A DNA stretch of 64,000 nucleotides from an uncultured Eubacteriales bacterium (GTDB taxonomy: Bacteria > Bacillota > Clostridia > Oscillospirales > Acutalibacteraceae). Of the stretch, positions 1 through 64,000 are shown in pieces. The notes under the pieces were generated by a model. It saw only the letters and a program-made list of their open reading frames with translations. It had not been told where the DNA came from and ran no database searches. A program made the translations under genes and the position numbers. How positions within the stretch are numbered: the first letter of the stretch is position 1; the number at the start of each line of letters is the position of its first letter. The stretch spans positions 16,265 to 80,264 of the forward strand of contig OMWP01000001.1 of assembly GCA_900314795.1 (NCBI GenBank), written 5' to 3'.

Positions 1-447
1 CTGACCCTTCGCGAAGGAGCTGATCTTCACCGCGCCGGGGAACTTGACCAGCCGGGAGATCTCTGACGCGCAGGTATACTCCGGGTTGATCGCCAGCGTC
101 AGCTTCAGATGTCCTTTGATCCTCTCTACATCATGGATATACTCGGGGTTGCGAACGCGGGCGATCGTTGAGTTGACGCCGGCGTTCTTAGCGAGCAGAC
201 AGGTGTAGAGATTCAACTCATCCGCGGCGGTGACGGCGATCAACAGATCCGTTGTTTCGAGATCCGCCTCATGCAGCACGGTATAGGTCGCGCCGTTACC
301 CTGTATCGCCATGACATTCTGGGTATCGGCGATTTTTTCGAGCGCTTCATATCGCTCGTCAATAACGGTTACGGAGTGTCCTTCCTCATTGAGCTGCTCC
401 GCGATCGAGCGGCCGACACGACCGCATCCTACGATAATGATCTTCAT
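1..447 (-). CDS. trkA: Trk system potassium uptake protein TrkA (N-terminal part; runs off the window edge)
   Basis: Hand translation of the minus strand from ATG at 447: MKIIIVGCGRVGRSIAEQL...LLIAVTAADELNL...IARVRNPEY, an RCK/NAD-binding GxGxxG N-terminus; adjacent to ktrAB. Not in the ORF track because it is truncated. Confidence 0.9.
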   Translation of the reverse strand, partial: MKIIIVGCGRVGRSIAEQLNEEGHSVTVIDERYEALEKIADTQNVMAIQGNGATYTVLHEADLETTDLLIAVTAADELNLYTCLLAKNAGVNSTIARVRNPEYIHDVERIKGHLKLTLAINPEYTCASEISRLVKFPGAVKISSFAKGQ

Positions 448-508
448 ATACTTTCCTCATCCGATGGTTCTATCATATCTTAATCGCAAATTCGATTACT
501 GTTACTGA

Positions 509-1156
509 TTAGAATTTAAAACACTTCTTGAGCTTCTTGTACTCACCGAGCACCAACAGCGACATGCCCTTTGTCAGAACCGTATCCGGCTTGACGATGA
601 AACTCATCACGCCGTTATCCCTGATGCCGATGATCGTCAGCTCGTATTTTCTTCTGACGTCCAACTGGACGATCGTCTTACCCAACCATTCCTCGGGGAT
701 GGCGACCTCATAGATAGAATGGGTATCATCCAGCTCGATATATTCAAGGAGATGATCGGAGCTGTAACGGATCGCCGCCCAGCGCGCGACCTGCTTTTCG
801 GGATAAATCACCTTATCCGCGCCGTTGCGCAGGAGGAACCGTTCCTGTCCGTCGCGTTCCGCTCGCGCGACGACGAATTTCGCGCCGAGTTCCTTTAACA
901 GATAGGTGGTTTCGAGAGAGCTTTGGAAATCGTTGCTGATCGTCACAAAGCAAACGTCAAAATTATTGACGCCGAGAGAGCGAAGATACGCTTCGTTCGT
1001 ACTGTCGCCGATCTGGGCGTCCGTAACGAACTCAAGCGCGTTGTTGACCCGGTCTTCATCGTGGTCGATACCGAGCACGTCGTGTCCGAGCTGCGTGAGC
1101 TGGATCGCGATGTTGAGCCCGAACCTTCCGAGTCCGATCAATAAAATGGATTTCAT
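509..1156 (-). CDS. ktrA: Ktr/TrkA-family potassium uptake regulatory subunit (RCK_N + RCK_C)
   Basis: MKSILLIGLGRFG GxGxxG motif, GADKVIYPE; follows a KtrB-like gene. Confidence 0.9.
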   Translation of the reverse strand: MKSILLIGLGRFGLNIAIQLTQLGHDVLGIDHDEDRVNNALEFVTDAQIGDSTNEAYLRSLGVNNFDVCFVTISNDFQSSLETTYLLKELGAKFVVARAERDGQERFLLRNGADKVIYPEKQVARWAAIRYSSDHLLEYIELDDTHSIYEVAIPEEWLGKTIVQLDVRRKYELTIIGIRDNGVMSFIVKPDTVLTKGMSLLVLGEYKKLKKCFKF

Positions 1157-1262
1157 GTTGTATCTCCTTTAAGGCAACGCCGCATCCTTCAGGCGTGCGG
1201 ATCGCGCAGTTAAGATTTTTCGTTAGCTACCGGCAAGGCGTCGTGAACGGTGCAGCGCCGCC

Positions 1263-2600
1263 TTAACCTACTGTAATCGCTTCTTTAGGCAGTTTTGACA
1301 GCTTTTTGGTGGAGCCGGACAACGCTGCGTAAATGATGGTCAGACCGCCGACTCTGCCGAGGAACATCAGCAAAATGAGGATCACCTGTGAACCCACGCC
1401 GAGGCTCGGGGTGATGCCGAGGGTCAGTCCGACGGTGCCGACCGCCGACGCGGTCTCAAACACGCAGACGTCGTAGGGCAGGTTTTCTGTCATACAGATC
1501 ACCGCCGCGCTCACAAGGCAGAGCGTCATATACATCACAAAGATCGTCGACGCGGTCTTGACCGCGCTCGCCTCGATCCGTCTGCCAAAGCATTCCGGAT
1601 CCTCTTTCCTCTTGAAGGACGCGATCGCGTTCTTGAATAAAACAGCGACGGTGACGGTTTTCATACCGCCCGCCGTGGAACCGGGCGAGCCGCCGATCAG
1701 CATCAGGATGATCATCACCGCCTGACCGAACCGTGTCATGGAGTTGAGATCAAGCGTATTGAAGCCTGCCGTTCGGGGCGTGACCGCCTGAAACAGCGAT
1801 CCGAATATCCTTTCTGCAAGCGGCAACTGAGCAAAATCATAGAAGAAATAGAGCAGCGCCGGGATAATGATCAAAATCGCGGATGTCACGATGACGATCT
1901 TACTCTGCAATCGGTAGCGCTTAAAACGGAATTTATTCGTCAAAACATCCTTCCATGTCATAAAACCGATACCGCCGATGATGATCAACAGCATGATGAC
2001 GATATTGACGATGGGATTCGTAGGAACAGAGGTCAGCGAGGCGAATTTTTGATCCGGGGTTCCCATCAGATCAAAGCCCGCGTTACAAAAGGCGGATACG
2101 GAATGAAACACTGCCATCCAGACGCCTTTCACGCCGTGGCTTTTCACAAACACGGGCATCATCGTAACAGCGCCCACCAGCTCGATGATCGCCGTACCCT
2201 TAATGACAAATTTCGTCAGTCGGACGATACCGCCCAAACTGGGCGCGGAAATCGCGTTCTGCATGGTGTTGCGCTGACTGAACGAGAATCTTCTGCCCGA
2301 AAGCAGGACAAAGGACGCCGCCATCGTGATGACGCCCAAGCCTCCGACTTGGATGAGGGTCAGGATGATGGCCTGTCCGAACAGCGACCAGTGGGTCGCG
2401 GTATCCTGCACGATCAGTCCTGTCACACAGACCGCCGAGGTCGAGGTGAACAGCGTCTGGTTGAACGGTGTGACCGCTCTGTCTTTCGCGGAGATGGGGA
2501 GCATCAACAACAGCGCTCCCAACAGGATCACCCCGACAAAGCCGAGGATGATGATCTGGAATGACGAAAGACGTTTTCTCTTTTTGATTGCTTTAGCCAT
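1263..2600 (-). CDS. ktrB: Ktr/TrkH-family potassium transporter membrane subunit
   Basis: Multiple TM segments with pore-loop motifs TSAVCVTGL, SAFCNAGF, PRTAGF, SAVGTVGL. Confidence 0.9.
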   Translation of the reverse strand: MAKAIKKRKRLSSFQIIILGFVGVILLGALLLMLPISAKDRAVTPFNQTLFTSTSAVCVTGLIVQDTATHWSLFGQAIILTLIQVGGLGVITMAASFVLLSGRRFSFSQRNTMQNAISAPSLGGIVRLTKFVIKGTAIIELVGAVTMMPVFVKSHGVKGVWMAVFHSVSAFCNAGFDLMGTPDQKFASLTSVPTNPIVNIVIMLLIIIGGIGFMTWKDVLTNKFRFKRYRLQSKIVIVTSAILIIIPALLYFFYDFAQLPLAERIFGSLFQAVTPRTAGFNTLDLNSMTRFGQAVMIILMLIGGSPGSTAGGMKTVTVAVLFKNAIASFKRKEDPECFGRRIEASAVKTASTIFVMYMTLCLVSAAVICMTENLPYDVCVFETASAVGTVGLTLGITPSLGVGSQVILILLMFLGRVGGLTIIYAALSGSTKKLSKLPKEAITVG

Positions 2601-2970
2601 ATACTCTCCCCGTTTTGTCGGTCATCATTGATATACAGACAGTTTTGCTGTCAACGCTTATCCGTCGTATGATCCATAATAATACCCATATGTAACTGTA
2701 TTTTACATCAACAGACATTGAAATTCAATAACATATTAGAAATATAAGCGCAAAAAATTCCGCCGCAAAAGAATGATCGATCAAAGACAGCAAAGCGGCT
2801 GTTTGAAATACCGCACGGCATACAAAATGCCTAAAAATCAAGGACGGAAAAATCTCTTTTTCCTCTTTATTTTTTTCCTATTATATGGTATACTGTTCTT
2901 TATAATGGGGTGATATAGGGGTTCAACCCGATCAAACCGCATTATCACCGAATAGAAAGGAACTGATATT

Positions 2971-5871
2971 ATGGGTTTATTCAAAGCGCTGTTCGGCGAC
3001 TACTCGTCGCGCGAGCTTAAGCGCATCAAACCGATTTGTGATAAGGTTCTCGCGCTCGAGAGCAAATATGCCGCGATGTCCGAGAGTGAGCTGAAATCTC
3101 AGACCGCGATTCTCAAAGAACGCCTGAATAACGGCGAGACCACCGACGACATCCTGCCCGACGCGTTCGCGGTATGCCGCGAGGCTTCCTGGCGCGTGCT
3201 GGGCATGAAGCACTTCCCCGTGCAGATCATCGGCGGCATCGTCCTGCATCAGGGACGTATCGCCGAGATGAAGACCGGTGAAGGTAAAACGCTGGTCGCT
3301 ACCCTGCCCGCCTACCTCAACGGCTTGACCGGCAAGGGCGTGCACATCGTCACCGTCAACGATTATCTGGCAAAGCGCGACTCCGAATGGATGGGCAAGC
3401 TCTATCGATGGCTGGGACTCACGGTCGGTCTGATCATCCACGACATCCCCGCCGAGGAACGCAAGAACATGTACAACGCGGACATCACCTACGGCACCAA
3501 CAACGAGCTGGGCTTTGACTATCTGCGCGACAACATGGTCGTCTATAAAGAGCAGAAGGTACAGCGCGAGCACGCATTCGCCATCGTGGACGAGGTCGAC
3601 TCGATCCTGATCGATGAGGCGCGTACCCCGCTGATCATCTCGGGTAAGGGTGACAAGGCGTCTGACTTATATGAGCGCGCCGATCAGCTTGCCCGCACCA
3701 TGAAGAAATACGTCTTTACCGAGACCGACGCCAAGGAAGATCTCGAGGAATTCTATCAGGAGAACAAGATCGACTACATCGTTGACGAAAAGGCGCATAC
3801 CGCTACCCTGACTCAGGTCGGCGTGAAGAAGGCGGAGGCGTTCTTTAATCTGGAGAACCTCTCCGACCCCGATAACGTCACCATCCAGCACCATGTCAAT
3901 CAGGCGATCAAGGCGCATGGCTGTATGAAGAACGAGGTCAACTACGTCGTCAAGGACGGCGAGGTCATCATCGTCGATGAATTCACCGGCCGTTTGATGT
4001 ACGGCAGACGCTATAACGAGGGTCTGCATCAGGCGATCGAGGCAAAAGAGGGCGTCAAGGTCGAGAGTGAATCTAAGACCCTCGCCACCATCACCTTCCA
4101 GAACTTCTTCCGTCTGTACGGCAAGCTGTCCGGTATGACCGGTACCGCTAAGACCGAGGAAGAAGAATTCCAGGAGATCTACAAGCTCGACGTCGTCGAG
4201 ATCCCGACCAACAAAGAGGTCATCCGGCAGGATCAGCACGACGCGATCTACCGCACCGAGCACGGCAAGTTCATGGCGATCATCGAAGAGATCAAAAGAG
4301 CGCATGCGAACGGTCAGCCGGTGCTGGTGGGTACCATCTCCATCGAAAAGAGTGAACAGCTCAGTAAGTTATTGAAGAAAACCGGTATCAAGCACAACGT
4401 CCTCAACGCGAAGCACCATGAGAAAGAGGCGGAGATCGTCGCGCAGGCAGGTAAGCTCGGCGCGGTCACCATCGCCACCAACATGGCGGGTCGTGGTACC
4501 GATATCGTGCTGGGCGGTAACGCCGAATACATGGCAAAGGCTCAGCTGAGAAAAGACGGCTATGATGACGAGGTCATCGCCGAGGCGACGGGCTTTGCCG
4601 ACACCGACGACGAGGTCATCAAGGAAGCGCGTCAGAAGTATCAGGAATACTACGACAGCCATAAAGAAGAGATCAACGCCGAGGCGGATAAAGTCCGTCA
4701 GGCAGGCGGTTTATACATCATCGGTACCGAGCGCCACGAGAGCCGCCGTATCGACAACCAGCTGCGCGGACGTTCCGGCCGTCAGGGAGATCCCGGTAAG
4801 AGCAAGTTCTTCCTTTCCTGCGAGGACGATTTGATGCGTATCTTCGGCGGCGAGCGGATGGGCATGATCCTCGACCGCATGAACATCGAGGAGGATCAGC
4901 CGATCGAGAGCAAGATGCTCACCAACATCGTGGAAAGCTCCCAGCAGAAGGTCGAGAGCCGCAACTTTGCGATCCGTAAATCCGTCCTTGACTACGATGA
5001 CGTCATGAACCGTCAGCGCGAGATCATCTACGGTCAGCGCAATCAGGTGCTCGACGGCGAGGATGTGCATGATACCATTGTGAAGATGGTGAACGACACC
5101 ATCGAGAACAATGTCAACATGTTCTGCGCCGACGATATGGACAAGGAAAACTGGAACCTGCCCGGTCTCAATGAGCTGTACCGCGGCTGGCTGATCGATG
5201 ACAGCAACAAGTTCAGCTTTACCAAGGACGAGCTCGAGAGAACCGATAAGGAATATCTCATCAAGGTATTGCAGGAAAGAGCCAATAAGCTCTATCAGGA
5301 AAACGAGGAGCTGGTGGGTTCGGAGACCATGCGCGAGATGGAGCGCATCTATCTCTTGAAGAGCGTTGACACCTACTGGATGGAGCACATCGACAACATG
5401 GATCAGCTAAAACAGGGTATCCGCCTGCGCGCCTACGGTCAGCGTGATCCGGTCGTCGAGTACCGTATCGAGGGCTTCGATATGTTCGACGAGATGATTG
5501 AGACCATCCGTCAGGAGACCGCCAAGCTGATCCTCGTCGCACCCAAGCGTGTCTACGAGATTCAGAAGAAGCGCGAGGAGCTCGAAGCCAAGCGCAAGGA
5601 GATGGAAGAAAAGGCGGCGGCAGCCCATCAGGTCGTCCTCAAGACAGAAGAGGACAGAAAGCCCAAGCCCTCCGCGGTGGAGCTGGGACTCAAGCGTGAG
5701 CAGGTCGCAAAGCCCACCGAATTCTCGGGCGACGGCACCGTATCGACCAACAAGACCGTTGTCAAGAAAAAGAACAAAAAGCCCGGCCCCAACGACCCCT
5801 GCTGGTGCGGCTCGGGCAAGAAATACAAAAAATGTCACAAACCGATTGATGAGGGATACAAAAGTGAGTAA
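2971..5871 (+). CDS. secA: Preprotein translocase subunit SecA
   Basis: [59 protein letters not shown]; C-terminal SEC-C motif [16 protein letters not shown]. Confidence 0.98.
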
Positions 5872-7312
5872 GGTTAGAACACGTTTCGCGCCCAGTCCGA
5901 CAGGCTTCATGCACGTCGGCAACCTGAGAACGGCGCTGTATGAATATCTGGTCGCCAAAAGTCAGGGCGGCACCTTTGTCCTGCGCATCGAGGATACCGA
6001 TCAGGAACGCTATGTTGAGGGCGCGGTAGACGTCATCTACAAGACGCTCAAAACAGCGGGCTTGCAGCATGACGAAGGCCCCGATATCGGCGGCGACTAC
6101 GGCCCCTATGTGCAGAGCGAGCGCAAGGATATGTACCTGCCCTACGCTGAGCAGTTAATCCGCGAGGGCAAGGCGTACCGCTGCTTCTGCACCAAGGAGC
6201 GTTTGGAAAAGCTCCAGAACGAGACTGTCGGCGGCGGCTATGACCGCCATTGCAGAGATTTATCTGACACTGAGATACAAGAAAAACTGGACGCGGGCAT
6301 CCCTTATGTCATCCGACAGAAGATGCCCATCGAAGGCTCCACCACCTTTACGGACGCGGTGTTCGGCGAGATCACGGTGGACAACAGCGAATTGCAGGAT
6401 CAGATCCTGATCAAGCAGGACGGCTACCCGACCTACAACTTCGCGAACGTCATCGACGACCACACCATGGGCATCACCCATGTCGTGCGCGGCAGTGAGT
6501 ATCTCAGCTCCACGCCCAAATACAACCTGCTGTATGAGGCGTTCGGGTGGGAGATCCCGACCTACATCCATCTGCCGCTGATCAACGGCAAGAATGAGGA
6601 CGGCAGTGTGTCGAAGCTCAGTAAGCGCCACGGCTCCACAGGCTTTGAGGACTTGATCAAGGAGGGCTACCTGCCCGAGGCGATCATCAACTATATCGCC
6701 CTGCTCGGCTGGTGCCCGAAGGATAATCAAGAGATCTTCACGCTTGAAGAGCTGACCAAAGCGTTCGACATCAGCGGCATCAGCAAGAGCCCCGCGGTGT
6801 TCGATTACGACAAGCTCGAGTGGTTCAACGGCGAGTATATCAAGGCGATGACCGACGAGCAATTCGCCGCTATCTGCACCCCGTACTTCAAAGAAGCGTT
6901 GGGCGATACACAGATCGACTATCTCAAATTAGCCGCGATCCTCAAACAGCGCACAACCAAGCTTACCGACATCCCCGAGAAGATCGACTTCTTCGCGGCG
7001 CTGCCGGAATACGACAAGGAGCTATTTGTCAACAAAAAGAGCAAGACCAACCTCGAGAACGCGCCCGTGATGCTGAGAGCGGTATACGACGAGCTGTCCG
7101 CATTGGAGAACTGGGATCATGATTCCATCCATGACGCGCTGATCGGATTGGCGCAAAAGCTCGAGGTCAAGAACGGCACCGTGATGTGGCCGGCGCGTAT
7201 CGCCGTGGCGGGCAAGACAATTACCCCCGGCGGCGCGATCGAGATCCTTGACATCTTGGGTAAGGATGAAAGCCTGAGAAGAATGGAACTCGGGCTGGAG
7301 AAATTGAGATAA
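5864..7312 (+). CDS. gltX: Glutamate--tRNA ligase (probable GTG start at 5864, overlapping the secA stop)
   Basis: [16 protein letters not shown] (HIGH-type), LSKRHG (KMSKS-type), VVRGSEY. Confidence 0.95.
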
Positions 7313-7314
7313 AA

Positions 7315-7461
7315 AGCCTTCCCCTTGAGGGGAAGGTGCTGAGCAAAGCGATGCGGATGAGGTGGAAGCGTTTCATCCTCATGCCGTAAATTGATAGAGT
7401 GGAAAGGTTTCCACCTCATCTGTCACCCAATGGGTGACACCTTCCCCTCAAGGGGAAGGCT
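7315..7461. repeat. REP/MITE-like palindromic element, family A (ends AGCCTTCCCCT..GGGGAAGG / CCTTCCCC..AGGGGAAGGCT)
   Basis: Terminal inverted repeats with nested hairpins (GGATGAGG / CCTCATC); related copies at 12642, 19468 and 24135. Confidence 0.85.
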
Positions 7462-7486
7462 ATTTAAATAAACTGAGGGAATGTAT

Positions 7487-9175
<1,689 letters not shown>

Positions 9176-9178
<3 letters not shown>

Positions 9179-9358
9179 GGAATTAGGAATTAGGAATTAG
9201 GAATGAGGAATGAATGGTGGGCTTTGCCCACACCCAATTTATAGTATCAAATAATAACGCTCGTGATTTCAAAGAGTCACGAGCGTTACTTTTATGCAGT
9301 TATTTATTCAATTTAAAAGCCGTCAGGCTTTCCCTTACTTCCTCATTCCTAATTAACC
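9176..9358. repeat. Inverted heptamer cassette: (AGGAATK)n ... (TTCCTCA/TTCCTAA) around a GGTGGGC-GCCCACACC hairpin
   Basis: Left atgaggaattaggaattaggaattaggaatgaggaatg; right cttcctcattcctaatt; lies between convergent glnS and PBP genes. Confidence 0.7.
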
Positions 9359-10728
9359 AACGCGCTCACCGCCGCGCTGACGACGGGGGTGGCAGCTTGG
9401 ATACCGTAGCCGCCCTCGGTCACTACTGCGGCAAAGGCGTAGGGGTGGCTCGGATCGTCGATGAAGCCGACAAACCATGCGGTCGGTTCTTTACCGTGAC
9501 CGACCTCGGCGGTGCCGGTCTTGGCGCAGAACGGCAGTCCCGCGATGCTGACGCCCTGCGAGGAATAGTGCTCGGCAGAGCCGTGCATCAGCTCCTTGAC
9601 CTTGGAGGCGGTGTCGGAGGAGAGCATGCCGACGTCCTTGTTTTTGTTGATGGTGATGTTCAGCTTGTTGATCAGATTGCCGTCGTCATTGACGATGTAA
9701 GGTGATGCGGCAGTGCCGCCGTTGGCGACGGAGGAGGCGATCATCGCCATGAGCATCGGATTCGCCAGATCCTCCTGCTGCCCGATGCCCGACCATGCAA
9801 GGCTGTTGTTGCCCATGCCGGTCGCGTCATAATGGCTCTTGGCGATGGGGATCTCGCTCATCATATAGCTGTCGTTGTTAAAGCCAAGCTTCTCGGCGGT
9901 GGCTTTCATCTTTTCGTCACCGACCTGCACCGCGATCTGCGCGAAAGCGCAGTTGCAGGAGTTGGCGAACGCCTCGGAAAAGCTCTGGGTGCCGTGGGCG
10001 GACTCGCAGGTGATTGGATTGCCGTCCATATCGATCGAGCCGTTACAGGTGAAGCTCTGGTTGTAAATATCGGGGATGTTCTCGATCGCCGCAGCGGCGG
10101 TGATGATCTTGAACGTCGAGCCGGGGGTGAAGGTCGAGGACACGACGTTATCGAGATACACGCCGTCGTACTCGCTCTCGTTATCCTCGGTGATGGTCGG
10201 CGGATTGGCGGGGTCATAGCTCGGCGTACTCACGTCACAGAGCACCTCGCCTGTTTTATAATTGTAGACCACACACGCGCCCTTGTGACTGCCGAGCGCC
10301 GCATATGCCGCGCGGCAGGAATTCGCGCTGACCGTCAGGCTGATATCGCTGTTGGGGCGAAGGGATTCGGGCAAGCCTGCACCTACGACGAAGTTGTAGC
10401 CCGACAGATTGGTGCGGTAACGGCTCTGGATACCGGTAGAGATGTTCAGGCTTTCATCACCGACTACATGCAGCAACGCCTCGCGTGTGGTGCTGTCGTC
10501 GGCATAATAGCGCTTGCCGTCCTCGCTGTGCGCCAGCACGGTTTTGTTGCGGTCAGTGATCTTGCCGGCGTTGCCCAGATCGGCAGAGGACGCCATATGA
10601 CCGTTAAACGGCTGCTGCACCCATTTGTTATGATTGATGACGGTGATCACGCCGAGGTAGATCGTGCCCGCCAGAAAGGCGAAGGTCACGAACCACAGGA
10701 TCAGAGAGCGGGTCATGATTCGTTTCAT
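9349..10728 (-). CDS. Penicillin-binding transpeptidase (PbpA-like class B PBP)
   Basis: N-terminal TM helix; SxxK in PGSTFK, SCN, KTGT motifs. Confidence 0.9.
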   Translation of the reverse strand: MKRIMTRSLILWFVTFAFLAGTIYLGVITVINHNKWVQQPFNGHMASSADLGNAGKITDRNKTVLAHSEDGKRYYADDSTTREALLHVVGDESLNISTGIQSRYRTNLSGYNFVVGAGLPESLRPNSDISLTVSANSCRAAYAALGSHKGACVVYNYKTGEVLCDVSTPSYDPANPPTITEDNESEYDGVYLDNVVSSTFTPGSTFKIITAAAAIENIPDIYNQSFTCNGSIDMDGNPITCESAHGTQSFSEAFANSCNCAFAQIAVQVGDEKMKATAEKLGFNNDSYMMSEIPIAKSHYDATGMGNNSLAWSGIGQQEDLANPMLMAMIASSVANGGTAASPYIVNDDGNLINKLNITINKNKDVGMLSSDTASKVKELMHGSAEHYSSQGVSIAGLPFCAKTGTAEVGHGKEPTAWFVGFIDDPSHPYAFAAVVTEGGYGIQAATPVVSAAVSALVN

Positions 10729-12440
10729 CTCTCAACACCTCGCTCTCTGAGCACACTCTTGGGGATGCGGCGCTTGGCGGCATAGGTGCGCTCATCCGCC
10801 GCCTTGATGAAGGCAAGCAGTCCCCAGCACGAGATCATCGACGATCCGCCCGCGGACAGGAACGGTAAGGTCACGCCCGTCAGCGGCAGGATATCGGTGA
10901 TACCGAAGATGTTCAATGCGGATTGGATGACCATCAGCCCTGCCGCACAGCAGGCGGAGATGGCATAGAAGGAGGAACGCGAACGGGTCGTGATCGCACG
11001 CGAATAAAACGCCAGCGCGATGATCGCAAACGCCAGTGAGAAGGCAATGATCAACCCAAGCTCCTCCGCGATCAGTCCGAACACCAGGTCGGATTCGGAC
11101 GCGAAGATATATTTGAGATAGCCGTTGCCGGTGCCCACGCCGATCAGACCGCCCGACGCCATATAGCTCATTACGCGTACCTGCTGATAGCCGCCGCTGT
11201 CCTGTGTATGCTCCCAGACATGACCCCATGCCGAGAAACGATCGGCGACATAGGGCTTGACGCTGAGCACGACGAACACCGCGAGCAGTGCCGCGGCGAG
11301 GGCGAGGATGACGGTTTTGAAGTCGCCCGAACGCATGAACGCAATGAGCAGGAAGGTCATGAAGAAGATCAACGCCGTACCGAAGTCACCCATCAGCGCC
11401 AATGCGCCGACGCACACGGCGGAGAAGATGATGAACTCGATGAAGTTGCGCTTGGTCTGCAACTGATCCAGCGCGGACGCGCCGACAAAGATGAACGCGA
11501 TCTTGACGAACTCGGAGGGCTGGACGCTGATGCCGCCGATGCTGATCCAGTTCGCCGCGCCGTTGGTCACGCGACCAAACACCAGGTTGATCGCCAGCAA
11601 TCCGACAGCACCGATCATGATCCAGAGTCGCCATTTGTTGACGCGATCGGGATCCTCGATGAACTTGACGATCACGGCAAAGACGATCATGCCGATCGAC
11701 ATCGCGACAAGCTGTACGATCGACGACCGCACCTCCTGCCGCACCAATAGGAGAACACCCATGCCGGATAGAAAGCACGCCAGCGCTTCTAACTCGAAAT
11801 TGACGCGGTTGAGCGCGTAGGATGAGATACAGAAGAACGTCCACATCACAAGCTCCATCGCGCCGAACACATACAGCGGGATGAAGTTTTGCACCTCATT
11901 GGAGAAGCACGCCTCCACCGCCATGAACAGGTGGAAGAAGGTGATGAGGATCATCAGCTTATAGGGCTTTAACGAACCCTTATCCGACGCCTTGGAGAAA
12001 AACCACGAGGGGCGGATGCGCTCCTGATATTCTTCACCGCGCCTGAGCACCAGAGAGGTATGACCGATATCGATGACGTCGTTGATGTTCACCAGTGTGC
12101 GACCCTTGGCAGGTTCACCGTTGACAAAGGTACCGAACTTGGAGCCGATATCCGAGACGAACCAACCTTCCTTGCGGCGCAGAAAGACACAGTGATCGCG
12201 CGACACGCTGATATCGGATACGCGGATGTCGGAGCCCTTGCTCCTGCCGATGGAGTTCTCCCAGAACAGCACGGGGATCTGCTGACCCGTTTGGAGCAGC
12301 TCGAACATCACCAGCGGCTTCTCGGGACGGCGGTGCCGTCTGGCGGACGCAAAGCACTGATAGATGATGATGACCGCATAGATGGGCAACAGTGCCCGCA
12401 ACGCGATGACCGCGATATCCAAAATCGACTGTAGATTCAA
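10725..12440 (-). CDS. FHA domain-FtsW/RodA/SpoVE (SEDS) fusion protein (probable TTG start at 12440)
   Basis: N-terminal IGRSKGSDI..VSRDH..SKFGTFVNG (FHA); C-terminal QPSEFVKI, GDFGTA, SDLVF, GVTLPFLSAGGSS (SEDS); AGGAGGT RBS upstream of the TTG. Confidence 0.88.
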   Translation of the reverse strand: MNLQSILDIAVIALRALLPIYAVIIIYQCFASARRHRRPEKPLVMFELLQTGQQIPVLFWENSIGRSKGSDIRVSDISVSRDHCVFLRRKEGWFVSDIGSKFGTFVNGEPAKGRTLVNINDVIDIGHTSLVLRRGEEYQERIRPSWFFSKASDKGSLKPYKLMILITFFHLFMAVEACFSNEVQNFIPLYVFGAMELVMWTFFCISSYALNRVNFELEALACFLSGMGVLLLVRQEVRSSIVQLVAMSIGMIVFAVIVKFIEDPDRVNKWRLWIMIGAVGLLAINLVFGRVTNGAANWISIGGISVQPSEFVKIAFIFVGASALDQLQTKRNFIEFIIFSAVCVGALALMGDFGTALIFFMTFLLIAFMRSGDFKTVILALAAALLAVFVVLSVKPYVADRFSAWGHVWEHTQDSGGYQQVRVMSYMASGGLIGVGTGNGYLKYIFASESDLVFGLIAEELGLIIAFSLAFAIIALAFYSRAITTRSRSSFYAISACCAAGLMVIQSALNIFGITDILPLTGVTLPFLSAGGSSMISCWGLLAFIKAADERTYAAKRRIPKSVLRERGVER

Positions 12441-12641
12441 ACGCCTCACCTCCTGTAATCGTTGATTTCCCGCGTGTCAATTCACGCTCAAACACATCTC
12501 CCTTTCCGAAAGGGAGAGTTTTTTTCATATATGGTTAATTTTACTATACATAGCCCTAAAAGTCAAATGAAGGAACTGTGAACAATGCGGCGTTTCAGGT
12601 GCGGAATCGGTCGGTTTTTTGATGAAGAAAGGCAACACAAA

Positions 12642-12855
12642 AAGCCTTCCCCTCGGGGGGAAGGTGGGCAATTTGCCAAGACAAATTGGTCGGATGAGGG
12701 GACAACCTTTCCTATTGATGCAGGATTCGGTGAGGCTGTGTGTTTACCGAGGATGGAGGAAAAGCCTCGCGCTCTTTGTTAAGATGTTCACTCTGACAAG
12801 TCAGCCCCTCATCCGTCTCCCGTTGGTCGACACCTTCCCCCCGAGGGGAAGGCTT
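12642..12855. repeat. REP/MITE-like element family A copy (opposite orientation to the 19468 and 24135 copies)
   Basis: AAGCCTTCCCCTCGGGGGGAAGGT ... CACCTTCCCCCCGAGGGGAAGGCTT; reverse complement of the interior matches the other copies (catcttaacaaagag..cctcggtaaac). Confidence 0.85.
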
Positions 12856-12934
12856 GAAAAAGGCGCACCCCGAGGGGTAGGCTTTATCGTCAACGCCCGT
12901 TATTCAGCGGACGAGCAATGCTCAACCCTACAAA

Positions 12935-13182
12935 ACTGATCACTGACCACTGACAACTAACCACTGATCACTAACCACTAACCACTGACCCCTGACCACT
13001 AACCACTGACCACTGATCACTAACCACTAATCACTGACCACTGACCACTGACCACTAACCACTGACCACTAACCACTGACCACTGACCACTAACCACTAA
13101 CCACTGACCACTGACCACTAACCACTGACCACTAACCACTGACCACTAACCACTAACCACTGACCACTGACACCTGACCACT
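12935..13182. repeat. Tandem heptamer array (CCACTGA/CCACTAA)n, ~35 units
   Basis: ~250 bp of near-uninterrupted 7-bp units, read directly. Confidence 0.97.
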
Positions 13183-13234
13183 CATCAAAACAGTCCCCCG
13201 AATCAAAATCCGAGGGACTGCAAAAAGTGATGGT

Positions 13235-14746
13235 TTAATAGATGATGACCGGACTGCCGGTGGGGATGCTGTAGTAGATGTTCTGCACCGCGTAATACGG
13301 CGTATTGACGCATCCGTGGGAGCCGTTGCCCTTATAGATCGGGTTGCCGAAGGACGAGCGCCAGCTCGCATCATGGATACCGTAGGAGCTGCCGATGAAC
13401 GCGATCCAGTAGTTGACAAAGGAGCTGTAGCCGGGGCCGTTGAGATAGATATCGGTGGACTTGCTCAAGATCTCATAGTAGCCCTTGGGGGTATCGTTAT
13501 CACCCTTGTTGCCGGTGACGATCTCGGTGGATTCGACCTGTCTGCCGTTCTTGTACGCCCACATATGCTGCTGGTCGATGCTGATCTCGATGTAGGTGTC
13601 GCCGACATAATCGCCGTATGCGGTGGTGGTCACGCGAGCGCTCTTCTTGTTGCTCGTACCCGTCACGGTACCGTCGCGGTCGACATAGATCGGGCGCACG
13701 CGGAAGTAGTAGGTTCTGCCGGGGGTGAGCTTAGTGGTATTATAGTACAGGCGCGGGGTGGTGAACAGCTTGACGAAGGACGAATTGTTCGGGCTGGTGG
13801 AATAATAGACCTCATAATGCGTCGCGTAGGGGTTGGCGTTCCATGTCAGGTTCACTCTGCCCAGACGCGAGGTGATCGAATAATCCGGTCCGCACAGACC
13901 CGCGCGGAACATAATCGAGCCCGCGTCGGAGCTGTAGGAGGTATCGTACAGTTCTCTAAAGCTCTTGACACGATATTTATAGAAGCGGCCTTGGGTCACG
14001 TTGCGATCCGTAAAAGAAGTGTTGCGGTTGCCGCGGATGGTTTTGTAGAGCTTTTCCACACCACCGACGGTGCGGTAGATGCGGTAGCCGGTGGCGCGGT
14101 AGTTGTAATCCCACTCGAGCTCCAGCACATCGGAGGAACGCCACTTGGTCATGCCTGTGACCTTTGAAGGCTGGGTGGCAGTCTTTTTCAGGGTCGGCTC
14201 ACCCTCGATGATCTTGCCCTTGTACTTGATGTAGGCAGAGACCTTGAAGTGATACTGGGTGCCCTGTCGCAGGGGCTTGACGTTGCAGGAATTGGTCTTA
14301 ACGTCGGCGAACTTGGAAAAGTTCTTGTGATCGTCGGCGTTCAAATAATAGACATAGTAGCCGTCGGCGCCCGGGACCTTATCCCAGTTGAGCAGACAGC
14401 GGTCGCTGTCATAGCTGTCACGCGAGATATTCCTGACCTTACCGACGGTCGGTGCGGGTTCTTCGGTAGGCATTTGGGTCGGTGCAACGGTGGGATTCTC
14501 CGTCGGCGCTTCAGATGCCGCTTCAGGCGCGATATCACTCGGCTGAGCGCCTACTACGGCTAGCGCCTGCTGTGTTTCATCTTCCTGTGCCTGTGTCTCA
14601 TGCGCTTTAGCAGGAGCGTTCTCCTCATCCGATGTCACGATGAAGCGATGCGCTTCGGCGGCGGAGAAGCTGACGCTCCCTATCGCGGAGAACACCAGGA
14701 TCAGTGCCAGCACCAAGCTCAGCAGTTTTCGATATTGACCGTTCAT
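13235..14746 (-). CDS. Secreted L,D-transpeptidase (YkuD family) with fibronectin type III-like repeats
   Basis: Signal peptide, Pro/Thr/Ala linker, WxxVPGAxGY FnIII-like repeats, C-terminal IHDA..GSHGCVN (HxxxxxxGSHGC) active site. Confidence 0.9.
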   Translation of the reverse strand: MNGQYRKLLSLVLALILVFSAIGSVSFSAAEAHRFIVTSDEENAPAKAHETQAQEDETQQALAVVGAQPSDIAPEAASEAPTENPTVAPTQMPTEEPAPTVGKVRNISRDSYDSDRCLLNWDKVPGADGYYVYYLNADDHKNFSKFADVKTNSCNVKPLRQGTQYHFKVSAYIKYKGKIIEGEPTLKKTATQPSKVTGMTKWRSSDVLELEWDYNYRATGYRIYRTVGGVEKLYKTIRGNRNTSFTDRNVTQGRFYKYRVKSFRELYDTSYSSDAGSIMFRAGLCGPDYSITSRLGRVNLTWNANPYATHYEVYYSTSPNNSSFVKLFTTPRLYYNTTKLTPGRTYYFRVRPIYVDRDGTVTGTSNKKSARVTTTAYGDYVGDTYIEISIDQQHMWAYKNGRQVESTEIVTGNKGDNDTPKGYYEILSKSTDIYLNGPGYSSFVNYWIAFIGSSYGIHDASWRSSFGNPIYKGNGSHGCVNTPYYAVQNIYYSIPTGSPVIIY

Positions 14747-14891
14747 ACGATCCCTCCTCAAAGATCAAACAACCATTCCGCTGTATGTGGGAAATTGTTC
14801 CTTTTATAAAGTTATTATACCACGGAACATCATCTTTGCAAGAGATAAAACAGAAAAACAGCAGAGAAATCCTCCGCTGTTCTGTCGTATA

Positions 14892-15371
14892 TTATTTCGA
14901 TGATCCTGCCGCGATCGTTTCTTTGAACGCCTCCTGTGATAGGACGTTGTAGGAGGAGGTATCCGCGCCCTCCTTGGCGTAGTAGATCGTCAGGGTTTCC
15001 TTCTCAAAATACAGTTGAAGAATGCTGCCGTCTTTGACAGGGCCGAATAGGGTACGGTTGCTGATCGTGACGTCGATCAGCCCGTTCTCGACCTTCCATC
15101 GCTCGATCGTTCCCTCGTTTTTCTCACTGCTGAGCTTCATCGTACCGGTACCGTCCTCGTTAAGGGTGATCTCGGAGCTGTTGTCACCGAGGTCAACGAG
15201 ATAGTCACGATAATCATCGTGTACCATCGCAAAGGCAGTATACTTGCCGACGTAGTTCAGGCTCTCTCCGGAGGCGGGCTTTGCGGTTGGTTTACCGCCC
15301 GAGCAAGCGCAGAGTGACAGTACCAACAGTATCGAGAGCGCCATAGCGATCACGCGTTTTCTCATTGTCAT
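14892..15371 (-). CDS. Putative lipoprotein, unknown function
   Basis: Lipobox-like LSLCAC after a hydrophobic signal; AGGAGG RBS. Confidence 0.7.
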   Translation of the reverse strand: MTMRKRVIAMALSILLVLSLCACSGGKPTAKPASGESLNYVGKYTAFAMVHDDYRDYLVDLGDNSSEITLNEDGTGTMKLSSEKNEGTIERWKVENGLIDVTISNRTLFGPVKDGSILQLYFEKETLTIYYAKEGADTSSYNVLSQEAFKETIAAGSSK

Positions 15372-15381
15372 CTCTGTCCTC

Positions 15382-16629
15382 CTATCGTTCCGTTACATAT
15401 TCGCGCAGACGCGCGTATTGGATCTCGTCGAGGGTCACTTCGATCTCCACGCCCTCGGCGGTGTATTCTTCGTTGTGGAGCACCGCGGTTTGGCGGAGCT
15501 TTGCGGCGATGCCCGCCTTATCGAACGGCAACAGGAGCTTGACGCGCTTGAGCTTCTTGGGAAGATTCTCTTCGATTGCCTGTAAGAGCTCGTCAATGCC
15601 CGTACCGTATTTTGCAGAGATATGCACCGCGCCGGAGATACCGCTCATATTGTCGGTGAGCAAGTCGCACTTGTTCAGTACGGGGATGATCGGCTTGTCC
15701 AGACTCGACAGAGAAGCCAGCAGATCGCGTGTCACCTCGAGGTGCAGGCGGCTTTCTTCACTGCTCGCGTCGCACACATTGAGGATGATATCCGCCTGCG
15801 CCGCTTCCTCCAAGGTTGATTTGAACGCCTCGACCAGATGGTGGGGCAGTCGTCTGACCAGCCCGACGGTGTCGATCAGCATGACCGATACGCCGCAGGG
15901 CAGCTTGAGCGCGCGCGAGGTCGGGTCGAGGGTCGCGAAAAGCTTGTCCTCGCTGAGCACGCCTGCGTCGGTGAGGGTGTTCATCAAAGTCGATTTGCCC
16001 GCGTTGGTATAGCCGACGATGGCGACCGTGATGACGTTGTCCTTACTGCGGCGGGAGCGCAGCTGTCTGCGGTGCTCCTCCACATCGCGGAGCTGTTCCT
16101 TGAGGGTCTCCATCCTGCGCTTGATATGACGGCGGTCGGTCTCGAGCTTGCTCTCACCGGGGCCGCGGGTGCCGATACCGCCGCCCAAACGCGACATCTC
16201 GATACCCTTACCGGTCAGGCGGGGCATCATGTATTTGAGCTGGGCGAGCTCGACCTGGATCTTGCCCTCGCGCGATCTCGCGCGCAGGGCGAAAATATCG
16301 AGGATCAGCATGGTGCGGTCGATGACGCGCACGTCGGTCGCCGCCTCGATGTTGCGGATCTGGACGGGCGACAGCTCCAGATCGAAGATGATCAGGTCGA
16401 TGTCCTCCCTTTCGCAATAGTCCTTGATCTCGTCCAGCTTACCCGAGCCGACGCAGGTGGCGGGATCGATATGCTGGAGCTTTTGGGTGATGGACGCGAC
16501 AGGCTGGGCGCCTGCGCTTTCGGCAAGCTCAAAGAGTTCGTTGAGCGACGCCTCGGCGTCATAATCGCCTGTATCCGCTTCCACCAGCAGCGCGCGGGTC
16601 GGCTGAGTTTCGGTGATCGTCATTTCCAT
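15382..16629 (-). CDS. hflX: GTPase HflX (probable start 16629)
   Basis: GIGTRGPGESKLETDRR, VGYTNAGKST, LFATLDPT, DTVG, NKCD. Confidence 0.96.
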   Translation of the reverse strand: MEMTITETQPTRALLVEADTGDYDAEASLNELFELAESAGAQPVASITQKLQHIDPATCVGSGKLDEIKDYCEREDIDLIIFDLELSPVQIRNIEAATDVRVIDRTMLILDIFALRARSREGKIQVELAQLKYMMPRLTGKGIEMSRLGGGIGTRGPGESKLETDRRHIKRRMETLKEQLRDVEEHRRQLRSRRSKDNVITVAIVGYTNAGKSTLMNTLTDAGVLSEDKLFATLDPTSRALKLPCGVSVMLIDTVGLVRRLPHHLVEAFKSTLEEAAQADIILNVCDASSEESRLHLEVTRDLLASLSSLDKPIIPVLNKCDLLTDNMSGISGAVHISAKYGTGIDELLQAIEENLPKKLKRVKLLLPFDKAGIAAKLRQTAVLHNEEYTAEGVEIEVTLDEIQYARLREYVTER

Positions 16630-16764
16630 AGTATTCTCCCAAGCAAAAAAATTTGCAATCCTTTTGTTCAATCGCTATAATAGGATATTATATCGAAACT
16701 CCGCCAAAAAAGCAAGGCGCGGCGCGCCGCTTTTTCTTACTCTATGTTACGTACTGCTGTCGGT

Positions 16765-16945
16765 TAGGGTGACAGGAATAATCCGAACCTGCTGAAAATG
16801 GCAATATTTCGGCAATTTTCGGCTTATCAATCTTGGCAGGCGCCAGCCTGCCTGCACTTCCCTGACGGGTTCGCGAGGATTTTAACAATGGGCAGGCGGA
16901 AATATGCCCGTCAAAACCACGGTTCGGATTATTCCTGTCACCCTA
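16765..16945. mobile_element. MITE-like element with 25-bp perfect terminal inverted repeats, copy 1
   Basis: TAGGGTGACAGGAATAATCCGAACC ... GGTTCGGATTATTCCTGTCACCCTA; near-identical inverted copy at 23805-23987; non-coding. Confidence 0.85.
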
Positions 16946-17614
16946 AGTTTACATTTGTATAGAGATAGATAAAGCACCACGGTGCCTTTTCTTGTGATAC
17001 TGCAACGGGCGCCCGCACTGCCGAAAAGACCGTCACTCACCGTCACTGAGCTCTTGTTTTTCCCATGAACAGTGAGTTTTTGCACAGTGACGGTAAAGGG
17101 AATATCCCCCTTGAGCACCGTCACGTGACGCTGTTCACCGATACTCACAGGCGGTTGATCAACAGCACACAGCTATGACACACAGTCGGATTGTCAGCTA
17201 AACACAGCTATGACACTGACTGCTGATGATTTACGAGGATTTTGACGAAGAGCAGTCGGAACTCTGCCGCTGTCAACCAATGGGGGGTTCAACTCTCTTC
17301 ATCCTATCAACGATCAACAACACACAGCGATCATTCATACAGGCTGTTTATCAACAATACCGCGATGTTTGTATCCACCACAATCAAATCGCCTCGTCCC
17401 CGACCGCGGATCGCTAACGCTGTTCACCGTCATGTGACGGTAAATCAGCCGATCGTCTCCATGACCGTCACCCCTCATTAAGCCACTGTTTATGCGGGTT
17501 TATGAGATTTAGTGACGATAAGTGACAGTATTTCGGGGAGTGCGGACGCGTGTATCCCGCCTCTCACAACCGTTCACCAATAAACTTCCCCGGTACAAGC
17601 ACGAAAGTGACTGC

Positions 17615-17938
17615 CTATATCAATAAGTACACCAGCGCCAGCATCAGGTTCATATCGGCGCCGTCCCTCATCAGCATGACGAGGAGCAGCAGGATCAGGC
17701 TTTGATCCTGATCCTTCAAAAAGACGTCGAGCAAACTGTTTGGCTTTTTTTCAGCTATCTGTGACATTGGCTCAGCATGCGGCGGCGGTTCCGTGGGCTT
17801 GGACGATTCGGACTGTTCGACAACAGGTGCGGATTCGGGCTTTTTTACAGTTTCATGTTTGGGCGCGGGACGGTCAAAGGACGCGTACATCCGCCTGACC
17901 CGATCCATCGCCTCCTGTTCAAGTGAATTTGACGGCAT
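17615..17938 (-). CDS. Small hypothetical protein (Pro/Glu-rich middle, hydrophobic C-terminus)
   Basis: MPSNSLEQEAMDRVRRMY...DQDQSLILLLLVMLMRDGADMNLMLALVYLLI; AAGGTG RBS. Confidence 0.65.
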   Translation of the reverse strand: MPSNSLEQEAMDRVRRMYASFDRPAPKHETVKKPESAPVVEQSESSKPTEPPPHAEPMSQIAEKKPNSLLDVFLKDQDQSLILLLLVMLMRDGADMNLMLALVYLLI

Positions 17939-18081
17939 GGTATCACCTTGATGATAGGGCGGACGCTGTCCGCACCTGAATATAAGCGGGAGGAGCATTC
18001 CTCGGCGGAGACGCCTTTCTCTCGGCGAGAACGGCAACCCTTTTGTCCGCTTTGCGGACATTTCCCCTAACAGGGGAATCT

Positions 18082-18163
18082 CCCACTGTCACTTCGTGAC
18101 GTCTCCCCAACGGGGAGCACCCCCCACTGTCACTTCGTGACGTCTCCCCAACGGGGAGCACCC
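18082..18163. repeat. Exact 41-bp tandem duplication within a REP-like hairpin cluster
   Basis: CCCACTGTCACTTCGTGACGTCTCCCCAACGGGGAGCACCC twice (18082-18122, 18123-18163). Confidence 0.9.
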
Positions 18164-18233
18164 CTCCCCTACAATAGACGTTGCAGGGGATTTGCATGGG
18201 AATACCCCTCCCCTACATTTTCATCTATCATCC

Positions 18234-18575
18234 TCACAGATCAAACAACGGCAGATCCTTGATCAACGGCATGAGCTTCATCACCTTGATCAGGCGCTTG
18301 GCGCGGTCGAGCTTTTGCTGTCGCTCTTCGCTGAGAAACGGGCGCATCGCGTCGAGCAGGCGGGTGGTATCGTCCTCCTGCCTGAGGGTGCCGAGCATCG
18401 GCATGAGCTTCATCATCTGAGCGGCGGTATCATCGGGCGGGGTCGGATCGGGGCGCACATCCTCTTTATGTACGCCCGGCGATTCCACGCCGAGCTGTGA
18501 GGCAAGCGCCGCGATATCCCGCATCGCCTCGGGGTCGTTGAGGATCCCGCTGAGCTTTTCGGAGAGATCGTCCAT
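18234..18575 (-). CDS. Hypothetical protein
   Basis: 113-aa ORF (MDDLSEKLSGILNDPEAM...LLDAMRPFLSEERQQKLDRA) with host-like codon use; its start overlaps the stop of the upstream ORF. Confidence 0.75.
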   Translation of the reverse strand: MDDLSEKLSGILNDPEAMRDIAALASQLGVESPGVHKEDVRPDPTPPDDTAAQMMKLMPMLGTLRQEDDTTRLLDAMRPFLSEERQQKLDRAKRLIKVMKLMPLIKDLPLFDL

Positions 18576-18808
18576 CAGCCCATAATCCTCTTGATGATGG
18601 CTTTCGCCTGCGGTGAATTGAGAAACTCCTTCGCCTTATCCTCGTCGTTGAGGATCTCTTCCATCTGACGCGCCTTGTCGGACGGGAGCTTATTGAGCAG
18701 CTTTGCGTAGCTCGAATTGTTGACCGCGCTCTTGATCTCGTTTTCGGGCGTACCCATGCGCTCGCTGATTTTCTTGATCAATATATCGATTTGCTGATTG
18801 TCAGCCAT
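18575..18808 (-). CDS. Hypothetical protein
   Basis: 77-aa ORF with GAGGTG RBS, coupled to the next ORF. Confidence 0.7.
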   Translation of the reverse strand: MADNQQIDILIKKISERMGTPENEIKSAVNNSSYAKLLNKLPSDKARQMEEILNDEDKAKEFLNSPQAKAIIKRIMG

Positions 18809-18832
18809 ACTTTCACCTCATAATTATCATAT

Positions 18833-18905
18833 TGTCATTGCGAGGAGGAACTTTTGTTCCGACGTGGCAATCTCAACCTTAACGACTGCGCCCCTCGCAA
18901 TGACG
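18833..18905. repeat. REP-like element family B (GTCATTGCGAGG ... GTGGCAATCTC ... CCTCGCAATGAC)
   Basis: 12-bp perfect terminal IR; related halves at 21650-21695, 24123, 31177-31214 and 33822-33872, and a variant at 34676-34788. Confidence 0.75.
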
Positions 18906-18955
18906 ATTGGTAATAAAACATCATTAATAGTATAGTATGCAGTTAGGAGAAAAAT

Positions 18956-19417
18956 ATGAAAATAATTGTTGTATCCGACACCCACGGCTCGTACAGAAAT
19001 TTTAAAAAGGTCATGCAGCTCAACCAAAATGCCGATATCGTCGTGCACTGCGGCGACAGCCGTGACGAGGTCGACAGGATCAAGACGGAATACCCCGACA
19101 AAACCTATTACACGGTCAAGGGTAACTGTGATTTTGAGATGTTGCCGATCGTGGAGGAGTTCACCGTGGACGGTGTGCGGTTCATGGCGACGCACGGGCA
19201 TATCTACAACGTCAAATACGGTCTGTTCGACATCGACAGAGCCGCCCGAGAAAAGCAGGCGGATATCGTGCTGTACGGTCATACGCATATCGCGGATGAT
19301 ACCGTCAGAGACGGCGTGCGGTTCTTCAACCCCGGCTCACTGGGCTACGGCAAGAGCTTCGGCGTGATCGAGATCAAGGACGGACAGGTGCTGACGAATA
19401 TTGCGTATTTGAAATGA
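18956..19417 (+). CDS. YfcE/YsnB-family metallophosphoesterase
   Basis: VSDTHG, VHCGD, VKGNCD, THGH, YGHTH, NPGS motifs. Confidence 0.92.
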   Translation: MKIIVVSDTHGSYRNFKKVMQLNQNADIVVHCGDSRDEVDRIKTEYPDKTYYTVKGNCDFEMLPIVEEFTVDGVRFMATHGHIYNVKYGLFDIDRAAREKQADIVLYGHTHIADDTVRDGVRFFNPGSLGYGKSFGVIEIKDGQVLTNIAYLK

Positions 19418-19467
19418 CGCGTGCGCCTTTTTCTTGTGATACTGTAAGGTGCTGAGAAATCAAAAAT

Positions 19468-19725
19468 GCCTTCCCCTCGGGGGGAAGGTGGCTCGGCGTA
19501 TGCCGAGTCGGATGAGGGGCTAACTTATCCGAAAAATCATCTTAACAAAGAGTGCAGAGCACTTCCTCGATCCTCGATGAACTCACAGTCCCACTGAATC
19601 CGCCATTAATTGGAAAAGCAGTCCCCTCATCCGTCTCCCGTCGGTCGACACCTTCTCCTCGCCGGAAGCGGCTCCCCCCTTGTCCTTCGGACATTCCCCC
19701 AACGGGGGCGCCCCGAGGGGAAGGC
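19468..19725. repeat. REP/MITE-like element family A copy
   Basis: Same termini; interior and extra GGAAGCGGCTCCCCCCTTGTCCTTCGGACATTCCCCCAACGGGGGCG block shared with 24135-24392. Confidence 0.85.
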
Positions 19726-19873
19726 TATTTTTGCGGACTTATCCGAAAGGCGAAAAAAGGGTACACGTGCTCCCCGAGGGGAAGGCTTTTTCTTCAACAA
19801 AAAATAACAGTAGCTTTTTTCATTCAACTATGGTATAATGAAGGTTGATAATGGGGATAAAGGCGGTGACGGC

Positions 19874-20731
19874 ATGGATATCAGGCTGCAACACGATAAT
19901 GAAAACGCTGTTCTGGCACTGATCCGTTCGGGTCGTCTGCCGCACACGATCATCCTCGAGGGCGGCGAGCAGGAAGAACGCGACAGCGCCGCGCTGCTGT
20001 TGGCGGCGGGGGCTGTGTGCAGGGAGGAGAATCCTCCGTGCCTGAGCTGTAATCCGTGCCGCAAGGTGCTCGACGGCATCCACCCCGACGTGTTCCGTCC
20101 CGAGCCAAGCAAGCACCTCAAAAGCGGGATCCTCTCGCTCAAGGATCTGCGCGACCACTATCTGGCGCAAATGAGCATCCGTCCCAACGAGGCGGACTGC
20201 AAGGTCTACATCTTCTGTGACGCGGACAAGCTCCTGCGCGAGGATTCGCAGAACGCGCTCTTGAAAACCATTGAGGAGCCGCCGCAGAGCCTTTATTTCA
20301 TCTTCACCGTGCCAAGCGCAAAGAGCCTGCTCTTGACCGTGCGCTCACGCGCGCACATCATCACCCTGCACCGCGAGGATCACAAAAATGAGGATACCGA
20401 AGCGGCCGCCGCACAGTTGATCGACGGCATCGTGTCGCTCTATGAATATGATCTGCTGCACACGCTCTACACCCTCAGCGATAAAGAACGCTTAGAAAGC
20501 ACACTCCGCGTCTTTACAGAGAAGCTGCGGCAGGCGCTGGGCTTTTACAGCGGTGTGATGACCGATGATCCGTCGGTCAAAAAGCTCACCCGCAAGCTCG
20601 ACCGAAGGCGTGTGATCGCGCTGATCGAGATCACCGATGAAGCCGTCAATCGGCTCAAAACCAATGTTAACATCCAGCTGCTGACCACGTGGCTGTCATC
20701 ACAATACAGGAGGATTACATGGCAGAAGTAA
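19874..20731 (+). CDS. holB: DNA polymerase III subunit delta' (HolB-like)
   Basis: GRLPHTIILEG, CLSCNPC zinc motif, HPDV, QNALLKTIEEPP, TVRSRA; upstream of yaaT. Confidence 0.88.
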   Translation: MDIRLQHDNENAVLALIRSGRLPHTIILEGGEQEERDSAALLLAAGAVCREENPPCLSCNPCRKVLDGIHPDVFRPEPSKHLKSGILSLKDLRDHYLAQMSIRPNEADCKVYIFCDADKLLREDSQNALLKTIEEPPQSLYFIFTVPSAKSLLLTVRSRAHIITLHREDHKNEDTEAAAAQLIDGIVSLYEYDLLHTLYTLSDKERLESTLRVFTEKLRQALGFYSGVMTDDPSVKKLTRKLDRRRVIALIEITDEAVNRLKTNVNIQLLTTWLSSQYRRITWQK

Positions 20732-21615
20732 TCGGCGTAAGATTCAAAGAAGGCGGCAAGGTATATTACTTTGACCCCGATAAAAATAAACTGAAGAATG
20801 ATGACGTCGTCATCGTCGAGACCTCCCGCGGTATCGAATGCGGCACCGTCGCGATCGCCAACAAAGAGGTCGCGGATGACGAGATCGTCCATCCCCTGAA
20901 GAAGCTGATCCGCAAGGCGACCAAGGAGGATCGCCGTCGACTGGAGGAGAACAAGCGCAAGGAAAAGGAAGCGCTGAAAATATGCGAGCAGAAGGTCGCG
21001 GAGCATGGGCTCGAGATGAAGCTGGTCGACGTGGAATACACCTTTGATAACTCCAAGATCCTGTTCTACTTCACCGCCGACGGCAGAGTCGATTTCCGCG
21101 CGCTGGTCAAGGATCTCGCCTCTGTGTTCCGCACCCGCATCGAGCTCAGACAGATCGGCGTGCGCGACGAGAGCAAGATGCTCGGAGGCCTCGGCGTATG
21201 CGGCAGACCGTTCTGCTGTTCGTCCTTCCTGGGCGAGTTCCACCCCGTGTCCATCAAGATGGCGAAGGAGCAGGGGCTCTCCCTCTCCCCCACCAAGATC
21301 TCGGGCACCTGCGGACGACTGATGTGCTGTCTGAAATATGAGCAGGACGCCTACACCGACCTGATCAAGCGCACCCCCAAGGTCGGTACACTTGTCAAAA
21401 CGCCGCTGGGCAGAGGTTTAGTCGTCGAGACTAACCTGTTGGCGCGTACGCTCAAGGTCAAGATGGATAACACCCCTGACGACGCCGCGCCTCAGTCCTT
21501 CAAGGTCAAGGAAGTCCGCGTCGTCAAGAACAACTACATCAACAACAAGGGCAACAAAAAGGGCAAGGAAAAAGAACCTGAGAGCGAAGAGCTGAGAAAG
21601 CTCGAGGATAAATAA
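20719..21615 (+). CDS. yaaT: PSP1-domain / stage 0 sporulation protein YaaT (RicT)
   Basis: GVRFKEGGKVYYF, FYFTADGRVDFRALVKDLA, CGRPFCC, ISGTCGRLMCCLKYE. Confidence 0.93.
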   Translation: MAEVIGVRFKEGGKVYYFDPDKNKLKNDDVVIVETSRGIECGTVAIANKEVADDEIVHPLKKLIRKATKEDRRRLEENKRKEKEALKICEQKVAEHGLEMKLVDVEYTFDNSKILFYFTADGRVDFRALVKDLASVFRTRIELRQIGVRDESKMLGGLGVCGRPFCCSSFLGEFHPVSIKMAKEQGLSLSPTKISGTCGRLMCCLKYEQDAYTDLIKRTPKVGTLVKTPLGRGLVVETNLLARTLKVKMDNTPDDAAPQSFKVKEVRVVKNNYINNKGNKKGKEKEPESEELRKLEDK

Positions 21616-21625
21616 CGAATCGTAT

Positions 21626-22336
21626 ATGCGCAATCCTACTGCTTATCGGTTGAGATTGCCACGTCGCGGACGATTGTCCGCTCCTCGCAATGACAATAAA
21701 AAAGGGAAGAGAAGCATGAAAGGGATGGCTCCGGAAAAGAGCCATCCCATTTTTTGCAGGCGTTTTCATTCAATTTGTAGGGGAGCGTTGCAGAGGATTT
21801 GTAGGGGAGCGCCTTTGAGGAGTTGTCCAAATCTTTTGAGGTGCTGTCAAAATCTTGATTTTGGTTACAGCACCCATGCGTTAGCTGATTTGGCTAACAA
21901 CTCCCATGCAACAGCGCTCCATCGTCGTCGCTTGCTGTACTCGGTAGGCATATCCGGTTGGTATGCCTTGACCTCGTATTGCGGTTCCTCCTCTCCCCGA
22001 CACGCGGGGCGTGTCGGGGTCCCCTTTGTCTGCGATTGGCTAAGCGCCACTGTGGTGCTCCCGCGGCAGGGCGTTGGGTCAAGAAGCGCGTCAGTTGAGG
22101 AAAGCAGACGCTTCCGTAGGGACGAGCAATGCTCATCCGCATGGCAGAACATGGTTTTCCTATCTCGCGCTCCCGATAGTGAAAACGCCCGTCATTCTCG
22201 GTACGTCATGAATGCCGTACCCTACGGAGAGATCGATCTGCTCCGCGATTGGTGGCATTATACGGTGGAATGTTTCGGGAGGAGCAAGCCCCTCCCCTAC
22301 AAATCTCTCCGCAAGGAGCTTTGCAATGACCCTTAA
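21626..22336. repeat. ~700-bp intergenic mosaic of REP-like units (GTAGGG / CCCTAC family and family B)
   Basis: gtagggagcg, gtaggggagcg, gtagggacgagcaatgctc, ccgtaccctacgg, cgggaggagcaagcccctcccctac; the same units recur at 12908, 27678, 30818, 30944 and 31282. Confidence 0.75.
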
Positions 22337-22346
22337 CATAAAAGCA

Positions 22347-22991
22347 TCACATCAGCATCGCGCGCATTTTTAATAAGATCTTCTTCTCTCGGCGCGAGAT
22401 CTGCACCTGCGTGGTGCCGAGGGTGTCGGCGGTCTGCTGTTGGGTTTTGTGACAATAATACCGCTGGATGATCAGCATGCGTTCGTCATCACTCAGTGCG
22501 TTGATCACCTCGCGCAGGGAAAGGTGCTCGGTCAGTTTTTCCTCCGGCGAGGGCACGGGCACATCCACGCCGCCTGATTCCTCCTCTCCCGAAAGGGAGA
22601 GCACCGCCTTGGACGCGGACAACGCCTCGGTGGCCTGATACACATCGACCCCGAGTTGCTCCGCCAGTTCGGCGATCGAGATCTCGCTGTCGTGACCGGC
22701 GCGGTAGTTCTCACAGACCTTCTGCGCACGCATGCTCAGCTCCTGCAAAGAGCGCGACACCTTCACACTGCCGCCGGAGCGAAAAAGCTGTTTGATCTCG
22801 CCCAATATCACAGGCACGGCGTAAGTGGAGAGCCGAAAGCCCTTGCTTTGATCAAAGCGATCCACCGCCTTGATCAGCCCGACACAGCCTGCGGAATAGA
22901 GATCGTCATACTCGATCCCCTTGCCCGTAAAGCGATGGGCGCAGGCGTGCACCAACCGCAGGTTTTGTTCGATCAGCTCATTTCTGTCCAT
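22347..22991 (-). CDS. sigF: Sporulation RNA polymerase sigma factor (SigF-like)
   Basis: DDLYSAGCVGLIKAVDRFD, STYAVPVILGEIK, TQVQISRREK; third gene of the spoIIA operon. Confidence 0.85.
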   Translation of the reverse strand: MDRNELIEQNLRLVHACAHRFTGKGIEYDDLYSAGCVGLIKAVDRFDQSKGFRLSTYAVPVILGEIKQLFRSGGSVKVSRSLQELSMRAQKVCENYRAGHDSEISIAELAEQLGVDVYQATEALSASKAVLSLSGEEESGGVDVPVPSPEEKLTEHLSLREVINALSDDERMLIIQRYYCHKTQQQTADTLGTTQVQISRREKKILLKMRAMLM

Positions 22992-23421
22992 AGGCGGCGC
23001 GAATGAAATTCTTTTCGAGCGTAACGGTGGTGCCCTTGCCGACCGTCGAGCGCACCTTGACATTATCCATAAAGCTCTGCATCACCGCAAAGCCCAGTCC
23101 GGCGCGTTCATCGGTGGAGGTGGTATAGAGCGGCTCCATCGCCTGCTTGATGTCGGGGATGCCCACGCCCCTGTCGCGGATCTTGATGACGGCATGTCCC
23201 TTGTCGGTGAGCTTTGCCTCAATGGTGACGGTGCCGAAGGTATCGGGGTAGGCATGGACAACGGCGTTGGTGACCGCTTCACTCACGGCGGTCTTGACGT
23301 CGGCGATCTCGGCGACAGTCGGATCGAGCGGCAGTAAAAATGCCGCTACGGCGGAGCGCGCAAAGCTCTCGTTAGCGCTTTTGGAGATAAAGCTAAGCTT
23401 CATTTCATTGATCGTTTTCAT
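22978..23421 (-). CDS. spoIIAB: Anti-sigma F factor SpoIIAB
   Basis: NESFARSAVAAF, KTAVSEAVTNA, DRGVGI, RAGLGF. Confidence 0.95.
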   Translation of the reverse strand: MKTINEMKLSFISKSANESFARSAVAAFLLPLDPTVAEIADVKTAVSEAVTNAVVHAYPDTFGTVTIEAKLTDKGHAVIKIRDRGVGIPDIKQAMEPLYTTSTDERAGLGFAVMQSFMDNVKVRSTVGKGTTVTLEKNFIRAAYGQK

Positions 23422-23720
23422 TTCATCACCCCCAGGTTTTCCAGTCCTGACAAGACAAAGATCTTTTGCAGGTTGGGCGGCACGTTGACGACCTCCAGCT
23501 TGCCGCCGAGCAGCGAGATCATGCGGTAACGCCCCATAACAAGCCCGATGCCCGACGAGTCCATGAACCCGACCTTGCCGAAATCGAGCACCAGCCGCGA
23601 GGGGCGGCTGCGCTCACACTGCGCGTCGATATCGCCGCGGATCTGCGGCGCGATATGGTGGTCGATCTCGCCGTACAGCATGGCGGTGACCACCCCGTTT
23701 TTGTATGTAATATTGACCAT
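23418..23720 (-). CDS. spoIIAA: Anti-sigma F factor antagonist SpoIIAA (start 23720)
   Basis: GEIDHH, FMDSSGIGLVMGRYR STAS motif. Confidence 0.93.
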   Translation of the reverse strand: MVNITYKNGVVTAMLYGEIDHHIAPQIRGDIDAQCERSRPSRLVLDFGKVGFMDSSGIGLVMGRYRMISLLGGKLEVVNVPPNLQKIFVLSGLENLGVMK

Positions 23721-23804
23721 GTTTTCCTCCGAAGTAAACCAATTGAAAATGAACAGTAAATCAATTGAAAATGGACAGTGGAAGGTTGAAAATGAAGGAC
23801 GGGA

Positions 23805-23987
23805 TAGGGTGACAGGAATAATCCGAACCGTGGTTTTGACGGGCATATTTCCGCCTGCCCATTGTTAAAATCCTCGCGAACCCGTCAGGGTTCGCTGTGG
23901 GCAGGCTGGCGCCTGCCAAGATTGATAAGCCGAAAATTGCCGAAATATTGCCATTTTCAGCAGGTTCGGATTATTCCTGTCACCCTA
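23805..23987. mobile_element. MITE-like element with 25-bp TIR, copy 2 (inverted relative to copy 1)
   Basis: Same TIRs; interior matches the reverse complement of 16765-16945 except a 7-nt vs 9-nt patch. Confidence 0.85.
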
Positions 23988-24134
23988 ACCGCACCCATTC
24001 AATGAATCACTTTCCACTTTCAACTTTCAACTTTCCACTAAAAAAGCCTACCCTACTACTAATAGTAATAGGATAGGCTTAAAAATACTGTCATATTCTG
24101 TTGAGAGAGTTTTTTATTCGGTTGAGATTGCCAC

Positions 24135-24392
24135 AGCCTTCCCCTCGGGGGGAAGGTGGCTCGGCGCAAGCCGAGTCGGATGAGGGGCTGACTTATCCGA
24201 ACAATCATTTTATCAAAGAGTGCGAAACATTTCCTCGATCCTCGGTAAACAAACAGCCCCACCGAGTCCGACATCTATAGGAAGAGGAGTCCCCTCATCC
24301 GTCACCTTTGGCGACACCTTCTCCTCGCCGGAAGCGGCTCCCCCCTTGTCCTTCGGACATTCCCCCAACGGGGGCGCCCCGAGGGGAAGGCT
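24135..24392. repeat. REP/MITE-like element family A copy
   Basis: Closely similar to 19468-19725; sits just downstream of the folC stop. Confidence 0.85.
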
Positions 24393-24405
24393 TTTTTCAT
24401 GACCA

Positions 24406-25662
24406 TTATATGATATACGGTCGGATCTCGGACGCAAGGTAGAGCGAGCCGCAGACAAAGATATCGTCCCCATAGGAGAGCGCCTTATCATATGCCTCAC
24501 GAGGGCTTTCGATGACCTCGATGTCGTCGCTCACGCCGCCCAGTCGCCGTGCCAGATCAGCCGCGGGCAAGGCTCTGGGGTTGTCGATATCGGTCACGAT
24601 GATCCGCTTGAACAACCCATCGAGCAGGCGCAGCGAGGTGCTGTCCTTGTCGGCGAGGATACCGATGATCAGCGTCTTGTCGCCCTCGGCATAATAGGTG
24701 CGCACCGCCGTCGCGAATGCCTGTAACCCGTTGGGATTATGCGCGCCGTCAAGGATCACCGTAGGGTTCTCGCGCAGCTTTTCAAAACGCGCGGGATGGT
24801 GGGTTTGCTCTAAGCCGTCGCGAATGTTCTCGATCGTGATCTGCTTGCCGTGCTCCTTTTGCAGTACCTCGATGACCGCCAGCGCACAGCGCAGGTTGTC
24901 GATCTGGTGCGAGCCTAGCAGAGGCAGCCGCATCGGCAGTTCGCGGTAGACAAAGCGGGTGCCGTCACGATTCATCTCGGTAACGGTCAGGCGGATATCC
25001 TCGGCACGGTAGAGCGTGTTGTGCTCCCGACGCGCCTTTTCCTCGATCACAGCGAAGGCCTCACGCGGCTGAGGCGCGGTCACGGTAGTGCCGTAGCTCT
25101 TGATGATGCCCGCCTTTTGGTACGCGACCGCCTCGATGGTCTCGCCGAGGATAGCGGTATGGTCAAGGTCGATGCGCGTGATCACCGAGCACAATGGGAA
25201 CGGGATCAGGTTGGTGGAATCCAGCAGACCGCCCATGCCGACCTCACAGACGACGATGTCGCAGCCGAGCTTTTTGAAAAGGTAAAAGCTCAGCACGGTG
25301 ATGAACTCGAATTCCGTGATGACGGTGCCCTGCTCATTGAGCTTTTTGAGCTTCGGCTCCAAGAAGGTGACCGCCTCGGCGAGGGTATCCTTGTCGATCA
25401 TCTGATTGTTGATCTGGATGCGCTCGCGGAAATCGACGATATACGGCGAGGTGAACAGTCCGACCTTGTACCCAGCCTGCTGCAGAACGGAGCTGAGCAT
25501 GGCGCAGACAGAGCCTTTTCCGTTTGTGCCCGCGACATGGATGAAGGATTGTCCCAGCACCTCGGGCACGGTGCGAAAGAGCTTTTTGACGCGGTCAAGC
25601 CCGGGACGTGAGCCGAATTTGTCCAGTGAGTGGATAAATTGCAGGCTTTCTTCGTAGTTCAT
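24406..25662 (-). CDS. folC: Bifunctional folylpolyglutamate synthase / dihydrofolate synthase
   Basis: HVAGTNGKGS, FTSPY..FRERI, EVGMGGLLDSTN, DGAHNP, GSLYL. Confidence 0.95.
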   Translation of the reverse strand: MNYEESLQFIHSLDKFGSRPGLDRVKKLFRTVPEVLGQSFIHVAGTNGKGSVCAMLSSVLQQAGYKVGLFTSPYIVDFRERIQINNQMIDKDTLAEAVTFLEPKLKKLNEQGTVITEFEFITVLSFYLFKKLGCDIVVCEVGMGGLLDSTNLIPFPLCSVITRIDLDHTAILGETIEAVAYQKAGIIKSYGTTVTAPQPREAFAVIEEKARREHNTLYRAEDIRLTVTEMNRDGTRFVYRELPMRLPLLGSHQIDNLRCALAVIEVLQKEHGKQITIENIRDGLEQTHHPARFEKLRENPTVILDGAHNPNGLQAFATAVRTYYAEGDKTLIIGILADKDSTSLRLLDGLFKRIIVTDIDNPRALPAADLARRLGGVSDDIEVIESPREAYDKALSYGDDIFVCGSLYLASEIRPYII

Positions 25663-25681
25663 AGGTTCCTCCTTTATTTTT

Positions 25682-25900
25682 GCCTCCCTTTGGTAAAGGG
25701 AGGTGGGTCAAAACTTGTTTTGACTCGGAGGGATTGTATTAATCGCCAATTATCATGGCAACCTTTTTTATTCGTTACTCGCTTGCGCTCGTACAACTAT
25801 GCAATCCCTCACCCGCTCCCGCGGGAGCTCTCCTGTGTATGGGTGTTGTATCCCAAATCAATAGATTTGGACAACACCTCACCTTTACCAAAGGGAGCCT
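25682..25900. repeat. REP-like element, family A variant
   Basis: GCCTCCCTTTGGTAAAGGGAGGT ... GGAGGGATTG / CAATCCCTC ... CCTTTACCAAAGGGAGCC. Confidence 0.7.
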
Positions 25901-25904
25901 TTGT

Positions 25905-26729
25905 TCACATCAATTCCTTGTAGATATCATTCTTCTTGAGCCCTGCCATCGCCGCGGCTTGCTTGGCGGCTTCGGTGGGGCGCATGCCGCCGTCGATCAG
26001 CTTCTGCGCGTAGGCGACGGCGTCCGAGAGCGTGATCTCGGATTTTTCCTCCGTCTTTTTACCCTCTAACACAAGGACGATCTCACCCTTGAGTGAGCCG
26101 TCGGCATACTTATCCGCCGCTTCCTTGGTGGTGGTGCGGATGATCTCTTCATGCACCTTGGTCAGCTCACGCGCGATGGTGAGCTTGCGGTCGCCGAATG
26201 TGGCGTAAAAATCCTGCAGGGTATGGGCGAGCTTATGCGGCGCCTCGTAAAAGATCATGGTGCGGCGCTCGCCGAGCAGGCTCTCGAGGTGCTCCATGCG
26301 GCTCTTTTTGTTCACGGACAAAAAGCCCTCAAATGTGAAGCGCCCTGTCTCAAGCCCCGACACCGCCAGCGCGGAGATCACGGCGCTGGGGCCCGGTACG
26401 ACCACGGTCTTGACGCCCGCCTCTTCACACTGCTTGATCAGATCCTCGCCGGGATCGGAGATGCACGGCATGCCCGCGTCAGTGACGATCGCGCAGCTCT
26501 CACCCGCTAAGATGCGGTCGATGATCTTCTCGCCCTTCTCGTGTTTATTGTGCTCAAAATAGCTGATCATCGGCTTTTTGATACCGAAGTGATTCAGCAG
26601 CTTGACGGTCACGCGCGTATCCTCGGCGGCGATGAAATCCACCTCCTCGAGCGTTGCGACCGCACGGGGCGACAGATCGCCCATGTTGCCGATCGGCGTA
26701 CCGACGACATATAGTATATTATTACTCAT
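25905..26729 (-). CDS. rsmI: 16S rRNA (C1402) 2'-O-methyltransferase
   Basis: LYVVGTPIGN, AEDTRVT, DAGMPCISDPG, VPGPSA, YEAPHK, RELTKVHEE. Confidence 0.95.
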   Translation of the reverse strand: MSNNILYVVGTPIGNMGDLSPRAVATLEEVDFIAAEDTRVTVKLLNHFGIKKPMISYFEHNKHEKGEKIIDRILAGESCAIVTDAGMPCISDPGEDLIKQCEEAGVKTVVVPGPSAVISALAVSGLETGRFTFEGFLSVNKKSRMEHLESLLGERRTMIFYEAPHKLAHTLQDFYATFGDRKLTIARELTKVHEEIIRTTTKEAADKYADGSLKGEIVLVLEGKKTEEKSEITLSDAVAYAQKLIDGGMRPTEAAKQAAAMAGLKKNDIYKELM

Positions 26730-26803
26730 AGCTTGCCTTTCTTGCAATCCGTATTATAAAGAACCCTTCGGCTCTGCGAGCCACCTCCCTTAGGAAAGGG
26801 AGA

Positions 26804-27553
26804 CTAATCATGATGTTCCTTATAGCTTCCGTAGATTTCTCTCATTTCGGGGGTAAAGCCGTTTTCATCCTCGATGATCAGCGCGGGCAGTACGTCCATA
26901 TAGCCCGGCTTTGCGCCCCGCTTTGCCTCGCACAAAAAGAGCTTGGGCGCTTTACCGGCCCTGCCCTGCACCATGCGCAGGCGTTTTGGCTCCATGCCGT
27001 GGGCACGCATTGTCGCGAGAACATCCGTCAGGCGTTCGGGACGCTGGCATAGGACAAACCGTCCGCCGAAGCGGAGCAGTCGGCTTGCCGCCGCACATAT
27101 ATCATCAAGCGTGCATTCCGTCTCATGCAGGGCGATCTTCTTCGCGCTGTCGGGGCTGACGATCCCCGAACCGCCGAGCTTGTACGGCGGATTGCAGATA
27201 ACGAGATCGCTCTCGCCCGCGGGCATATGCGCGGGGATTGCTCTAATATCTTCCAAAACAGGGCGAATGAGTGCCGCGCGCTCGATTCCGTTATCCGTAT
27301 TGCGGCGAATACTGTTCTTTAGCAGGTCGATCGCCTCGGGCTGGATATCAACGGCGGTGATCTCCCGCGGCGCGGTATCGCGAATCAGCAGCAGGGGGAT
27401 CGTGCCGCAGCCGGTGCCGAGCTCTACGATCCTGTCGCCGTTTTTCGGCGCGGCAAAATGCGCCAAGAGTATCGTATCGGTCGAGAAATGATGGGCGTCG
27501 GTGACATAGACTTCCACACCGTTACCCAACGGTTCCAAGCGCATTTGAATCAC
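26804..27553 (-). CDS. tRNA1(Val) A37 N6-methyltransferase-like (TrmN6/YabB family)
   Basis: FSTDTILLA, ELGTGCG, CNPPY motifs; upstream of rsmI. Confidence 0.85.
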   Translation of the reverse strand: MIQMRLEPLGNGVEVYVTDAHHFSTDTILLAHFAAPKNGDRIVELGTGCGTIPLLLIRDTAPREITAVDIQPEAIDLLKNSIRRNTDNGIERAALIRPVLEDIRAIPAHMPAGESDLVICNPPYKLGGSGIVSPDSAKKIALHETECTLDDICAAASRLLRFGGRFVLCQRPERLTDVLATMRAHGMEPKRLRMVQGRAGKAPKLFLCEAKRGAKPGYMDVLPALIIEDENGFTPEMREIYGSYKEHHD

Positions 27554-27562
27554 CCCTCTTGA

Positions 27563-27800
27563 TAGTGGAAAGTTGACAGTGGAAAATGGAAAGTTAACGG
27601 CGGGCGCTTTTCTAGTGGAAAGTTGACAGTGGAAAATGGAAAAGTGATGGCGGGCACTGCCCGCACCTGATCATATTCGGGAGGAGCGAGCCCCTCCCCT
27701 ACAAGTAACGGAACGATCGACTATCACTTTCAACTTTCCACTTTCCACTTTCCATTTTCAACTTCTTACTTTCCACTTTCCACTGTCAACTGTCAACTTA
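27563..27800. repeat. Inverted heptamer cassette (AGTGGAA/AGTTGAC ... TTTCCAC/TGTCAAC) around REP hairpins
   Basis: Left block duplicated (27563 and 27613); right block 27725-27797; centre ggcgggcactgcccgcacc and cgggaggagcgagcccctcccctac. Confidence 0.8.
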
Positions 27801-27880
27801 TATATTACCATACATAGATCGCGTTGTAAACGGCAAAAAAATAACCGAGGCACAAAGCCTCGGTCGTTTCTTAAGTTCGA

Positions 27881-28051
27881 TTACTCTGCAGCAGGAGCGC
27901 CTACGGGGCAAGCATCTGCGCAAGAACCGCAATCGATGCAAGCGTCAGCGTCGATAACATACTTACCGTCGCCCTCGGAGATAGCGTTTACGGGGCACTG
28001 GTCAGCACAAGCACCGCAAGAGATGCAATCGTCAGAAATCTTATAAGCCAT
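27881..28051 (-). CDS. fdx: 2[4Fe-4S] clostridial-type ferredoxin
   Basis: MAYKISDDCISCGACADQCPVNAIS...CIDCGSCADACPVGAP; AAGGAGG RBS. Confidence 0.97.
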   Translation of the reverse strand: MAYKISDDCISCGACADQCPVNAISEGDGKYVIDADACIDCGSCADACPVGAPAAE

Positions 28052-28145
28052 GAAATTGACCTCCTTGTTTTTATTGACTACATTGTAGCACATCGAATAA
28101 AAAAATCAAGGTTTTCAGCCGAAAATTAGCGGCGCCTAACCAAAT

Positions 28146-29111
28146 TTACCTTAAGCTATCGCCGTGAGAATTCTCGTTTTCCGCCTCATACATTTTCTTG
28201 AGATCCTCCAGATCATACGGCGTCTGCTGATACAAATAATAGTTCAGCCAGTTGGAATACAGGAGGGACGCGTGGGAGCGCCATGTCATCACAGGCTTGC
28301 GGTTGACGTTGTTCTCGGGGAAGTAGTTATACGGCATGCCGATCTTGATGCCCTTCTCCACGTCGCGGTAATACTCCTTGGCGAGGGTATCATAATCATA
28401 TTCGCAGTGACCGAGCAGATAGAACTCCCTGCCGTTTTTGGAGCAGATGATCGCGACGCCCGCCTTCTTGGAGGTCGCCAGGATCTCCAGCTGAGGCACC
28501 TTCTCAATATCCTCGGTGCGGATGCCCGTATAGCGCGAGTGCGGGATCAGGAAATAATCGTCAAAGCCGCGCATCAAAGGATGCTTGGGGTTGAGGATCA
28601 TGTGATTATAGATGCCGAAGAGCTTCTTAGGCAAATCGACCTTGTCGATACCGTAGCGATAGTAAAGCCCCGCCTGAGCGCCCCAGCAGATGAACATCGT
28701 GGAATAAACGTGCTTCTTTGCCCATTCAAAGACCTCGCACAGCTCATCCCAGTAGTCGACCTCCTCAAAGGGCATTTGCTCCACGGGAGCACCGGTGACG
28801 ATCATGCCGTCAAAGCGTTCGTCACGGATCTCGTCGAGGGTCTTGTAGAACTTCATCAGGTGCTTTTCGCTGGTGTTCTTCGATTTATGGCTCGCCATCT
28901 GCAGCAGCTCCACATCCACCTGCAACGGTGAATTACCGAGCAGACGCATGAGCTGGGTCTCGGTCGTGATCTTGGTGGGCATGAGGTTCAGGATGACGAT
29001 TTTGAGCGGTCGGATATCCTGCGTCATCGCGCGATCTTCCTGCATGACAAAGATATTCTCGCTCTCGAGAATTTGCGTGGCAGGCAGACCATTGGGTATT
29101 TTGATCGGCAT
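28146..29111 (-). CDS. metA: Homoserine O-acyltransferase (MetA family)
   Basis: [43 protein letters not shown]. Confidence 0.95.
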
Positions 29112-29337
29112 ATTACCGCTCCTTTCGTAGTTTAGTGGTCAGTGGTTAGTGATCAGTGATCAGTAACGAAATATAAATCGGGTGCGGGCAGAGCAGTGGC
29201 GCTTAGGGTGACAGGCTTTGCCTGTTCCCCTTGCGCTGTTGCTTGGGAGTTGTTACCCAAATCAAAGATTTGGACAACTCCTCAAGCCCGCCGTCAACTG
29301 TTCACTGATAACTGTTCACTGATTTGCCCAAGGCAAA

Positions 29338-30777
29338 TCAATATTGCTTTCCCCAGTACACCATGTGCTTGGCGGGCTTGCCGCAGCAGGCGCAGACGTC
29401 GCCGAGGTTCTCTTCCTCGAAGGGGATACAGCGGGATTTTACGCCGCCGGTAACATCCTTGATCTTGTCTTCACATGCGCTGTCGCCGCACCACATCGCT
29501 TTGATAAAGCCGGGCTTGTTCTTCGCGATGTCGACGAACTCGTCAAAGTTATGGGCGACATGGGTCTTTTCTTTCATGTTCTCGAGCGCGCGGTTGTACA
29601 TATCGTCGTGAATCTGTGTGAGCAGATCGGCGATCGTCTGCTCGAGGTTATCGAGCGAGACAAAGAGCTTTTCTCTGGTATCGCGGCGCACCAGTACACA
29701 CTGGTTCTTCTCAATATCCTTGGGGCCGATCTCCAGACGGACGGGCACGCCCTTCATCTCATACTGGGCGAACTTCCAGCCGGGGCTCTGGTCGGAATCA
29801 TCGAGCTTTACGCGGAATTTTGTCTTTAATGCTTCATACAGCGCATTCGCCTTATCGAGTACGCCCTCCTTGTGCTGGGCGATCGGGATGATCGCGAGCT
29901 GGATGGGAGCGACCTTGGGCGGCAGTACCAGACCGTCGTCATCGGAGTGCACCATGATCAGCGCGCCGATCATGCGGGTGGAGGTGCCCCATGAGGTCTG
30001 GTGCGGATGATGGAGCTTGTTATCTCTGCCGGTGTAGGTGATGTCAAACGCCTTGGCAAAGCCGTCGCCGAAATAATGCGAGGTACCGCCCTGCAGCGCG
30101 ACGCCGTTGTGCATCATCGGCTCGATGGTGTAGGTCTCCTTAGCGCCGGCAAAACGCTCCTTGGGGGTCTTCTCACCGACGACCGCGGGGATCGCGAGGG
30201 TCTCTTTATAGAAATCCGCATAGACCTTGAGCATTCTCAGGGTCTCTTCACGCGCCTCTTCCTCGGTCTCATGCAGGGTGTGACCCTCCTGCCAGAGGAA
30301 CTCACTGGTGCGCAGGAACGGACGGGTGGTCTTCTCCCATCTAACGACGGAGCACCACTGGTTATAGAGCTTGGGCAGGTCGCGGTAGGTGTTGACGATC
30401 TTGGCGTAATGCTCGCAGAAGAGCGTCTCGGAGGTCGGGCGCACACACAGTCTCTCAGTCAGCTTTTCGCTGCCGCCGACCGTGACCCACGCGCATTCGG
30501 GCGCGAAGCCCTCGACATGATCCTTCTCCTTTTCGAGCAGGCTCTCGGGGATGAACATCGGCATATAGACGTTCTCGTGACCGGTCTCCTTGAAACGACG
30601 ATCCATATCGTTGCGCATATTCTCCCAGATCGCGAAGCCGTAGGGTCGGATGACCATACAGCCCTTGACGTTAGAGTAATCTACCAGCTCCGCCTTCTTG
30701 ACGATGTCGGTATACCATTTTGCAAAATCCTCGTCGCGGCTCGTGATCGCCTCGACCATTTTCTTATTCTGAGCCAT
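29338..30777 (-). CDS. proS: Proline--tRNA ligase (eukaryote/archaea-like type)
   Basis: [46 protein letters not shown]. Confidence 0.97.
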
Positions 30778-31306
30778 TGTTTTCCTCCATAGCATAGTAA
30801 TCGTTAACAGCTGTTAATGTAGGGGGTGGGGCAAGACTCACCCGTTCGCGAAACGGAATGCTGCAAATATCAGTTGATAATCCAAACGAGCATACCCGCA
30901 ATTTCACAAAGATATCTTCACACATCAAACTGATGTGTCGTCGGGAGGGTCAAGACCCTCCCCTACAATAATGCCTAATCAAAATAATTATACTATCAAT
31001 CGGCGGTTTTGACAAGTGCCAAACTGCGCCAACCCGATACGGAAAGCCCGATAAAATTGGTTATTTTGCGCAAATCGGGCGCGTGTGCCGCCCATGTAGC
31101 TTGATCTCTCATGGGAAACCTTCGTGGAATTCATATCGCAATAATAAGGTTGAGATGCCGCGGCGTTGAAACAAGGTTGAGATTGCCACACCCCTAAAGG
31201 GGCTCGCAATGACATTGATAGCGCAAAAAAATAAGGCGGCATAAAGCCGCCTTCATCTTTTGTCAGTCGGAGGATCAAACACGCGTGTCGCTCCTCCCCT
31301 ACAAAA

Positions 31307-31534
31307 TCAGGTTTTCGATTCGATGTAATTGACAAGATCAGCTACAGTGCGAATGTTCTCGATCTCCTCGTCGGGGATCTCGATCTCAAACTCGTCCTCG
31401 ATGGACATCAGCAGGTCTACAACATCAAGAGAATCCGCGCCTAAATCATCCTGCAGGTCAGTCTCGGGCTTGATAGAATCCTCTTCAACGTCGAACTGTC
31501 CGGCAAGGATAACCTTAATCTTTTCTAATACCAT
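31307..31534 (-). CDS. acpP: Acyl carrier protein
   Basis: DLGADSLDVVDL phosphopantetheine motif. Confidence 0.97.
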   Translation of the reverse strand: MVLEKIKVILAGQFDVEEDSIKPETDLQDDLGADSLDVVDLLMSIEDEFEIEIPDEEIENIRTVADLVNYIESKT

Positions 31535-31844
31535 TGTGTCTCCTCCTAATTTGAATAAGCGTATGATTCGGTGATCTACGAAATAATAAACCTCTCAAAA
31601 CATCGGCGATCACCCACGAAAACATCATGCTGTTTCCGTATTACATCACCATATTATTAGTAATATCGCACTTTGTCAAGGATTATGTCAATTTTTTAAC
31701 CGTTAGTGCTGATTGGGAATTAAGAAGCGTATATTTTGTGTCAATTCTGACAGGTTGTAACTATATTTAGCGCATGCATGCTCCGACAAGTAGTAGTGTT
31801 AAGTCAATCACAACCTTTTCCTGTTCTCGGAAAACAACTCCTCA

Positions 31845-33347
31845 CTAAACAATGATCCCACTCTGCGTTTTAAGAAAGTCCATGACCTTCTGCTCGATGA
31901 TCTTGACGCCGCCCTCAGCGTCGCTCTCGATGTTCAGCGGCAGGATCGGATCGTGCACCGATAAGCGGAGCAGGAACCAGCCGTCGCCGCCGTCCTTATC
32001 AAAGCTGACGCGGATGCCCTCGCGGTTATCGGGCGCGATGTGCCAGTCGGGCTGACCCTCTGCAAACTTCTCCAGCGCATCGATCACGCGCTGACCGGTG
32101 GTCTTAAAATCCCTGTCGGTGATCTTGATGCGGATCTCCTTTTCTTCGACAGGCTCCTTTAAGTCGGCAAGCAGGTTGTCGAGGCTCTCGCCCTTTTGAC
32201 GCAGCTGCGCCGCCTTGATGATGATCTTGGTGCACAGGTACGCGCCGTCGTCAAGATAGTAGTTCTCCTCCATTGCGGCATGACCCGAGGTCTCGATCGC
32301 GAGGGGGGCGGAAATGCCCTGTTCCTTGAGCTCGATCGCCTTATTGATGACGTTTTTATAGCCGCGACGATAGCGATAATGCTTGCCGCCGAGGTGCTTT
32401 TCGATGAATTCGTTCAGACCCGTGGAGGTGATGGAATCGGTCACCACCGTGCCGCCGGGGTTGTTCTCGAGCGCCAGACACGCCGCCAGCGCCACCAGAC
32501 GGTTGCGGTTGATCTCCTTGCCGTATTGATCGACCGCGCCGCCGCGGTCAACGTCGGTGTCGAAGATCACGCCGAGGTCGGCTTTACTCTCCAAAACCGC
32601 CTCACAGATGGACGCCATCGCCTGCTCGTTCTCGGGATTGGGAACGTGATTCGGGAACATGCCGTCGGGGTCGAGATAGCGCGAACCGCTCGTATCGGCG
32701 CCCAGCGGCTCCAGTACCGACGCGGCGTAGAAGCCCCCCGCACCGTTGCCCGCGTCCACCACGATGTGGAAGCCCTTCAGCGGCAGGTCATATTCCTCGG
32801 CGTTGACCTCACGCTTGATCAGCTCGCGCAGGTGCGCGGAGTAGTTCTCCATATAATTGATCGGGGACACGGTGCCGCCCATCGCCTTTTCGGGCTGATC
32901 GCCGTCCTGGGCATGCTGTAGGATCGCCTCGATATCGGGCGCGTCCAGACCGCCGTCACGGGTGAAGAATTTCAGACCGTTGCGGTTGAACGGATGGTGC
33001 GAAGCGGTGATCTGCACCGCCGCGTCACAGCCGAGATCGACGGTCGTCATGAACATAGAAGGGGTCGACGACAAGCCGCAGTCATAGACCTTCACGCCCG
33101 CTCGAGCCAGTCGGCGGATCACGATGTCGGCGATATGCTCGCCTGAGATACGGCAGTCACGGCCGACCGAGACCGTCAGCTGAGCGGCGGGCTTGCCGAG
33201 CTTCTGCTCCGCCCAGAGGATGAAACCGTCTGCCATTGCGGACAAGATATCATCGGTGAGATTAACAGGTTCATCCGCCACACCCTCGCTCGCGATGCCG
33301 CGGATATCGGTGCCGCTTTTGAATATTCTAAAGGTATCGTTTAACAT
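31845..33347 (-). CDS. Phosphomannomutase/phosphoglucomutase
   Basis: GTDIRG, ITASHH, DTDVDRG, ETSGH, RLSVHDP. Confidence 0.92.
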   Translation of the reverse strand: MLNDTFRIFKSGTDIRGIASEGVADEPVNLTDDILSAMADGFILWAEQKLGKPAAQLTVSVGRDCRISGEHIADIVIRRLARAGVKVYDCGLSSTPSMFMTTVDLGCDAAVQITASHHPFNRNGLKFFTRDGGLDAPDIEAILQHAQDGDQPEKAMGGTVSPINYMENYSAHLRELIKREVNAEEYDLPLKGFHIVVDAGNGAGGFYAASVLEPLGADTSGSRYLDPDGMFPNHVPNPENEQAMASICEAVLESKADLGVIFDTDVDRGGAVDQYGKEINRNRLVALAACLALENNPGGTVVTDSITSTGLNEFIEKHLGGKHYRYRRGYKNVINKAIELKEQGISAPLAIETSGHAAMEENYYLDDGAYLCTKIIIKAAQLRQKGESLDNLLADLKEPVEEKEIRIKITDRDFKTTGQRVIDALEKFAEGQPDWHIAPDNREGIRVSFDKDGGDGWFLLRLSVHDPILPLNIESDAEGGVKIIEQKVMDFLKTQSGIIV

Positions 33348-34012
33348 AGTTGCCTCCGTTATAATGATACTAAGTTCAAATAAAAAGTGGACCTAGTATT
33401 AGATATCGTTAGTATTCTAACAGATAACCATTGATTAAGCAAGGCAAAACCGCTTCGATTTTAGGGAAAATCAAGGATTTTTCCACCGTTTTTGGCTTAG
33501 AAAAGCGATTTTGTAGATTGCGACAGTAATCCTTGACAATGTCGGATTGAAATGGGCAAAGTTCACAGAAATGATCTGAGGAAAAATTTCAATCGAAAAG
33601 TTTTTGTCGCATTTATTGTGCAAACTATACTAATATTGTTCCTCTGAACTATTAAAAATCATCATGACTTTAGCGGTATGCACAAAGAAAACAGCAATTT
33701 GTTGTTGACTTTCACGAAAAACAGGCTATAATAATAACTGTCAAGACAAAGTCCGCTTGACTACTGAGCCGCGCGGCCAAGGCGGCACGGTATTTTAGGA
33801 GGGACTGAACATACAGTATATTGTCATTGCGAGGGCACGACACACATTTCGACCCGCGATAACGGCAATCGATTGTTTTCAGTTTTAGCCAAATGGTAAA
33901 TGGCGGCACGAAAAAAAGAATATACCGAATCGGATCATTCCTGTCATATGAGAATTCCTCTTTCATTTATCGCGGTTTTGATTGATCTTGTTTGGTAAAG
34001 GAGGCTGATAGT

Positions 34013-34276
34013 ATGATGACTTCTGTAATGGGTTTACACGACATTGACGTTTCTGAATTCTTGAACGTGCTTGACAGTTGCGAAGGCAACGTGTATCTTG
34101 TCACCCGTGAGGGCGATAAGCTCAACCTGAGAAGCAGACTGAGCCAGCTGCTCGGGATCACCCGACTGATGGAAGGCGGCAGAATCACCGAGGCGTTCAT
34201 CCTCTGTGACAAGCCTGCCGATGAGCAGAAGCTTTTCAGACTGAATATGTTCGGCAAAACCGAGCATTCCGCCTGA
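34013..34276 (+). CDS. Small conserved-looking hypothetical protein (possibly HPr-like fold)
   Basis: AAGGAGG RBS; FLNVLDSCEGNVYLVTREGDKLNLRSRLSQL resembles clostridial HPr-like small proteins; no phosphoacceptor motif seen. Confidence 0.6.
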   Translation: MMTSVMGLHDIDVSEFLNVLDSCEGNVYLVTREGDKLNLRSRLSQLLGITRLMEGGRITEAFILCDKPADEQKLFRLNMFGKTEHSA

Positions 34277-34367
34277 GCAACATGACCTGACTATCAGGCA
34301 ATGCGGTAAAAACAGAAACCACTTTTAATTTGCTAATCACTACTTTTTTCATGTTAATTTAAATCCT

Positions 34368-34662
34368 AAAGCAAAAGGGGCGTTCCTTCGGGAGTGCCTC
34401 TTTTGCTTTCAGACTGTAGAAAAACCTATCCGGCCCCCTCTGACGAGGGGGCGGCAAGAAGCATGATTCACAGAGAAATAAACGTAAAATGCAGGGGAGA
34501 GATAACGCGACGATAAAGAGGAAATAGAAGGATTGACTCAACACCGTGAAAAAAGGCACTTAAAATGCGGCTTGAGTCAAAAGTCGGAGAATCATTGTCA
34601 GGTTTCGTTATCTCTCCCTGAAAGCAAAAGGGGCGTTCCTTCGGGAGCGCCTCTTTTGCTTT
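34368..34662. repeat. Duplicated 42-bp terminator-like hairpin (one mismatch) bracketing a repeat-rich 210-bp segment
   Basis: AAAGCAAAAGGGGCGTTCCTTCGGGAG(T/C)GCCTCTTTTGCTTT at 34368-34409 and 34621-34662. Confidence 0.8.
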
Positions 34663-34877
34663 GTCGTCTTTATGTTGTCATTCTGAGCCTGCGGCGAAGA
34701 ATCTTAAAACGCCCTTTTTCCTTTTATTGATACCGAAAATGTATGATAAAGCATACTGAGAAGATCCTTCGGCAAGCTCAGGATGACACAGTAAAAAGTA
34801 TCGTTATCTCTTTCGGCTGTATAATTCTCCCCTAACTGACATATATTAGAAACAGTATATCACTAAGGAGAATCACT

Positions 34878-35354
34878 ATGTCAATCAGTATCAATCGGGA
34901 AAAAATCAAAACCTACGCCGTTTCCATTCTCGTGCCGCTGGTGCTCGGAGCGATCGTCGGCGTGCTGACCACCCGCACCATGCACTATGAGAATCTCGTA
35001 AAACCGCCGCTGGCGCCGCCCGCGATCCTCTTCCCCATCGCGTGGAGCATCCTCTACACCCTGATGGGCATCTCACACGGGATGCTCAAATGGAGCCGTC
35101 TCGACTCCCCGGACACCGAGATCATCTATTACGCCCAGCTCATCGTCAACCTGATCTGGCCGATCCTGTTCTTCTCACTGGAGTGGCGGCTGTTCGCGTT
35201 TGTCTGGATCATCCTTTTGGATGTGCTGGTAGGGATCATGACCGTGCGCTTTTATCGCAAGGATAAGACCGCGTGGCTTTTGCAGATCCCCTATTGCGTC
35301 TGGCTGCTGTTCGCCACCTACCTCAACCTCGCGACCTATCTCTTGAATCGGTAA
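34878..35354 (+). CDS. TspO/MBR family membrane protein
   Basis: YENLVKPPLAPPAILFPIAWSILY, QLIVNLIWPILFF, LQIPYCVWLLFATYLN. Confidence 0.9.
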   Translation: MSISINREKIKTYAVSILVPLVLGAIVGVLTTRTMHYENLVKPPLAPPAILFPIAWSILYTLMGISHGMLKWSRLDSPDTEIIYYAQLIVNLIWPILFFSLEWRLFAFVWIILLDVLVGIMTVRFYRKDKTAWLLQIPYCVWLLFATYLNLATYLLNR

Positions 35355-35566
35355 GCGCCTGAGAGCATCGCAACTCAGCCTCCGAAATTCTCAGGTGAGA
35401 TTCTGTCCGAATCATCTATTTGGGCTACAGAATCCATACAAAGGAGAGATATCCAAAAGAGGCTGAATCTTGCGATCATTCAATAACGATTTATCATAAA
35501 AATAAATTCTTTTCGGCATCGGGTTTTGTACTCGATGCCTTTTTTCTTGAAAAGCAACAAAATCGC

Positions 35567-35596
35567 TTGACTTCTCCCCTTGTTTCGTGGTACGAT
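35567..35596 (+). promoter_or_regulatory. SigA-type promoter for queT
   Basis: TTGACT-N18-TACGAT with an extended -10 TG; predicted start falls just before the preQ1 stem. Confidence 0.6.
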
Positions 35597-35604
35597 TACA
35601 CGCG

Positions 35605-35815
35605 GTCAGTTCGTAACCATCCTGACTTGGCGAGGGAGCAAAAGGCTCCTTTCGGTATAGGAGCCCGGATTGTAAAAGAGCCTTCCTTTGGGAAAGGAAG
35701 GTGTCAGCGGACACGCGTGTCTGCTGACGGATGAATTGGTTCCATTGACCAAGCGTCAGCGAGATACTATTTCACTTTTACACTTTTACCCCGCCTAAAT
35801 CAAAACTAAGGAGAC
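35605..35815 (+). ncRNA. preQ1 class I riboswitch with a ~170-nt insertion between P1 and the A-rich tail
   Basis: GTCAG-TTCGTAACCATC-CTGAC hairpin (35605-35626) has a preQ1-I-type loop; tail AAATCAAAACTAAGGAG (35797-35813) overlaps the SD of a queT gene. Confidence 0.75.
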
Positions 35816-35823
35816 AAAAGAAT

Positions 35824-36360
35824 ATGAAAGACAAACGTGTGTTGTACATCACACAAGCGGCGATCATCGCCGCGCTTTATGCCGTGCTCACGATCGGACA
35901 GAACGCGCTTTTGCCCGGTACGGCATCGGCAGCGGTACAATTCCGCGTCGCAGAGGTACTGTGCGTCCTCGCGATCTACACCCCGGCGGCGATCCCCGGT
36001 CTGACGATCGGCTGTATCATCGCCAACATCAGCTCCGTTACCGCGGGTCTGGGCTTCTATGACATGATCTTCGGCTCGCTTGCAAGCCTGCTGGCGGCAC
36101 TTGCCATGTACGGACTGCGCAATGTCCGCATCAAGAATATCCCCTTCCTCGCGTTGTTGATGCCCGCGCTCTTCAACGGCGTCATCGTAGGACTGGAGAT
36201 CTCGATCTTCTTCAGCGATACCGGCTTCAGCTTTGTCAGCTTCCTGATCACCGGCGGCTGCGTTGCGCTGGGCGAGCTCGTCGTACTGCTGGTACTGGGC
36301 ATCCCCGCCTGCCTCCTGCTCAATAAGCACGGCAAAAAGATGGGCATCGTGCTCGATTAA
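35824..36360 (+). CDS. queT: QueT-family queuosine precursor transporter
   Basis: AAIIAALYAVLT, VQFRVAEVLCVL, PGLTIGCIIAN, DMIFGSLASL, VALGE; preceded by a preQ1 aptamer. Confidence 0.88.
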   Translation: MKDKRVLYITQAAIIAALYAVLTIGQNALLPGTASAAVQFRVAEVLCVLAIYTPAAIPGLTIGCIIANISSVTAGLGFYDMIFGSLASLLAALAMYGLRNVRIKNIPFLALLMPALFNGVIVGLEISIFFSDTGFSFVSFLITGGCVALGELVVLLVLGIPACLLLNKHGKKMGIVLD

Positions 36361-36366
36361 CAACAA

Positions 36367-36408
36367 AAAGACTGCTCCCGCTAACGGTTACATAGCGGGA
36401 GCTTTTTG
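36367..36408 (+). terminator. Rho-independent terminator after queT
   Basis: GCTCCCGCTA..TAGCGGGAGC followed by TTTTT. Confidence 0.7.
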
Positions 36409-36559
36409 TATGTCAGCGAACATTGTATTCGCTCTGCGAAGCCCGATGGCGATGTGCTGACATGGTCATCAAGGCTGAAAAAGCGTGCTTTTTCTATCAA
36501 TGATTTTCTTCATTGATCCATATAATATACGGCAAAATAAAAATATTTTAAATTAATGC

Positions 36560-36588
36560 TTGCATTTGTCGGCGGATTATGTTATGAT
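36560..36588 (+). promoter_or_regulatory. SigA-type promoter for tRNA-Pro
   Basis: TTGCAT-N17-TATGAT with an extended -10 TG. Confidence 0.6.
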
Positions 36589-36611
36589 AACTCTTGCAGT
36601 AAAAACTGTAT

Positions 36612-36688
36612 CCGGGTGTGGCGCAGTTTGGTAGCGCGCTTGAATGGGGTTCAAGAGGCCGCTGGTTCGACTCCAGTCACTCGGACCA
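36612..36688 (+). tRNA. tRNA-Pro(GGG)
   Basis: Acceptor CCGGGTG/CACTCGG + ACCA; D-arm GCGCAGTTTGGTAGCGC; anticodon arm CTTGA-ATGGGGT-TCAAG; T-loop GGTTCGACTCC. Confidence 0.96.
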
Positions 36689-36690
36689 CG

Positions 36691-36722
36691 GAGGGAAGTT
36701 TTCGAACTTCCCTCTTTTTTAT
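36691..36722 (+). terminator. Terminator after tRNA-Pro
   Basis: GAGGGAAGTT-TTCG-AACTTCCCTC followed by a T-run. Confidence 0.8.
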
Positions 36723-37109
36723 GCCAACTTTGCTCAAAATGGCTTAAACAGTGACTTTGCGCGGATTTTCAAAGTCATTTTAGGGTCGTTTGGGAAAAGG
36801 AAAAGTAAGGAAACTCACACTCAAAATCCGATTTTTTGACCGATTTTGCAAGCCTGATTTTTGAAAAAACGCTGAAATCCGGAAAAATCGGACTTCCTGT
36901 TTTTTGCCTTTTGGGGGTTTGCCCCACGGATTTCAACCGAAATCGCACAATTTACAAAGCTTTCTGCCTCGGGTTATAATAACATAGAGGCGAAAAAACC
37001 GAATATTCAACTGACGAAGCGTTCACTTCATTTGAGAAGTGGGCGCTTTTTTCATTTCCGAAATGTATCGGAATCTCGTAATCAATTTAAACTTAAGGAG
37101 GAATTTATT

Positions 37110-38057
37110 ATGACAAGAACAAGTGATTTTTCGCTCCCGAAGTTCGAGGACATCTTCTCGACGCAGGAGGAGCGTGACGAAGCAAAGCTCGACAAGATCA
37201 GGGATATCCCGTTGTCGGAGATCGACAGCTTCCCCGACCATCCGTTTCATGTGCGTGACGATGAGGATATGCTGCAGCTGGTCGAGAGCATCAAGGAACA
37301 CGGCGTGATGACGCCCGCTGTTCTCCGATTGAAGGAGGACGGTCGCTATGAGCTGGTGGCAGGTCACCGCCGCAAGCGTGCCTGTGAGCTGGCGGGGCTG
37401 GATACCCTGCGCTCCGAGGTCAAGGATCTGACCCGCGATGAGGCGGTCGTCTATATGGTAGAAAGCAACTTTCAGCGTACTACCATCCTGCCGAGCGAGA
37501 AAGCGTTTGCTTATCGGATGAGGTTGGAGGCGATGAAGCGGCAAGCCGGCAGACCCTCAAAAAATAATTTAGTCCCAGTGGGACAAAATTACTCGAGGGA
37601 AGTTCTTTCCGATCAAACAGGAGATAGCCAGACACAGATTCAGAGGTATATTCGCCTCACATACCTCATCCCCGAGTTGTTGAAGCTGGTAGATGAGGGC
37701 AGGATGAAAATGCGCCCGGCTGTGGAGCTCTCCTATCTTAACCCGTATTATCAGCAATTCGTTCTGGACGAAATCGAACTCAACGAGTGTACGCCGTCTC
37801 ACGCTCAGACCATCCGTATGCGAAAGCTCGCGGATGAACACGCTTTGGATGCGGATATTATCTCCGACATCATGTCGGAAGAGAAACCGAATCAGAAAAC
37901 GGAGCGGCTGGCATTTAATGCCGCGAGGGTAAGAAAGCTCCTGCCGGATGACTTGCCGAAAGAAAAGACCGAGGATTTCATCTGCGAGGCGATCACCTTC
38001 TACCGCAAGTATTACCGTGAGCGTTCTGCCCGCAGTTCCGATCGGGATGCACGCTGA
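37110..38057 (+). CDS. ParB/RepB/Spo0J-family protein of clostridial ICE/IME type
   Basis: FPDHPFHV, SIKEHGVMTPAVLR, YELVAGHRRKRAC, VESNFQR, IQRYIRLT; AAGGAGG RBS. Confidence 0.9.
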   Translation: MTRTSDFSLPKFEDIFSTQEERDEAKLDKIRDIPLSEIDSFPDHPFHVRDDEDMLQLVESIKEHGVMTPAVLRLKEDGRYELVAGHRRKRACELAGLDTLRSEVKDLTRDEAVVYMVESNFQRTTILPSEKAFAYRMRLEAMKRQAGRPSKNNLVPVGQNYSREVLSDQTGDSQTQIQRYIRLTYLIPELLKLVDEGRMKMRPAVELSYLNPYYQQFVLDEIELNECTPSHAQTIRMRKLADEHALDADIISDIMSEEKPNQKTERLAFNAARVRKLLPDDLPKEKTEDFICEAITFYRKYYRERSARSSDRDAR

Positions 38058-38142
38058 AAATCTGCGATTATGATTTTTGCAACGTTGTTATTCTCTCGGA
38101 AAGTCTCTACAATGAGCTTATCACAAAACGAAGGGAGAATAA

Positions 38143-38499
38143 ATGATGGGAATTACTTATACGCGACAGGGTGATTACAATCTGCCTAACCTGACCTTGC
38201 CCGAACAGCCAAACGTCGAGCTCGGTGTCTACGCACAAATGCGTCGGAGATTCCTCCGTGATCATCACAGAATCCTGTACTACAATCTCCTGACGCACTG
38301 TGCGCTGACTCAGCACCTTTACGATATCGAACAGGCTGCCATGGATATGGAGGAGCAACTCATCCGTCAGATGGCAGATCAGCAGGAAGTGACCGAAGCG
38401 CTGAAAGCGCAGAATCAAATGATGTGGGTTCAGAAGATGAACAACATCCGCAACGCGGCACGGGAGATCGTTCTGCATGATATCATCTACGCCGTATAA
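38143..38499 (+). CDS. tnpV: TnpV-family protein (Tn4451/Tn4453-like element accessory)
   Basis: YTRQGDYNLPNL, YYNLL..L..HL.DIEQ, EALKAQNQMMWVQKMNNIRNAAREIV. Confidence 0.88.
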   Translation: MMGITYTRQGDYNLPNLTLPEQPNVELGVYAQMRRRFLRDHHRILYYNLLTHCALTQHLYDIEQAAMDMEEQLIRQMADQQEVTEALKAQNQMMWVQKMNNIRNAAREIVLHDIIYAV

Positions 38500-38799
38500 C
38501 ACAGCAGGAGCAGACAAACGCCTGCTCCTGCAATCATATCATTTTGTTTTCGGATAGTAACAAATCAAGAAGTCATTAAGTCGACACACCCGTCGAGGAG
38601 GTCATTATATACAGATCAAATGGGCAAATTTTACTTATTTTTCAACTAAGTTGCATATTCGTATGCAACTTTTTTTATAATTCCAGCATAAGTGTAAGCA
38701 TAATAAACCAAGTAACTAAATCAAAAAAATGACAGAAAAATCATATCTAGCAGATGTATTATTCATTTAAAGGAGTATATGTAGTTAGGAGGATAATAT

Positions 38800-38973
38800 A
38801 TGAACGGATCAGATTGTTGGGACCTTTTATACCGAGCGTATTTATTTAGTAGAATCAGTGATTCTATAGATGAAATGTTAGATATCCCAATTTTATCATA
38901 TGAAGAATTCATAGATAGATTGAAAAATGATGAAAAATATGATATCATCATAAAAAAAGTGCGAGGAGGATAG
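38800..38973 (+). CDS. 57-aa acidic small ORF, not in the ORF track
   Basis: AGGAGG RBS; MNGSDCWDLLYRAYLFSRISDSIDEMLDIPILSYEEFIDRLKNDEKYDIIIKKVRGG*; its last codons supply the GGAGGA RBS of the next gene. Confidence 0.65.
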   Translation: MNGSDCWDLLYRAYLFSRISDSIDEMLDIPILSYEEFIDRLKNDEKYDIIIKKVRGG

Positions 38974-38976
38974 TTT

Positions 38977-41082
38977 ATGCTTACTAAAAATATGTTCCGT
39001 TTGGCAATAACATTGAGCAACAGCCAAGCAGGTAAGTTTTCTTCAAACTTATACAAACTGGTAAAACTATCATTATTAGATTGTTTTCCAAATAGAGTTA
39101 CAGTCCATGATATTAGAGTAAATATTGAAGAAAACTATTCTCTCGTGTTTTCCGATGACGAAATCATTTCTTCTATCGAGAGTAAAGGTCAATCTATCCT
39201 TAAATATGAGCAGGATGAAGACCCTCTATATACAAAGTATTGCTTTTCTCCGGAAGAATATCAAAAAGAGAAAGAGAATTTGAAGGAAACAGAAAATATC
39301 GATAGTTTTATTACGCAATTTATTGATATACAAAATCAAAATAACGAAGAAAGCCTTGATTTTGATACCACAAAAGACCTTATTTATCGCTTTTTGTATT
39401 TCACCTTCAATTCAGATACCCAAACTGTTTTGGAACTGATAGATAAGAGTCGGGTGACCGATCAGACAGAATATGCTGTTGATGAGTCTTTTTCACCAGA
39501 TCAAGCAAAAATCATTAACGATTTCCTTAATTGGGATTACAATAAAAAGAATATTTTCATTCTAAATTTGATATCTGCTTGCTTTGAATACTGTATGCTT
39601 ACAGTAAAAAAAGACACATCTTCTTATGTCAGCGTGTTTAATGGAAAAAGGTTTTATCTTGATTCAAATGTAATATTCAGGTTAGCTGGATTTAATAAAA
39701 AAGAAAGACAATACACAATCGATGCGTTTATAAAAAAGTGCACTGATGCTGGAATCCAATTCTATTACACAAATCACACAAAACAAGAACTGGAAAATTC
39801 CATATCGTTTCATGTTGGTTTACTACATGGTGCTTTAAAAGCTAAAGAACCGATTGCTCCCAGAGCAGAGGAAATAATGAGTTCTAAATATGCAAATCTC
39901 AGTTTCTATGAAGAGTATTTTGATTGGTGTAAAAATCCCGGTAATATAGCTGGGGACTTTGAAGCGTTTAAGGATTATTTAGTTAAGAAGGTCAGAAAGA
40001 TTATTGCTCCTTTCAAACCAGAGATAGCCGATAATTATGAAACAGTCGATTATGAACGTTTCGATTTGATGACTAAAAGTTTTAAACAATATAAATATGA
40101 AAACGATAGAAATGCTCACGATAGTTCTATAAAAATTGATATCAATAACTATTTTCACATTTTGAAAATCAACAATGAAAAACAAGGAATCAACTTTTTA
40201 GATATCAAGAATTATTTTATTACGGCTGATCATAGTTTTACAGAATGGGCGCGGAAACAACGCCCGGGAACTGTTCCGGTTTTTGTGTTGCCCAGTGTCT
40301 GGTATTCTATCTTGCTAAAGTATAAAGGCAGAACCGATAATGATTACGCTGCTTTCTGCCAATTCCTGAATATCAGAATCGCTCCTGAAAAAGATCCACG
40401 ATTAAGCGAGAAGAATATCATGCTTGCCCATATTATGGAGTTGGACGAGCCAACTCGCATAAAGGAAGAAATAATATATGATATCCAGAAGCGTCTGGAG
40501 AAAATGGATGAAAGTTCAATAGAAAACCCCATTGAATTTGCAGAGGAATCGCACCGGTATGTTGTAACCAGAGAGGTTGAGGAAGCAACAAAAAAAGCAG
40601 AAGAAAAATGCAATGCCGAAAGTGAATTTAAAATCAATTCTCTTAAGGAACAATATGAAAAACAGAATCTGTCAGATAAAGAAACAAGCAGACAAGAAGG
40701 TTTTGATGAAGGACAAACAAAAGGATATGCGGATGGCGAAAAACATGGTTTTGACAAGGGACAATTAGATATAATCAAAAAGGAAGCCGCAGCAAAAGCC
40801 AAGAGAAACAAAAGGATTCAAGTAGTATCTATAATTTTATTTATACTCGGTTGTGTAGTGCTAATAGGAACATTGATCATTATGATAATTCCTTCGGGCA
40901 AAGACGACTCAGAAATAATAAAATGGATAAACAACAATGATGGAGTTTTAACTGTGATTTCTATCTTGTTTTCTGCTTTATTTGGTGCTATTGCTACGTT
41001 AACAAAAGTAACAACGGTTCTTTCAACAGATAAAGAAAGAATCATGGATGACATGAAAGAAAAGCATTCAATACAAGATTGA
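38977..41082 (+). CDS. Large PIN-like domain protein with coiled coil and two C-terminal TM helices (candidate defence protein)
   Basis: FYLDSNV, TKQELE, HDSSIKID and ITADH match the spacing of PIN acidic residues; two hydrophobic helices near the C-terminus; AT-rich. Confidence 0.6.
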   Translation: MLTKNMFRLAITLSNSQAGKFSSNLYKLVKLSLLDCFPNRVTVHDIRVNIEENYSLVFSDDEIISSIESKGQSILKYEQDEDPLYTKYCFSPEEYQKEKENLKETENIDSFITQFIDIQNQNNEESLDFDTTKDLIYRFLYFTFNSDTQTVLELIDKSRVTDQTEYAVDESFSPDQAKIINDFLNWDYNKKNIFILNLISACFEYCMLTVKKDTSSYVSVFNGKRFYLDSNVIFRLAGFNKKERQYTIDAFIKKCTDAGIQFYYTNHTKQELENSISFHVGLLHGALKAKEPIAPRAEEIMSSKYANLSFYEEYFDWCKNPGNIAGDFEAFKDYLVKKVRKIIAPFKPEIADNYETVDYERFDLMTKSFKQYKYENDRNAHDSSIKIDINNYFHILKINNEKQGINFLDIKNYFITADHSFTEWARKQRPGTVPVFVLPSVWYSILLKYKGRTDNDYAAFCQFLNIRIAPEKDPRLSEKNIMLAHIMELDEPTRIKEEIIYDIQKRLEKMDESSIENPIEFAEESHRYVVTREVEEATKKAEEKCNAESEFKINSLKEQYEKQNLSDKETSRQEGFDEGQTKGYADGEKHGFDKGQLDIIKKEAAAKAKRNKRIQVVSIILFILGCVVLIGTLIIMIIPSGKDDSEIIKWINNNDGVLTVISILFSALFGAIATLTKVTTVLSTDKERIMDDMKEKHSIQD

Positions 41083-41199
41083 ACACACAAAAGCGTGTAA
41101 GAGGATACCCCTCCTACACGCTCTTTTTTCTGTTCGGCACTGTCGAACAGCGGTGCGACAAGGAATGACATAAATAGAAGAGCAACTTTGGACAGTGTT

Positions 41200-41376
41200 T
41201 ATTTGTACCCCATTAAGGTGGTCGATAACAAAAACGTAGAGTATAACGGCAAAACGATGTCGCTGACAGCGTTGGCGAAGCTGCTGCCCGGGAAGAAGTA
41301 CGCCGTAGCAGACCTCCGGTTCTTTAAATACAAAAGCGAGGAAGCTCAATGACCTATGGCAGAGGCTGGGTGTGTA
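41200..41376 (+). pseudogene. Remnant of the C-terminus of a GIY-YIG/T5orf172-type nuclease gene (RAMA-like)
   Basis: Reads IKVVDNKNVEYNGKTMSLTALAKLLPGKKYAVADLRFFKYK, then a frameshift to NDLWQRLGV*; no start. Family assignment from recall. Confidence 0.45.
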
Positions 41377-41704
41377 AAGTGGTCGATTCGATATGGAAGT
41401 GGTGCCGCTGAAGAAACAGAGTAAAAAAGAACAGCGCAAACACCATGCTCTGTCGCGATTGGAACGGCTTGAAGTTGACCACGAGAGTTGTAGAAAGTAA
41501 GAAAGTCTATAACCGCAAGAAGGTGAGAAAGCCGAAAATTAATACCGTGAACCAGGCTGTGCCCTCGTAAGAGTATACAGCTTTTTGGGCTTTTTGGATT
41601 TTTGGATTCCAAATTCATCAAAGTGACTTTTATCGGACTCGTCTTGTGCGATAATGAGTACAAGGAGTAGAATTCAACCCCAAAAACCTACAAGGAGGAT
41701 CATT

Positions 41705-41860
41705 ATGTTTGACGATATTTTCGGAGGAATGTTTGATTTCAACGGCGACTGTCATACCGACTTCGCTGAGGAGGCTGTCGGCTTTGCTATCATGGAGGAT
41801 ATGATAAGCGAGAATGACAGTGAGGATGACTTCGATATCGACTCGGATGACGACTGGTAA
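41705..41860 (+). CDS. Small acidic hypothetical protein (EF-hand-like DFNGD)
   Basis: AAGGAGG RBS; MFDDIFGGMFDFNGDCHTDFAEEAVGF... Confidence 0.6.
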   Translation: MFDDIFGGMFDFNGDCHTDFAEEAVGFAIMEDMISENDSEDDFDIDSDDDW

Positions 41861-41882
41861 CGGATAACAAAAACAGAATAAG

Positions 41883-42012
41883 CCTATATAGAGTGCGCGA
41901 GGGACAAGCCCGTTGACCGCACAGCAACCTGCCGACTCTCACGACGGTAAGGTGCTAATGCTTGACCGATAGGTGAACCCGGCGCTCTTTAGGATATATC
42001 ACAAAAGGAGTG
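41883..42012 (+). ncRNA. SAM-I/IV-like riboswitch
   Basis: P1 CCTAT/ATAGG, P2 GTGCG/CGCAC, core GAGGGA..GCCC..TGA, GCAACC, AAGGTGCTAA, GCTTGACCGAT; lacks the SAM-I P4. Confidence 0.75.
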
Positions 42013-42017
42013 TCATT

Positions 42018-42284
42018 ATGAAAACAATCAAAGAGTCAGCAAACATGGGTGAGCGTGTGTATGTTCACCTCAAGGATGAAGAAACAGCGATGAGGTTTCT
42101 GCGGCAGGCAGAATCGGAGGGATTCACCTTCGGCGATGGTGTCAGCCCCACAGATCGCCATTGGTCGGATCTCTATGCGGTCCATCCCGACAGTACGCTG
42201 AACTATGTCAGCACTAACGGACGCATACACTACGGCTCCGGCGCGGATGGGATCGTAAGGATAGAATACGCAGAATTATTGTAA
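42018..42284 (+). CDS. Hypothetical protein downstream of the SAM riboswitch
   Basis: AAGGAG RBS; 88 aa; no recognised motif. Confidence 0.7.
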   Translation: MKTIKESANMGERVYVHLKDEETAMRFLRQAESEGFTFGDGVSPTDRHWSDLYAVHPDSTLNYVSTNGRIHYGSGADGIVRIEYAELL

Positions 42285-42305
42285 CAACTGACAGGAGGTG
42301 TCGGT

Positions 42306-42809
42306 ATGAGCAATCATGATGATTTCGTTGATGACTATATCGAATACAGAATCTTTGAAGAAAGCATGAAAAGATCAGGCGGAAAGCCGCCCAGACGTAA
42401 TAGTGGATGCTGTGGCTGCAGCACATGGGCGATCCTCATAGTGGCGATTCTGATTGTACTGGGCGTGTTATGCGCCTGCGGCAAGAGCAATAAAAGTTCA
42501 TACTCTGGCTCATACCGCAGTAATGTCAGCTCGTCATACAGCAATCGTTCTTATTCATCGAGTAGCAAAAGCACATCCAGCGACTACTCTTCCGGAAGAT
42601 CATCGATCCGCTCAACCGGCACCAACTCCGCGTACAGCAACACTTCCAAATCGAAAAGCAGTTCCAAAGCCAAGCGCACATCATCCGATCCGTATGATAC
42701 TAAGTCCTATGCTCATCCGAACGATTTATACTACGATTATCCTGATGACTTTTGGGATTATGAGGATGCGGAGGAATACTGGGAAGAACATCAGGATGTT
42801 TTAGTATAG
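42306..42809 (+). CDS. Hypothetical single-TM protein with a Ser-rich linker and acidic/Tyr-rich tail
   Basis: AGGAGG RBS; hydrophobic WAILIVAILIVLGVLCAC; low-complexity Ser region. Confidence 0.65.
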   Translation: MSNHDDFVDDYIEYRIFEESMKRSGGKPPRRNSGCCGCSTWAILIVAILIVLGVLCACGKSNKSSYSGSYRSNVSSSYSNRSYSSSSKSTSSDYSSGRSSIRSTGTNSAYSNTSKSKSSSKAKRTSSDPYDTKSYAHPNDLYYDYPDDFWDYEDAEEYWEEHQDVLV

Positions 42810-42921
42810 GAAAAAATGTAAAAAGAAATAGTTTCTCTTGATAATTTGCACAAAAAGGATTATATTATTATTGGTAAAGTATAGTAATTTGTCAATTGTT
42901 GTGTAAAAAAGGAGAAAAGCA

Positions 42922-43161
42922 ATGGCTCAGATGGATATAGAAAACATAAAACGGATTGAAAAAAATCGAAATACCATTCATGACAAGGTATATACGACAT
43001 ATACAATTTTTGAAAAAGCTGGAGAAAAGTATATTCAATTTGATACTTATGGCAGAATCGTCAGAGAGAATCCTGAAAAGATTAGTCAATCAATTCAGCT
43101 GGATCGAGAAACTGCCCAATATATCGTAAATCTTTTGATCAGAGAATTCGGATTAAAGTAA
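42922..43161 (+). CDS. Small hypothetical protein leading the MORC-Z1 operon
   Basis: AAGGAG RBS; YIQFDTYGR..ENPEKISQSIQLD; 12 bp upstream of the ATPase. Confidence 0.8.
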   Translation: MAQMDIENIKRIEKNRNTIHDKVYTTYTIFEKAGEKYIQFDTYGRIVRENPEKISQSIQLDRETAQYIVNLLIREFGLK

Positions 43162-43173
43162 CTGGAGTTTACT

Positions 43174-44640
43174 ATGAAATACGCCGATACACCGCCATAT
43201 GCACCAACACTGATGGAATCAACCCGCGCAATTGGTTATTCTATTGAGGCGGCTATTGCCGACATTATTGACAACAGCATTGCCGCAAACGCAAAAACTG
43301 TTAATATCGATTTCTTTCCAATCGGGGAAGCATATATCACTATTCTCGACGATGGGTTTGGTATGACTGAGCAAGAGCTGATTAATGCTATGAAATACGG
43401 AAGTCAAGATCCATTGCAAAAGAGAGATGTTATTGACTTAGGCCGATATGGATTAGGAATGAAAACTGCTTCCTTATCTCAGTGCAGAATACTTACGGTT
43501 ATCTCAAAGAAAAACGAAAATGTTTCAGCGGCACAATGGAATCTGGATCATATAAAAACCGCTGGAACATGGTCGCTTATTCTGTTGGACGAGAATGATA
43601 TTGCAGATTATCCTAATGTAAAAAAGTTACTGTTGCAGGATCAGGGAACCATTATCATATGGCAGGATCTCGATAAATTTGCTGTGGGAGAAAAAGATAT
43701 AGCTGAAGCGTTCAGAAAGAAAATGAACATTATCCGTGATCATCTGTCTTTAGTATTTCACAGATACCTAAGCGGTGAACAGGGAATTCAAAAGCTGGAC
43801 ATTCGCATGAACGAAAAAAGCATTCCCGTACATGATCCTTTCCTGGCAAAGAAAAGCACCCAACTCATGGATGAAGAGGTTATTACGATTCGCGGCGAAA
43901 AAGTTACTGTCAAACCATTTATTTTACCCCATGTCTCAAAACTGACAAAAGCAGAACTGAAAGCTCTGGGAGGTAAAGATGGATTAAGAAAGCAGCAAGG
44001 CTTTTATGTTTATCGCAATAAGCGCCTTTTGGTATGGGGTACGTGGTTTCGTTTGATGCGTCAAGGCGATTTATCAAAGCTTGCAAGAGTTCAAGTGGAT
44101 ATTCCCAACTCGCTTGATGATTTATGGACTTTAGACATCAAAAAATCCACTGCGACTCCGCCGGAGGATATTAAACAAAACTTATCTATTATCATAGGAA
44201 AGATCTCTGAAGGCAGCAAACGCACATGGACGTATCGCGGCAGAAAAGAAACCAGCGACAACGTCATACATATGTGGAATAGGATGATTTCCAGGAACGG
44301 AAACATCTATTATGAGATCAATCCAGATTACCCTATCATACAAGATTTATACACTGATTATCCTGAACTGCGTGAACGATTCGATATACTGCTGCAGCAA
44401 ATAGGATACACTCTCCCGCTGAACTCTCTGTATTTGGATCTGACAAATGACGAGAAGATCGAGAATGACAGCGAAAAAGATACAAAGCAGATTATCAGTA
44501 TGGTAAAAGCTATTCTTTCTGTAAGGGACGAACATACCTCTGTTGAGGAGCTACTGGAAAACCTCAAATTGGCAGAACCGTTTTGCAGCTATGCCGAAGA
44601 GATTGACGAAGCAAAAGTCCGAGGTGAATTTGATGACTGA
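43174..44640 (+). CDS. MORC/MutL-like GHKL ATPase (HATPase_c_3)
   Basis: ADIIDNSIAA (motif I), DDGFGM, GRYGLGMKTAS, GTIIIW. Confidence 0.9.
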   Translation: MKYADTPPYAPTLMESTRAIGYSIEAAIADIIDNSIAANAKTVNIDFFPIGEAYITILDDGFGMTEQELINAMKYGSQDPLQKRDVIDLGRYGLGMKTASLSQCRILTVISKKNENVSAAQWNLDHIKTAGTWSLILLDENDIADYPNVKKLLLQDQGTIIIWQDLDKFAVGEKDIAEAFRKKMNIIRDHLSLVFHRYLSGEQGIQKLDIRMNEKSIPVHDPFLAKKSTQLMDEEVITIRGEKVTVKPFILPHVSKLTKAELKALGGKDGLRKQQGFYVYRNKRLLVWGTWFRLMRQGDLSKLARVQVDIPNSLDDLWTLDIKKSTATPPEDIKQNLSIIIGKISEGSKRTWTYRGRKETSDNVIHMWNRMISRNGNIYYEINPDYPIIQDLYTDYPELRERFDILLQQIGYTLPLNSLYLDLTNDEKIENDSEKDTKQIISMVKAILSVRDEHTSVEELLENLKLAEPFCSYAEEIDEAKVRGEFDD

Positions 44641-47449
44641 CAATATGATTTTTTTGGCGGATACAGTCAGAGCGTTTTTCCTTAGGCAGGAAGAACTGCC
44701 CACGCTTGATGACATATCTAAGAAAGCAGAAGAAATGAGGACAGCTTTATCTGCACTATATCCGATCTCAGATGAAGAATTCATCAAAGTTAGGTCAGAA
44801 TTGTGGAATGACATTATCCACACAATTAACGGCAACGCCATTACTCTGCGCGGACGTGATTCTAACCACAAATCTTGGTACTACAATAGTGACAGTGATC
44901 ATTTTTATTGGAATCGGTATAAAACCTATCTGAGACAGGTGAAGCACTGGTCGGTTGATGTTGTAAACAAAATCGATCAAACTACCAATACCGTTATGGA
45001 CGATTTGGGAGATCCAAAAGACGATGCACCTTTCCAGAGAAGAGGTCTGTTGCTGGGCGATGTGCAATCCGGCAAAACAGGAACCTATACTGCTATATGC
45101 AACAAAGCATCAGATGCCGGTTATAGAGTCATTATTATCTTGGCAGGCATGATGGAGAACTTACGTGTTCAAACTCAATCGCGTCTTGACTCAGAATTTG
45201 TCGGCATTGAGAGTAAGCATACACTGGATAAAAAAGCTGACAACGAAATACGTAATCTTCCTGTAGGCGTTGGAAAAATCCCTCCTATTCAACCTGAAAA
45301 AAGGGTTGCGTGTTTTACTTCTGTTGCAACTGACTTCAACAAGAATACACTTCGTGCTCTCGGCTTGAGTCTTCGAACTCTAAATGGTACTGCTCTGTTT
45401 GTTGTAAAGAAAAATAAGAGTGTTCTGAATAATCTATACAAATGGTTAAGGGACAACAACGCCAACCACGAAACAGGACTTGTCGATTTACCTCTATTAT
45501 TAATAGATGATGAGGCGGATAATGCATCTGTAAACACCAACTCTGAAGAAAAGGATCCGACCGCAATCAATCGCGCTATTCGCAATATTCTGAACTGCTT
45601 CAAAAAAGCATCTTATTTAGGAATTACTGCGACACCGTTCGCAAATATCTTTATTGATCCTGAAGCGGAACACGATGAAGCAGCAAGAGATTTGTTCCCA
45701 AAGGATTTCCTGACAGTATTGCCTACACCTGAAAAGTATATCGGCGCATCAAAGATATTCGGCTATGGCGATGCTGATAATTGGGATAATAAAGGTGCAG
45801 ATTTGCGAGTCGAAGGTGAATACGGAGATTCTGTTATTCCTATCAAAAATGAAGAGCAACAGGATTTTTATGTTTTCAAGCATAAAAAAGAACTGGCAAA
45901 TGATTTGGTAGATATACCGCCCAGTCTAAAAGAGGCAGTTCGCTATTTTATTCTTGCAACAGCTGTTTCCGATTCCAGACTCGATGAAAAAGAGCATCGT
46001 TCCATGTTGGTGAACGTCAGCCGTTATACTATGGTACAAAATGTTACTGCAGATTTAATTGATGATTATTTGACTAAATTCAAATCTGATTTGGAAAACT
46101 ATTCGAATTTGGATATTGACAAAGCAATGCAAATCTCAGGAATAAAGGCCTTGTATTCCACTTGGGAAAAATATGATTTATCCAGCGTGTCTGCACACAA
46201 CTGGGAAGATATGTTAAAGAACTATCTAAACAAAGCAGTAAAAAGAATCAGCGTTCGTGCAGTAAACCAAAAACACGGCGCAGCTACATTGAACTATGGT
46301 GATGAAGAAGGACTAAGGGTGATCGCGGTAGGCGGCAACAGCTTGTCAAGAGGTCTCACACTGGAAGGGTTGATTGTCAGCTATTTTTATCGCAACACCA
46401 TAATGTATGATACACTGCTGCAAATGGGCAGATGGTTCGGATATCGTTTTGGCTATGAGGACCTATTTAAAATATGGATAGCAGAAGACGCTGTAGATTG
46501 GTACGGCTATATTTCTGATGCGGTGAACGAACTGAAAGATGAACTCGACGATATGAAGCGTCAGCACTTAACACCAAAGGATTTTGGTCTCAAAGTCAGG
46601 CGCGCTCCGGGAACGCTTCTCGTTACTGCCAGAAATAAAATGAGAACTGCAACGCCTGTAAACAGACCGATTACTGTTTCGGGCAGAATGCTGGAAACCC
46701 CCAGACTAAAAGCAGATCCGGATGCGCTGGAAGACAATCGATCCTTATGCTTGTCTTTTATAAAGTCGCTTTCTGCCGATAAGAGTATTAGTTATTTGTT
46801 TGATCGATATACCAGTGCACATATTTGGAAGAAAGTTCCGAAGAGTATGATTATCGAAGTTGTCAGGAGTTTTAACTCTCACCCTTGGAACTTAAACTTC
46901 CAGCCTATTGCTCTGGCAGATTATATCGATAAAGATTCTGATACCCTCGAATACTGGGATGTTGCTATTCCTGAGCCTAGGAGAAGTACAAATAGAACTA
47001 TAACGATTGAACTGTCGGAAGGGGAAATATCAGTCCATCCGGAGATTCGAAACATTAAAAAGGAAACCGAAGTCAAAAATATGTTGAAGATTAGTGATCG
47101 GCATGTTCGAGTCGGAGCCGGCGGTTGTTCAAAAATCGGGTTAGATCAAACAGAGATAGATGAAATACGTGAGCGTTGTAAACAGGATAATAAACGAATC
47201 AATGATAAAGAGTACTTGAATACAAAGAAGTATCTTGGAAAACAGCGGCATCCGATTGCTCTTATTCATGTCGTGGAAAAACGCGCCGACAATCAAGATG
47301 AAACCATTCCGCGCTATGTATACGCACTTGGATTAGGTTTTCCTGAAGATGGCATCGAGAGAACTGCAAACTATATGGTAAATATTAACGAACTGAAAAA
47401 CTGGGTAGATATAGTAGACGAGGATGATGACGATGATTACGCTGAATGA
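44633..47449 (+). CDS. Z1-domain SF2 helicase-like / endonuclease protein
   Basis: GDVQSGKT, IDDEADNAS, YLGITATPFANI, LSRGLTLEGL, DTLLQMGRWFGYR. Confidence 0.9.
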   Translation: MTDNMIFLADTVRAFFLRQEELPTLDDISKKAEEMRTALSALYPISDEEFIKVRSELWNDIIHTINGNAITLRGRDSNHKSWYYNSDSDHFYWNRYKTYLRQVKHWSVDVVNKIDQTTNTVMDDLGDPKDDAPFQRRGLLLGDVQSGKTGTYTAICNKASDAGYRVIIILAGMMENLRVQTQSRLDSEFVGIESKHTLDKKADNEIRNLPVGVGKIPPIQPEKRVACFTSVATDFNKNTLRALGLSLRTLNGTALFVVKKNKSVLNNLYKWLRDNNANHETGLVDLPLLLIDDEADNASVNTNSEEKDPTAINRAIRNILNCFKKASYLGITATPFANIFIDPEAEHDEAARDLFPKDFLTVLPTPEKYIGASKIFGYGDADNWDNKGADLRVEGEYGDSVIPIKNEEQQDFYVFKHKKELANDLVDIPPSLKEAVRYFILATAVSDSRLDEKEHRSMLVNVSRYTMVQNVTADLIDDYLTKFKSDLENYSNLDIDKAMQISGIKALYSTWEKYDLSSVSAHNWEDMLKNYLNKAVKRISVRAVNQKHGAATLNYGDEEGLRVIAVGGNSLSRGLTLEGLIVSYFYRNTIMYDTLLQMGRWFGYRFGYEDLFKIWIAEDAVDWYGYISDAVNELKDELDDMKRQHLTPKDFGLKVRRAPGTLLVTARNKMRTATPVNRPITVSGRMLETPRLKADPDALEDNRSLCLSFIKSLSADKSISYLFDRYTSAHIWKKVPKSMIIEVVRSFNSHPWNLNFQPIALADYIDKDSDTLEYWDVAIPEPRRSTNRTITIELSEGEISVHPEIRNIKKETEVKNMLKISDRHVRVGAGGCSKIGLDQTEIDEIRERCKQDNKRINDKEYLNTKKYLGKQRHPIALIHVVEKRADNQDETIPRYVYALGLGFPEDGIERTANYMVNINELKNWVDIVDEDDDDDYAE

Positions 47450-48353
47450 TTTAAAGAAAAAATGGGATTCAACTACTCCGTATTCCAATGGCTTTTTGCA
47501 GATTTCAGAAGAGCATCCTTTATCTGTCCATGTTGGATATGAAGGCGACCAGCGTTGTTTTGTTATACTTGATACTGGAAGATGGGAGAGTATCGAATCT
47601 TCCAAGGCTGTCGGCGCTGAATGCATCGAATACTCAAAAGGCAAATATGGATTAAAGTTTTTATTGAAGTATCCCTCACTGGATGAGCTGTTTATTAAAC
47701 TGTGTTGGGATTTGCTTGATTTTTCAAAATCCGAATCCAATCCTGTGCAGGCAGTATTAGATAGATATAGGAGCTGGTTGCTGCTGCTTCAAAAACAGCG
47801 GACAGGTCTGCTGTCTTTTTCGAGACAAAAAGGACTGATAGCAGAATTGATGATTTTTATTGATCAATGTGAGTATCGAGAAGTTGATGAAGTATTGTCT
47901 GCCTGGGTTGGACCCGAGGGATGTGACCAAGATTTTGTTTTTGATAATTGCTGGTATGAAATCAAGGCAACTGCAAAAGCATCCGACAGTGTTCGGATAT
48001 CATCCCTTCAACAGCTTGATAGAGCGGAATACGGCGAACTGATTGTGCTTTTTATGGATAAAGTATCCTCGGACGGAACAGGGGCTTTTTCGCTTCCTGA
48101 TGTCGTAGAGGATGTACTGCACATCCTTCCAAATCAGGCGCTGAAAGATAAGTTGGAATGCAAATTGGCAATGTACGGATACTATTATCGTGACTCGCAG
48201 AATTACCGCGATATATACTATGATCTCTCTGAGAGACGAGATTATAGAGTTGAGGATGGTTTTCCTATACTTTCCGTTCACAATGTGCCGCACGAAATTA
48301 TCGACGCTAAATACAGTATCGATTTAGCCTCCATAGATTGTTTCAAAAAATAG
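47433..48353 (+). CDS. PD-(D/E)XK motif protein (DUF4420-like)
   Basis: WVGPEGCDQDF..YEIKAT..ISSLQQL; position between Z1 and AIPR. Confidence 0.85.
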   Translation: MITLNDLKKKWDSTTPYSNGFLQISEEHPLSVHVGYEGDQRCFVILDTGRWESIESSKAVGAECIEYSKGKYGLKFLLKYPSLDELFIKLCWDLLDFSKSESNPVQAVLDRYRSWLLLLQKQRTGLLSFSRQKGLIAELMIFIDQCEYREVDEVLSAWVGPEGCDQDFVFDNCWYEIKATAKASDSVRISSLQQLDRAEYGELIVLFMDKVSSDGTGAFSLPDVVEDVLHILPNQALKDKLECKLAMYGYYYRDSQNYRDIYYDLSERRDYRVEDGFPILSVHNVPHEIIDAKYSIDLASIDCFKK

Positions 48354-48363
48354 GAGATCAGTA

Positions 48364-50442
48364 ATGGATGTTCGCGATTTTCAAAAAGATTTTTTAGAAG
48401 AAGTCAAATCATCGGCAGCAATCGATGGTGCCGGTTCAAACGCCGCTTTTGTTAATGTAGCGACTAATTACTTAATCAATGCAGAAGTATTGAGCGATTT
48501 TACGCCTGCCTTTTATGTGGGAACAGGAAAAAACAATCGCAAGCTGCGCATAGACGGATATGTTCTGGATGAGTTTGATGTAACACTTAATCTTATTATT
48601 TCTGATTATACGGGTGATGAAAATCGCGATACGCTTATTAAATCTCAAGCTATAGCTCTATTTGAAAGAATCAATTATTTTCTTGATGAGGTCTATACCG
48701 GAGCTCTGAGAAGGACAGTTGAACCAAGTACACCGGTTTTTGACCTGATTCAGTTGTTGCTAGTCAACAAAGAAAGGATACGGAAATTCAGGTACATTCT
48801 GTTAACAGACGGCATTATGAGCAGCCGTATTTCTGAATTAGATGTCCATTCTTACAACAATATCCCAATCGAATATCAGATCTGGGATATTGAACGAATC
48901 TATAAAGTTTGCTTTTCCGACTTAGGAAGGCAGGATATTGAAATAGACTTCAAATCGCTCAGCGGAGGGAAAGGAATACCGTGTCTTGAAACTACCACTG
49001 CAAACAGCGAGTATTACCAAAGCTATCTATGTATTGTTCCCGGTGAAATGCTGGCAGATCTTTATGATTCCTATGGAAGCCAATTGCTGGAAGGTAATGT
49101 ACGTTCCTTCTTGTCAACCAAAGTTGCGGTCAACAAAAAGATTAGGGAAACTATCCTGAGAATCCCGCAAAACTTTTTTGCCTATAATAATGGCGTTTCT
49201 GCAACTGTTATGGACTTAAAAGTTGAAAAAGGAGAAGATGGACGATATATTACTTATGCAAAGGACTTTCAGATAATTAACGGCGGTCAAACAACAGCAT
49301 CCCTATCAAACACACGGTTTAAGGATCATGCTGATTTGAGTTCAATTTATGTACAGATGAAACTCACAAAAGTTGATTCCGATCCGGATAAAGCAAGTGA
49401 ACTAATTAGGAATATTTCTCGTTCTTCGAATAGTCAGAATAAGGTTAGTGATGCAGATTTCTTTGCAACGCATCCTTTTCATATTCGGATGGAACAGTTG
49501 TCCCGCAGATTGTTCGCACCTGCATCCGGCGGTGCTCAGTATGAAACCAAATGGTTTTATGAGCGCGCACGCGGTCAGTACCTTCAGGCACAAATGCGCA
49601 TGACAAAATCTCAGAAGGATAAGTTTGCTGCGCAAAACCCAAAAAATCAGGTTATCACTAAGACAGATTTAGCCAAATATCGTGATACTTGGGCGGAAAT
49701 GCCTCATATCGTAAGTAAAGGAGCACAGACAAATTTCATGAAGTTTGCCGCATTAGTTGATGACCAGTGGCAAAAATCGGATATTGTTTTTAACGAGAAG
49801 TATTTCAAAGAATCTGTTGCATTAGCTATCTTATTCAAGCATACTGAATGGATAGTATCTCATCAGCCATGGTATGAAAAAGGTTATCGCGCAAATATTG
49901 TTACATATTCAATCGCTCTTTTACATCGAATGATTCGAACTCAGTTTAAAGATATGAATTTGGATCTTCAATCAATATGGACGCGTCAACAAGTTCCAGA
50001 TGCTGTAACAAATGAGTTGGTTCGTATTACAAAGTTTGTTTTTAATTCGATTACCGATCCCGGCCGCGCAACAATAAACGTAACACAATGGTGTAAACGG
50101 GATGCTTGTTGGGATTCAATAAAAAAATGCTCTATTCGTTTATCACAAAACATTCAGCGGTGCTTAACATCAAAGGAAGATAATAAAGCAGCTGAAAAAG
50201 AAGCAAAGAGTGATCAAAAGATAGCTTCTGATATGCAAGCTCAGGCAAAAGTGATAGAACTTGGTGCTGAATACTGGAAGTCGGTTGAATCCTTTGTGAA
50301 ATTAAAAAAGGTTAACGCTTCTCCCGATCAGCTTAAGGCTCTAAAATATGCAGTCAAGATTCCTGTACAGATTCCCAGTGCATATCAGAGCGTACAGCTT
50401 ATGAGGCTTCTTGAAGAAGCGAAGGCAAACGGATATAAATAA
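48364..50442 (+). CDS. AIPR-family protein (abortive infection phage resistance; ParB-like fold)
   Basis: LLEGNVRSFL, FFAYNNG, QIINGGQTTASL, SNSQNKV, WFYERARGQY. Confidence 0.92.
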   Translation: MDVRDFQKDFLEEVKSSAAIDGAGSNAAFVNVATNYLINAEVLSDFTPAFYVGTGKNNRKLRIDGYVLDEFDVTLNLIISDYTGDENRDTLIKSQAIALFERINYFLDEVYTGALRRTVEPSTPVFDLIQLLLVNKERIRKFRYILLTDGIMSSRISELDVHSYNNIPIEYQIWDIERIYKVCFSDLGRQDIEIDFKSLSGGKGIPCLETTTANSEYYQSYLCIVPGEMLADLYDSYGSQLLEGNVRSFLSTKVAVNKKIRETILRIPQNFFAYNNGVSATVMDLKVEKGEDGRYITYAKDFQIINGGQTTASLSNTRFKDHADLSSIYVQMKLTKVDSDPDKASELIRNISRSSNSQNKVSDADFFATHPFHIRMEQLSRRLFAPASGGAQYETKWFYERARGQYLQAQMRMTKSQKDKFAAQNPKNQVITKTDLAKYRDTWAEMPHIVSKGAQTNFMKFAALVDDQWQKSDIVFNEKYFKESVALAILFKHTEWIVSHQPWYEKGYRANIVTYSIALLHRMIRTQFKDMNLDLQSIWTRQQVPDAVTNELVRITKFVFNSITDPGRATINVTQWCKRDACWDSIKKCSIRLSQNIQRCLTSKEDNKAAEKEAKSDQKIASDMQAQAKVIELGAEYWKSVESFVKLKKVNASPDQLKALKYAVKIPVQIPSAYQSVQLMRLLEEAKANGYK

Positions 50443-50457
50443 AAGGGAGCTATTACA

Positions 50458-52062
50458 ATGGAAAAGTATTCAGTCGTAGACTTATTTGCCGGCGCCGGCG
50501 GATTGAGTCTGGGCTTTTTACAAACAGGAAGATTTGATATAAAAGTTGCATTTGAGAATAATCCAGATATGCAGGCTACATACAAAAAAAATCACCCAGG
50601 CGTTGAAGTGTTGGGTGATGTTTGCCAAGCGGATTACTCAGCGATGAAAGATAAATATGGAGATATTGACGTTGTGATAGGCGGACCTCCCTGTCAAGGA
50701 TTCTCCAATGCGAATCGGCAAAAGAATCATGCGGTCAGCATGAACAACATGCTGGTTAAACAATATATTCGCGCGATATTAGAATTGAATCCCAAAGCGT
50801 TTGTTATGGAAAATGTAAGCATGCTGAAATCTGATGTGCATCGTTTTTACATGACAAGAAGCGATATAGACTGTATCAGAAAATACAAAATACCGACAAA
50901 AGAAACCAGATTGCTGTTGCTTGAAAAAAAGTATCTGTTTGACGGTGCTGCAGACATCGTTTCTTCTCCATCAAAAATTGCTTCTTATCTTTGGCCGGAA
51001 GAGCACTACCAGTTGCTGAATATAATTTACAAAGCGACAAATAATGTCAAAAAGCTTAGAAAGGCATTAGTAAAGCATAAATCAGCATTATTGAAAATTG
51101 CTGACAAGCATATTAGAGATTCAAGTGATTATATCCTTTCACATGACAGCGCAGCGTTCTCTGAAGTTAAAGAATACTTCTTTACCGACGTTGCAGATGA
51201 AGATGTTTATTCTGCACAGACGATTCGTGAAAGCATTGAGTGCTCTGTTATGATTCAAAGAATGCTTGGCAAGGCACAAGAATTATTTTCCAATGATATT
51301 ATTGTTGAGGATTACAGTGAAACAGATGATCTTACGGCAGTGATAAAATCGTTTGCTGTATATGATTATCTGACTTCTATTCTTCAATCCGAAGATAACG
51401 GCTATGTCATTGATCATAAAGTATTATGTGCAGCTGATTATGGCGCCCCGCAGAAACGCAACAGATTTGTAGTAATGGGCGTTAAAAAAGAACTTGCTTC
51501 CAAGATTGCTTTGCCAAGCCCAGAATTAGATGAAGACGAATACAAAACCGTGCGAGATGCAATTGAAGATATTGAAGATGTGGAACCGGTCACTGAGGTT
51601 TCAGATGATATCGGAATTGTGCTGAATGAAAAGGATGTTGATGGTCTGGCTGGATCATTGAGAGATTCGGAACGATTGTATAATCATGTGATAACAAAGA
51701 CGACCGCGACCGCTATGGAAAGATTCAAGGCAATCAAGCAAGGAGAGAATTTCCATTCACTAGATGATGCCCTGAAAACTAATACATATACTGATGTGTC
51801 CAGAACACAGAATACGATTTATTTAAGATTGAATTATGATGAACCCAGCGGTACCGTTGTTAATGTAAGAAAATCCATGTGGATACATCCTGTAAAAAAC
51901 CGGGCTGTCAGCATAAGAGAAGCAGCCAGATTACAGACTTTCCCTGATAGTTTCATCTTCTGTGGAACAAAGGATAAACAGTATCAGCAGGTCGGCAATG
52001 CGGTTCCTCCTATTATGGCAAAGGCAATAGCAAATAAGCTTTGCCGATACTTGTCAAAATAA
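50458..52062 (+). CDS. dcm: DNA (cytosine-5)-methyltransferase with a large internal insertion
   Basis: DLFAGAGG (I), GGPPCQGFS (IV), MENV (VI), PQKRNR (VIII), REAARLQTFPD (IX), QVGNAVPP (X). Confidence 0.95.
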   Translation: MEKYSVVDLFAGAGGLSLGFLQTGRFDIKVAFENNPDMQATYKKNHPGVEVLGDVCQADYSAMKDKYGDIDVVIGGPPCQGFSNANRQKNHAVSMNNMLVKQYIRAILELNPKAFVMENVSMLKSDVHRFYMTRSDIDCIRKYKIPTKETRLLLLEKKYLFDGAADIVSSPSKIASYLWPEEHYQLLNIIYKATNNVKKLRKALVKHKSALLKIADKHIRDSSDYILSHDSAAFSEVKEYFFTDVADEDVYSAQTIRESIECSVMIQRMLGKAQELFSNDIIVEDYSETDDLTAVIKSFAVYDYLTSILQSEDNGYVIDHKVLCAADYGAPQKRNRFVVMGVKKELASKIALPSPELDEDEYKTVRDAIEDIEDVEPVTEVSDDIGIVLNEKDVDGLAGSLRDSERLYNHVITKTTATAMERFKAIKQGENFHSLDDALKTNTYTDVSRTQNTIYLRLNYDEPSGTVVNVRKSMWIHPVKNRAVSIREAARLQTFPDSFIFCGTKDKQYQQVGNAVPPIMAKAIANKLCRYLSK

Positions 52063-52105
52063 AGTTGAGAACAAATAACTATCATATTCTGAAACGAGGC
52101 AGTTC

Positions 52106-52516
52106 ATGGATAACCATGATAAAAAGACCAGAAGCTATAATATGTCTATGATCAGAAGCAAAAACACCAAACCGGAGGAACTGGTAAGGAAGTATCTGTT
52201 TTCCCATGGATTCAGATACCGAAAGAACGTCCGAACGCTACCAGGTTCTCCGGATATCGTTTTGCCTAAATATAAGACCGTCATTTTTGTGAACGGATGT
52301 TTTTGGCATAAACATGACTGTCCACGCTTTGTTTGGCCGAAAAGCAATACAGAGTACTGGAATAAAAAAATTGAAAACAATGTAAAACGTGATACAGATA
52401 ATACAGCATTACTGAAACAAGCCGGCTGGAAGGTTATCGTTGTATGGGAATGTGAGCTAAAAAAGGACATAGCAGCTGATACATTGGATTCACTGGTAAA
52501 AAGAATAAGAGTGTAA
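52106..52516 (+). CDS. vsr: Very short patch repair endonuclease
   Basis: NMSMIRSKNTKPE, GSPDIV, FVNGCFWHKHDC, NVKRD, VWEC. Confidence 0.95.
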   Translation: MDNHDKKTRSYNMSMIRSKNTKPEELVRKYLFSHGFRYRKNVRTLPGSPDIVLPKYKTVIFVNGCFWHKHDCPRFVWPKSNTEYWNKKIENNVKRDTDNTALLKQAGWKVIVVWECELKKDIAADTLDSLVKRIRV

Positions 52517-52832
52517 CTTAATAATAAAAGAAAAGCTTTCGACAGATCTTAGAAGATATCGAAAGCGATGAACAGCTATTCTATTCTGGTGTGATGCAAA
52601 TCGCCCGACTGCATCAAGATCGCCGGCTGCACTTCCGGTAGAGCGACTTTATCTCTGGCGGTTTCTTCAGCGAGCTTCACGTATCTCCACTCGCGGTCGG
52701 TGCATAGATATTAACAGGATACGCTGTTAATACAAACAAGATACTACCATAAAAACGGAATATTAGCAACTACCTTTTTTCAGTTAATCATTCTAAGAAA
52801 TACATTCAGAAACAATTCATAGGAGAAACAAC

Positions 52833-53327
52833 ATGAAACTAGATTCGCAGATAACGCGTGAAAACGGTTCGGTGATACTGGATGCAGAAGACAACATTTG
52901 CTTTCATACTATTTATGACGCAATCAACGCAGTTGCGGGAACAGAGTATAAAGGATGGATGAAGGCTTGCTGGCCGTCTTCAGAGGGGTCAGATCATACC
53001 AATTTTCGCATTTGGTTTCCAAAGCTTGCGGAAAGGAAAGACGGAAAACTGGTCTGCGCATCAAATGATTGTTTGAATACTCTTTCTGAAGACTGGAATG
53101 AGATTGTGTACGATGATCTGAAACTGGTTGATAACGCAGATACTCCTCAATATATAGGATATGACCTGATATTTGCGAAAGAGCCTTCAGGAGGAGATTA
53201 TATTTTCAGAGGTGTTTTCCGTTTTGATGCAGAGCAATCACATCGGTATCATCATGTTGAAAAAAGAATCGCGACAAAAGTGAAACTCATCGGAACCCCG
53301 GCACATACTGCCGAGATACTTAATTAA
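52833..53327 (+). CDS. Hypothetical protein (possible stand-alone nuclease-associated DNA-binding domain)
   Basis: AGGAGA RBS; IWFPKL, NTLSEDWNEI, LIFAK..YIFRGVF; no catalytic motif seen. Confidence 0.6.
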   Translation: MKLDSQITRENGSVILDAEDNICFHTIYDAINAVAGTEYKGWMKACWPSSEGSDHTNFRIWFPKLAERKDGKLVCASNDCLNTLSEDWNEIVYDDLKLVDNADTPQYIGYDLIFAKEPSGGDYIFRGVFRFDAEQSHRYHHVEKRIATKVKLIGTPAHTAEILN

Positions 53328-53363
53328 GCGTATTATAACAGGAAAAATCTTAGGGGAACCATT

Positions 53364-53747
53364 ATGATCGAAGTAGTAGCCGCGCTGATATGGGATGGGG
53401 ATCGGTTCCTGATCTGTCAGCGGCCGGAGCATAAGGCTCGCGGATTGTTATGGGAATATGTCGGCGGGAAGGTCGAACCGGGTGAAACAAAGCAAGGAGC
53501 CCTCATTCGCGAGTGCCGTGAGGAGCTTGGCGTTATCGTCTCGGTTGGTGATGTGTTCATGGATGTGGTACACGAATACCCCGACATCACCGTTCACCTG
53601 ACCCTGTACCACGCTTCTATCGCGGAGGTTACGATCCGCTTGCTGGAGCATAACGCGATTGCATGGATTACCCCTGCTGAGATACCAGACTACGCTTTTT
53701 GTCCTGCAGATAAGGAGATCAACGAGAGGATAGCTATAGAATTATGA
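53364..53747 (+). CDS. MutT-like NUDIX hydrolase
   Basis: Nudix box GGKVEPGETKQGALIRECREELG; FCPAD. Confidence 0.92.
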   Translation: MIEVVAALIWDGDRFLICQRPEHKARGLLWEYVGGKVEPGETKQGALIRECREELGVIVSVGDVFMDVVHEYPDITVHLTLYHASIAEVTIRLLEHNAIAWITPAEIPDYAFCPADKEINERIAIEL

Positions 53748-54184
53748 ATACAGTCTTAGTATATTATTCGGAACATCACGGCAATACAAAGAAGCTCCTC
53801 GACGCAATCGCGGCGGCAGACAGTTCCGTTGCGCTTATCGATGTAACAAAGCAACTGGATACTGACCTCTCTTCCTTTGACCGTATCGGGTTCGCATCCG
53901 GCATCTACTTTAGCTCTTTTGCGAAACAGATCATATCCTTTGCCGACGCTTATCTTCCGGATAACAAAGACGTATTCTATATCTACACGCACGGCGCGCC
54001 TAAGGGCGGTTTTCTGAAAGGTATCCGTGAGATCGCGGCAAAAAGAAATTGCAGAGAGCTCGGCAAATACCACTGCTTGGGCTACGATACATTTGGACCA
54101 TTCAAGTTGGTCGGAGGAATCGCAAAAGGTCATCCGACTGAGGAAGAGATACAAGCAGCGGTAAGGTTTTATCAAGCTCTGTAA
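53744..54184 (+). CDS. Flavodoxin-family protein
   Basis: YYSEHHGNTKK, IGFASGIYF, GGIAKGHP. Confidence 0.85.
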   Translation: MNTVLVYYSEHHGNTKKLLDAIAAADSSVALIDVTKQLDTDLSSFDRIGFASGIYFSSFAKQIISFADAYLPDNKDVFYIYTHGAPKGGFLKGIREIAAKRNCRELGKYHCLGYDTFGPFKLVGGIAKGHPTEEEIQAAVRFYQAL

Positions 54185-54215
54185 AGTGTGGTTTCGGTAT
54201 CATTAAGGAGGATTT

Positions 54216-55028
54216 ATGATCAATTACGGATTAGAGAACAGAGTGGCGCTGATCACAGGGGCGAATAACCCGCAGGGGATTGGGGCGACGACTGCAATCG
54301 CTTTTGCCCGTGAAGGAGCAAAGGTAGCTATCGTATACAAGAAAGTGGATCGTCCGTTTGACGAGAATAAGACTGACCATAACGGCGTCGACAGGTATTA
54401 TGCGGCAAACGCCGGTGACGCGGAATTCGTTGAAAACAAGCTCAAAGAAATGGGCGCGGACTACCTGATCATTGAGAGCGATATCTCTGATGAGGAGGCG
54501 GTCAAAGGGATCTATGACGCCGTGCTGGAACGGTTCGGCAGAGTCGATATTCTGGTGAACAATGCGGCAGCGGACGACGAGACCGGTCTGGATACCATCG
54601 AGAAGATCACCTCGGATGTGGTTGATTCCACCTTTGCGGTCAACGTACGCGGCAGCATCCTGATGATAAAAGAGATGATCAATCGGCGCGCCGATTACGG
54701 CAGGATCATCAATATCTCCACCGACGCGGCACAGGTTTTTGCCGGGCAGATCACATACGGCGCGAGCAAAGCCGCTATGGAGGCGCTGACCCGCAGTATT
54801 GCGCTCGAAGTCGCGCAGTACGGCATTACCGTGAACTGTGTCGCGCCCGGTCCCACGCAGACAGGCTGGATCGACGATGAGCTGGAAAAAGCCGTCCTTC
54901 CGCTGATCCCGATGGGTCAGTTGATCCGACCGGAGGACATCGCCGAAACGATCCTGTTCCTCTCAAGCGAGCAGGCAGGGATGCTGACCGGTCAGGTCAT
55001 CAAAGTATCCGGCGGTCACGCGCTGTGA
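54216..55028 (+). CDS. SDR-family oxidoreductase
   Basis: ALITGA..GIG, ILVNNAA, YGASK catalytic motif, VNCVAPG, TGQVIKVSGG. Confidence 0.92.
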   Translation: MINYGLENRVALITGANNPQGIGATTAIAFAREGAKVAIVYKKVDRPFDENKTDHNGVDRYYAANAGDAEFVENKLKEMGADYLIIESDISDEEAVKGIYDAVLERFGRVDILVNNAAADDETGLDTIEKITSDVVDSTFAVNVRGSILMIKEMINRRADYGRIINISTDAAQVFAGQITYGASKAAMEALTRSIALEVAQYGITVNCVAPGPTQTGWIDDELEKAVLPLIPMGQLIRPEDIAETILFLSSEQAGMLTGQVIKVSGGHAL

Positions 55029-55062
55029 GTTTAGGGTACAGAACGGAGGGAGTAAGATAATT

Positions 55063-57996
55063 ATGAAAAGGATTGAAAACTGGGAAGGCCAGTTGGAAAG
55101 CACACAGATTGAATATACCCAAGAACAAGGTAGTGAAGAAATGTATTCTAACTCGAACGCTTCTGTGTCATCTGTGCCTTGTGATACTGATTTTCAAAAA
55201 GCGGATAAGACTGATTATATTGTTGCTGCATCTTGTGGTGTTCTTGCCGGATTATTAGATTCTTACTGGGTAGGCGAATTCTCTCTTCCTTCCGCACAGG
55301 ATTGGGGGCGAACTAAGGCTAACGGTTTTGTTGTGAAAATCGCCAAAATGCGTGGATATACAAAGAGTGAGCTAGAAGGCGCAATCCGATTTCTTGAAAA
55401 AGACGCGCCAATACCGTCGGATCAACTGACATCAACGTGGGGTGGCGGCCTGCAACATCATTTTCGCGACTTTGCTCATCATGCTTCTATTGTAGGCCTT
55501 GTGTTTTCGATAATGACTCAGTTCACTGGGCTTTCATATGGGACAAATACTAAAGGATTATTTGAAATCCACGAACTCCCAAATCAAGAGCTAATAGGAA
55601 ATACATTTGAAGAAAAAGTATTCAATGGAACGGTAATATGGGCACTTCATTTGGTTAGCGATATGGCTGGATCAAGCAAAAATGCAGGGAAAGGAACAGG
55701 AATTCCTGGACCTTTATTATCACTGGCAAAAGAACTGTCCGTTTTACCAAAGATTAGAGATATTAGATTTGAATATAAAAACAATGACATCAGTCTTTCA
55801 GTGTTGCTTTCCAAAATATTTAATGGAACCGCATTTGCACACTCAAGTAATAAAGATTTAACAAGATTTGATTTAAGAACGGAAATAGGTGTATATGCAT
55901 TTAGCATAAAGCAGAGTATCCCAGTTGTCCTTAATCAATGTATGGTTCGAGCTTTTTATTTTGTTAAGCGTCTTTGCATAGAAATTAGTAACAAGCAGGT
56001 TAGAGGAATCAGAGATATTTCAAAGCTTGAATCAAGTCATTTTCTTCCGTGGAACAACAAGTGCATAATACGAATGCTTACTATCTCAAGCGGTGTATTC
56101 TGCGCTTTTGATGCATCAGACGCGGCCATCAGGGCATTTATTAAATCCCCACAGAATAAAACCAAGTTTTTTACACAATTCTTACTTAGAACTAATTTTG
56201 TAGGTATTGGAAACTTCATTATATCTATTAGGAATGACATTGCCGTAAACCTCCTCGATAAAAAACGAGATGGAAAGAATTCAACTACACCAGTAAATGA
56301 TATTGATACAGGGTTGTCGGATGAAGCAATATCAATAGATATTGCTGTCAAGATTGACAATACTGGAATCTACAAGTATGCATTTTACAGGATGTATATG
56401 CATATAAAAAAGACAAAAGAAGATTTCTCAGCGATGCAAAGAGCACACGTTGGTATGGAACGAGATATAATTCAGCTGGAGGATGATGAAACAGACTTAT
56501 ATGATCGTGTTGCAACTATTAGTCGTCGTTCCCTGAAAATAGAAACTGAAGAACTGTTAATGAGGTTGTTCACATTATATGGTGTGACTTATTCACCTCT
56601 CTCCGATGAAGCTAAATGCAGAGATTTTATGCCATTTTACAGAATCGAAGATAAAAAGAAAATAGGGTACGTTTTTACTCATAGCATGATGCATCGGCTC
56701 GAATGGCAAGAATTAAAAGAAAAGTACAAGATTGATGGAATAAGAGCTGTTGCTTTAGTAGAACTCAAAGAGGATATTGAAACAAGGGAAAGTATCGTAA
56801 AATATGAGACAGGACTGTCAGGTGGTTTTGTCCAATATATGCCTTTAAAAGAACTGTTCTCCATGGTTTCTGAAGAAGAGTATAATGTTTACATGACCTT
56901 TGTTAGGAAGTTTAATGAGGATATTAAGAGGCTTATTGGATATCGAACGATCGTTGTACCATCAGACAGTTCCTTAGAGGAACTAAAGAACGATATTGAG
57001 ATCGAGCTCCGAAACTCAGATTTTGAGAAGCAACTTTTACAGGATGGATTATATGAGAATCAGATAAAGATAATTAAAAAGAATTTCTGGAACCGAGCAC
57101 TTTATCAAGCCTTGCTGGGAGAATCTTCTTTTGCAGAAAGTTTCCTTAGCTCAGAATGGTATTATAAGAATCATGTTGAGTTCAGCATTCTGGAACAGAC
57201 TGCGATTATTGCTGGCTATCTTAAATCTGTTGAACAATTATTGTACTCAATAATTAAATTGTCAGAAGGGACTGGAAAGCAAATTAAAAAGTTTGGGGGC
57301 GGTAGATCTGATTTTATTGAGTATTGTGCTGAGAACTCATCTTTGATTGATTACACACTGGGTTCTATCATTGGCTATGCAAGGTATTATTCGGATTTAT
57401 GGGATGTGAATCCATTTGTCAAGAACTATATTGCTGATAAACTGAATGTCTATCGTGACAAATACCGTAATGATCATTTTCATAAAGATAATGTCAAAAG
57501 TATAGAAGAGATTGAGGAAATTAGAACAAATACGATTATGATTTATTATCTTCTTCTTGGGGCTATGAAAATCGATGATTCCGATAAAGTACGGATTGGA
57601 ATTGTTTTAAAGCAAAAAACAAAGAAGATAAAGCAGGATATAACATATCAGATGTTGGAGAAGTGGCTTGACCGGATTGTCGGTGGAGATGTATTGCTTC
57701 CAGAATCATCAAAGCTATATTTTGAAATAAGTGTATGGGGTACTAAACAGTGGAGTCTGAAATTCTTAACTGTCAGTGGATTCGATGAGAGAGGAATTCC
57801 ACAGGATACAAATTGGCCCTATATTGGAGATGACTTAAAATGGGATAGGGTTCTTGATAAAGATGAGACAGTAGAGAAGGTAATTTCGCTCATCAAAGAA
57901 TACTTAGAAAAAGGGATATATGCAGGTAATCTAAAGAAATATTCGATGATATCAGCAGGATGGTTTGGACATCCACAAGTATTATTCAAAAAATAG
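55063..57996 (+). CDS. 977-aa hypothetical protein with hydrophobic N-terminal region and a C-terminal HEPN-like RxxxxH motif
   Basis: YRNDHFH, preceded by the helix YLKSVEQLL; AT-rich; inside the island. The ORF is real; the HEPN call is inference. Confidence 0.55.
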   Translation: MKRIENWEGQLESTQIEYTQEQGSEEMYSNSNASVSSVPCDTDFQKADKTDYIVAASCGVLAGLLDSYWVGEFSLPSAQDWGRTKANGFVVKIAKMRGYTKSELEGAIRFLEKDAPIPSDQLTSTWGGGLQHHFRDFAHHASIVGLVFSIMTQFTGLSYGTNTKGLFEIHELPNQELIGNTFEEKVFNGTVIWALHLVSDMAGSSKNAGKGTGIPGPLLSLAKELSVLPKIRDIRFEYKNNDISLSVLLSKIFNGTAFAHSSNKDLTRFDLRTEIGVYAFSIKQSIPVVLNQCMVRAFYFVKRLCIEISNKQVRGIRDISKLESSHFLPWNNKCIIRMLTISSGVFCAFDASDAAIRAFIKSPQNKTKFFTQFLLRTNFVGIGNFIISIRNDIAVNLLDKKRDGKNSTTPVNDIDTGLSDEAISIDIAVKIDNTGIYKYAFYRMYMHIKKTKEDFSAMQRAHVGMERDIIQLEDDETDLYDRVATISRRSLKIETEELLMRLFTLYGVTYSPLSDEAKCRDFMPFYRIEDKKKIGYVFTHSMMHRLEWQELKEKYKIDGIRAVALVELKEDIETRESIVKYETGLSGGFVQYMPLKELFSMVSEEEYNVYMTFVRKFNEDIKRLIGYRTIVVPSDSSLEELKNDIEIELRNSDFEKQLLQDGLYENQIKIIKKNFWNRALYQALLGESSFAESFLSSEWYYKNHVEFSILEQTAIIAGYLKSVEQLLYSIIKLSEGTGKQIKKFGGGRSDFIEYCAENSSLIDYTLGSIIGYARYYSDLWDVNPFVKNYIADKLNVYRDKYRNDHFHKDNVKSIEEIEEIRTNTIMIYYLLLGAMKIDDSDKVRIGIVLKQKTKKIKQDITYQMLEKWLDRIVGGDVLLPESSKLYFEISVWGTKQWSLKFLTVSGFDERGIPQDTNWPYIGDDLKWDRVLDKDETVEKVISLIKEYLEKGIYAGNLKKYSMISAGWFGHPQVLFKK

Positions 57997-58015
57997 GATA
58001 CAGGGAGTTGATACT

Positions 58016-58150
58016 ATGAAGAAAAGAATCATTGCCGTACTCGGCATACTGGCTGTCCTTTCAAGCATACTGCTGGCAGGCTGCTCTGAAAGCGGATCAG
58101 AGTCAAAAACAATAAAAGAAACGATCGGTATCATCGGTGCGATGGCTGTG
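58016..58150 (+). pseudogene. Truncated lipoprotein / MTA-SAH nucleosidase-like 5' fragment
   Basis: Lipoprotein signal LLAGC then TIGIIGAM (start of the Pfs/MtnN fold); the sequence changes character abruptly near 58145. Confidence 0.5.
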
Positions 58151-58170
58151 AGTCGCTCTTGCTTTTTGTA

Positions 58171-59565
58171 TCACTCATACAGGAGGATATTGTCTTTTTC
58201 ATCAGCCAACTGTTTCAGCTTTTCACTATAGCCATTGAAACTGAAGAATACGAAGTGATTGATCCTGTTCTGTTTTTTCCAATCGACCTTTTCGATCTTC
58301 TCCAGCAGATGATAGTATATGTCCACGTCCATCGGGTCGTTGGTGAATTTACACTCGCCGAATATCACATTATCGGAGTTTTCGTCTACGGCAACGATAT
58401 CGATCTCAGTATCGCTCCTGTCCCACCATCTGCCGATGCGCGTTGGAATAAAATCCCACTTTCCTTCGGCAACCAGTGCGGGCATATACTCCCTCCGACA
58501 AATATCCTCATAGACGAAAGCGGCGTGATTCGCGACAAACCCCTGCTGTATCTTCTTCATGACAAAGTCGGTGTTGTCCATTTCGATGTATGACCGGTAG
58601 GGATAGATGAACCGGAACCAGAACCGAATGTAATTGTCCTTGATCTTGTATAAACCCATCTTGCTCTTTTCGGGCTTATCCTCGGTGGCGGGAACTTCGC
58701 GCTCGAGAATATCCAGATCGATCAGCGTTTTCAGATACTTCGGCAGATTGGTCTGCGCTACATTCAGCGCCGAGGCGATCTCGCTTTGCTTCTCTTTGCC
58801 CGAGGCGATGGTCTTGATAATGGAGAAGTAGCTGCCAACATCCTTCACTTCCTTTTCGAGCAGGAAGGAAGGCTCCTCGTAAAGATAACTCTCCTTCGAC
58901 ATCACGCACCGCTCAATAGCGGTATAGACGTCGGTGTACGGCTCAAAGGTCTCGATATACTTCGGTACGCCTCCGGTGACCGCGTAGCATTCGATAAGTT
59001 GTCTTTCGCTGATATCCGAGAAGAACTGCGGATAATACCGGAAGGCGATCTGCTTCATCTTGATCTGACCTGTCCGTCTGCCGTAGAGGGGGCTGTCGTA
59101 GGACAGCGTCTGGGAGTACATCATGTTCACCAACGATCCGCAGAGGATCAGCATGATGTTTTTGTCAGCGAGCATAGTATCCCATATCTTTTGCAGGACG
59201 GATACAAAGGCGCGGTTCGCTTTACCGATGTACTGAAACTCATCCATGATGATCAGCGTTCTGCTGTGGGCGCCATCATTGACGATATAAGAGAATAACT
59301 CCTCCCAGCTGTCGATCTGAGCTTGGGCTAACAGGGGATTGCCGATATACTCCGCGACCTTTGCTTTGAAGGCGTTTCTGTTCTCGGCTTCGCTTTCTTC
59401 CGTAGCGAGGAAGAACAGTGCGTCCTTATCTTTGATGAACTCCTTAATCAGCGAGGTCTTGCCGATCCTTCTCCGACCGTAGATCACGATGAACGAGGCG
59501 GAATCCTTTTGAAACTCCGCTTCAAGAAAAGCTTTTTCCTTTGCTCTGTTGACGAACTCTTTCAT
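58171..59565 (-). CDS. Archaeal-type AAA ATPase with DUF234-like C-terminal region
   Basis: YGRRRIGKTSL, IMDEFQY, LILCGS, GGVPKY, DNYIRFWFRF, GRWW..EIDIV..GECK. Confidence 0.88.
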   Translation of the reverse strand: MKEFVNRAKEKAFLEAEFQKDSASFIVIYGRRRIGKTSLIKEFIKDKDALFFLATEESEAENRNAFKAKVAEYIGNPLLAQAQIDSWEELFSYIVNDGAHSRTLIIMDEFQYIGKANRAFVSVLQKIWDTMLADKNIMLILCGSLVNMMYSQTLSYDSPLYGRRTGQIKMKQIAFRYYPQFFSDISERQLIECYAVTGGVPKYIETFEPYTDVYTAIERCVMSKESYLYEEPSFLLEKEVKDVGSYFSIIKTIASGKEKQSEIASALNVAQTNLPKYLKTLIDLDILEREVPATEDKPEKSKMGLYKIKDNYIRFWFRFIYPYRSYIEMDNTDFVMKKIQQGFVANHAAFVYEDICRREYMPALVAEGKWDFIPTRIGRWWDRSDTEIDIVAVDENSDNVIFGECKFTNDPMDVDIYYHLLEKIEKVDWKKQNRINHFVFFSFNGYSEKLKQLADEKDNILLYE

Positions 59566-60117
59566 ATACTCACCTGCTTCAAATACAAACTACAATATTA
59601 TTATATCACAAAGTATTATTATTTCAAGTATAATTTTTATACTCTCAGTTTAGGCTGATATTCAATCCGAGCAAGAGAAAAGGATCTGTTTTCATGATGA
59701 AAACAGGTCCTTTTTTGTTACCCGGAAACGACAAAATTGAAGATTGAGGCAAGGTAGGGGAAGTATCGCCCTGCCCTTGAGCGGTGCCTCAGAGCGAAGA
59801 AAAGCGCCCGAAATCTACCCGAGAACGCACAGTTCAGGGAAGTCTCGGGCGTTTCTGCGTTTCAGGGTTAGGCATTCGATGCGATATCCAAACACGGTTT
59901 TGACGGGCTGATTTCCGCCTGCCCTTTGTTAAAATCCGCGCAAACCCTGGCGCCTGTCAAGACTGACAACGCAGTTATGCGGAATTCTCCACAATAGATA
60001 TTAAAGTGTTTTATTGCTACTTAGTATCAGTCATGAAAAGCCATCGGGCAGTAACAGAGCATAAGAACAGGCTGTACTCTCACACGAGGGTACAGCCTGG
60101 TGTATTTATCTAACTTT

Positions 60118-61191
60118 TTACTTTAACCGATATACTCTGTTCCGGTTGGCGCCTTCGGCGATGATGATACCATCCTGTATCAGTTCACTGAGGTAATCCC
60201 TCGTCCTGGACGGCTGTAACCCGATCGCAGCGGCAACCTGAGAAGCTTTGACGGTTCCGTTGTCTTTGATAAAGGCGATAATTGCTTGACGGTTCCGTAC
60301 GTTTATCGCCGATTTTTTATCGCCGATTTTTTCTTTATCGCCGATTTTTTCAGGTGGCTGCATTTCGGTATCAATCAGCAAATACCGATTTTTAAGTTCA
60401 TGATGTTCTCCTAGCAGCAGATTCCGGAAGAAGTGTTCCAGATAGCTTTTATCCTCGACAATCCCCTTTTGGATATCGGAGTAGTTCGCACGAACAAGGG
60501 CGTTTCGAAAATACCATGAGTTCTCAGCAAACAGCGTATTGTTCACCTCAAAGCCCAGCGAGCGGAGATATTTGATGCTGAACACCGCCGTCGATCTGGT
60601 GTTGCCTTCGCCGAAGGGATGGATCTGCCACAGGTTCGAAACAAACTCCGTGATATGGCGGATGCTCTTGTCGATTCCGAGACCGCTGTAATCAAAGTGT
60701 CTCTCTGCATCAAAATCATAGTTCAGCGTATCGCGGATCATGTCGGAACCGGCATAAACCACCGACTTGCCTTTGAGCACCCACTCTTTTTTTGAGATGT
60801 TGTAATCGCGGATATTTCCGGCGAATTTGTAGATACCCTCAAAGAGTCTGCGATGAATCGCGATGAACTGTTCAGGCGAGAAAACAAAGGCGTCTTCCGA
60901 GAGAATCTGAGCAATGCGGGCGGATACCTTATCTGCTTCTTCGGTACGGTTCTCCGCGTCAATGCGCGCGGTTTTGCTCTCATAGTAGCTGTGGATCAGC
61001 TCGTTCGCTTCTTTCAGCGTGATGTCACCGTCGATGTTCTTTTTCGCGGTCTCAATCAGGTATTCGGATGGCTTTAGGCCGTCCACATCCTGCAGACCGA
61101 TCGCCGTCTGCCAGATATAGCCTTTCTGCTGTTTTTCAGGCTCGCTCTGTCGGATATATTCATCAAAATCAAAGTTGACAGGATCGCTCAT
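60118..61191 (-). CDS. Fic-family protein with VbhA-like N-terminus and C-terminal wHTH
   Basis: HPFGEGNTRST Fic motif; AIGLQDVDGLKPSEY N-terminus; GANRNRVYR C-terminus. Confidence 0.88.
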   Translation of the reverse strand: MSDPVNFDFDEYIRQSEPEKQQKGYIWQTAIGLQDVDGLKPSEYLIETAKKNIDGDITLKEANELIHSYYESKTARIDAENRTEEADKVSARIAQILSEDAFVFSPEQFIAIHRRLFEGIYKFAGNIRDYNISKKEWVLKGKSVVYAGSDMIRDTLNYDFDAERHFDYSGLGIDKSIRHITEFVSNLWQIHPFGEGNTRSTAVFSIKYLRSLGFEVNNTLFAENSWYFRNALVRANYSDIQKGIVEDKSYLEHFFRNLLLGEHHELKNRYLLIDTEMQPPEKIGDKEKIGDKKSAINVRNRQAIIAFIKDNGTVKASQVAAAIGLQPSRTRDYLSELIQDGIIIAEGANRNRVYRLK

Positions 61192-61716
61192 TCTCTCACC
61201 ACCTTAATATAGTATTATACCATAGACCGGGGCAAATAACAACCGTATTCTTTTCAGGGGAAAGGCTCTTTGAAAATATTTTTTCAGTGCAAAAAATCGC
61301 CATCGGAGGCCTTAAATGACTCCTGTCAGGGTGACCAAACAAAGTCCTTTATCCTGTACCGTTTGAACATTAGTTTGAGCATTTTTTACGTTCCGAGCCC
61401 GCGAGACCGCATGGGAACTGGGATTTGTACTTTCACTCGGACCACCCTAAGACTCTCAAAAGTGCAGGTTTTATCTCACTTTTGGGAGTTTTTCTTTTTT
61501 GTGAATCAAAAAATTTTTCATTATTTTTTCATTGTTTTCTTGAAATAATGACTGCCCATGGTCGTGAAAACCTTTGCTTTCTCCATACTGAATACCGGCA
61601 TTGATCATCCTCCCAGACATGAATAATCGTATCATTTTTCCCTGTGCAATTGGCTGACTTGATCTAAAATTAATCAAAAACAATGAAAATTGATAAAATT
61701 TTTTAAGTCTGACAGT

Positions 61717-61738
61717 TTTTGTCACTGTTTTGTCACAG
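61717..61738 (+). promoter_or_regulatory. 11-bp direct repeat, OmpR/PhoB-type operator candidate
   Basis: TTTTGTCACTG-TTTTGTCACAG, ~90 bp upstream of the 482-aa secreted gene. Confidence 0.45.
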
Positions 61739-61826
61739 TGAGGCTGATATACTGTAGTCACAACAGAGGGAAAACACAAACGACGACGAGAGATCATTCT
61801 TTCGTATTCAAAAAGGAGGAAACATC

Positions 61827-63275
61827 ATGAAAAAGAACAACATCTTCAAAAGAAGAGTAATCGCGGCGGTGCTTTCGGCGATCACCGTATTCTCGGTAGG
61901 AACCATGGCGACAACCTCAGCCTTTGCTGCAGAGACCCGCGTCTCAGCCGGTACCACGATCACTAACGATAACAAGCTGAGCTTTGACAGAGATCTGCTT
62001 CAGGTCAAAAACATCTCCTCCTCCACACTTTTGAAGGTGCTGGAGGGCGTCACAAAGCACGGCAAATACGCGTGTCCCTTCATCAGCGGTATGCTGGACG
62101 CCTTCATTGAAAAGCCCGAGGAAAGAATCGAAAAGAAGCTCACCGAGCTCAGCGACAAGGTCGACAAGATTTTTGATAAGCTGGACGCTTCCGAGGCTTC
62201 TATCAAGACAAAGATCTCCAACGATCTCGGCGTACAGAGCTTTTACAACGTATTCATCAAGTTCAAGACCGCTACCGAGAACATGAATAAGAAAATCAAC
62301 GATATCTATGCGAGCAATCTTTCCAACGCGGACAAGATCGCTAAGATCGCCAGCCTGACCGGTAATTATAACGAGTGGAGATCCAAGTTTGAGGATGTAC
62401 TGGGCGAGCTGAACAGCTTCTGCGAGAAGCCCTCCATGACAAAGGACGGCAATATCTTTGAGCTTGCTTACAACTACCACACCAACTCGGTGATGTTCAG
62501 CGGCGAAGCACTCGACAAGGCAAAGCCCGTATGCAATCATGTGCTGCAGGTTTACGCCGCGGGATGTGCGACCCTGATGGAAAGCCTTGCCGCTCAGGTA
62601 TGCTACAACAACCTGTCCGATGAAGCAAAGGCGACCGTGAACCCCGAATTTGCCGCTCACATCTGCAAGGACGCAAATGATATCGAGAAAGAGATCAAGA
62701 CCGTCTCCGTCTTCCTGACCGGTGAGGAAAACGGTAAAAACGAAGACACCATCAAGGGCATGTATGATAAGCTGATGAACACCCCCAGAAATATCTTTGT
62801 CAACAAAGGACACGACAACACTCAGCTTGCCGCACAGCTCAAAATGCGCAACCACAAATCTGCTTACGCGGACGGAAAATACCGTAATTACAAGGCAAAA
62901 GACGTTGCGAACGAGTTCAATAACGATTTAACAAAAGCCACGTTGACCTGCGACAAGGCTAAAGCGCTGGCGGATTACGCAAAGGCAAAGGATATCTCCA
63001 TTCGCAAGCTGCTCGAAAACAACGGCATCAACACTGCCAATCTCCCCAAAGGCACAAACCTTGTGACCGCAAACGCGTGGGATGGCTCCATCTCTAAAGC
63101 CACCTGTGCTGTGGGCTACAATTACCAGAAAACCTATTACAAGGGCGTGAATATTGACGCGAAGGGCGCAGACCAAACAGACATTCAGTTCCTGGACTGC
63201 GGCTACAACTCCTGGAATTTTTCGGAATGGGGCTATTCCATCGGCGGCAACGCGTGCGCACTGGCTGTAAAATAA
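61827..63275 (+). CDS. Secreted protein of unknown function
   Basis: AAGGAGG RBS; Sec signal MKKNNIFKRRVIAAVLSAITVFSVGTMATTSAFA; helical/coiled-coil core. Confidence 0.8.
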   Translation: MKKNNIFKRRVIAAVLSAITVFSVGTMATTSAFAAETRVSAGTTITNDNKLSFDRDLLQVKNISSSTLLKVLEGVTKHGKYACPFISGMLDAFIEKPEERIEKKLTELSDKVDKIFDKLDASEASIKTKISNDLGVQSFYNVFIKFKTATENMNKKINDIYASNLSNADKIAKIASLTGNYNEWRSKFEDVLGELNSFCEKPSMTKDGNIFELAYNYHTNSVMFSGEALDKAKPVCNHVLQVYAAGCATLMESLAAQVCYNNLSDEAKATVNPEFAAHICKDANDIEKEIKTVSVFLTGEENGKNEDTIKGMYDKLMNTPRNIFVNKGHDNTQLAAQLKMRNHKSAYADGKYRNYKAKDVANEFNNDLTKATLTCDKAKALADYAKAKDISIRKLLENNGINTANLPKGTNLVTANAWDGSISKATCAVGYNYQKTYYKGVNIDAKGADQTDIQFLDCGYNSWNFSEWGYSIGGNACALAVK

Positions 63276-63566
63276 TCAAGCAACAAAAGCCGGCAGACCC
63301 TATCTCAGGTTTGCCGGTATTTTTCTACTAAGCTCTCAGTAGAAGAGACGTCGGTTTTGGTTTGAAAGAGGAAACGACCGATCTCGATGAGCGATCCGCC
63401 TCCCGATCCTTTGATTACGCGGTAAAAGATTCGTTCATACTTCGTTGATAAATCCTTCAAAAAGCGTTAATGAGTTCATCAAATCACTTTCACCTTGCTC
63501 GACTAGAATATGGTTGTACAAAGAAAGTACAGCATAAAACACAATCATCTCCGAGGAGGAATCATC

Positions 63567-64000
63567 ATGTATAATCCCTATTACGATTCATATGGCAGCA
63601 ACCCTGAAAACGAGAACCAAAGAGCGAAAGTGACCGAACCTCAGTCGGAAAACCGACAAGAGACATTCAGCCGTCACTCCGCCTTTGTTCCCCTACAAAA
63701 GCATGCCGCAGAGCCTGTGAACAATCAGCTCTCTGTCACTCCCACCCCCGAACCCAAGAGGAAAAAGAGGAAAATCAAGATGTCGATGGGCGCCGTTGCC
63801 GGCGTGCTCACTTTATGCATCCTGCTTTCGGGCTTTGCCGGATTCGGCGGCAGCTACCTGTTTTCGCAGCTGAATACCGGGTCAGACAACTCATCCGCCA
63901 TCCAAATCAACAAAGGCGCGGTCAATAACAACATCACCAAAACATCGGCTGATTCAGCGGATAAAACCACCGGCGAGATCGTCGGCGAGGTCGCCGATTC
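63567..64000 (+). CDS. Probable HtrA/DegP-family serine protease, N-terminal part (truncated by the window)
   Basis: GAGGAGG RBS; hand translation MYNPYYDSY...KRKKRKIK-TM(GFAGFGGSYLF)...KTTGEIVGEVADS; catalytic region not in the window. Confidence 0.6.
   Translation, partial: MYNPYYDSYGSNPENENQRAKVTEPQSENRQETFSRHSAFVPLQKHAAEPVNNQLSVTPTPEPKRKKRKIKMSMGAVAGVLTLCILLSGFAGFGGSYLFSQLNTGSDNSSAIQINKGAVNNNITKTSADSADKTTGEIVGEVAD

Follow-up and report, generated by a model that had tools for sequence, protein, structure and literature searches.

The leader of queT in the 64,000-nucleotide stretch of DNA analysed here (the window) carries the two halves of a preQ1 riboswitch aptamer, separated by 168 nt (35628-35795) that are predicted to fold into a closed domain of their own. 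Sequence comparison confirms these as the halves of a genuine class I, type I preQ1 aptamer, and on balance we favour the view that the leader is a working translational OFF switch that represses queT and contains an insulated nested domain. The promoter, the elements on either side of the insert and the gene that follows are:

35567-35596, + strand: sigma-70-type promoter, TTGACT (-35), an 18-nt spacer and a TG-extended TACGAT (-10); found by sequence scan and conserved in clade relatives
35605-35609, + strand: P1 5' strand GUCAG; read from the window sequence, and relatives' P1 covaries
35610-35621, + strand: aptamer loop UUCGUAACCAUC (DNA TTCGTAACCATC), with UU next to the P1 5' strand and UC next to the 3' strand, as in type I
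35622-35626, + strand: P1 3' strand CUGAC; formed in the minimum free energy structure (MFE) of transcripts ending at 35627, 35797 and 35815
35796-35806, + strand: L3 A-rich tail UAAAUCAAAAC; the same as the tails of uninterrupted relatives such as L116
35807-35813, + strand: UAAGGAG, the P2 3' strand, overlapping the SD AAGGAG (35808-35813); fits the RF00522 consensus ACUAAGgA
35824-36360, + strand: queT, preQ1/queuosine-precursor transporter (ECF S component), 178 aa; Pfam PF06177, 131 bits, full length

The 5' half of the aptamer, GTCAG-TTCGTAACCATC-CTGAC, occupies 35605-35626 of the window sequence and can be extended by a sixth P1 pair between G35604 and U35627, while the tail and SD of the queT leader, TAAATCAAAACTAAGGAG, lie at 35796-35813 (AAATCAAAACTAAGGAG being 35797-35813) and end ~8-10 nt 5' of the queT ATG at 35824. 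In type I aptamers the UU and UC loop signatures make up the pocket for the ligand as well as the 5' side of P2. Type I features include UU past the P1 5' strand, a UC directly before the P1 3' strand, which is the type I specificity motif, and a conserved C closing the A-rich tail (PMC11625349). The window has a 5-bp P1 followed by UU (GUCAG/UU at 35605-35611), a UC just 5' of the P1 3' strand (...CCAUC/CUGAC at 35617-35626) and an A-rich L3 whose final conserved C is followed by UA(A)GG over the SD (UAAAUCAAAAC-UAAGGAG), all in the 5' leader of a gene for queuosine salvage or biosynthesis (QueT, PF06177, 131 bits); what it does not have is a contiguous ~34-nt aptamer free of nested helices, since P1 and L3 are 168 nt apart.

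The closest known system is the queT riboswitch of Carnobacterium antarcticum (class I, type I; RF00522; PDB 7REX, 8FB3), with which the window shares a 5-bp P1, the loop pattern UUCG-N-AACCAUC, an A-rich L3 ending in C, UA(A)GG over the SD, a place upstream of queT and a translational layout (sources for the comparison: PMC10018353, PMC11625349, PMC8752633). The C. antarcticum sequence is UGUGG-UUCGCAACCAUC-CCACA-UAAAAAAAC-UAGGAGG (PMC10018353), and the window loop UUCGUAACCAUC is identical to this crystallised loop, UUCGCAACCAUC, save for one variable base. The known type I members are contiguous two-helix H-type pseudoknots of ~34 nt, whereas the window has a 168-nt nested domain between P1 and L3 and its relatives have hairpins of 11-58 nt there.

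Uninterrupted aptamers upstream of queT, the insert-free alleles that the original prediction had proposed to look for, do occur among relatives. In locus L116 the leader reads GTGAG-TTCGTAACCATC-CTCAC-TTAAATCAAAACTAAGG, with the tail TTAAATCAAAAC-TAAGG, which is the window aptamer minus its insert save for a compensatory change in P1; in L017 it reads GGTCAG-TTCGGAACCATC-CTGACC-CAAAACAAAAC-TAAGGAGG. P1 covaries among the relatives (GUCAG/CUGAC, GUGAG/CUCAC, GACAG/CUGUC, GGCAG/CUGCC), and the 13-nt loop motif has a single occurrence in the window's genome, directly upstream of queT, with a reversed-pattern control that was nearly empty. The proposal of a preQ1-I aptamer in two pieces is therefore borne out, with every element in its expected place and both halves matching the type I consensus as well as the uninterrupted aptamers of relatives. 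It had also been proposed that P1 comes right after a good promoter, and this is the case: TTGACT and TACGAT, 18 nt apart and with an upstream TG, lie within ~8 nt of GTCAG, the predicted transcription start (~35603-35604) is 1-2 nt 5' of P1, and the same architecture, CTTGACTTCTCC...TG.TA.GAT, precedes the aptamer in every clade relative.

The features that make up the insert are:

35629-35636, + strand: outer closing stem, 5' arm GGCG(A)GGG; pair probabilities 0.97-1.0, base covaries, common to insert-free relatives
35644-35665, + strand: hairpin GGCUCCU-UUCGGUAU-AGGAGCC, a putative degenerate solo first-hairpin module; from the MFE and comparison by eye with family copies
35671-35678, + strand: inner closing stem, 5' arm TGTAAAAG (RNA UGUAAAAG); pair probabilities 0.84-0.98
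35679-35773, + strand: one REP-like multi-hairpin repeat unit; ~30 BLAST matches in the window's own genome
35775-35782, + strand: inner closing stem, 3' arm CTTTTACA (RNA CUUUUACA); MFE and ensemble pairing
35789-35795, + strand: outer closing stem, 3' arm CCCCGCC; MFE and ensemble pairing

Folded alone, the insert has an MFE of -71.6 kcal/mol (z = -5.8), and both closing stems appear in this MFE as well as in that of the whole leader, with ensemble pair probabilities of 0.95-1.0 for the outer stem and 0.84-0.98 for the inner one, whose 3' arm sits in a tandem 8-mer (CACTTTTA twice, 35773-35788). These values agree with the idea of a closed domain that joins P1 to the A-rich tail, and the outcome that would have counted against it, folding without the closing stems, was not what we observed; an additional AAAAG/CTTTT pairing that had been suggested within the insert is absent from the MFE and was dropped. 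A single nucleotide, U35628, separates P1 from the outer stem, so that stacking of the two helices is possible. In solved type I and type II structures the L3 adenines climb the P1 minor groove towards the pocket (PMC8752633), which would put the insertion point at the P1 end that is most distant from the ligand, and we infer from the modelled fold that the outer stem can stack on that end.

The six-pair P1, including G35604-U35627, is likewise part of the MFE of the three transcripts ending upstream of the start codon. When the transcript is extended past it, the MFE instead places the P1 5' strand (UCAGUUC) opposite the AUG region, at a gain of ~1 kcal/mol, and the probability of P1 drops to 0.03 once the start codon is included (35603-35835). 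This modelled pairing could be an artefact or an alternative, ligand-free fold; P1 of class I preQ1 riboswitches is weak without ligand. On the + strand no terminator-like or promoter-like site was found inside the insert. The minus strand has a T-run after the first hairpin, and it may be that only the present orientation of the insert would permit read-through.

The original prediction had expected covariance models to miss this aptamer, and an Rfam search over 35520-35900 of the window indeed gave no match even at E ≤ 10, RF00522, with its gathering threshold of 39 bits, included. The insert is not the only reason. Uninterrupted aptamers of the order score 25.1-32.8 bits with RF00522, L116, a natural proxy for the window aptamer with its insert deleted, scores 26.4 bits, and across about 25-26 relatives' loci the model matched the uninterrupted aptamers and one variant with a 16-nt hairpin, all below threshold; that variant was the only one detected of 19 hairpin variants tested. 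The window riboswitch would thus be missed by standard annotation with or without its insert. The uninterrupted type I aptamers of the order (L017, L018, L116 and others) have 3 extra nt at the start of L3, and with scores of 25-33 bits even these ordinary aptamers would be missed in routine annotation. Models for preQ1-II and preQ1-III (RF01054, RF02680) found nothing in the window at E ≤ 10 and nothing in 25 relatives' loci at E ≤ 1-10.

How exceptional the insert is can be judged from a loop-motif search of 401 genomes from the order and 151 from the genus, for which the reversed-pattern control was almost empty, and from the 102 fetched loci with an intact P1 and tail. Uninterrupted aptamers account for 58 of these, 41 carry an insert of 11-58 nt, and three carry inserts of 168, 168 and ~195 nt, so that a closed hairpin stands at the P1/L3 junction in 44 of the 102. 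The variant occurs in at least eight families of the order, in 31 of the 58 queT-linked aptamers, and in 8 of ~74 aptamers outside the order in a class-wide sample. Among 40 unique inserts, 39 form closed hairpins that abut both P1 and the tail (shuffles: mean 14.9, maximum 23). The hairpin base covaries: with hairpin tips swapped for GAAA to hold the register and pairs picked by inspection, changes on both sides were counted at 4 of 4 pairs in a 20-sequence set (97.5% paired) and at 4 of 6 pairs in an 8-sequence clade (100% paired), in both sets far above slid and shuffled controls. Pairing of loop and tail (P2) is possible in 34 of 44 hairpin variants and 21 of 39 canonical aptamers, with U-A dominating by descent, and the loop-tail pair equivalent to C. 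antarcticum C10-G34 gave no clear covariation across the insert.

Within one genus, leaders that are otherwise identical have no hairpin (L116), one of 22 nt (L117 and L118) or an insert of ~196 nt (L119). This last insert (L119:361-556 of genome G371, minus strand) arose independently at the same P1/L3 site, in a preQ1-I aptamer that precedes queT in another family, and is closed by GGACAACAATAAT / ATTATTGTTGCCC; it was considered as a repeat and rejected, being unique in its genome. The expectation of an unusually large natural variant therefore holds in part: at 168 nt the window insert is at the large end, but a junction hairpin is no one-off in this order, and the window insert is best read as the upper end of a continuum of hairpin lengths and not as a single accident. 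A same-genus sub-clade with the hairpin has no queT in the 560 nt read (L036, L038, L040, L047, L052, L058, L060, L061, L067); the outer stem of its nested hairpin covaries, the inner part is a conserved CC(G/A)AYAGG hairpin, and AAGGAG-AAAGGCAYAGG comes next.

The repeat within the insert appears to be a later arrival. Rumen metagenome-assembled genomes (MAGs) of the same genus, labelled Ruminococcus sp., have the promoter, the 5' half, the tail and queT in common with the window, and their hairpins are 32-58 nt long and closed by TTGGCG...CGCCTAA, none of them containing the repeat; in the closest relative, L158, the hairpin is 35 nt. Repeat-free hairpins with the same closing stem indicate that the repeat landed in the tip of a hairpin that was already there, and by this comparison the outer stem TTGGCG...CGCCTAA is to be regarded as the ancestral hairpin, older than the repeat. 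The insertion can be placed in the interval between the split from the L158 lineage and the divergence of the window's genome (G000) from G019, the two species to which this particular insert is confined.

Only positions 48-146 of the insert (35675-35773) recur in the genome, with ~30 BLAST matches (among them G000 C62:181248-181342, C35:70133-70227, C63:9180-9270 and C46:65183-65292, and ~25 more), and the number of full units is about 21-30. The unit contains four hairpins (35680-35702, 35703-35728 and then two smaller ones), and its internal hairpins covary among genomic copies. First-hairpin modules, in two main sequence variants, number 69 in the 2.5 Mb genome, of which 54 fall outside ORFs of 120 aa or more; by eye, the hairpin at 35644-35665 differs from the second subfamily, GGCTCCTTTTGGTAAAAGGAGC, by two substitutions and one deletion, and looks like a degenerate solo copy of this module in its second variant. 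The description of the insert as repeat-derived accordingly fits 35675-35773 and the degenerate hairpin at 35644-35665, but not the remainder, in which the outer stem is older and repeat-free in relatives.

As in REP, BIME and REPIN elements, the copies are short, numerous, dispersed, mostly intergenic and palindromic, they form inverted doublets (nine pairs, 95-205 nt apart, often 160-200 nt), and they break assemblies, several contigs of the window's genome ending in the repeat. Unlike those elements, the unit is unusually complex, with its four hairpins, and around half of the full copies are flanked by complementary arms that vary in sequence among copies, which suggests that the unit tends to bring its own closing stem. 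The family was found among 60 relatives in G000 and G019 only, with traces in G036. A search of the genome for RAYT (PF01797, Y1_Tnp) gave 39.5 bits over model positions 2-43 only and a second match of 20.7 bits, below cut-off. Copies lie in all orientations to neighbouring genes, and a strand-specific structured RNA, either ribozyme or riboswitch, was set aside as an identity for the repeat because its copies occur in both orientations and in inverted doublets. Some copies are long variants (G000 C35:37230-37417, C67:11683-11843, C26:14347-14633), with an extra 70-190-nt module starting CTGATGAGGAGTTGTCC... between the second hairpin and the GAATTG core.

In the mechanism that we propose, transcription would begin just 5' of P1 and the P1 hairpin (35605-35626) would be made first, after which the next 168 nt would fold into a self-contained domain, consisting of the ancestral hairpin with its tip enlarged by the REP-like unit and the closing stem of that unit. 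The outer stem would stack on the far end of P1 and bring the chain back to the P1 foot, from where the A-rich tail (35796-35806) could dock in the P1 minor groove, by analogy with solved structures. With preQ1 bound, UAAGG would then pair with the loop to form P2, hiding the first bases of the SD. As a self-closing domain at a junction that tolerates hairpins, the insert would be a structurally insulated passenger.

The allele in G019, which is ~94.5% identical to the window across the region and has the insert as well, provides a measure of selection on the leader. Differences between the two are distributed as follows:

upstream intergenic DNA: 29/212
promoter spacer: 5/38
after queT: 8/57
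TspO gene: 4.0%
queT gene: 3.5%
5' aptamer half: 0/23
insert: 4/170
tail and SD: 0/26

The leader thus differs at 4 of 219 positions (1.8%) and the flanking non-coding DNA at 42 of 307 (13.7%; Fisher p = 4.6e-7), and the comparison with flanking DNA also holds for the insert (p = 1.8e-5), for its non-repeat part (1/71, p = 0.0015) and for the two aptamer halves alone (p = 0.003). Such values speak against a disabled relic, in which the repeat would have moved the tail too far or caused misfolding, leaving queT without a preQ1 response and either constitutive or otherwise controlled. A decaying leader should diverge like the adjoining non-coding DNA, yet neither half has changed, the closing stems are intact in both species, and the independent ~196-nt insert has been kept at the same site in L119. 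Although the insert has three times the length of even the longest of the 41 ordinary hairpins, RF00522 fails to match, the MFE of the longest construct lacks P1 and the allele occurs in two species only, all of which could point to loss of function, we consider a relic unlikely. The whole leader would instead appear to be under purifying selection, which we take as indirect support for ligand control.

The conservation of the insert could, in part, reflect constraint on the repeat itself or concerted evolution and not riboswitch function, as another orthologous copy of the repeat is equally conserved between G000 and G019 (0/91 differences). Taken further, this leads to a composite leader whose repeat would be retained for something it does itself, such as binding a protein, blocking an RNase or exerting a REP function at the DNA level, whether or not the riboswitch works, and in which that role, and not aptamer geometry, would explain why the insert is conserved. 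The conserved sequence of the family and the covariation of its hairpins genome-wide would fit such a role, but the non-repeat part of the insert is conserved too, as are the aptamer halves, and the orientation of copies in every direction relative to genes speaks against a strand-specific RNA function; we regard this reading as rather improbable. There is scarcely any prospect that the hairpin has nothing to do with the A-rich SD region and that the two merely resemble an aptamer by chance: each half is short and Rfam is silent, but the loop motif is single in the genome and directly 5' of queT, and in dozens of relatives hairpins of every length stand between these same two halves, next to the same promoter and gene, a comparative series that already contradicts coincidence. 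The reading we prefer is still that of a translational OFF switch with a passenger domain.

The preQ1-I aptamer is the textbook example of a minimal riboswitch and is a favoured model in structural, folding and drug-screening studies. The census raises the possibility, for which we would give about even chances, that type I has an unrecognised three-stem form in which a hairpin stacked under P1 is nested at the P1/L3 junction, a form that would predominate upstream of queT in the Oscillospirales of rumen and gut, be missed by Rfam and stay functional with nested domains of up to ~200 nt. Inserted or optional helices in class I preQ1 riboswitches are not mentioned in the 2024 family review or the type I structure papers, and the 2014 type-consensus alignments (McCown et al.) may include them; we therefore treat the hairpin variant as undescribed in the searchable literature, which is not to say that it is proven new. 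Class III preQ1 riboswitches occur in the same order, in Faecalibacterium and Subdoligranulum (PMC11625349). Like the class II and class III riboswitches, which are HLout pseudoknots with an embedded hairpin, the window leader would, as judged from its sequence, be a three-stem pseudoknot that senses preQ1 upstream of queT; those classes have another fold and other nucleotides in the pocket, and in them the embedded hairpin belongs to the conserved architecture.

If the three-stem form is real, the P1/L3 junction would be a natural landing pad, able to take in a mobile repeat and keep ligand control intact, and the window a concrete case of a regulatory RNA that has done so and yet is under purifying selection. 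A widespread nested-helix form tolerating 11 to ~200 nt would revise the consensus architecture of preQ1-I and explain many unannotated queT leaders in rumen and gut Clostridia, and it would offer a naturally validated graft site on a 34-nt aptamer for crystallisation, cryo-EM and reporter modules.

The window's genome encodes TGT (523 bits, C48:15711-16793) and no convincing QueC, the best match being 20.6 bits over 60 positions in a 391-aa frame (C16:15318-15515), so queT is probably its route for salvage of queuosine precursors; this suggests that the organism depends on salvage through QueT. The gene upstream of the queT leader encodes a TspO/MBR protein and has its own terminator. Elsewhere in the window Rfam identified a tRNA just downstream of queT (36612-36685, 59.4 bits) and a SAM-I riboswitch (41881-41975, 58.3 bits).

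What the first reader, a model, noticed from the sequence alone, without database searches (positions are those of the whole stretch)
38800..41082. Candidate new two-gene defence module: 57-aa ORF plus membrane-anchored PIN-like nuclease
An unannotated 57-aa acidic ORF is coupled to a 701-aa AT-rich gene. The large protein has an N-terminal helical region, a central PIN-type acidic set (LDSNV / TKQELE / HD..ID / TAD), a coiled coil with GxxxG repeats (EGFDEGQTKGYADGEKHGFDKG) and two C-terminal TM helices. PIN RNases are established toxin and anti-phage effectors. I do not recognise a membrane-tethered PIN with a tiny upstream partner as a named system. It has its own terminators on both sides (~38649-38678, ~41089-41130), so it is a discrete unit in a defence island.
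Basis: inference. Interest (0 to 1): 0.7.

Follow-up and report, generated by a model that had tools for sequence, protein, structure and literature searches.

The report
Membrane-anchored PIN nuclease with small partner
A discrete two-gene operon on a mobile defence island encodes a conserved ~55-residue protein and a 701-residue protein with a predicted DNA/RNA-binding head, PIN-type nuclease core and membrane anchor. It belongs to a large, unnamed, horizontally spread family that often sits inside restriction-modification operons, so it is a credible but untested anti-phage or anti-plasmid module.

Summary
Both ORFs are at the stated coordinates, each has a strong ribosome-binding site, and terminators flank the pair.

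The large protein L matches no Pfam, NCBIfam, PADLOC or PHROG family. It has about 500 relatives (50%-identity clusters) of the same length in Bacillota and Bacteroidota.

AlphaFold models (pLDDT 83-84) show a winged helix, a helical domain, a PIN-like core, a coiled coil and a C-terminal hairpin of two membrane helices. Foldseek's best hits are nearly all PIN proteins (PAE2754, VapC, FitB), though E-values are only about 0.01. D229, E271, D388 and D418 are invariant in 63 relatives that fall to about 25% identity.

The small protein S is a real family of 75 clusters under purifying selection. It lay directly upstream of an L gene in every context examined. It occurs only in part of the Bacillota branch, so it is an accessory partner, not a universal antitoxin.

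Sixteen of 63 relatives lie co-oriented inside or beside type I restriction operons. Others lie next to Gabija-like genes, GmrSD, AIPR or SIR2/KAP genes, or on serine-recombinase elements. Only 1 of 151 genomes in the host's taxonomic family carries the gene.

The defence role is inferred, not shown. The GxxxG run is peculiar to this copy. I score it a new variant of a known kind, interest about 0.6.

The parts
38648..38678 (+). Intrinsic terminator closing the upstream unit (ParB-like/TnpV). It marks the left edge of the module.
   Evidence: Scan hit. The fold has -10.6 kcal/mol, z -5.7, and is followed by U7.
38787..38792 (+). Ribosome-binding site AGGAGG of the small gene S, 7 nt before the ATG.
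   Evidence: Read directly from the sequence.
38800..38973 (+). S: a 57-aa protein with the conserved core LYxAYLL-x(5-6)-D.ID..ID.P.LS[YF]EEF and no known domain.
   Evidence: ORF. 75 homologous clusters. It was directly upstream of an L homologue in every context checked. pN/pS 0.24-0.42. No relation to Pfam or PDB entries.
38963..38969 (+). Ribosome-binding site GAGGAGG of L, lying inside the 3' end of S. The S stop and the L start are 3 nt apart, which suggests translational coupling.
   Evidence: Sequence. In relatives the gaps are 11-43 nt or a 14-nt overlap.
38977..39288 (+). L residues 1-104: winged-helix (wHTH) domain, a putative nucleic-acid-binding head.
   Evidence: AF2 secondary structure is H-H-H-H-beta-beta. 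Foldseek hits to I73R Z-alpha, PadR, MarR and SarX have prob 0.9-1.0 and TMt 0.5-0.8.
39298..39639 (+). L residues 108-221: all-helical domain with no structural match. It contains the invariant residues F183, W186 and K191.
39640..40386 (+). L residues 222-470: PIN-like nuclease core with long helical inserts. The putative catalytic residues are D229, E271, D388 and D418 (D456 is also invariant).
   Evidence: Domain model has pLDDT 83.8 and pTM 0.81. Foldseek PDB hits are PAE2754, VapC, FitB, HARP, PRORP and Exo1. The family profile hits PDB chain 9z7o_C, named 'Escherichia VapC', at E 0.0034. The acidic residues are invariant in 63 sequences.
40402..40776 (+). L residues 476-600: helical region and long coiled-coil stalk. 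It includes a GxxxG x5 run (aa 574-595, nt 40696-40761) that is specific to this copy.
   Evidence: Helices 518-573 and 585-637 in the AF2 model, with pLDDT below 50 at 571-592. Weak FliH and Yae1_N matches. The GxxxG run occurs in 2 of 63 relatives.
40816..40890 (+). TM helix 1 (aa 614-638), preceded by the basic stretch KKEAAAKAKRNKR. This predicts that the N-terminal 610 residues are cytoplasmic.
   Evidence: Kyte-Doolittle peak up to 3.2. Conserved across the family.
40945..41004 (+). TM helix 2 (aa 657-676). It follows a loop of about 18 residues with net negative charge, and is followed by a short cytoplasmic tail.
   Evidence: Two hydrophobic peaks about 45 residues apart appear in most relatives.
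41092..41129 (+). Intrinsic terminator closing the S-L operon.
   Evidence: Fold of -18.3 kcal/mol, z -5.5, followed by a U6 run.

Best explanation
S and L form one operon carried as cargo on a mobile defence island.

L is predicted to sit at the cytoplasmic face of the membrane. A C-terminal two-helix hairpin anchors it, and a coiled-coil stalk probably pairs or oligomerises it. An N-terminal winged helix and a catalytically intact PIN-like (VapC-type) nuclease core face the cytoplasm.

The most likely role is an innate-immunity effector against phages or incoming mobile DNA. The head binds nucleic acid and the PIN core cuts it. The target could be invader nucleic acid near its entry point (spatial self/non-self discrimination, as in SNIPE). 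Alternatively it could be cellular or viral RNA, giving growth arrest as with VapC.

S is a cognate partner specific to one clade and is translationally coupled to L. It most likely holds L inactive or tunes its activation. It is not a universal antitoxin.

Shown here: gene structure, conservation, predicted fold, conserved active-site residues, conserved membrane hairpin, linkage of S to L, and genomic association with defence genes and mobile elements.

Inferred: nuclease activity, substrate, membrane localisation, S-L binding and the defence phenotype.
For: - Operon anatomy.
- Family size and uniform length.
- PIN fold: AF2 models; Foldseek hits almost only to PIN-superfamily proteins at prob 1.0 and TMt about 0.6; the family profile hits a solved VapC at E 0.0034; weak PIN_12 and PIN_8 hits and a local hhalign match over beta1 to alpha3.
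- D229, E271, D388 and D418 are invariant across 63 sequences from several phyla at about 25% identity.
- The TM hairpin is conserved across the family.
- S is conserved, under purifying selection and adjacent to L in every context checked.
- Defence context: 16 of 63 loci lie inside or next to type I R-M operons, often with overlapping stop and start codons. Other neighbours are OLD/UvrD (Gabija-like), GmrSD, AIPR and KAP plus SIR2.
- The window itself carries MzaBCDE, Dcm/Vsr, SRA and a BnzB-like gene.
- Patchy distribution: 1 of 151 genomes of the same taxonomic family. The tree shows cross-phylum transfers.
Against: - There are no experimental data and no RNA evidence.
- Foldseek E-values are only 0.01-0.5, and no Pfam PIN model reaches threshold. 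hhalign against PIN_12 gives prob 16%.
- S is absent from most of the family, so its role cannot be essential to L in general.
- In this window the module sits next to ParB-like and TnpV genes, not next to R-M, so a maintenance role for the mobile element is possible.
- Rearranged remnants lacking S exist in other rumen samples, so the module is dispensable.
- The nucleic-acid substrate is unknown.
Confidence: 0.6

Rival explanations
1. This is a toxin-antitoxin (addiction) pair that stabilises the mobile element. S is a labile antitoxin that blocks the PIN toxin L, and loss of the element frees L and kills the cell. Defence would be at most a side effect.
For: The gene order (small gene first, PIN gene second) and the tight coupling resemble VapBC. 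The pair rides on serine-recombinase elements and lies next to ParB/TnpV genes. PIN toxins are the classic type II toxins (PMC5499597).
Against: S has no DNA-binding domain and no similarity to any antitoxin. Most L relatives have no S at all, standing alone or inside R-M operons. L is a 701-aa multidomain membrane protein, not a 130-aa toxin. Remnants that keep the 3' part of L but lack S persist in other samples.
Confidence: 0.2
2. L is a guardian of restriction-modification, as PrrC is. R-M holds it latent, and phage anti-restriction proteins switch it on. In the S-bearing clade, S replaces R-M as the latch.
For: 16 of 63 relatives lie between or after hsdM/hsdS/hsdR in the PrrC position, several with 4-nt overlaps to hsdS. 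The PrrC paradigm is described in PMC12707154. PIN genes coupled to type I R-M were noted in PMC5499597.
Against: About three quarters of the loci, including this window, have no adjacent R-M. The only type I R-M genes found in this genome are on another contig. Embedding is scattered over the tree. That pattern suits a self-contained cassette that R-M operons pick up ('guilt by embedding', 10.1101/2024.01.29.577857). L has no ABC-ATPase or HEPN module.
Confidence: 0.12
3. L serves the mobile element itself, for example in entry exclusion or in processing transferred DNA at the membrane. It would not be immunity against phages.
For: Membrane anchoring plus a nucleic-acid-binding head would suit action on DNA crossing the membrane. 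The location is beside ParB-like/TnpV genes and on serine-recombinase elements.
Against: The family is just as common in chromosomal R-M operons of Bacteroidota that have no transfer genes nearby. Across the 65 loci, no conjugation genes recur among the neighbours.
Confidence: 0.08
4. The PIN-like core is catalytically dead or is not a PIN at all. L would be a membrane scaffold or sensor, and the hairpin or coiled coil would be the effector.
For: Structural and profile matches are weak (E about 0.01). No Pfam model hits the window protein.
Against: Four acidic residues at the canonical PIN positions are invariant over 63 very divergent sequences. The top hits from two structure libraries are PIN proteins.
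Confidence: 0.07

Closest known systems
VapC-group PIN-like nucleases (PIN domain-like superfamily, Matelska et al. 2017, PMC5499597). The nearest Pfam models are PIN_12/DUF4935 (PF16289) and PIN_8.
   Same: The predicted alpha/beta/alpha fold has an acidic tetrad at the end of beta1, in the helix after beta2, in the helix after beta3, and just after beta4. There are long helical inserts after strand 2, as described for DUF4935. Some PIN genes are also coupled to type I R-M operons.
   Different: No Pfam PIN model reaches threshold. L is 701 aa and carries a wHTH head, an extra helical domain, a coiled coil and a C-terminal membrane hairpin. DUF4935 proteins are soluble, about 350 aa, and mostly monocistronic.
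[quoted passage not shown] 2026, PMC13190303)
   Same: The concept is a single large protein tethered to the inner membrane, with a nucleic-acid-binding part and a nuclease. This would allow invader nucleic acid to be recognised by where it is.
   Different: SNIPE has an N-terminal anchor, a DUF4041 domain and a GIY-YIG nuclease. L has a C-terminal hairpin, a wHTH and a PIN-like core. There is no sequence or fold relationship. For L, localisation and DNA cleavage are untested.
PrrC/RloC anticodon nucleases embedded in type I R-M loci (PMC12707154)
   Same: Many family members occupy the same slot between hsdS and hsdR. All are accessory nucleases linked to R-M.
   Different: PrrC is a soluble ABC-ATPase plus HEPN-type RNase. 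L is unrelated in fold, is membrane-anchored and is mostly found outside R-M operons. This window's copy is not R-M-linked.
VapBC type II toxin-antitoxin modules
   Same: A small upstream gene is translationally coupled to a PIN-type nuclease gene, and the pair is carried on mobile elements.
   Different: S has no DNA-binding fold or antitoxin motif and is missing from most of the family. L is five times the size of a VapC toxin and is membrane-anchored.
PIN-TRAM membrane proteins (PIN.COG4956, PMC5499597)
   Same: They are PIN domains attached to transmembrane helices, so a membrane-tethered PIN is not new in itself.
   Different: COG4956 proteins have four N-terminal TM helices and a TRAM domain (PMC5499597). 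From my own knowledge, unchecked here, the group includes YacL and is conserved rather than island-borne cargo. L has none of these features. It is patchy, horizontally transferred and linked to defence genes.
PIN-containing defence systems validated recently: DS-3 and DS-5 (DefensePredictor, PMC13092281) and HEC-03 (Payne et al. 2024, 10.1101/2024.01.29.577857)
   Same: In DS-3 and DS-5 a PIN nuclease is the catalytic effector and its active-site residues are required for defence. DS-5 is a two-gene system whose partner is needed for defence but is not an antitoxin.
   Different: Their partners differ (ABC ATPase; DUF5830/AcrIF4-like protein), and they lack both a membrane anchor and a wHTH. 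No sequence similarity was detected through PADLOC v2. DS-3 and DS-5 models were not available to test.

Membership tests
PIN domain-like superfamily (VapC group) | Three-layer alpha/beta/alpha fold with a central parallel beta-sheet | tested here: met
   The AF2 domain model has pLDDT 83.8 and pTM 0.81. The top Foldseek PDB hits are PAE2754 (E 0.012, prob 1.00, TMt 0.62), VapC 5ecw_A (TMt 0.64), FitB and HARP. The top BFVD hit is 'PIN like domain' at prob 1.00. This rests on a predicted structure, and the E-values are modest.
PIN domain-like superfamily (VapC group) | Three to four conserved acidic residues forming the metal-binding site | tested here: met
   D229, E271, D388 and D418 are invariant in 63 of 63 relatives. 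They sit at the end of beta1, in the helix after beta2, in a helix after beta3, and right after beta4.
PIN domain-like superfamily (VapC group) | Significant match to a curated PIN-clan sequence model | tested here: inconclusive
   The window protein has no Pfam hit. PIN_12 hits 2 of 60 members (best E 0.0023) and PIN_8 hits 1. hhalign against PIN_12 gives P 0.0016 and prob 16%. The family profile against PDB 'Escherichia VapC' gives E 0.0034.
PIN domain-like superfamily (VapC group) | Metal-dependent nuclease activity | not testable with these tools
   Needs biochemistry.
VapBC type II toxin-antitoxin | Antitoxin with a DNA-binding domain (AbrB/RHH/HTH/PhD) and a toxin-binding tail | tested here: not met
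   S (57 aa) and its family show no Pfam or PDB similarity.
VapBC type II toxin-antitoxin | Obligate pairing of toxin and antitoxin across the family | tested here: not met
   S homologues were found upstream of only 4 of 63 species-representative loci, plus the close clade.
PrrC-like R-M guardians | Gene embedded in a type I R-M operon | tested here: not met
   It is not met for this locus: no R-M genes are adjacent, and the genome's hsdM/hsdR are on contig C25. It is met for 16 of 63 relatives.
PrrC-like R-M guardians | ABC-ATPase N-domain plus HEPN-type anticodon nuclease domain | tested here: not met
   No such domains appear in Pfam or NCBIfam scans or in the AF2 model.
SNIPE | DUF4041 plus a GIY-YIG nuclease with an N-terminal membrane anchor | tested here: not met
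   No Pfam hit. The anchor is C-terminal. The domain description of SNIPE comes from PMC13190303.
MZA system (neighbouring genes) | Belongs to the MzaA-E operon | tested here: not met
   MzaB-E are at 43174-50442. S-L is separated from them by its own terminator, about 2 kb and a SAM riboswitch. S-L also occurs elsewhere without Mza.
Any system or candidate in PADLOC-DB v2.0.0 | HMM match | tested here: not met
   There were no hits for S or L and no meaningful hit for 55 family members.

The most novel reading that the evidence does not exclude
The L family would be a new, widespread class of membrane-tethered PIN nucleases. It would provide immunity by cutting invader nucleic acid at or near the membrane entry site, telling self from non-self by location as SNIPE does but with an unrelated fold. 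It would work as a self-contained cassette that type I R-M operons and mobile elements repeatedly capture. In the Clostridia clade, the ~55-residue S protein would be a new kind of latch or sensor that gates the nuclease without being a classical antitoxin.
Probability: 0.25. Interest if true: 0.8.

Novelty: new variant of a known kind. Interest (0 to 1): 0.6.

Why it matters
If it is confirmed, about 500 sequence clusters of currently 'hypothetical' proteins in gut, rumen and environmental Bacillota and Bacteroidota would gain a function. A second, unrelated example of a membrane-anchored antiviral nuclease would exist alongside SNIPE. The S-bearing and S-less branches also offer a natural comparison for asking how a large PIN nuclease is kept harmless to its host. 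Finally, this would add a concrete, testable member to the set of genes implicated in defence by being embedded in type I R-M operons.

Tried and rejected
- Pfam, NCBIfam, PADLOC and PHROG scans of S and L gave nothing meaningful. The weak FliH and Yae1_N hits come only from the copy-specific GxxxG run.
- Sequence searches of PDB with L alone or with the full-length profile found nothing. Only the domain profile reached a VapC.
- tblastn found no phage records and only three weak plasmid hits annotated as hypothetical.
- hhalign against a PIN_12 alignment built here from seven genomes gave only a local match of low probability.
- No RNA-seq runs hold the stretch, so co-transcription could not be checked.
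- The empty site could not be found in relatives. The species representatives are too divergent (about 67% identity) and synteny is lost.
- A search for island recombinases found none in the window. The nearest serine-recombinase-like gene on the contig is about 42 kb past the window end.
- S was tested as a split-off piece of L and rejected, because the S profile has no consistent match in any L protein.
- Read-through fusion was rejected. S and L are in frame here (TAG TTT ATG), but relatives have gaps of 11-43 nt or a 14-nt overlap, so the shared frame is chance.
- An S-L fusion fold was not attempted, because the tool returns no contact or PAE data to judge an interface.
Full report
**Observation.** Each has a strong Shine-Dalgarno sequence 7 nt before its ATG: AGGAGG at 38787-38792 and GAGGAGG at 38963-38969. 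The second lies inside the end of S, and only 3 nt separate the S stop from the L start. GC is 32-35% here against about 54% in the chromosomal part of the window. Terminator hairpins flank the pair. The one at 38648-38671 plus U7 has -10.6 kcal/mol (z -5.7). The one at 41092-41122 plus a U6 run has -18.3 kcal/mol (z -5.5). So are two C-terminal hydrophobic segments at about aa 614-638 and 657-676.

**The large protein belongs to a big unnamed family.** L matches no Pfam, NCBIfam, PADLOC or PHROG model. A word-seeded search found 137 relatives, nearly all 650-720 aa, with no Pfam domains and named 'hypothetical' where named at all. An exhaustive HMMER search of 1.84 billion representatives found 497 clusters at 50% identity with E<=1e-3, of which 396 have E<=1e-10. 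In species-representative genomes, 65 loci encode a relative. Most are in Bacillota and Bacteroidota, with a few in Ignavibacteriota, Chlorobiota and a Treponema. Only 1 of 151 genomes from the host's own taxonomic family carries it. The maximum-likelihood tree shows transfers between phyla. No phage record holds it, and only three plasmids carry weak hits.

**Fold.** The full-length AlphaFold2 model (60-sequence alignment, pLDDT 82.9, pTM 0.69) contains six parts:
- a winged helix (aa 1-104);
- a helical domain (108-221);
- an alpha/beta core (222-470);
- further helices;
- a long coiled coil (518-600);
- two membrane-length helices.

A separate model of aa 172-475 has pLDDT 83.8 and pTM 0.81.

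Foldseek against the PDB returns almost only PIN-superfamily proteins at the top. These are PAE2754 (E 0.012, prob 1.00, TMt 0.62), PAE0151, FitB, VapC (TMt 0.64), HARP/PRORP and Exo1/FEN1. The best viral-library hit is annotated 'PIN like domain'. The N-terminus matches winged-helix proteins such as I73R Z-alpha, PadR and MarR.

Sequence-level support is weaker but points the same way:
- The domain profile hits a solved 'Escherichia VapC' (9z7o_C) at E 0.0034, across beta1 to alpha3.
- PIN_12 and PIN_8 give sub-threshold hits in 3 of 60 members.
- hhalign against a PIN_12 alignment built here aligns the same motifs, at only 16% probability.

The strongest argument for an active enzyme is conservation. 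D229, E271, D388 and D418 are invariant in all 63 aligned relatives, whose identity falls to about 25%. They sit at the canonical PIN positions.

The membrane hairpin is conserved across the family. The basic stretch before TM1 and the acidic loop between the helices predict an N-in/C-in topology, which puts the nuclease in the cytoplasm. The GxxxG run at aa 574-595 is modelled with low confidence and occurs in only 2 of 63 relatives. It is not a family feature.

**The small protein is real but clade-restricted.** A profile of S-like ORFs finds 75 clusters (43-87 aa) sharing the core LYxAYLL...D.ID..ID.P.LS[YF]EEF. In every context I opened, an L homologue followed directly, with gaps of 11-43 nt or a 14-nt overlap. 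This held whether I started from L homologues or from S homologues. In one case the L gene had been truncated by a Tn916-like insertion. Close pairs give pN/pS of 0.24 and 0.42.

S has no detectable relation to any Pfam family or solved structure, and it is not a split-off fragment of L. Its acidity is not conserved: the family pI ranges from 4.1 to 10.1.

Among the 63 species-representative loci, only four have an S homologue (L001, L005, L028 and, weakly, L060), and none is in Bacteroidota. On the tree, S-bearing genes form one clade of nine. L060 and the basal L028 also carry it, which suggests an old association within the Bacillota branch followed by losses. S is therefore a cognate accessory partner, not a universal antitoxin.

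**Genomic context.** The module sits in an AT-rich mosaic island downstream of tRNA-Pro (36612-36688). It follows a ParB-like gene and TnpV. Downstream come:
- a SAM riboswitch (41881-41975, 58.3 bits);
- MzaB/C/D/E with a Dcm methylase and Vsr;
- an SRA-domain protein;
- a BnzB-like 977-aa protein.

Among relatives, 16 of 63 loci have the gene co-oriented inside or directly after a type I R-M operon (hsdM-hsdS-L-hsdR and variants), several with 4-nt overlaps to hsdS. One locus reads hsdM-hsdS-KAP NTPase-L-SIR2-hsdR. Other neighbours are OLD-TOPRIM/UvrD (Gabija-like), GmrSD, AIPR, an hsdS shufflon and large serine recombinases. The same S-L pair appears next to the same recombinase genes in different chromosomal settings, so it travels as cargo. 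This genome's only type I R-M genes are on another contig.

**Mechanism.** The anatomy supports a membrane-anchored, probably oligomeric protein with a nucleic-acid-binding head and an intact PIN active site facing the cytoplasm. The context supports a role in immunity against phages or other incoming DNA. Two modes are possible:
- It cuts invader nucleic acid near the entry site, as the unrelated SNIPE does (PMC13190303).
- It cleaves RNA and arrests growth, as VapC does.

I cannot tell DNA from RNA as the substrate. The fold is closer to VapC-type RNases, while the membrane tether and winged helix fit either. Because most relatives lack S, L must be kept harmless in some other way, such as auto-inhibition or sequestration. 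S then most plausibly adds a latch or a trigger in its clade. DS-5 offers a comparison, since its PIN partner is required for defence but is not an antitoxin (PMC13092281). Every step from 'nuclease activity' onward is inference.

**Comparison with known systems.**
- L passes the structural and active-site tests for the PIN-like superfamily but not the curated sequence-model test.
- It fails the defining features of VapBC (no DNA-binding antitoxin, no obligate pairing, wrong size).
- It fails those of PrrC/RloC (no ABC-ATPase or HEPN domain, and this copy is not R-M-embedded).
- It fails those of SNIPE (different domains, anchor at the other end).
- It is not part of the Mza operon next door.
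- PADLOC-DB v2.0.0, which includes candidate systems, matches none of 55 family members.
- Membrane-tethered PIN proteins do exist (PIN-TRAM COG4956, PMC5499597), but with four N-terminal TM helices and a TRAM domain.

**Earlier notes of this scan.** Several follow-ups on other genomes describe what is evidently the same L family as an R-M-embedded, membrane-anchored wHTH-PIN nuclease. These are AI notes, not independent evidence. I reached the same fold and context before reading them. None of the notes listed mentions the S partner, which is what this locus adds.

**Other observations.** DNA metagenomes from cattle and sheep guts hold the module identically. Two studies hold a rearranged remnant in which the reverse complement of 38981-39684 is joined to 40112 and S is missing, so the module can decay. 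No RNA data exist for it.

**Verdict.** This is a real, discrete S-L operon. It encodes a new architecture of PIN-like nuclease from a large unnamed family linked to defence genes, together with a clade-specific small partner. I put confidence in a defence-type function at about 0.6. Novelty: new variant of a known kind. Interest: 0.6.

Noticed in passing
window 41881-41975 (+), upstream of ORFs 41973-42284 and 42306-42809: A SAM-I riboswitch (RF00162, 58.3 bits against a gathering score of 44.4, E 8e-12) precedes two small proteins of unknown function. It lies just upstream of the Mza/Dcm defence operon on the mobile island. This is an unusual target for a SAM riboswitch. It could link expression to SAM levels, which some phages deplete.
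   Followed up: partly
window 38981-39684 and 40112-41912, in metagenome runs X7 and X8: Contigs from two independent sheep/rumen studies join the reverse complement of 38981-39684 directly to 40112. They lack 39685-40111 and the S gene. This is a rearranged, inactivated remnant of the L gene in other strains.
   Followed up: partly
window 38971-38979: S and L are in the same reading frame, separated only by TAG TTT. Read-through of one stop codon would fuse them. Relatives have other spacings, so this looks like chance.
   Followed up: yes
window 42922-52516: An Mza-type system: MzaB 43174-44640, MzaC/Z1 44543-47449, MzaD/DUF4420 47424-48353 and MzaE/AIPR 48364-50442. A Dcm C5-methylase (50458-52062) and Vsr (52106-52516) follow. 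A 79-aa ORF (42922-43161) in front could be MzaA.
   Followed up: partly
window 55063-57996 (+): A 977-aa AT-rich gene has no Pfam hit. Residues 26-388 match the PADLOC BnzB (Bunzi) model at E 6.5e-49. It is a possible stand-alone or degenerate Bunzi-like defence gene.
   Followed up: no
L029 (Paenimyroides tangerinum CP158859.1), locus coordinates 45-12726: A type I R-M operon carries three embedded genes in a row: hsdM, hsdS, a KAP-family NTPase (1058 aa), the L homologue, a SIR2_2 protein (504 aa), then hsdR.
   Followed up: partly
L082, locus coordinates 4001-5901: S is intact, but the L homologue is cut to 125 aa by insertion of a Tn916-like element (tyrosine integrase, Xis, PemK toxin).
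   Followed up: no
L068/L069, locus coordinates 1-4600: The S-L pair lies immediately after a type I hsdS shufflon (three hsdS genes or fragments plus a tyrosine recombinase). S-bearing copies can therefore also be R-M-adjacent.
   Followed up: no
window 41706-41860 (+): A small, very acidic ORF (MFDDIFGGMFDFNGD...DDW) with a good ribosome-binding site lies between the S-L terminator and the SAM riboswitch. Its function is unknown.
   Followed up: no

What the first reader, a model, noticed from the sequence alone, without database searches (positions are those of the whole stretch)
41883..42284. SAM-I/IV-like riboswitch controlling an unknown gene just upstream of a methylation-linked defence operon
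The SAM-clan core is clear. Loop L3 (ACTCT, 41935-41939) can pair with the SD (GGAGT, 42007-42011) of the 88-aa ORF, predicting a pseudoknot-mediated translational OFF switch. SAM riboswitches normally precede Met/SAM metabolism genes (established); here the target is a protein of unknown function in a mobile island, co-oriented with and ~1 kb upstream of a Dcm-containing cluster. The top of P1 deviates (ATATAGAG instead of ATCAAGAG), so the RNA may have altered ligand specificity or be decaying. It could couple island gene expression to SAM availability.
Basis: partly seen in the sequence, partly recalled or inferred. Interest (0 to 1): 0.65.

Follow-up and report, generated by a model that had tools for sequence, protein, structure and literature searches.

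The report
SAM riboswitch guarding a mobile-element gene
A genuine SAM-sensing RNA switch sits in front of a small protein of unknown function that travels on phages, transposons and conjugative islands, so these mobile elements appear to read the host's SAM level, for a purpose still unknown.

Summary
Window 41881-41975 (+) is a real SAM-I riboswitch aptamer: Rfam RF00162, 58.3 bits against a cut-off of 44.4. It is not SAM-I/IV (25 bits against 41.1) and not SAM-IV (no hit). It has no P4 helix but keeps the kink-turn, the L2:J3/4 pseudoknot and the ligand-contact nucleotides.

- **Selection:** the aptamer is 93% identical among relatives, against 64% at third codon positions of the gene. It is not decaying.
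- **Gene link:** the pairing with the 88-aa gene holds down to 40% protein identity, in rumen, human-gut, sludge and viral contigs. In the host genus, SAM-I elements precede only metK and this gene family, plus one other unknown small gene.
- **Mechanism:** The switch instead uses an anti-SD segment (41981-41990). This segment pairs either with the SD (42005-42014) or with the aptamer's 5' side (41883-41899). The two folds differ by 0.6 kcal/mol.
- **History:** distant relatives carry a terminator plus this same element. The window's clade has lost the terminator.
- **Dcm cluster:** the link to the Dcm operon is not general.

The 88-aa protein has no recognisable family or fold.

The parts
41705..41860 (+). 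Upstream cistron: a 51-aa very acidic protein (MFDDIFGGMFDFNGDCHTD...DSDDDW). Its stop codon lies 20 nt before the aptamer, so the riboswitch is intercistronic.
   Evidence: Translation. Called as a 51-aa gene in identical contigs. The same 51-aa gene precedes the riboswitch in L073 and L081.
41881..41975 (+). SAM-I aptamer without P4. P1 is 41882-41887 with 41969-41974. P2 carries a kink-turn. L2 (CAAG, 41905-41908) pairs with J3/4 (CUUG, 41961-41964) as pseudoknot PK-1. P3 has loop L3 at 41935-41944.
   Evidence: RF00162 at 58.3 bits. Covariation over 26 sequences: 92.5% of cells paired, 15 pairs with changes on both sides, 0 of 500 shuffles as high, PK-1 100% paired. Mean pairwise identity 93%.
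41883..41899 (+). Anti-sequestor 5' partner: the P1 5' strand, J1/2 and the P2 5' strand (CCUAUAUAGAGUGCGCG). It pairs with 41980-41993 when SAM is absent.
   Evidence: Duplex energy -17.5 kcal/mol. 96.4% paired in the clade, against 22-50% with slid partners. The forced fold is only 0.6 kcal/mol above the MFE.
41981..41990 (+). Anti-SD segment GGCGCUCUUU. It is the shared strand of the two mutually exclusive helices.
42005..42014 (+). Sequestor 3' strand AAGGAGUGUC. It contains the Shine-Dalgarno GGAG (42007-42010).
   Evidence: A 10-bp hairpin in the MFE fold. 98.5% paired in 13 clade members. Family-wide covariation score 0.259 against 0.135 in shuffles, 0 of 500 as high.
42018..42284 (+). 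Regulated gene: an 88-aa cytosolic protein (P0001) of an unnamed family with motifs GRVYVyL, AExEGFTFxDGxKPT and TLNYVGxxGRI.
   Evidence: 439 clusters at 50% identity. No Pfam, NCBIfam, PHROG or PADLOC hit. AlphaFold model pLDDT 88.5, no PDB match.
42306..42809 (+). Second cistron: a 167-aa single-pass membrane protein. It has a conserved 42-aa N-terminus and a variable Ser-rich tail. It follows p88 in nearly all close relatives.
   Evidence: Translation. Synteny by tblastn.

Best explanation
The element is a SAM-I class riboswitch that lacks P4. It sits between two cistrons of a small mobile-element operon: a 51-aa acidic protein, then the riboswitch, then p88, then a 167-aa membrane protein. 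It turns translation of p88 OFF when SAM is plentiful.

The proposed switch uses one pyrimidine-rich strand, GGCGCUCUUU (41981-41990), six nucleotides after P1.
- **Low SAM:** the strand pairs with the aptamer's own 5' side (P1 5' strand, J1/2 and P2 5' strand, 41883-41899). This breaks the aptamer and leaves the Shine-Dalgarno free.
- **High SAM:** SAM locks P1 and P2. The strand is released and forms a 10-bp hairpin with AAGGAGUGUC (42005-42014), which buries the SD.

Distant relatives have the same device behind a classical S-box terminator, giving dual transcriptional and translational control. The window's rumen clade has deleted the terminator and kept only the translational half.

**Shown here:** aptamer identity, its covariation and selection, the conserved RNA-gene link, and the existence, conservation and near-equal energy of the two folds.

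**Inferred:** SAM binding, the actual switching, and what p88 does. My leading guess for p88 is weak (about 0.15-0.2). It may be a mobile-element establishment, anti-restriction or restriction-alleviation factor that is needed when SAM is too scarce for DNA methylation.
For: **Aptamer**
- RF00162 at 58.3 bits against 44.4.
- Structure with PK-1 supported by covariation: 92.5% paired, 15 double-change pairs, 0 of 500 shuffles as high; slid controls 24-41%.
- Kink-turn and ligand-contact positions are invariant in 26 sequences.
- Natural P4-less SAM-I aptamers are reported to work, with lower affinity (PMC12714719).

**Selection**
- Aptamer pairwise identity 93%, platform 86%, codon position 3 64%, upstream flank 36%.

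**RNA-gene link**
- RF00162 above cut-off directly upstream of p88 homologues in 9 of 13 genome loci, 27 metagenome loci and 6 of 6 viral contigs.
- In 61 related genomes, the 30 top-scoring hits (those fetched as loci) precede metK. Of 14 weaker hits, 10 precede p88 homologues.

**Switch**
- Window OFF fold -41.0 and ON fold -40.4 kcal/mol. SD unpaired probability is 0.0-0.1 against 0.65-0.99.
- In 12 clade members the ON fold lies 0-3.7 kcal/mol from the MFE.
- Sequestor 98.5% and anti-sequestor 96.4% paired in the clade.
- Family-wide sequestor covariation, 0 of 500 shuffles as high.
- The aptamer 5' side to anti-SD duplex is -15 to -24.5 kcal/mol, z -2.4 to -4.5, in 19 of 25 leaders. In 25 metK leaders the mean is -8.9, against -15.6 here.
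- No terminator after the aptamer.
Against: - No experiment: SAM binding and switching are untested.
- The anti-sequestor shows no significant covariation in a rigid ungapped register. Within the clade all variation is one-sided.
- CUCU is complementary both to the invariant AGAG of J1/2 and to the GGAG of the SD. Part of the dual complementarity therefore comes for free.
- Sister loci have lost the switch (clean deletion in L006, L007, L012, L023), split it with a 162-nt insert (L081, L003, L017, L018), or truncated it with unrelated upstream sequence resembling an IS transposase (L041, L049). SAM control is therefore dispensable in some lineages.
- Sequences are related, so shuffle tests and the Mann-Whitney p-value overstate significance.
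Confidence: 0.7

Rival explanations
1. One reading: loop L3 (ACUCU, 41935-41939) pairs with the SD (GGAGU, 42007-42011). This would form a SAM-IV-like second pseudoknot that blocks translation when the aptamer is folded.
For: The 5 pairs exist in the window sequence. The CUCAC part of L3 is conserved in the clade, which the main model does not explain. RF01725 aligns weakly across 41879-42017 at 25 bits.
Against: Only 70.8% of cells are paired in 13 clade members, against 40-63% for slid controls. The central C:G pair is present in 2 of 13. There are no compensatory changes while the SD is invariant. Distant relatives have 4-6-nt L3 loops with no room for such a helix. RF01725 is below its cut-off and RF00634 is absent.
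Confidence: 0.07
2. The aptamer is a non-responsive relic. After the terminator was lost, the aptamer no longer controls anything. The anti-SD:SD hairpin merely damps translation constitutively.
For: The terminator is absent here but present in distant relatives. Related loci have deleted, split or truncated aptamers. The MFE fold is the OFF fold.
Against: The aptamer is more conserved (93%) than second codon positions (91%), and far more than third positions (64%) or the upstream flank (36%). The ON fold is iso-energetic with the OFF fold. The complementarity of the aptamer 5' side to the anti-SD is retained.
Confidence: 0.1
3. The riboswitch acts mainly on the transcript rather than on initiation. 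Blocking p88 translation would expose the mRNA to Rho or RNases. SAM would then set the level of the whole downstream message, including p167 and possibly read-through into the defence operon.
For: No terminator was found between p167 and the 79-aa gene. p88 and p167 are tightly linked in nearly all close relatives. Dual-acting translational riboswitches are established elsewhere (my own knowledge, e.g. E. coli lysC).
Against: A promoter-like site (10 of 12 matches) lies at 42838-42866, before the defence operon. The downstream cargo differs between relatives.
Confidence: 0.1
4. The aptamer has shifted ligand specificity (SAH or another adenosyl compound) because P4 is missing and the top of P1 is non-canonical.
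For: The A.G closing pair and the U at the first J1/2 position differ from consensus. P4 is absent.
Against: All positions that contact SAM in the solved SAM-I structure are invariant: the A-U and U-A pairs of P1, AGA of J1/2, and the bulged A, U and G-C in P3 (mapping from my knowledge of PDB 2GIS). P4-less natural aptamers respond to SAM (PMC12714719). Some family members have the consensus AUCAAGAG (L042, L048, L062).
Confidence: 0.03

Closest known systems
Canonical S-box / SAM-I riboswitch (Rfam RF00162), for example the metK leader of this same genome (contig 27)
   Same: Same aptamer family, with P1-P2(kink-turn)-P3 and PK-1, and OFF logic. The distant p88 leaders also use the classical terminator/antiterminator, in which the P1 3' strand pairs with the terminator's 5' arm.
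   Different: No P4 helix. No terminator in the window's clade. An extra anti-SD element. The target is not a Met/SAM metabolism gene but an unknown small protein on mobile elements. Bit scores are bimodal: 74-88 for metK leaders and 45-64 for this type.
Translationally acting SAM-I riboswitch of Xanthomonas campestris (SAM-I Xcc; PMC7270179)
   Same: A SAM-I aptamer that controls mainly translation rather than termination.
   Different: That one controls a methionine-synthesis operon in a proteobacterium. Here the host is a Clostridia mobile element with a different platform. I did not compare the platform sequences.
SAM-IV (RF00634) and SAM-I/IV (RF01725)
   Same: Same clan and ligand-binding core. 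Like SAM-IV, there is no P4 inside the junction and PK-1 is present.
   Different: No P5 or PK-2. The kink-turn is of SAM-I type. SAM-I/IV lacks PK-1 and a split P2 (PMC6890682), and both are present here. Scores are below cut-off or absent.
Natural P4-less SAM-I aptamers of Actinomycetota (noted in PMC12714719)
   Same: RF00162 members with very short or no P4, reported to bind SAM with reduced affinity.
   Different: Different phylum. The present ones are in Clostridia and their phages, ICEs and transposons, and are tied to one gene family.

Membership tests
SAM-I riboswitch (RF00162) | Covariance-model score at or above the curated gathering score | tested here: met
   58.3 bits against 44.4. 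Relatives score 45-64 bits.
SAM-I riboswitch (RF00162) | P1, P2 and P3 helices plus the L2:J3/4 pseudoknot (PK-1), supported by covariation | tested here: met
   92.5% paired, 15 double-change pairs, PK-1 100% paired with 3 of 4 pairs covarying.
SAM-I riboswitch (RF00162) | Kink-turn in P2 (GA on the 5' strand, UGA on the 3' strand) | tested here: met
   A20, G21 and G35, A36 are invariant and T34 nearly so, in 26 sequences. This is a sequence-level test only.
SAM-I riboswitch (RF00162) | Four-way junction with a P4 helix | tested here: not met
   The model's 18-nt P4 insert shrinks to 1 nt. After the PK-1 strand GCUUG only ACCG precedes P1. Natural P4-less members are known (PMC12714719), so this does not exclude membership.
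SAM-I riboswitch (RF00162) | Binds SAM and discriminates against SAH | not testable with these tools
   Ligand-contact positions are conserved, but there is no binding assay.
SAM-I riboswitch (RF00162) | Controls methionine, cysteine or SAM metabolism or transport genes | tested here: not met
   The target is an 88-aa protein with no family hit. The genome's other SAM-I precedes metK.
SAM-I/IV (RF01725) | Score at or above gathering; undivided P2 without PK-1; L3 to 3'-tail pseudoknot | tested here: not met
   25 bits against 41.1. PK-1 and a split P2 are present. L3:SD pairing is not conserved. Feature list from PMC6890682.
SAM-IV (RF00634) | Score at or above gathering; P5 hairpin and PK-2 | tested here: not met
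   No match at E<=10 in the genome.
SD-sequestering (translational) riboswitch | Anti-SD:SD helix | tested here: met
   A 10-bp helix, 98.5% paired in the clade. Family-wide covariation, 0 of 500 shuffles as high.
SD-sequestering (translational) riboswitch | Alternative helix that shares a strand with the aptamer and frees the SD | tested here: inconclusive
   Strong, specific complementarity and iso-energetic folds. Covariation in a fixed register is not significant.
SD-sequestering (translational) riboswitch | Ligand-dependent change in ribosome access | not testable with these tools
   Needs toeprinting or reporter assays.

The most novel reading that the evidence does not exclude
Phages, ICEs and transposons of gut and rumen Clostridia carry a portable SAM-sensing cassette (P4-less SAM-I, anti-SD, with or without a terminator). 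They would use it to read the host's SAM pool and to switch on small effector proteins (p88 and the unrelated p140/p143) only when SAM is scarce.

One reading is that these proteins protect the element or host from methylation-dependent immunity when DNA methylation fails. That would be restriction alleviation or anti-restriction. The alternative is that they respond to SAM depletion during infection.

Three independent contexts place the cassette gene directly upstream of SAM-dependent methylation defences:
- Mza+Dcm (window, L011, L073);
- a Type III R-M system (L081);
- BREX (L128).

About a dozen other contexts do not show this.
Probability: 0.15. Interest if true: 0.85.

Novelty: new variant of a known kind. 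Interest (0 to 1): 0.55.

Why it matters
Riboswitch-gene associations have repeatedly revealed gene functions. Here a well-understood sensor for SAM is tied, across 40-90% protein identity and across phages, a Tn7-like transposon and ICE-like islands, to a protein family with no annotation and no known fold.

In the host genus the SAM-I regulon is just metK plus this mobile gene family, with one other unknown small gene. That gives a direct, testable handle on two questions: what does a mobile element need to do when SAM is low, and does this bear on methylation-based self/non-self discrimination?

The leader also shows how a dual terminator-plus-SD platform can be reduced to a purely translational switch by one deletion.

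I found no report of this association in the searchable literature. Absence from that library is not proof of novelty.

Tried and rejected
- **L3:SD pseudoknot:** counted on 13 clade leaders and not conserved.
- **SAM-I/IV and SAM-IV membership:** below cut-off or absent.
- **Decay hypothesis:** rejected by the conservation gradient.
- **Function of p88:**
  - Pfam, NCBIfam, PHROGs and PADLOC gave nothing.
  - A PDB sequence profile search gave nothing.
  - Foldseek against PDB gave no match with E<0.7.
  - BFVD gave only uncharacterised phage proteins, TM 0.55-0.65.
  - Fusion partners in longer homologues have no Pfam domain beyond weak MORN-like repeats.
- **Plasmid database:** blastn gave no match.
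- **General link to methylation-based defence:** seen in 3 (4 counting the nearby Mrr-type endonuclease gene in L056) of about 16 independent contexts, so not general.
- **p140/p143 as a p88 relative:** hhalign probability 0.7%, so unrelated.
- **Phylum-wide sample:** 400 genomes, none with p88 other than the own genome.
- **Anti-sequestor covariation in a rigid register:** not significant.
- **Literature:** searches for SAM riboswitches on mobile elements or defence islands found nothing relevant.

Full report

Yes. cmscan of the whole window gives one riboswitch hit: RF00162 (SAM-I) at 41881-41975 (+), 58.3 bits against a gathering score of 44.4. The hit is unchanged in a permissive local search.

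The ORF behind it runs 42018-42284 and encodes 88 aa. The SD GGAG is at 42007-42010. No intrinsic terminator follows the aptamer.

The genome (2.5 Mb, 67 contigs) has only one other SAM-I. It lies on contig 27 in front of metK and has a classical terminator.

**2. Which class of RNA is it?**

It is SAM-I. RF01725 (SAM-I/IV) reaches only 25 bits (cut-off 41.1) and RF00634 (SAM-IV) gives nothing.

An alignment of 26 aptamers (window, relatives and the metK copy) supports P1, P2a, P2b, P3 and the L2:J3/4 pseudoknot:
- 92.5% of cells are paired.
- 15 pairs have changes on both sides.
- 0 of 500 shuffles reach these values, and slid controls give 24-41%.

The stretch GCUUG that looks like a vestigial P4 is in fact the 3' strand of PK-1. 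CAAG:CUUG becomes CAGC:GCUG or UAAG:CUUA in relatives. P4 is therefore absent altogether.

The GA and UGA nucleotides of the kink-turn are invariant. So are the positions that contact SAM in solved SAM-I structures; that mapping is from my own knowledge of PDB 2GIS.

According to PMC6890682, SAM-I/IV lacks PK-1 and a split P2, and SAM-IV has P5 and PK-2. None of that fits here. P4-less natural SAM-I aptamers are already on record for Actinomycetota and are said to function with lower affinity (PMC12714719). The missing P4 is therefore unusual for Clostridia but not new in kind.

**3. Is it decaying?**

No. Mean pairwise identities among 13 leaders of the window's clade:

| Region | Identity |
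|---|---|
| Aptamer | 93% |
| Expression platform | 86% |
| ORF codon position 1 | 85% |
| ORF codon position 2 | 91% |
| ORF codon position 3 | 64% |
| 100 nt upstream | 36% |

The 'deviant' AUAUAGAG or AUAAAGAG at the top of P1 is family-wide. It belongs to the strand used by the expression platform (section 5).

**4. Is the RNA-gene pairing conserved?**

Strongly. p88 belongs to an unnamed family. There are more than 249 clusters at 90% identity and 439 clusters at 50% identity with E<=0.001. Most members are 85-110 aa.

RF00162 above its cut-off lies directly upstream of the homologue in:
- 9 of 13 assessable species-representative genomes;
- 27 metagenome loci from rumen, human gut and activated sludge, down to 40% identity;
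- all 6 viral contigs.

In a sample of 61 genomes of the same genus and order, the RF00162 hits are bimodal:
- The 30 top-scoring hits (77-88 bits), the ones fetched as loci, all precede metK.
- Of 14 weaker hits (45-64 bits), 10 precede p88 homologues and 2 are metK leaders cut by contig ends.
- One is cut off by a contig end.
- One (L119) precedes a different unknown 140-aa protein.

Among 400 other genomes sampled across the phylum, none encodes p88. This fits a sporadic accessory gene.

**5. How does it work?**

In 13 clade leaders only 70.8% of cells pair (slid controls 40-63%). The central C:G pair exists in 2 of 13. The SD never changes while L3 does. Distant relatives have tetraloop-sized L3 loops.

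*The sequestor.* A different strand does pair with the SD. GGC(A/G)CUCUUU (41981-41990) forms a 10-bp hairpin with AAGGAGUGUC (42005-42014). This hairpin is in the MFE fold and is 98.5% paired in the clade. It covaries across the whole family: 9 pairs with double changes, score 0.259 against 0.135±0.02, 0 of 500 shuffles as high.

*The anti-sequestor.* The same strand is complementary to the aptamer's 5' side, 41883-41899 (P1 5' strand, J1/2 and P2 5' strand).
- The duplex is -17.5 kcal/mol in the window.
- It is -15 to -24.5 kcal/mol (z -2.4 to -4.5 against shuffled platforms) in 19 of 25 leaders.
- It is 96.4% paired in the clade.
- It includes matched indels, such as CCUAUAAAGAG:CUCUUUAUAGG against CCAUAAAGAG:CUCUUUAUGG.
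- In 25 metK leaders the same measure averages -8.9, against -15.6 here. The sequences are related, so the p-value is only indicative.

*Energetics.* Forcing this anti-sequestor in the window gives -40.4 kcal/mol, against -41.0 for the aptamer-plus-sequestor fold. It raises the unpaired probability of the SD from 0.0-0.1 to 0.65-0.99. In 12 clade members the two folds differ by 0-3.7 kcal/mol. That is the profile of a thermodynamic translational OFF switch, in which ligand binding tips an even balance.

*Caveats.*
- In a rigid ungapped register the anti-sequestor's covariation is not significant.
- CUCU is trivially complementary to both AGAG and GGAG.
- Nothing has been tested at the bench.

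**6. Evolution of the platform**

Distant relatives have an 80-96-nt platform. A standard terminator comes first; its 5' arm can pair with the P1 3' strand as an antiterminator. The same anti-SD and SD follow. That arrangement gives dual control.

The window's clade has a 42-44-nt platform in which P1 is joined almost directly to the anti-SD. The terminator has been lost and only translational control remains.

Within this clade the switch is also expendable:
- Four loci (three distinct sequences) have a clean deletion between two GGATA repeats. It removes the aptamer and anti-SD and leaves the SD open (L006, L007, L012, L023).
- Four loci carry a 162-nt self-closing insert inside P2 (L081, L003, L017, L018).
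- In the human-gut clade, two loci are truncated on the aptamer's 5' side by unrelated upstream sequence that resembles an IS transposase; that assignment rests on my reading of the translated motif and was not checked with a tool (L041, L049).

**7. Context and the Dcm question**

In the window the riboswitch is intercistronic. It starts 20 nt after the stop of a 51-aa acidic ORF and is followed by p88 and a 167-aa single-pass membrane protein.

The p88-p167 pair is kept in nearly all close relatives. The cargo behind it varies:

| Loci | Context |
|---|---|
| window, L011, L073 | Mza-type operon with Dcm/Vsr downstream |
| L081 | Type III R-M system downstream |
| L078, L072 | nitroreductase, NUDIX and other genes |
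| L056 | cargo of a Tn7-like transposon |
| L061, L062, L064, L139 | phage or prophage, next to a DnaN-like clamp |
| L137 | next to integrases |
| L050-L055 | stand-alone, beside a sigma-factor gene (human gut) |

A promoter-like site (10 of 12 matches) precedes the defence operon at 42838-42866. A specific coupling to the Dcm cluster is therefore not supported.

One lead remains. The same riboswitch cassette drives an unrelated 140-143-aa protein (hhalign probability 0.7%). In L128-L132 that gene lies directly upstream of brxA-brxB-brxC. Three SAM-dependent methylation defences (Mza+Dcm, Type III, BREX) thus lie immediately behind cassette genes, but about a dozen other contexts show nothing of the kind.

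**8. The protein**

- The AlphaFold2 model is confident (pLDDT 88.5, pTM 0.78; an alpha/beta fold).
- It matches nothing in the PDB (best E 0.7).
- It matches only uncharacterised phage proteins in BFVD (TM 0.55-0.65).
- No library names it.
- Fusions to unknown domains and tandem duplications exist.

The function is unknown. The regulatory logic says it is wanted when SAM is low. Its carriers say it serves mobile elements.

**9. Verdict**

The finding is a true and functional-looking SAM-I riboswitch.

The RNA class, the P4-less form and SD sequestration are each known. New to my knowledge are the conserved non-metabolic mobile-element regulon, the dual platform and its reduction.

Noticed in passing
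L081:4736-4897 (also L003, L017, L018): A 162-nt self-closing insert (MFE -54.6 kcal/mol, ends paired) splits the SAM-I aptamer inside P2. Its core (24 nt, 96% identical) matches the interior of the window's MITE at 16833-16856 and 23900-23919, and 14 nt at 59947-59960. This parallels the 168-nt insert in the preQ1 riboswitch of this same window noted earlier.
   Followed up: partly
L006:1702-1892, L007, L012, L023: Riboswitch-less alleles of the same gene. The junction GGATAA|ATCAC fits a deletion between two GGATA repeats that removes the aptamer and anti-SD and leaves the SD exposed.
   Followed up: partly
L045:5458-5665 (also L047, L115, L118): A second P4-less SAM-I riboswitch lies 2.6 kb downstream of the first. 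It has a terminator and anti-SD, followed only by an 11-codon ORF (MRMAKRVYKPP) that looks like the stump of a p88 gene, upstream of an HNH gene in Tn7-like cargo.
   Followed up: partly
L119:323-919 and L128:3832-4432: The same riboswitch cassette drives an unrelated unknown protein of 140-143 aa. In L128-L132 this gene sits directly upstream of a BREX operon (brxA, brxB, brxC).
   Followed up: partly
L041:2770-2820, L049:230-285: In these human-gut loci the 5' half of the aptamer is replaced by unrelated upstream sequence whose translation resembles an IS3-type transposase motif. That assignment rests on my own reading and was not tested with a tool.
   Followed up: no
L024:429-575: About 100 nt are inserted between the anti-SD region and the SD, and a T-run follows the CUCUUU. 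This variant platform was not analysed.
   Followed up: no
window 41705-41860: A 51-aa extremely acidic protein with a DFNGDCHTD loop lies directly upstream of the riboswitch. It is conserved with a Cys/His-rich 157-aa partner in L073 and L081. Its charge suggests a possible DNA mimic, but this was not tested.
   Followed up: no
window 41083-41650: A roughly 570-nt stretch with no convincing ORF lies between the terminator of the 701-aa gene (41090-41130) and the small-gene operon. The 157-aa gene found here in relatives is absent, with no tblastn match.
   Followed up: partly
window 41940-41942 (L3 CUCAC, conserved in the clade): The 3' part of loop L3 (CUCAC) is nearly invariant in the window's clade although the loop's 5' part varies. 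No conserved partner was found beyond a 4-bp match to GUGA just after P1.
   Followed up: partly
window 36612-36685: A tRNA gene (59.4 bits) lies a few hundred bases before the ParB/TnpV genes. It is a likely integration site marking the island's left edge.
   Followed up: no

Follow-up and report, generated by a model that had tools for sequence, protein, structure and literature searches.

A methylase-linked, Mza-related operon of probable restriction-modification type in a low-GC island of an uncultured Eubacteriales bacterium

We analysed a window of 64,000 nucleotides from a contig (OMWP01000001.1) of an uncultured Eubacteriales bacterium. Positions 42922-52516 of its forward strand carry seven tightly spaced ORFs, all in the same direction (Table 1). 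All seven are present at the coordinates given in the original prediction, and its domain assignments agree with the Pfam matches throughout. Read 5' to 3', the genes are separated by 12, -8, -17, 10, 15 and 43 nt and form one compact co-directional unit. A promoter-like site lies 5' of the first gene and is also kept in a close relative (locus L001). Terminator-like matches in a scan of the operon were not above chance. The tight spacing, the one upstream promoter-like site and the lack of a terminator signal above chance all argue that the seven genes are a single operon.

Table 1 Features of the seven-gene operon, with positions in the 64,000-nt window
Feature	Position	Strand	Evidence
Promoter-like site TTGATA-17-TATATT	42838..42866	+	Consensus scan, 10/12 matches; consensus match alone
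s79, 79 aa	42922..43161	+	Conserved small protein, facultative component; no Pfam match
MORC-like GHKL ATPase (MzaB-like), 488 aa	43174..44640	+	HATPase_c_3 8e-35; PADLOC MzaB 1.5e-80
Z1-domain SF2 helicase/translocase (MzaC-like), 938 aa	44633..47449	+	Z1 6e-78, ResIII 2e-5; PADLOC MzaC 1.3e-120
DUF4420 PD-(D/E)XK nuclease (MzaD-like), 306 aa	47433..48353	+	DUF4420 5e-56; PADLOC MzaD 8e-17
AIPR protein (MzaE-like), 692 aa	48364..50442	+	AIPR_N 4e-40, AIPR 2e-98; PADLOC MzaE 5e-75
C5 cytosine DNA methyltransferase (Dcm), 534 aa	50458..52062	+	DNA_methylase 1e-62, stretches 5-128 and 259-530
Vsr very-short-patch repair endonuclease, 136 aa	52106..52516	+	Vsr 2e-34

Two of the start positions in Table 1 deserve comment. 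The Z1 ORF was first given as 44543-47449; we place its start at the ATG at 44633, which overlaps the GHKL stop in ATGACTGA; the 30 residues further upstream are not conserved. The nuclease gene probably starts at 47433, which yields a protein of the same length as its homologues, rather than at 47424, the start of the 309-aa ORF.

The catalytic motifs are intact in all enzymes of the operon and are conserved across 25-68 unique homologues per protein. The Z1 protein has a Walker A motif GDVQSGKT and the motifs IDDEAD, ITATP and QMGRWFGYR, all conserved in 52 unique homologues. The nearest solved relatives of the GHKL ATPase are MORC4 and MORC3. Its N-box reads DIIDNS (D30, N34), and the G1 (DDGFG) and G2 (GRYGLG) motifs are conserved. 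Throughout this family, the N-box has an Asp in place of the catalytic Glu of MORC3 and MORC4, which may make ATP turnover slow or give it a regulatory role. All 39 homologues of the nuclease that were compared keep D170, E179 and K181 (numbered on the 309-aa ORF). The nuclease is the least conserved core protein, with 35-50% identity where AIPR keeps 53-75%. AIPR and Dcm are the best conserved core proteins, and three long motifs of AIPR (residues 241-258, 301-316 and 351-366) are invariant. A sequence search found no PDB relative of AIPR, and a fold search returned weak matches alone, to PD-(D/E)XK domains (E about 0.5).

The methyltransferase carries motifs I (FAGAGG), IV (PPCQ, with C79), VI (ENV), VIII (QKRNR), IX and X (GNAVPP). 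About 210 aa separate motifs VI and VIII, and roughly 130-170 aa of these form an extra stretch. Comparison of homologues revealed no hypervariable stretch in Dcm, and the best matches among solved relatives, sought as a guide to its specificity, cover the catalytic core alone. Vsr scores 153 bits against TIGR00632 (cut-off 98). It is the sole Vsr in the genome and lies beside this Dcm, while four loci match the C5-methylase family.

To place the operon among its relatives we compared 83 related loci, in which the order GHKL-Z1-DUF4420-AIPR-Dcm is essentially invariant. Z1 was found in 69/69, the GHKL ATPase in 62/62 and AIPR in 70/70. Dcm follows AIPR in 63/65 at a distance of about 15-20 nt, with 57-77% identity, and Vsr occurs in 32/62. 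These five genes are thus a fixed core across many lineages and phyla, to which Vsr and s79 are optional additions. The prediction that dcm and vsr are co-conserved with the four other core genes therefore holds for the methylase but not for Vsr. The same gene set is present in other genomes and families of the phylum, and also on an actinobacterial conjugative plasmid, where it is annotated as dcm / ATP-binding / Z1 / PD-(D/E)XK / AIPR. The distribution is patchy (13/401 genomes of the phylum) and includes mobile elements carrying a relaxase and MobC. Locally, the operon has a GC content of 0.39-0.41 against 0.52-0.60 in the chromosome upstream. It lies in a low-GC defence island of ~20 kb whose neighbouring genes match defence-candidate models; a repeat search found no convincing flanking repeats at the island ends.

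Operons that combine MORC or paraMORC ATPases with an SFII (Z1) helicase, an RE-fold nuclease, AIPR, DCM and VSR were described by Iyer, Abhiman and Aravind in 2008 (PMC2292703). Miller et al. (2022; PMC9523054) described a 'Type II' putative defence system in which the methylase is one of three core genes. The operon analysed here is this methylase-linked system. The Type II core trio of Z1, DUF4420 and C5 methyltransferase is present and co-directional within 7.5 kb, and both companions, AIPR and the MORC-like GHKL ATPase, accompany it. The gene content shared with the published descriptions comprises these five genes and often Vsr, and the published ones are likewise predicted systems that are widely distributed, laterally mobile and of the restriction-modification kind (PMC2292703; PMC9523054). 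The difference lies at the 5' end, where this copy has s79 and no upstream small HTH regulator. Although it had been proposed as an Mza-like variant, the operon instead represents the common methylase-linked form already contained in these two papers. As a representative of this widespread gene set, in print since 2008, it is good but unexceptional and does not in itself raise a new question.

The system mzaABCDE, which Miller et al. attribute to Gao et al. 2020 (PMC9523054), is a second close comparison. Its presence gives E. coli protection from phages, and MzaD, once purified, cleaves phage DNA in vitro (bioRxiv 10.1101/2022.06.16.496414). PADLOC recovers nearly full-length homologues of MzaB, MzaC, MzaD and MzaE in the same order here, and this strong homology bears out the proposed match of the ATPase-Z1-nuclease-AIPR core to Mza. 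The four proteins are however relatives rather than equivalogs of MzaB-E, since all score far below the NCBIfam equivalog cut-offs (NF041932-NF041935): 320 bits for GHKL against 850, 523 for Z1 against 1500, 92 for DUF4420 against 420 and 335 for AIPR against 1050. The two systems also differ in that the C5 methylase is obligatory here, with Vsr present or absent, and in that MzaA is missing, as had been predicted. The MzaA model PDLC02203 matches ordinary sigma factors alone, none of them beside the operon; these matches come through its sigma part, and the same model also has matches in 10/14 control genomes. The two systems probably do the same work, an ATP-driven nuclease attack on phage DNA.

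Taken together, we consider it probable that the operon is a horizontally acquired, ATP-dependent relative of Mza that is linked to a methylase and works in the manner of a restriction-modification system. The reading as a horizontally acquired defence operon is based on the low GC content, the patchy distribution, the defence-candidate neighbours and the phage protection provided by the related Mza. By established restriction-modification logic, a host-modifying methylase encoded in the operon can be reconciled only with a restriction activity from which methylation protects. Because the linkage to Dcm is obligatory, we infer that restriction is blocked by 5mC, and discrimination of self from non-self through 5mC is the most likely arrangement. 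Dcm would place its mark at a short, fixed sequence of the host DNA, and this mark would denote self. On DNA that lacks the mark, AIPR and the DUF4420 nuclease would join Z1, as SF2 motor, and the GHKL protein, as MORC-like clamp, in a complex that uses ATP to translocate or clamp the DNA, which the PD-(D/E)XK site of DUF4420 would then cut. Vsr would act outside defence, repairing the T:G mismatches left by deamination of 5mC and so lowering the cost of the mark. The literature that we searched contained no published mechanism for the methylase-linked family.

A similar logic is found in Class 2 DISARM, which consists of a helicase, a DUF1998 protein, a PLD nuclease and a C5 methylase. Both couple a multi-gene helicase-nuclease module to a self-marking 5mC methylase, and Dcm here also matches DrmMII models. 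In contrast, none of the seven proteins matches DrmA, DrmB or DrmC, and the motor, clamp and nuclease come from unrelated families.

As to how marked and unmarked DNA would be told apart, a nuclease that reads the methylase's own sequence is a poor fit, because DUF4420 is the fastest-evolving core protein and Dcm has no hypervariable target-recognition stretch. One alternative is an engine with no sequence-specific restriction subunit, which either senses the 5mC mark directly or relies on the methylase to read DNA; it would attack any DNA short of 5mC and any DNA that causes the methylase to stall. The slower evolution of the methylase relative to the nuclease and the lack of a hypervariable target-recognition region in any subunit are consistent with this, and the extra stretch between motifs VI and VIII of Dcm could serve to dock it onto the complex. 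AIPR or the C-terminal region of Z1 are however large and could hold a conserved sequence reader, and we regard this alternative as quite unlikely.

The engine may also sense something other than missing methylation, because canonical Mza works without any methylase. A second alternative is that dcm and vsr make up an orphan cassette for methylation and repair, independent of the self-sufficient Mza-like engine beside which they happen to lie, and that this engine detects infection by other means. Canonical mzaABCDE indeed defends without a methylase (PMC9523054; bioRxiv 10.1101/2022.06.16.496414). The methylase also looks exchangeable, since some relatives have dcm at the opposite end of the operon or carry a different, shorter C5 methylase. 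Against independence stand the near-constant position, spacing and identity of Dcm after AIPR, the occurrence of a C5 methylase alongside Z1 and DUF4420 in most distant loci, and the inclusion of the methylase by Miller et al. among the three core genes (PMC9523054). We therefore consider an orphan cassette unlikely.

The presence of Vsr in this operon raises a further alternative, that the genes form a machine dedicated to repair or epigenetic maintenance rather than to defence, in which a MutL-like ATPase, a helicase, a nuclease and Vsr would act on lesions at methylated cytosines. The analogy is the cooperation of MutL, UvrD and Vsr in E. coli. Iyer et al. draw a parallel between the MORC/paraMORC operons and the interplay of MutL with Vsr and of MutL with UvrD (PMC2292703). 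A repair function fits poorly with the absence of Vsr from half of the related loci, the placement in a low-GC island among defence-candidate genes, the patchy distribution that includes mobile elements with relaxase and MobC, and the anti-phage activity of the homologous Mza system (bioRxiv 10.1101/2022.06.16.496414). We judge it highly improbable.

The s79 protein matches no model in Pfam, PADLOC or NCBIfam. It is a real gene despite the lack of a Pfam match, because its homologues form 448 clusters (78-79 aa, about 70-80% identity). It occurs in about one in seven related loci and, in every sampled context, lies within the methylase-linked system, preceding GHKL, immediately following Dcm or following Vsr. 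Thus, its description as a 79-aa leader is correct for this copy but does not extend to its relatives, where s79 is facultative and may be encoded first or last, in the latter case often translationally coupled. The AF2 model (pLDDT 79) gave weak Foldseek matches to PC4, Sub1 and Pur-alpha, suggesting a fold that may weakly resemble PC4 and Pur-alpha.

Relatives have small HTH genes upstream, in three unrelated clusters of which one is confirmed as HTH_26 by Pfam. In the window no HTH gene lies upstream of the operon, and s79 occupies this position instead. The published accounts treat a small transcriptional regulator as an associated gene outside the core (PMC2292703; PMC9523054), and a protein of the s79 type is not described in the available text of either. 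The s79 protein may be an accessory nucleic-acid-binding subunit or regulator, in the place held by small HTH regulators in most relatives. More tentatively, s79 could be a seventh subunit that has not been described before and is peculiar to this system, a PC4/Pur-alpha-like single-stranded-DNA binder replacing the HTH controller; we hold this to be possible but doubtful. Such a binder could regulate expression, or receive DNA unwound by the Z1 motor and deliver it to the nuclease. The weakly PC4/Pur-alpha-like fold of s79 and the conserved Glu-to-Asp change of the GHKL family are the modest novelties of this analysis, and they provide modest new handles on the system. The family is widespread and, in combining an ATPase of the MORC type with a 5mC methylase in bacteria, recalls the biology of MORC proteins and DNA methylation in eukaryotes. 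The copy described here is compact and intact, retains all catalytic residues and would be suitable for cloning.

Further candidate elements around the operon were considered. An alignment of five upstream regions showed no conserved operator 5' of s79. A SAM riboswitch (41881-41975) was rejected as a general conserved regulator of the system: it is present in the closest relative, L001, and absent in six other loci. An SRA ORF (52833-53327) was rejected as an eighth component, as it lies 316 nt from Vsr, has a homologue in 0/56 related loci and has mostly SRA-HNH enzymes as relatives. Nor is it a remnant of a Schlafen-like helicase, with which it shares no similarity. Such a helicase is found after Dcm or Vsr in 23 relatives.

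The seven co-directional genes of the original prediction, and the domain families named for them, were borne out by ORF calls and Pfam: seven plus-strand ORFs lie within 42922-52516, six of them assigned by Pfam. Conservation among homologues is lacking over the 30 N-terminal residues of the long Z1 ORF, and a GAGGTG precedes the ATG at 44633, which overlaps the GHKL stop in ATGACTGA. We therefore take Z1 to begin at this ATG (938 aa). Homologues of DUF4420 have a length of 306 aa, which indicates the later of the two starts listed. Intergenic gaps range from -17 to +43 nt, and terminator-like matches in the operon are no more frequent than the shuffled expectation. The GC content of the operon is 0.39-0.41, versus 0.52-0.60 in the upstream chromosomal genes.

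Features of the operon and its surroundings, and of related loci (L numbers)
Feature	Position	Strand	Match or remark
SAM-I riboswitch	41881-41975	+	RF00162, 58.3 bits
Two small ORFs after riboswitch	41973-42284; 42306-42809
Promoter-like site	42838-42866		5' of s79
s79 (79 aa)	42922-43161	+	no match in Pfam, PADLOC or NCBIfam
GHKL ATPase	43174-44640	+	Pfam HATPase_c_3, 8e-35
Z1 helicase	ORF 44543-47449; corrected 44633-47449	+	Pfam Z1, 6e-78, plus ResIII
DUF4420	ORF 47424-48353; start probably 47433	+	Pfam DUF4420, 5e-56
AIPR	48364-50442	+	Pfam AIPR_N, 4e-40; AIPR, 2e-98
C5 methylase (Dcm)	50458-52062	+	Pfam DNA_methylase, 1e-62
Vsr	52106-52516	+	Pfam Vsr, 2e-34
Stand-alone SRA (5mC-binding) protein, 164 aa	52833-53327	+	316 nt past Vsr
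NUDIX_4 hydrolase	53364-53747	+	PADLOC PDC-S07, 8e-42; nearest named NCBIfam model NudG-type pyrimidine (d)NTP diphosphatase
977-aa protein	55063-57996	+	residues 26-388 match PADLOC BnzB, 6.5e-49
ATPase_2/DUF234 protein	58171-59565	-	PADLOC PDC-S27
Fic-HTH protein	60118-61191	-	PADLOC PDC-S72, 1e-143
Schlafen-group-3/DUF2075-type helicase	L002 9913-11994; L017 8964-10964; 21 further loci		PADLOC PDC-S41, 1e-262
NUDIX_4 hydrolase in relatives	L002 11991-12377; L017 11700-12086; also L044, L045, L083, L071		few kb 3' of system
HD-CE, ORC/Cdc6-like ATPase, HFX_2341_N-like module	L136 4218-8152; L137 4645-8579		between Dcm and Vsr
Pair related to this module	L001 14727-17612	-	opposite strand, adjoins operon
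tRNA genes	L071 1898-1971; L029 11889-11972		flank system

Each window gene was sought in 83 loci gathered from species genomes and metagenomes using DUF4420 as anchor, and counts take in only loci with sufficient flanking sequence. Z1 (69/69), GHKL (62/62) and AIPR (70/70) were present throughout, Dcm in 63 of 65 loci and Vsr in 32 of 62. Thus, the predicted co-conservation of dcm and vsr with the four core genes holds for Dcm, whose linkage to the engine (GHKL, Z1, DUF4420 and AIPR) is obligatory, but not for Vsr, which is a frequent option rather than a fixed part. The order GHKL-Z1-DUF4420-AIPR-Dcm is fixed in the related loci, with Dcm starting 15-35 nt past AIPR. In an even sample of the phylum, DUF4420 was found in 13 out of 401 genomes. 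The neighbourhoods in the 12 genomes other than ours have the same order in five cases, with or without Vsr; of the remainder, some have the methylase upstream and others only Z1 and DUF4420, either alone or joined by a C5 methylase. Genes annotated as dcm, ATP-binding, Z1 domain-containing, PD-(D/E)XK motif and AIPR family are consecutive on the Pseudarthrobacter conjugative plasmid NC_015147. The distribution of the system is mobile and patchy.

Prokaryotic MORC and paraMORC operons with distinct SFII helicases, RE-fold nucleases, AIPR, Vsr and DNA methylases, mostly cytosine-specific, were read as restriction-modification systems by Iyer, Abhiman and Aravind in 2008 (PMC2292703). The same set was found again by Miller et al. 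in 2022 (PMC9523054), with a core of Z1, a PD-(D/E)XK DUF protein and a cytosine methyltransferase, and with AIPR, a MORC protein and a putative regulator as additional genes in their Type II; these authors noted that identity to mzaBCDE is ~20% and that mzaA is usually missing. A preprint (10.1101/2022.06.16.496414) reports that the E. coli anti-phage system Mza (mzaABCDE) defends against T4 and T4 cytosine variants, with weaker protection when the DNA is glucosylated; no growth arrest was seen, and purified MzaD cuts phage DNA. No study in the literature searched addresses the mechanism of the methylase-linked form. The likening of the ATPase-Z1-nuclease-AIPR core to Mza was confirmed by PADLOC matches to MzaB-E, but the NCBIfam equivalog models for MzaB, C, D and E score 320, 523, 92 and 335 bits against cut-offs of 850, 1500, 420 and 1050. 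An MzaA-like gene is absent, as predicted: the MzaA model picks up nothing but sigma factors of housekeeping type in this genome, and the same is true of control genomes. Based on the sub-cut-off scores and the lack of MzaA, we conclude that the locus is related to Mza without being Mza itself. It belongs, as an ordinary member, to the known methylase-linked family.

The active sites of the operon enzymes are intact, every expected catalytic motif being present and conserved across the gathered homologues. These are the N-box, G1 (DDGFG) and G2 (GRYGLG) of GHKL; Walker A GDVQSGKT, IDDEAD, ITATP and QMGRWFGYR of Z1; D170, E179 and K181 of DUF4420, invariant in 39 sequences; motifs I, IV (PPCQ, C79), VI, VIII, IX and X of Dcm; and PDIV and FVNGCFWH of Vsr. 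The nearest solved relatives of the GHKL ATPase are MORC4 and MORC3, whose catalytic Glu (AELLDN / AELIDN) aligns with Asp30 (ADIIDN); of 56 unique members of the family, at least 95% keep this Asp. The N-box reads ADIIDNS across the family, with Ala replacing the Asp that follows in DNAxD. Together, the two changes may point to slow or regulated ATP hydrolysis.

We propose that Dcm would mark host DNA and that the engine would attack DNA without this mark, with Z1 as putative translocase, the MORC-like GHKL as putative ATP-gated clamp and DUF4420 as the likely cutter. Vsr could offset the mutational cost of 5mC; the operon copy is the sole Vsr in the genome, against four loci with a match to the C5-methylase family. 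Three observations fit poorly with such a simple restriction model. The nuclease is the fastest-evolving part, DUF4420 having diverged most from the window (35-50% identity) and AIPR (53-75%) and Dcm (57-77%) least; AIPR, which has long invariant motifs, and Dcm are the best conserved parts of the system. Methylase specificity looks fixed; no hypervariable stretch was seen among Dcm homologues at the expected place of a target-recognition domain. In Dcm ~210 residues separate motifs VI and VIII, and residues 129-258, unmatched by Pfam, are the least conserved stretch of the protein. Finally, canonical Mza works without a methylase. These points keep alive a rival that we nevertheless regard as improbable, in which the engine either senses the 5mC mark itself or relies on the methylase as a DNA reader.

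The 79-aa s79 is a real gene, given its 448 homologue clusters, almost all 78-79 aa long with ~70-80% identity. It occurs in 6 of 49 related loci by tblastn (seven loci by HMM) and is optional in the system; every sampled context places it within this system. The small ORF stands as an operon member but not as a fixed leader: it lies 5' of GHKL in the window, its closest relative L001, L029 and the P0121 contexts (adjoining relaxase and MobC genes), directly past Dcm in P0207, over the last 14 nt of Vsr in P0127 and P0165, and ~0.8 kb beyond Vsr in L012, L014 and L018. In the P0165 contexts it is still last when HD-CE, ORC/Cdc6-like and HFX_2341_N-like genes intervene between Dcm and Vsr. Most relatives have a small HTH gene 5' of GHKL, from three unrelated clusters, one of them HTH_26 by Pfam; s79 and the HTH_26-type regulator never occur together in the sample, whose loci are not phylogenetically independent. 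The AlphaFold model of s79 (pLDDT 79) has three strands, two long and one short, plus a C-terminal helix. Single-strand binders of the PC4 and Pur-alpha types (BPSL1147, Sub1, Borrelia Pur-alpha, human PC4 and the T5 PC4-like protein) head its PDB matches, with E values of only 0.05-0.6, making such a function a lead from the model and not an assignment.

Chromosomal genes (metA-type HTS, proS, phosphoglucomutase, tspO, queT) extend to ~36.4 kb, followed by a ParB-like gene, TnpV, a 701-aa protein of unknown function and the riboswitch with its two small unknown genes, one encoding a Ser-rich membrane protein. The same riboswitch (50.9 bits) and genes precede the operon in L001 and are absent from six other loci. 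No terminator was seen between the two ORFs and s79; if read-through occurs, a SAM sensor would be coupled to a SAM-consuming system. The closest relatives of the SRA protein, which is found in none of 56 related loci, are for the most part SRA-HNH or SRA-zinc-finger proteins of 300-480 aa (methyl-directed restriction enzymes). The window protein has no nuclease part, and would thus be compatible with a neighbouring active C5 methylase. E. coli NudG accepts 5-methyl-dCTP, and by analogy a host bearing 5mC could use the Nudix gene to clean its nucleotide pool. The Nudix protein is 73-76% identical in L002 and L017. Past the Nudix gene lie flavodoxin and SDR genes and then the 977-aa protein, which together with the DUF234 and Fic proteins adds to the defence candidates here. 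The region constitutes a defence island, either within a mobile element or next to one.

The Schlafen-type helicase, absent from the window, is often present as an optional eighth gene: in 23 loci this 650-690-aa protein with an N-terminal PD-(D/E)XK-like motif is encoded immediately 3' of either Dcm or Vsr. Some relatives also carry the three-gene HD-CE module or, in L001, the related pair. The tRNA genes beside the system in two relatives fit islands integrated at tRNA genes.
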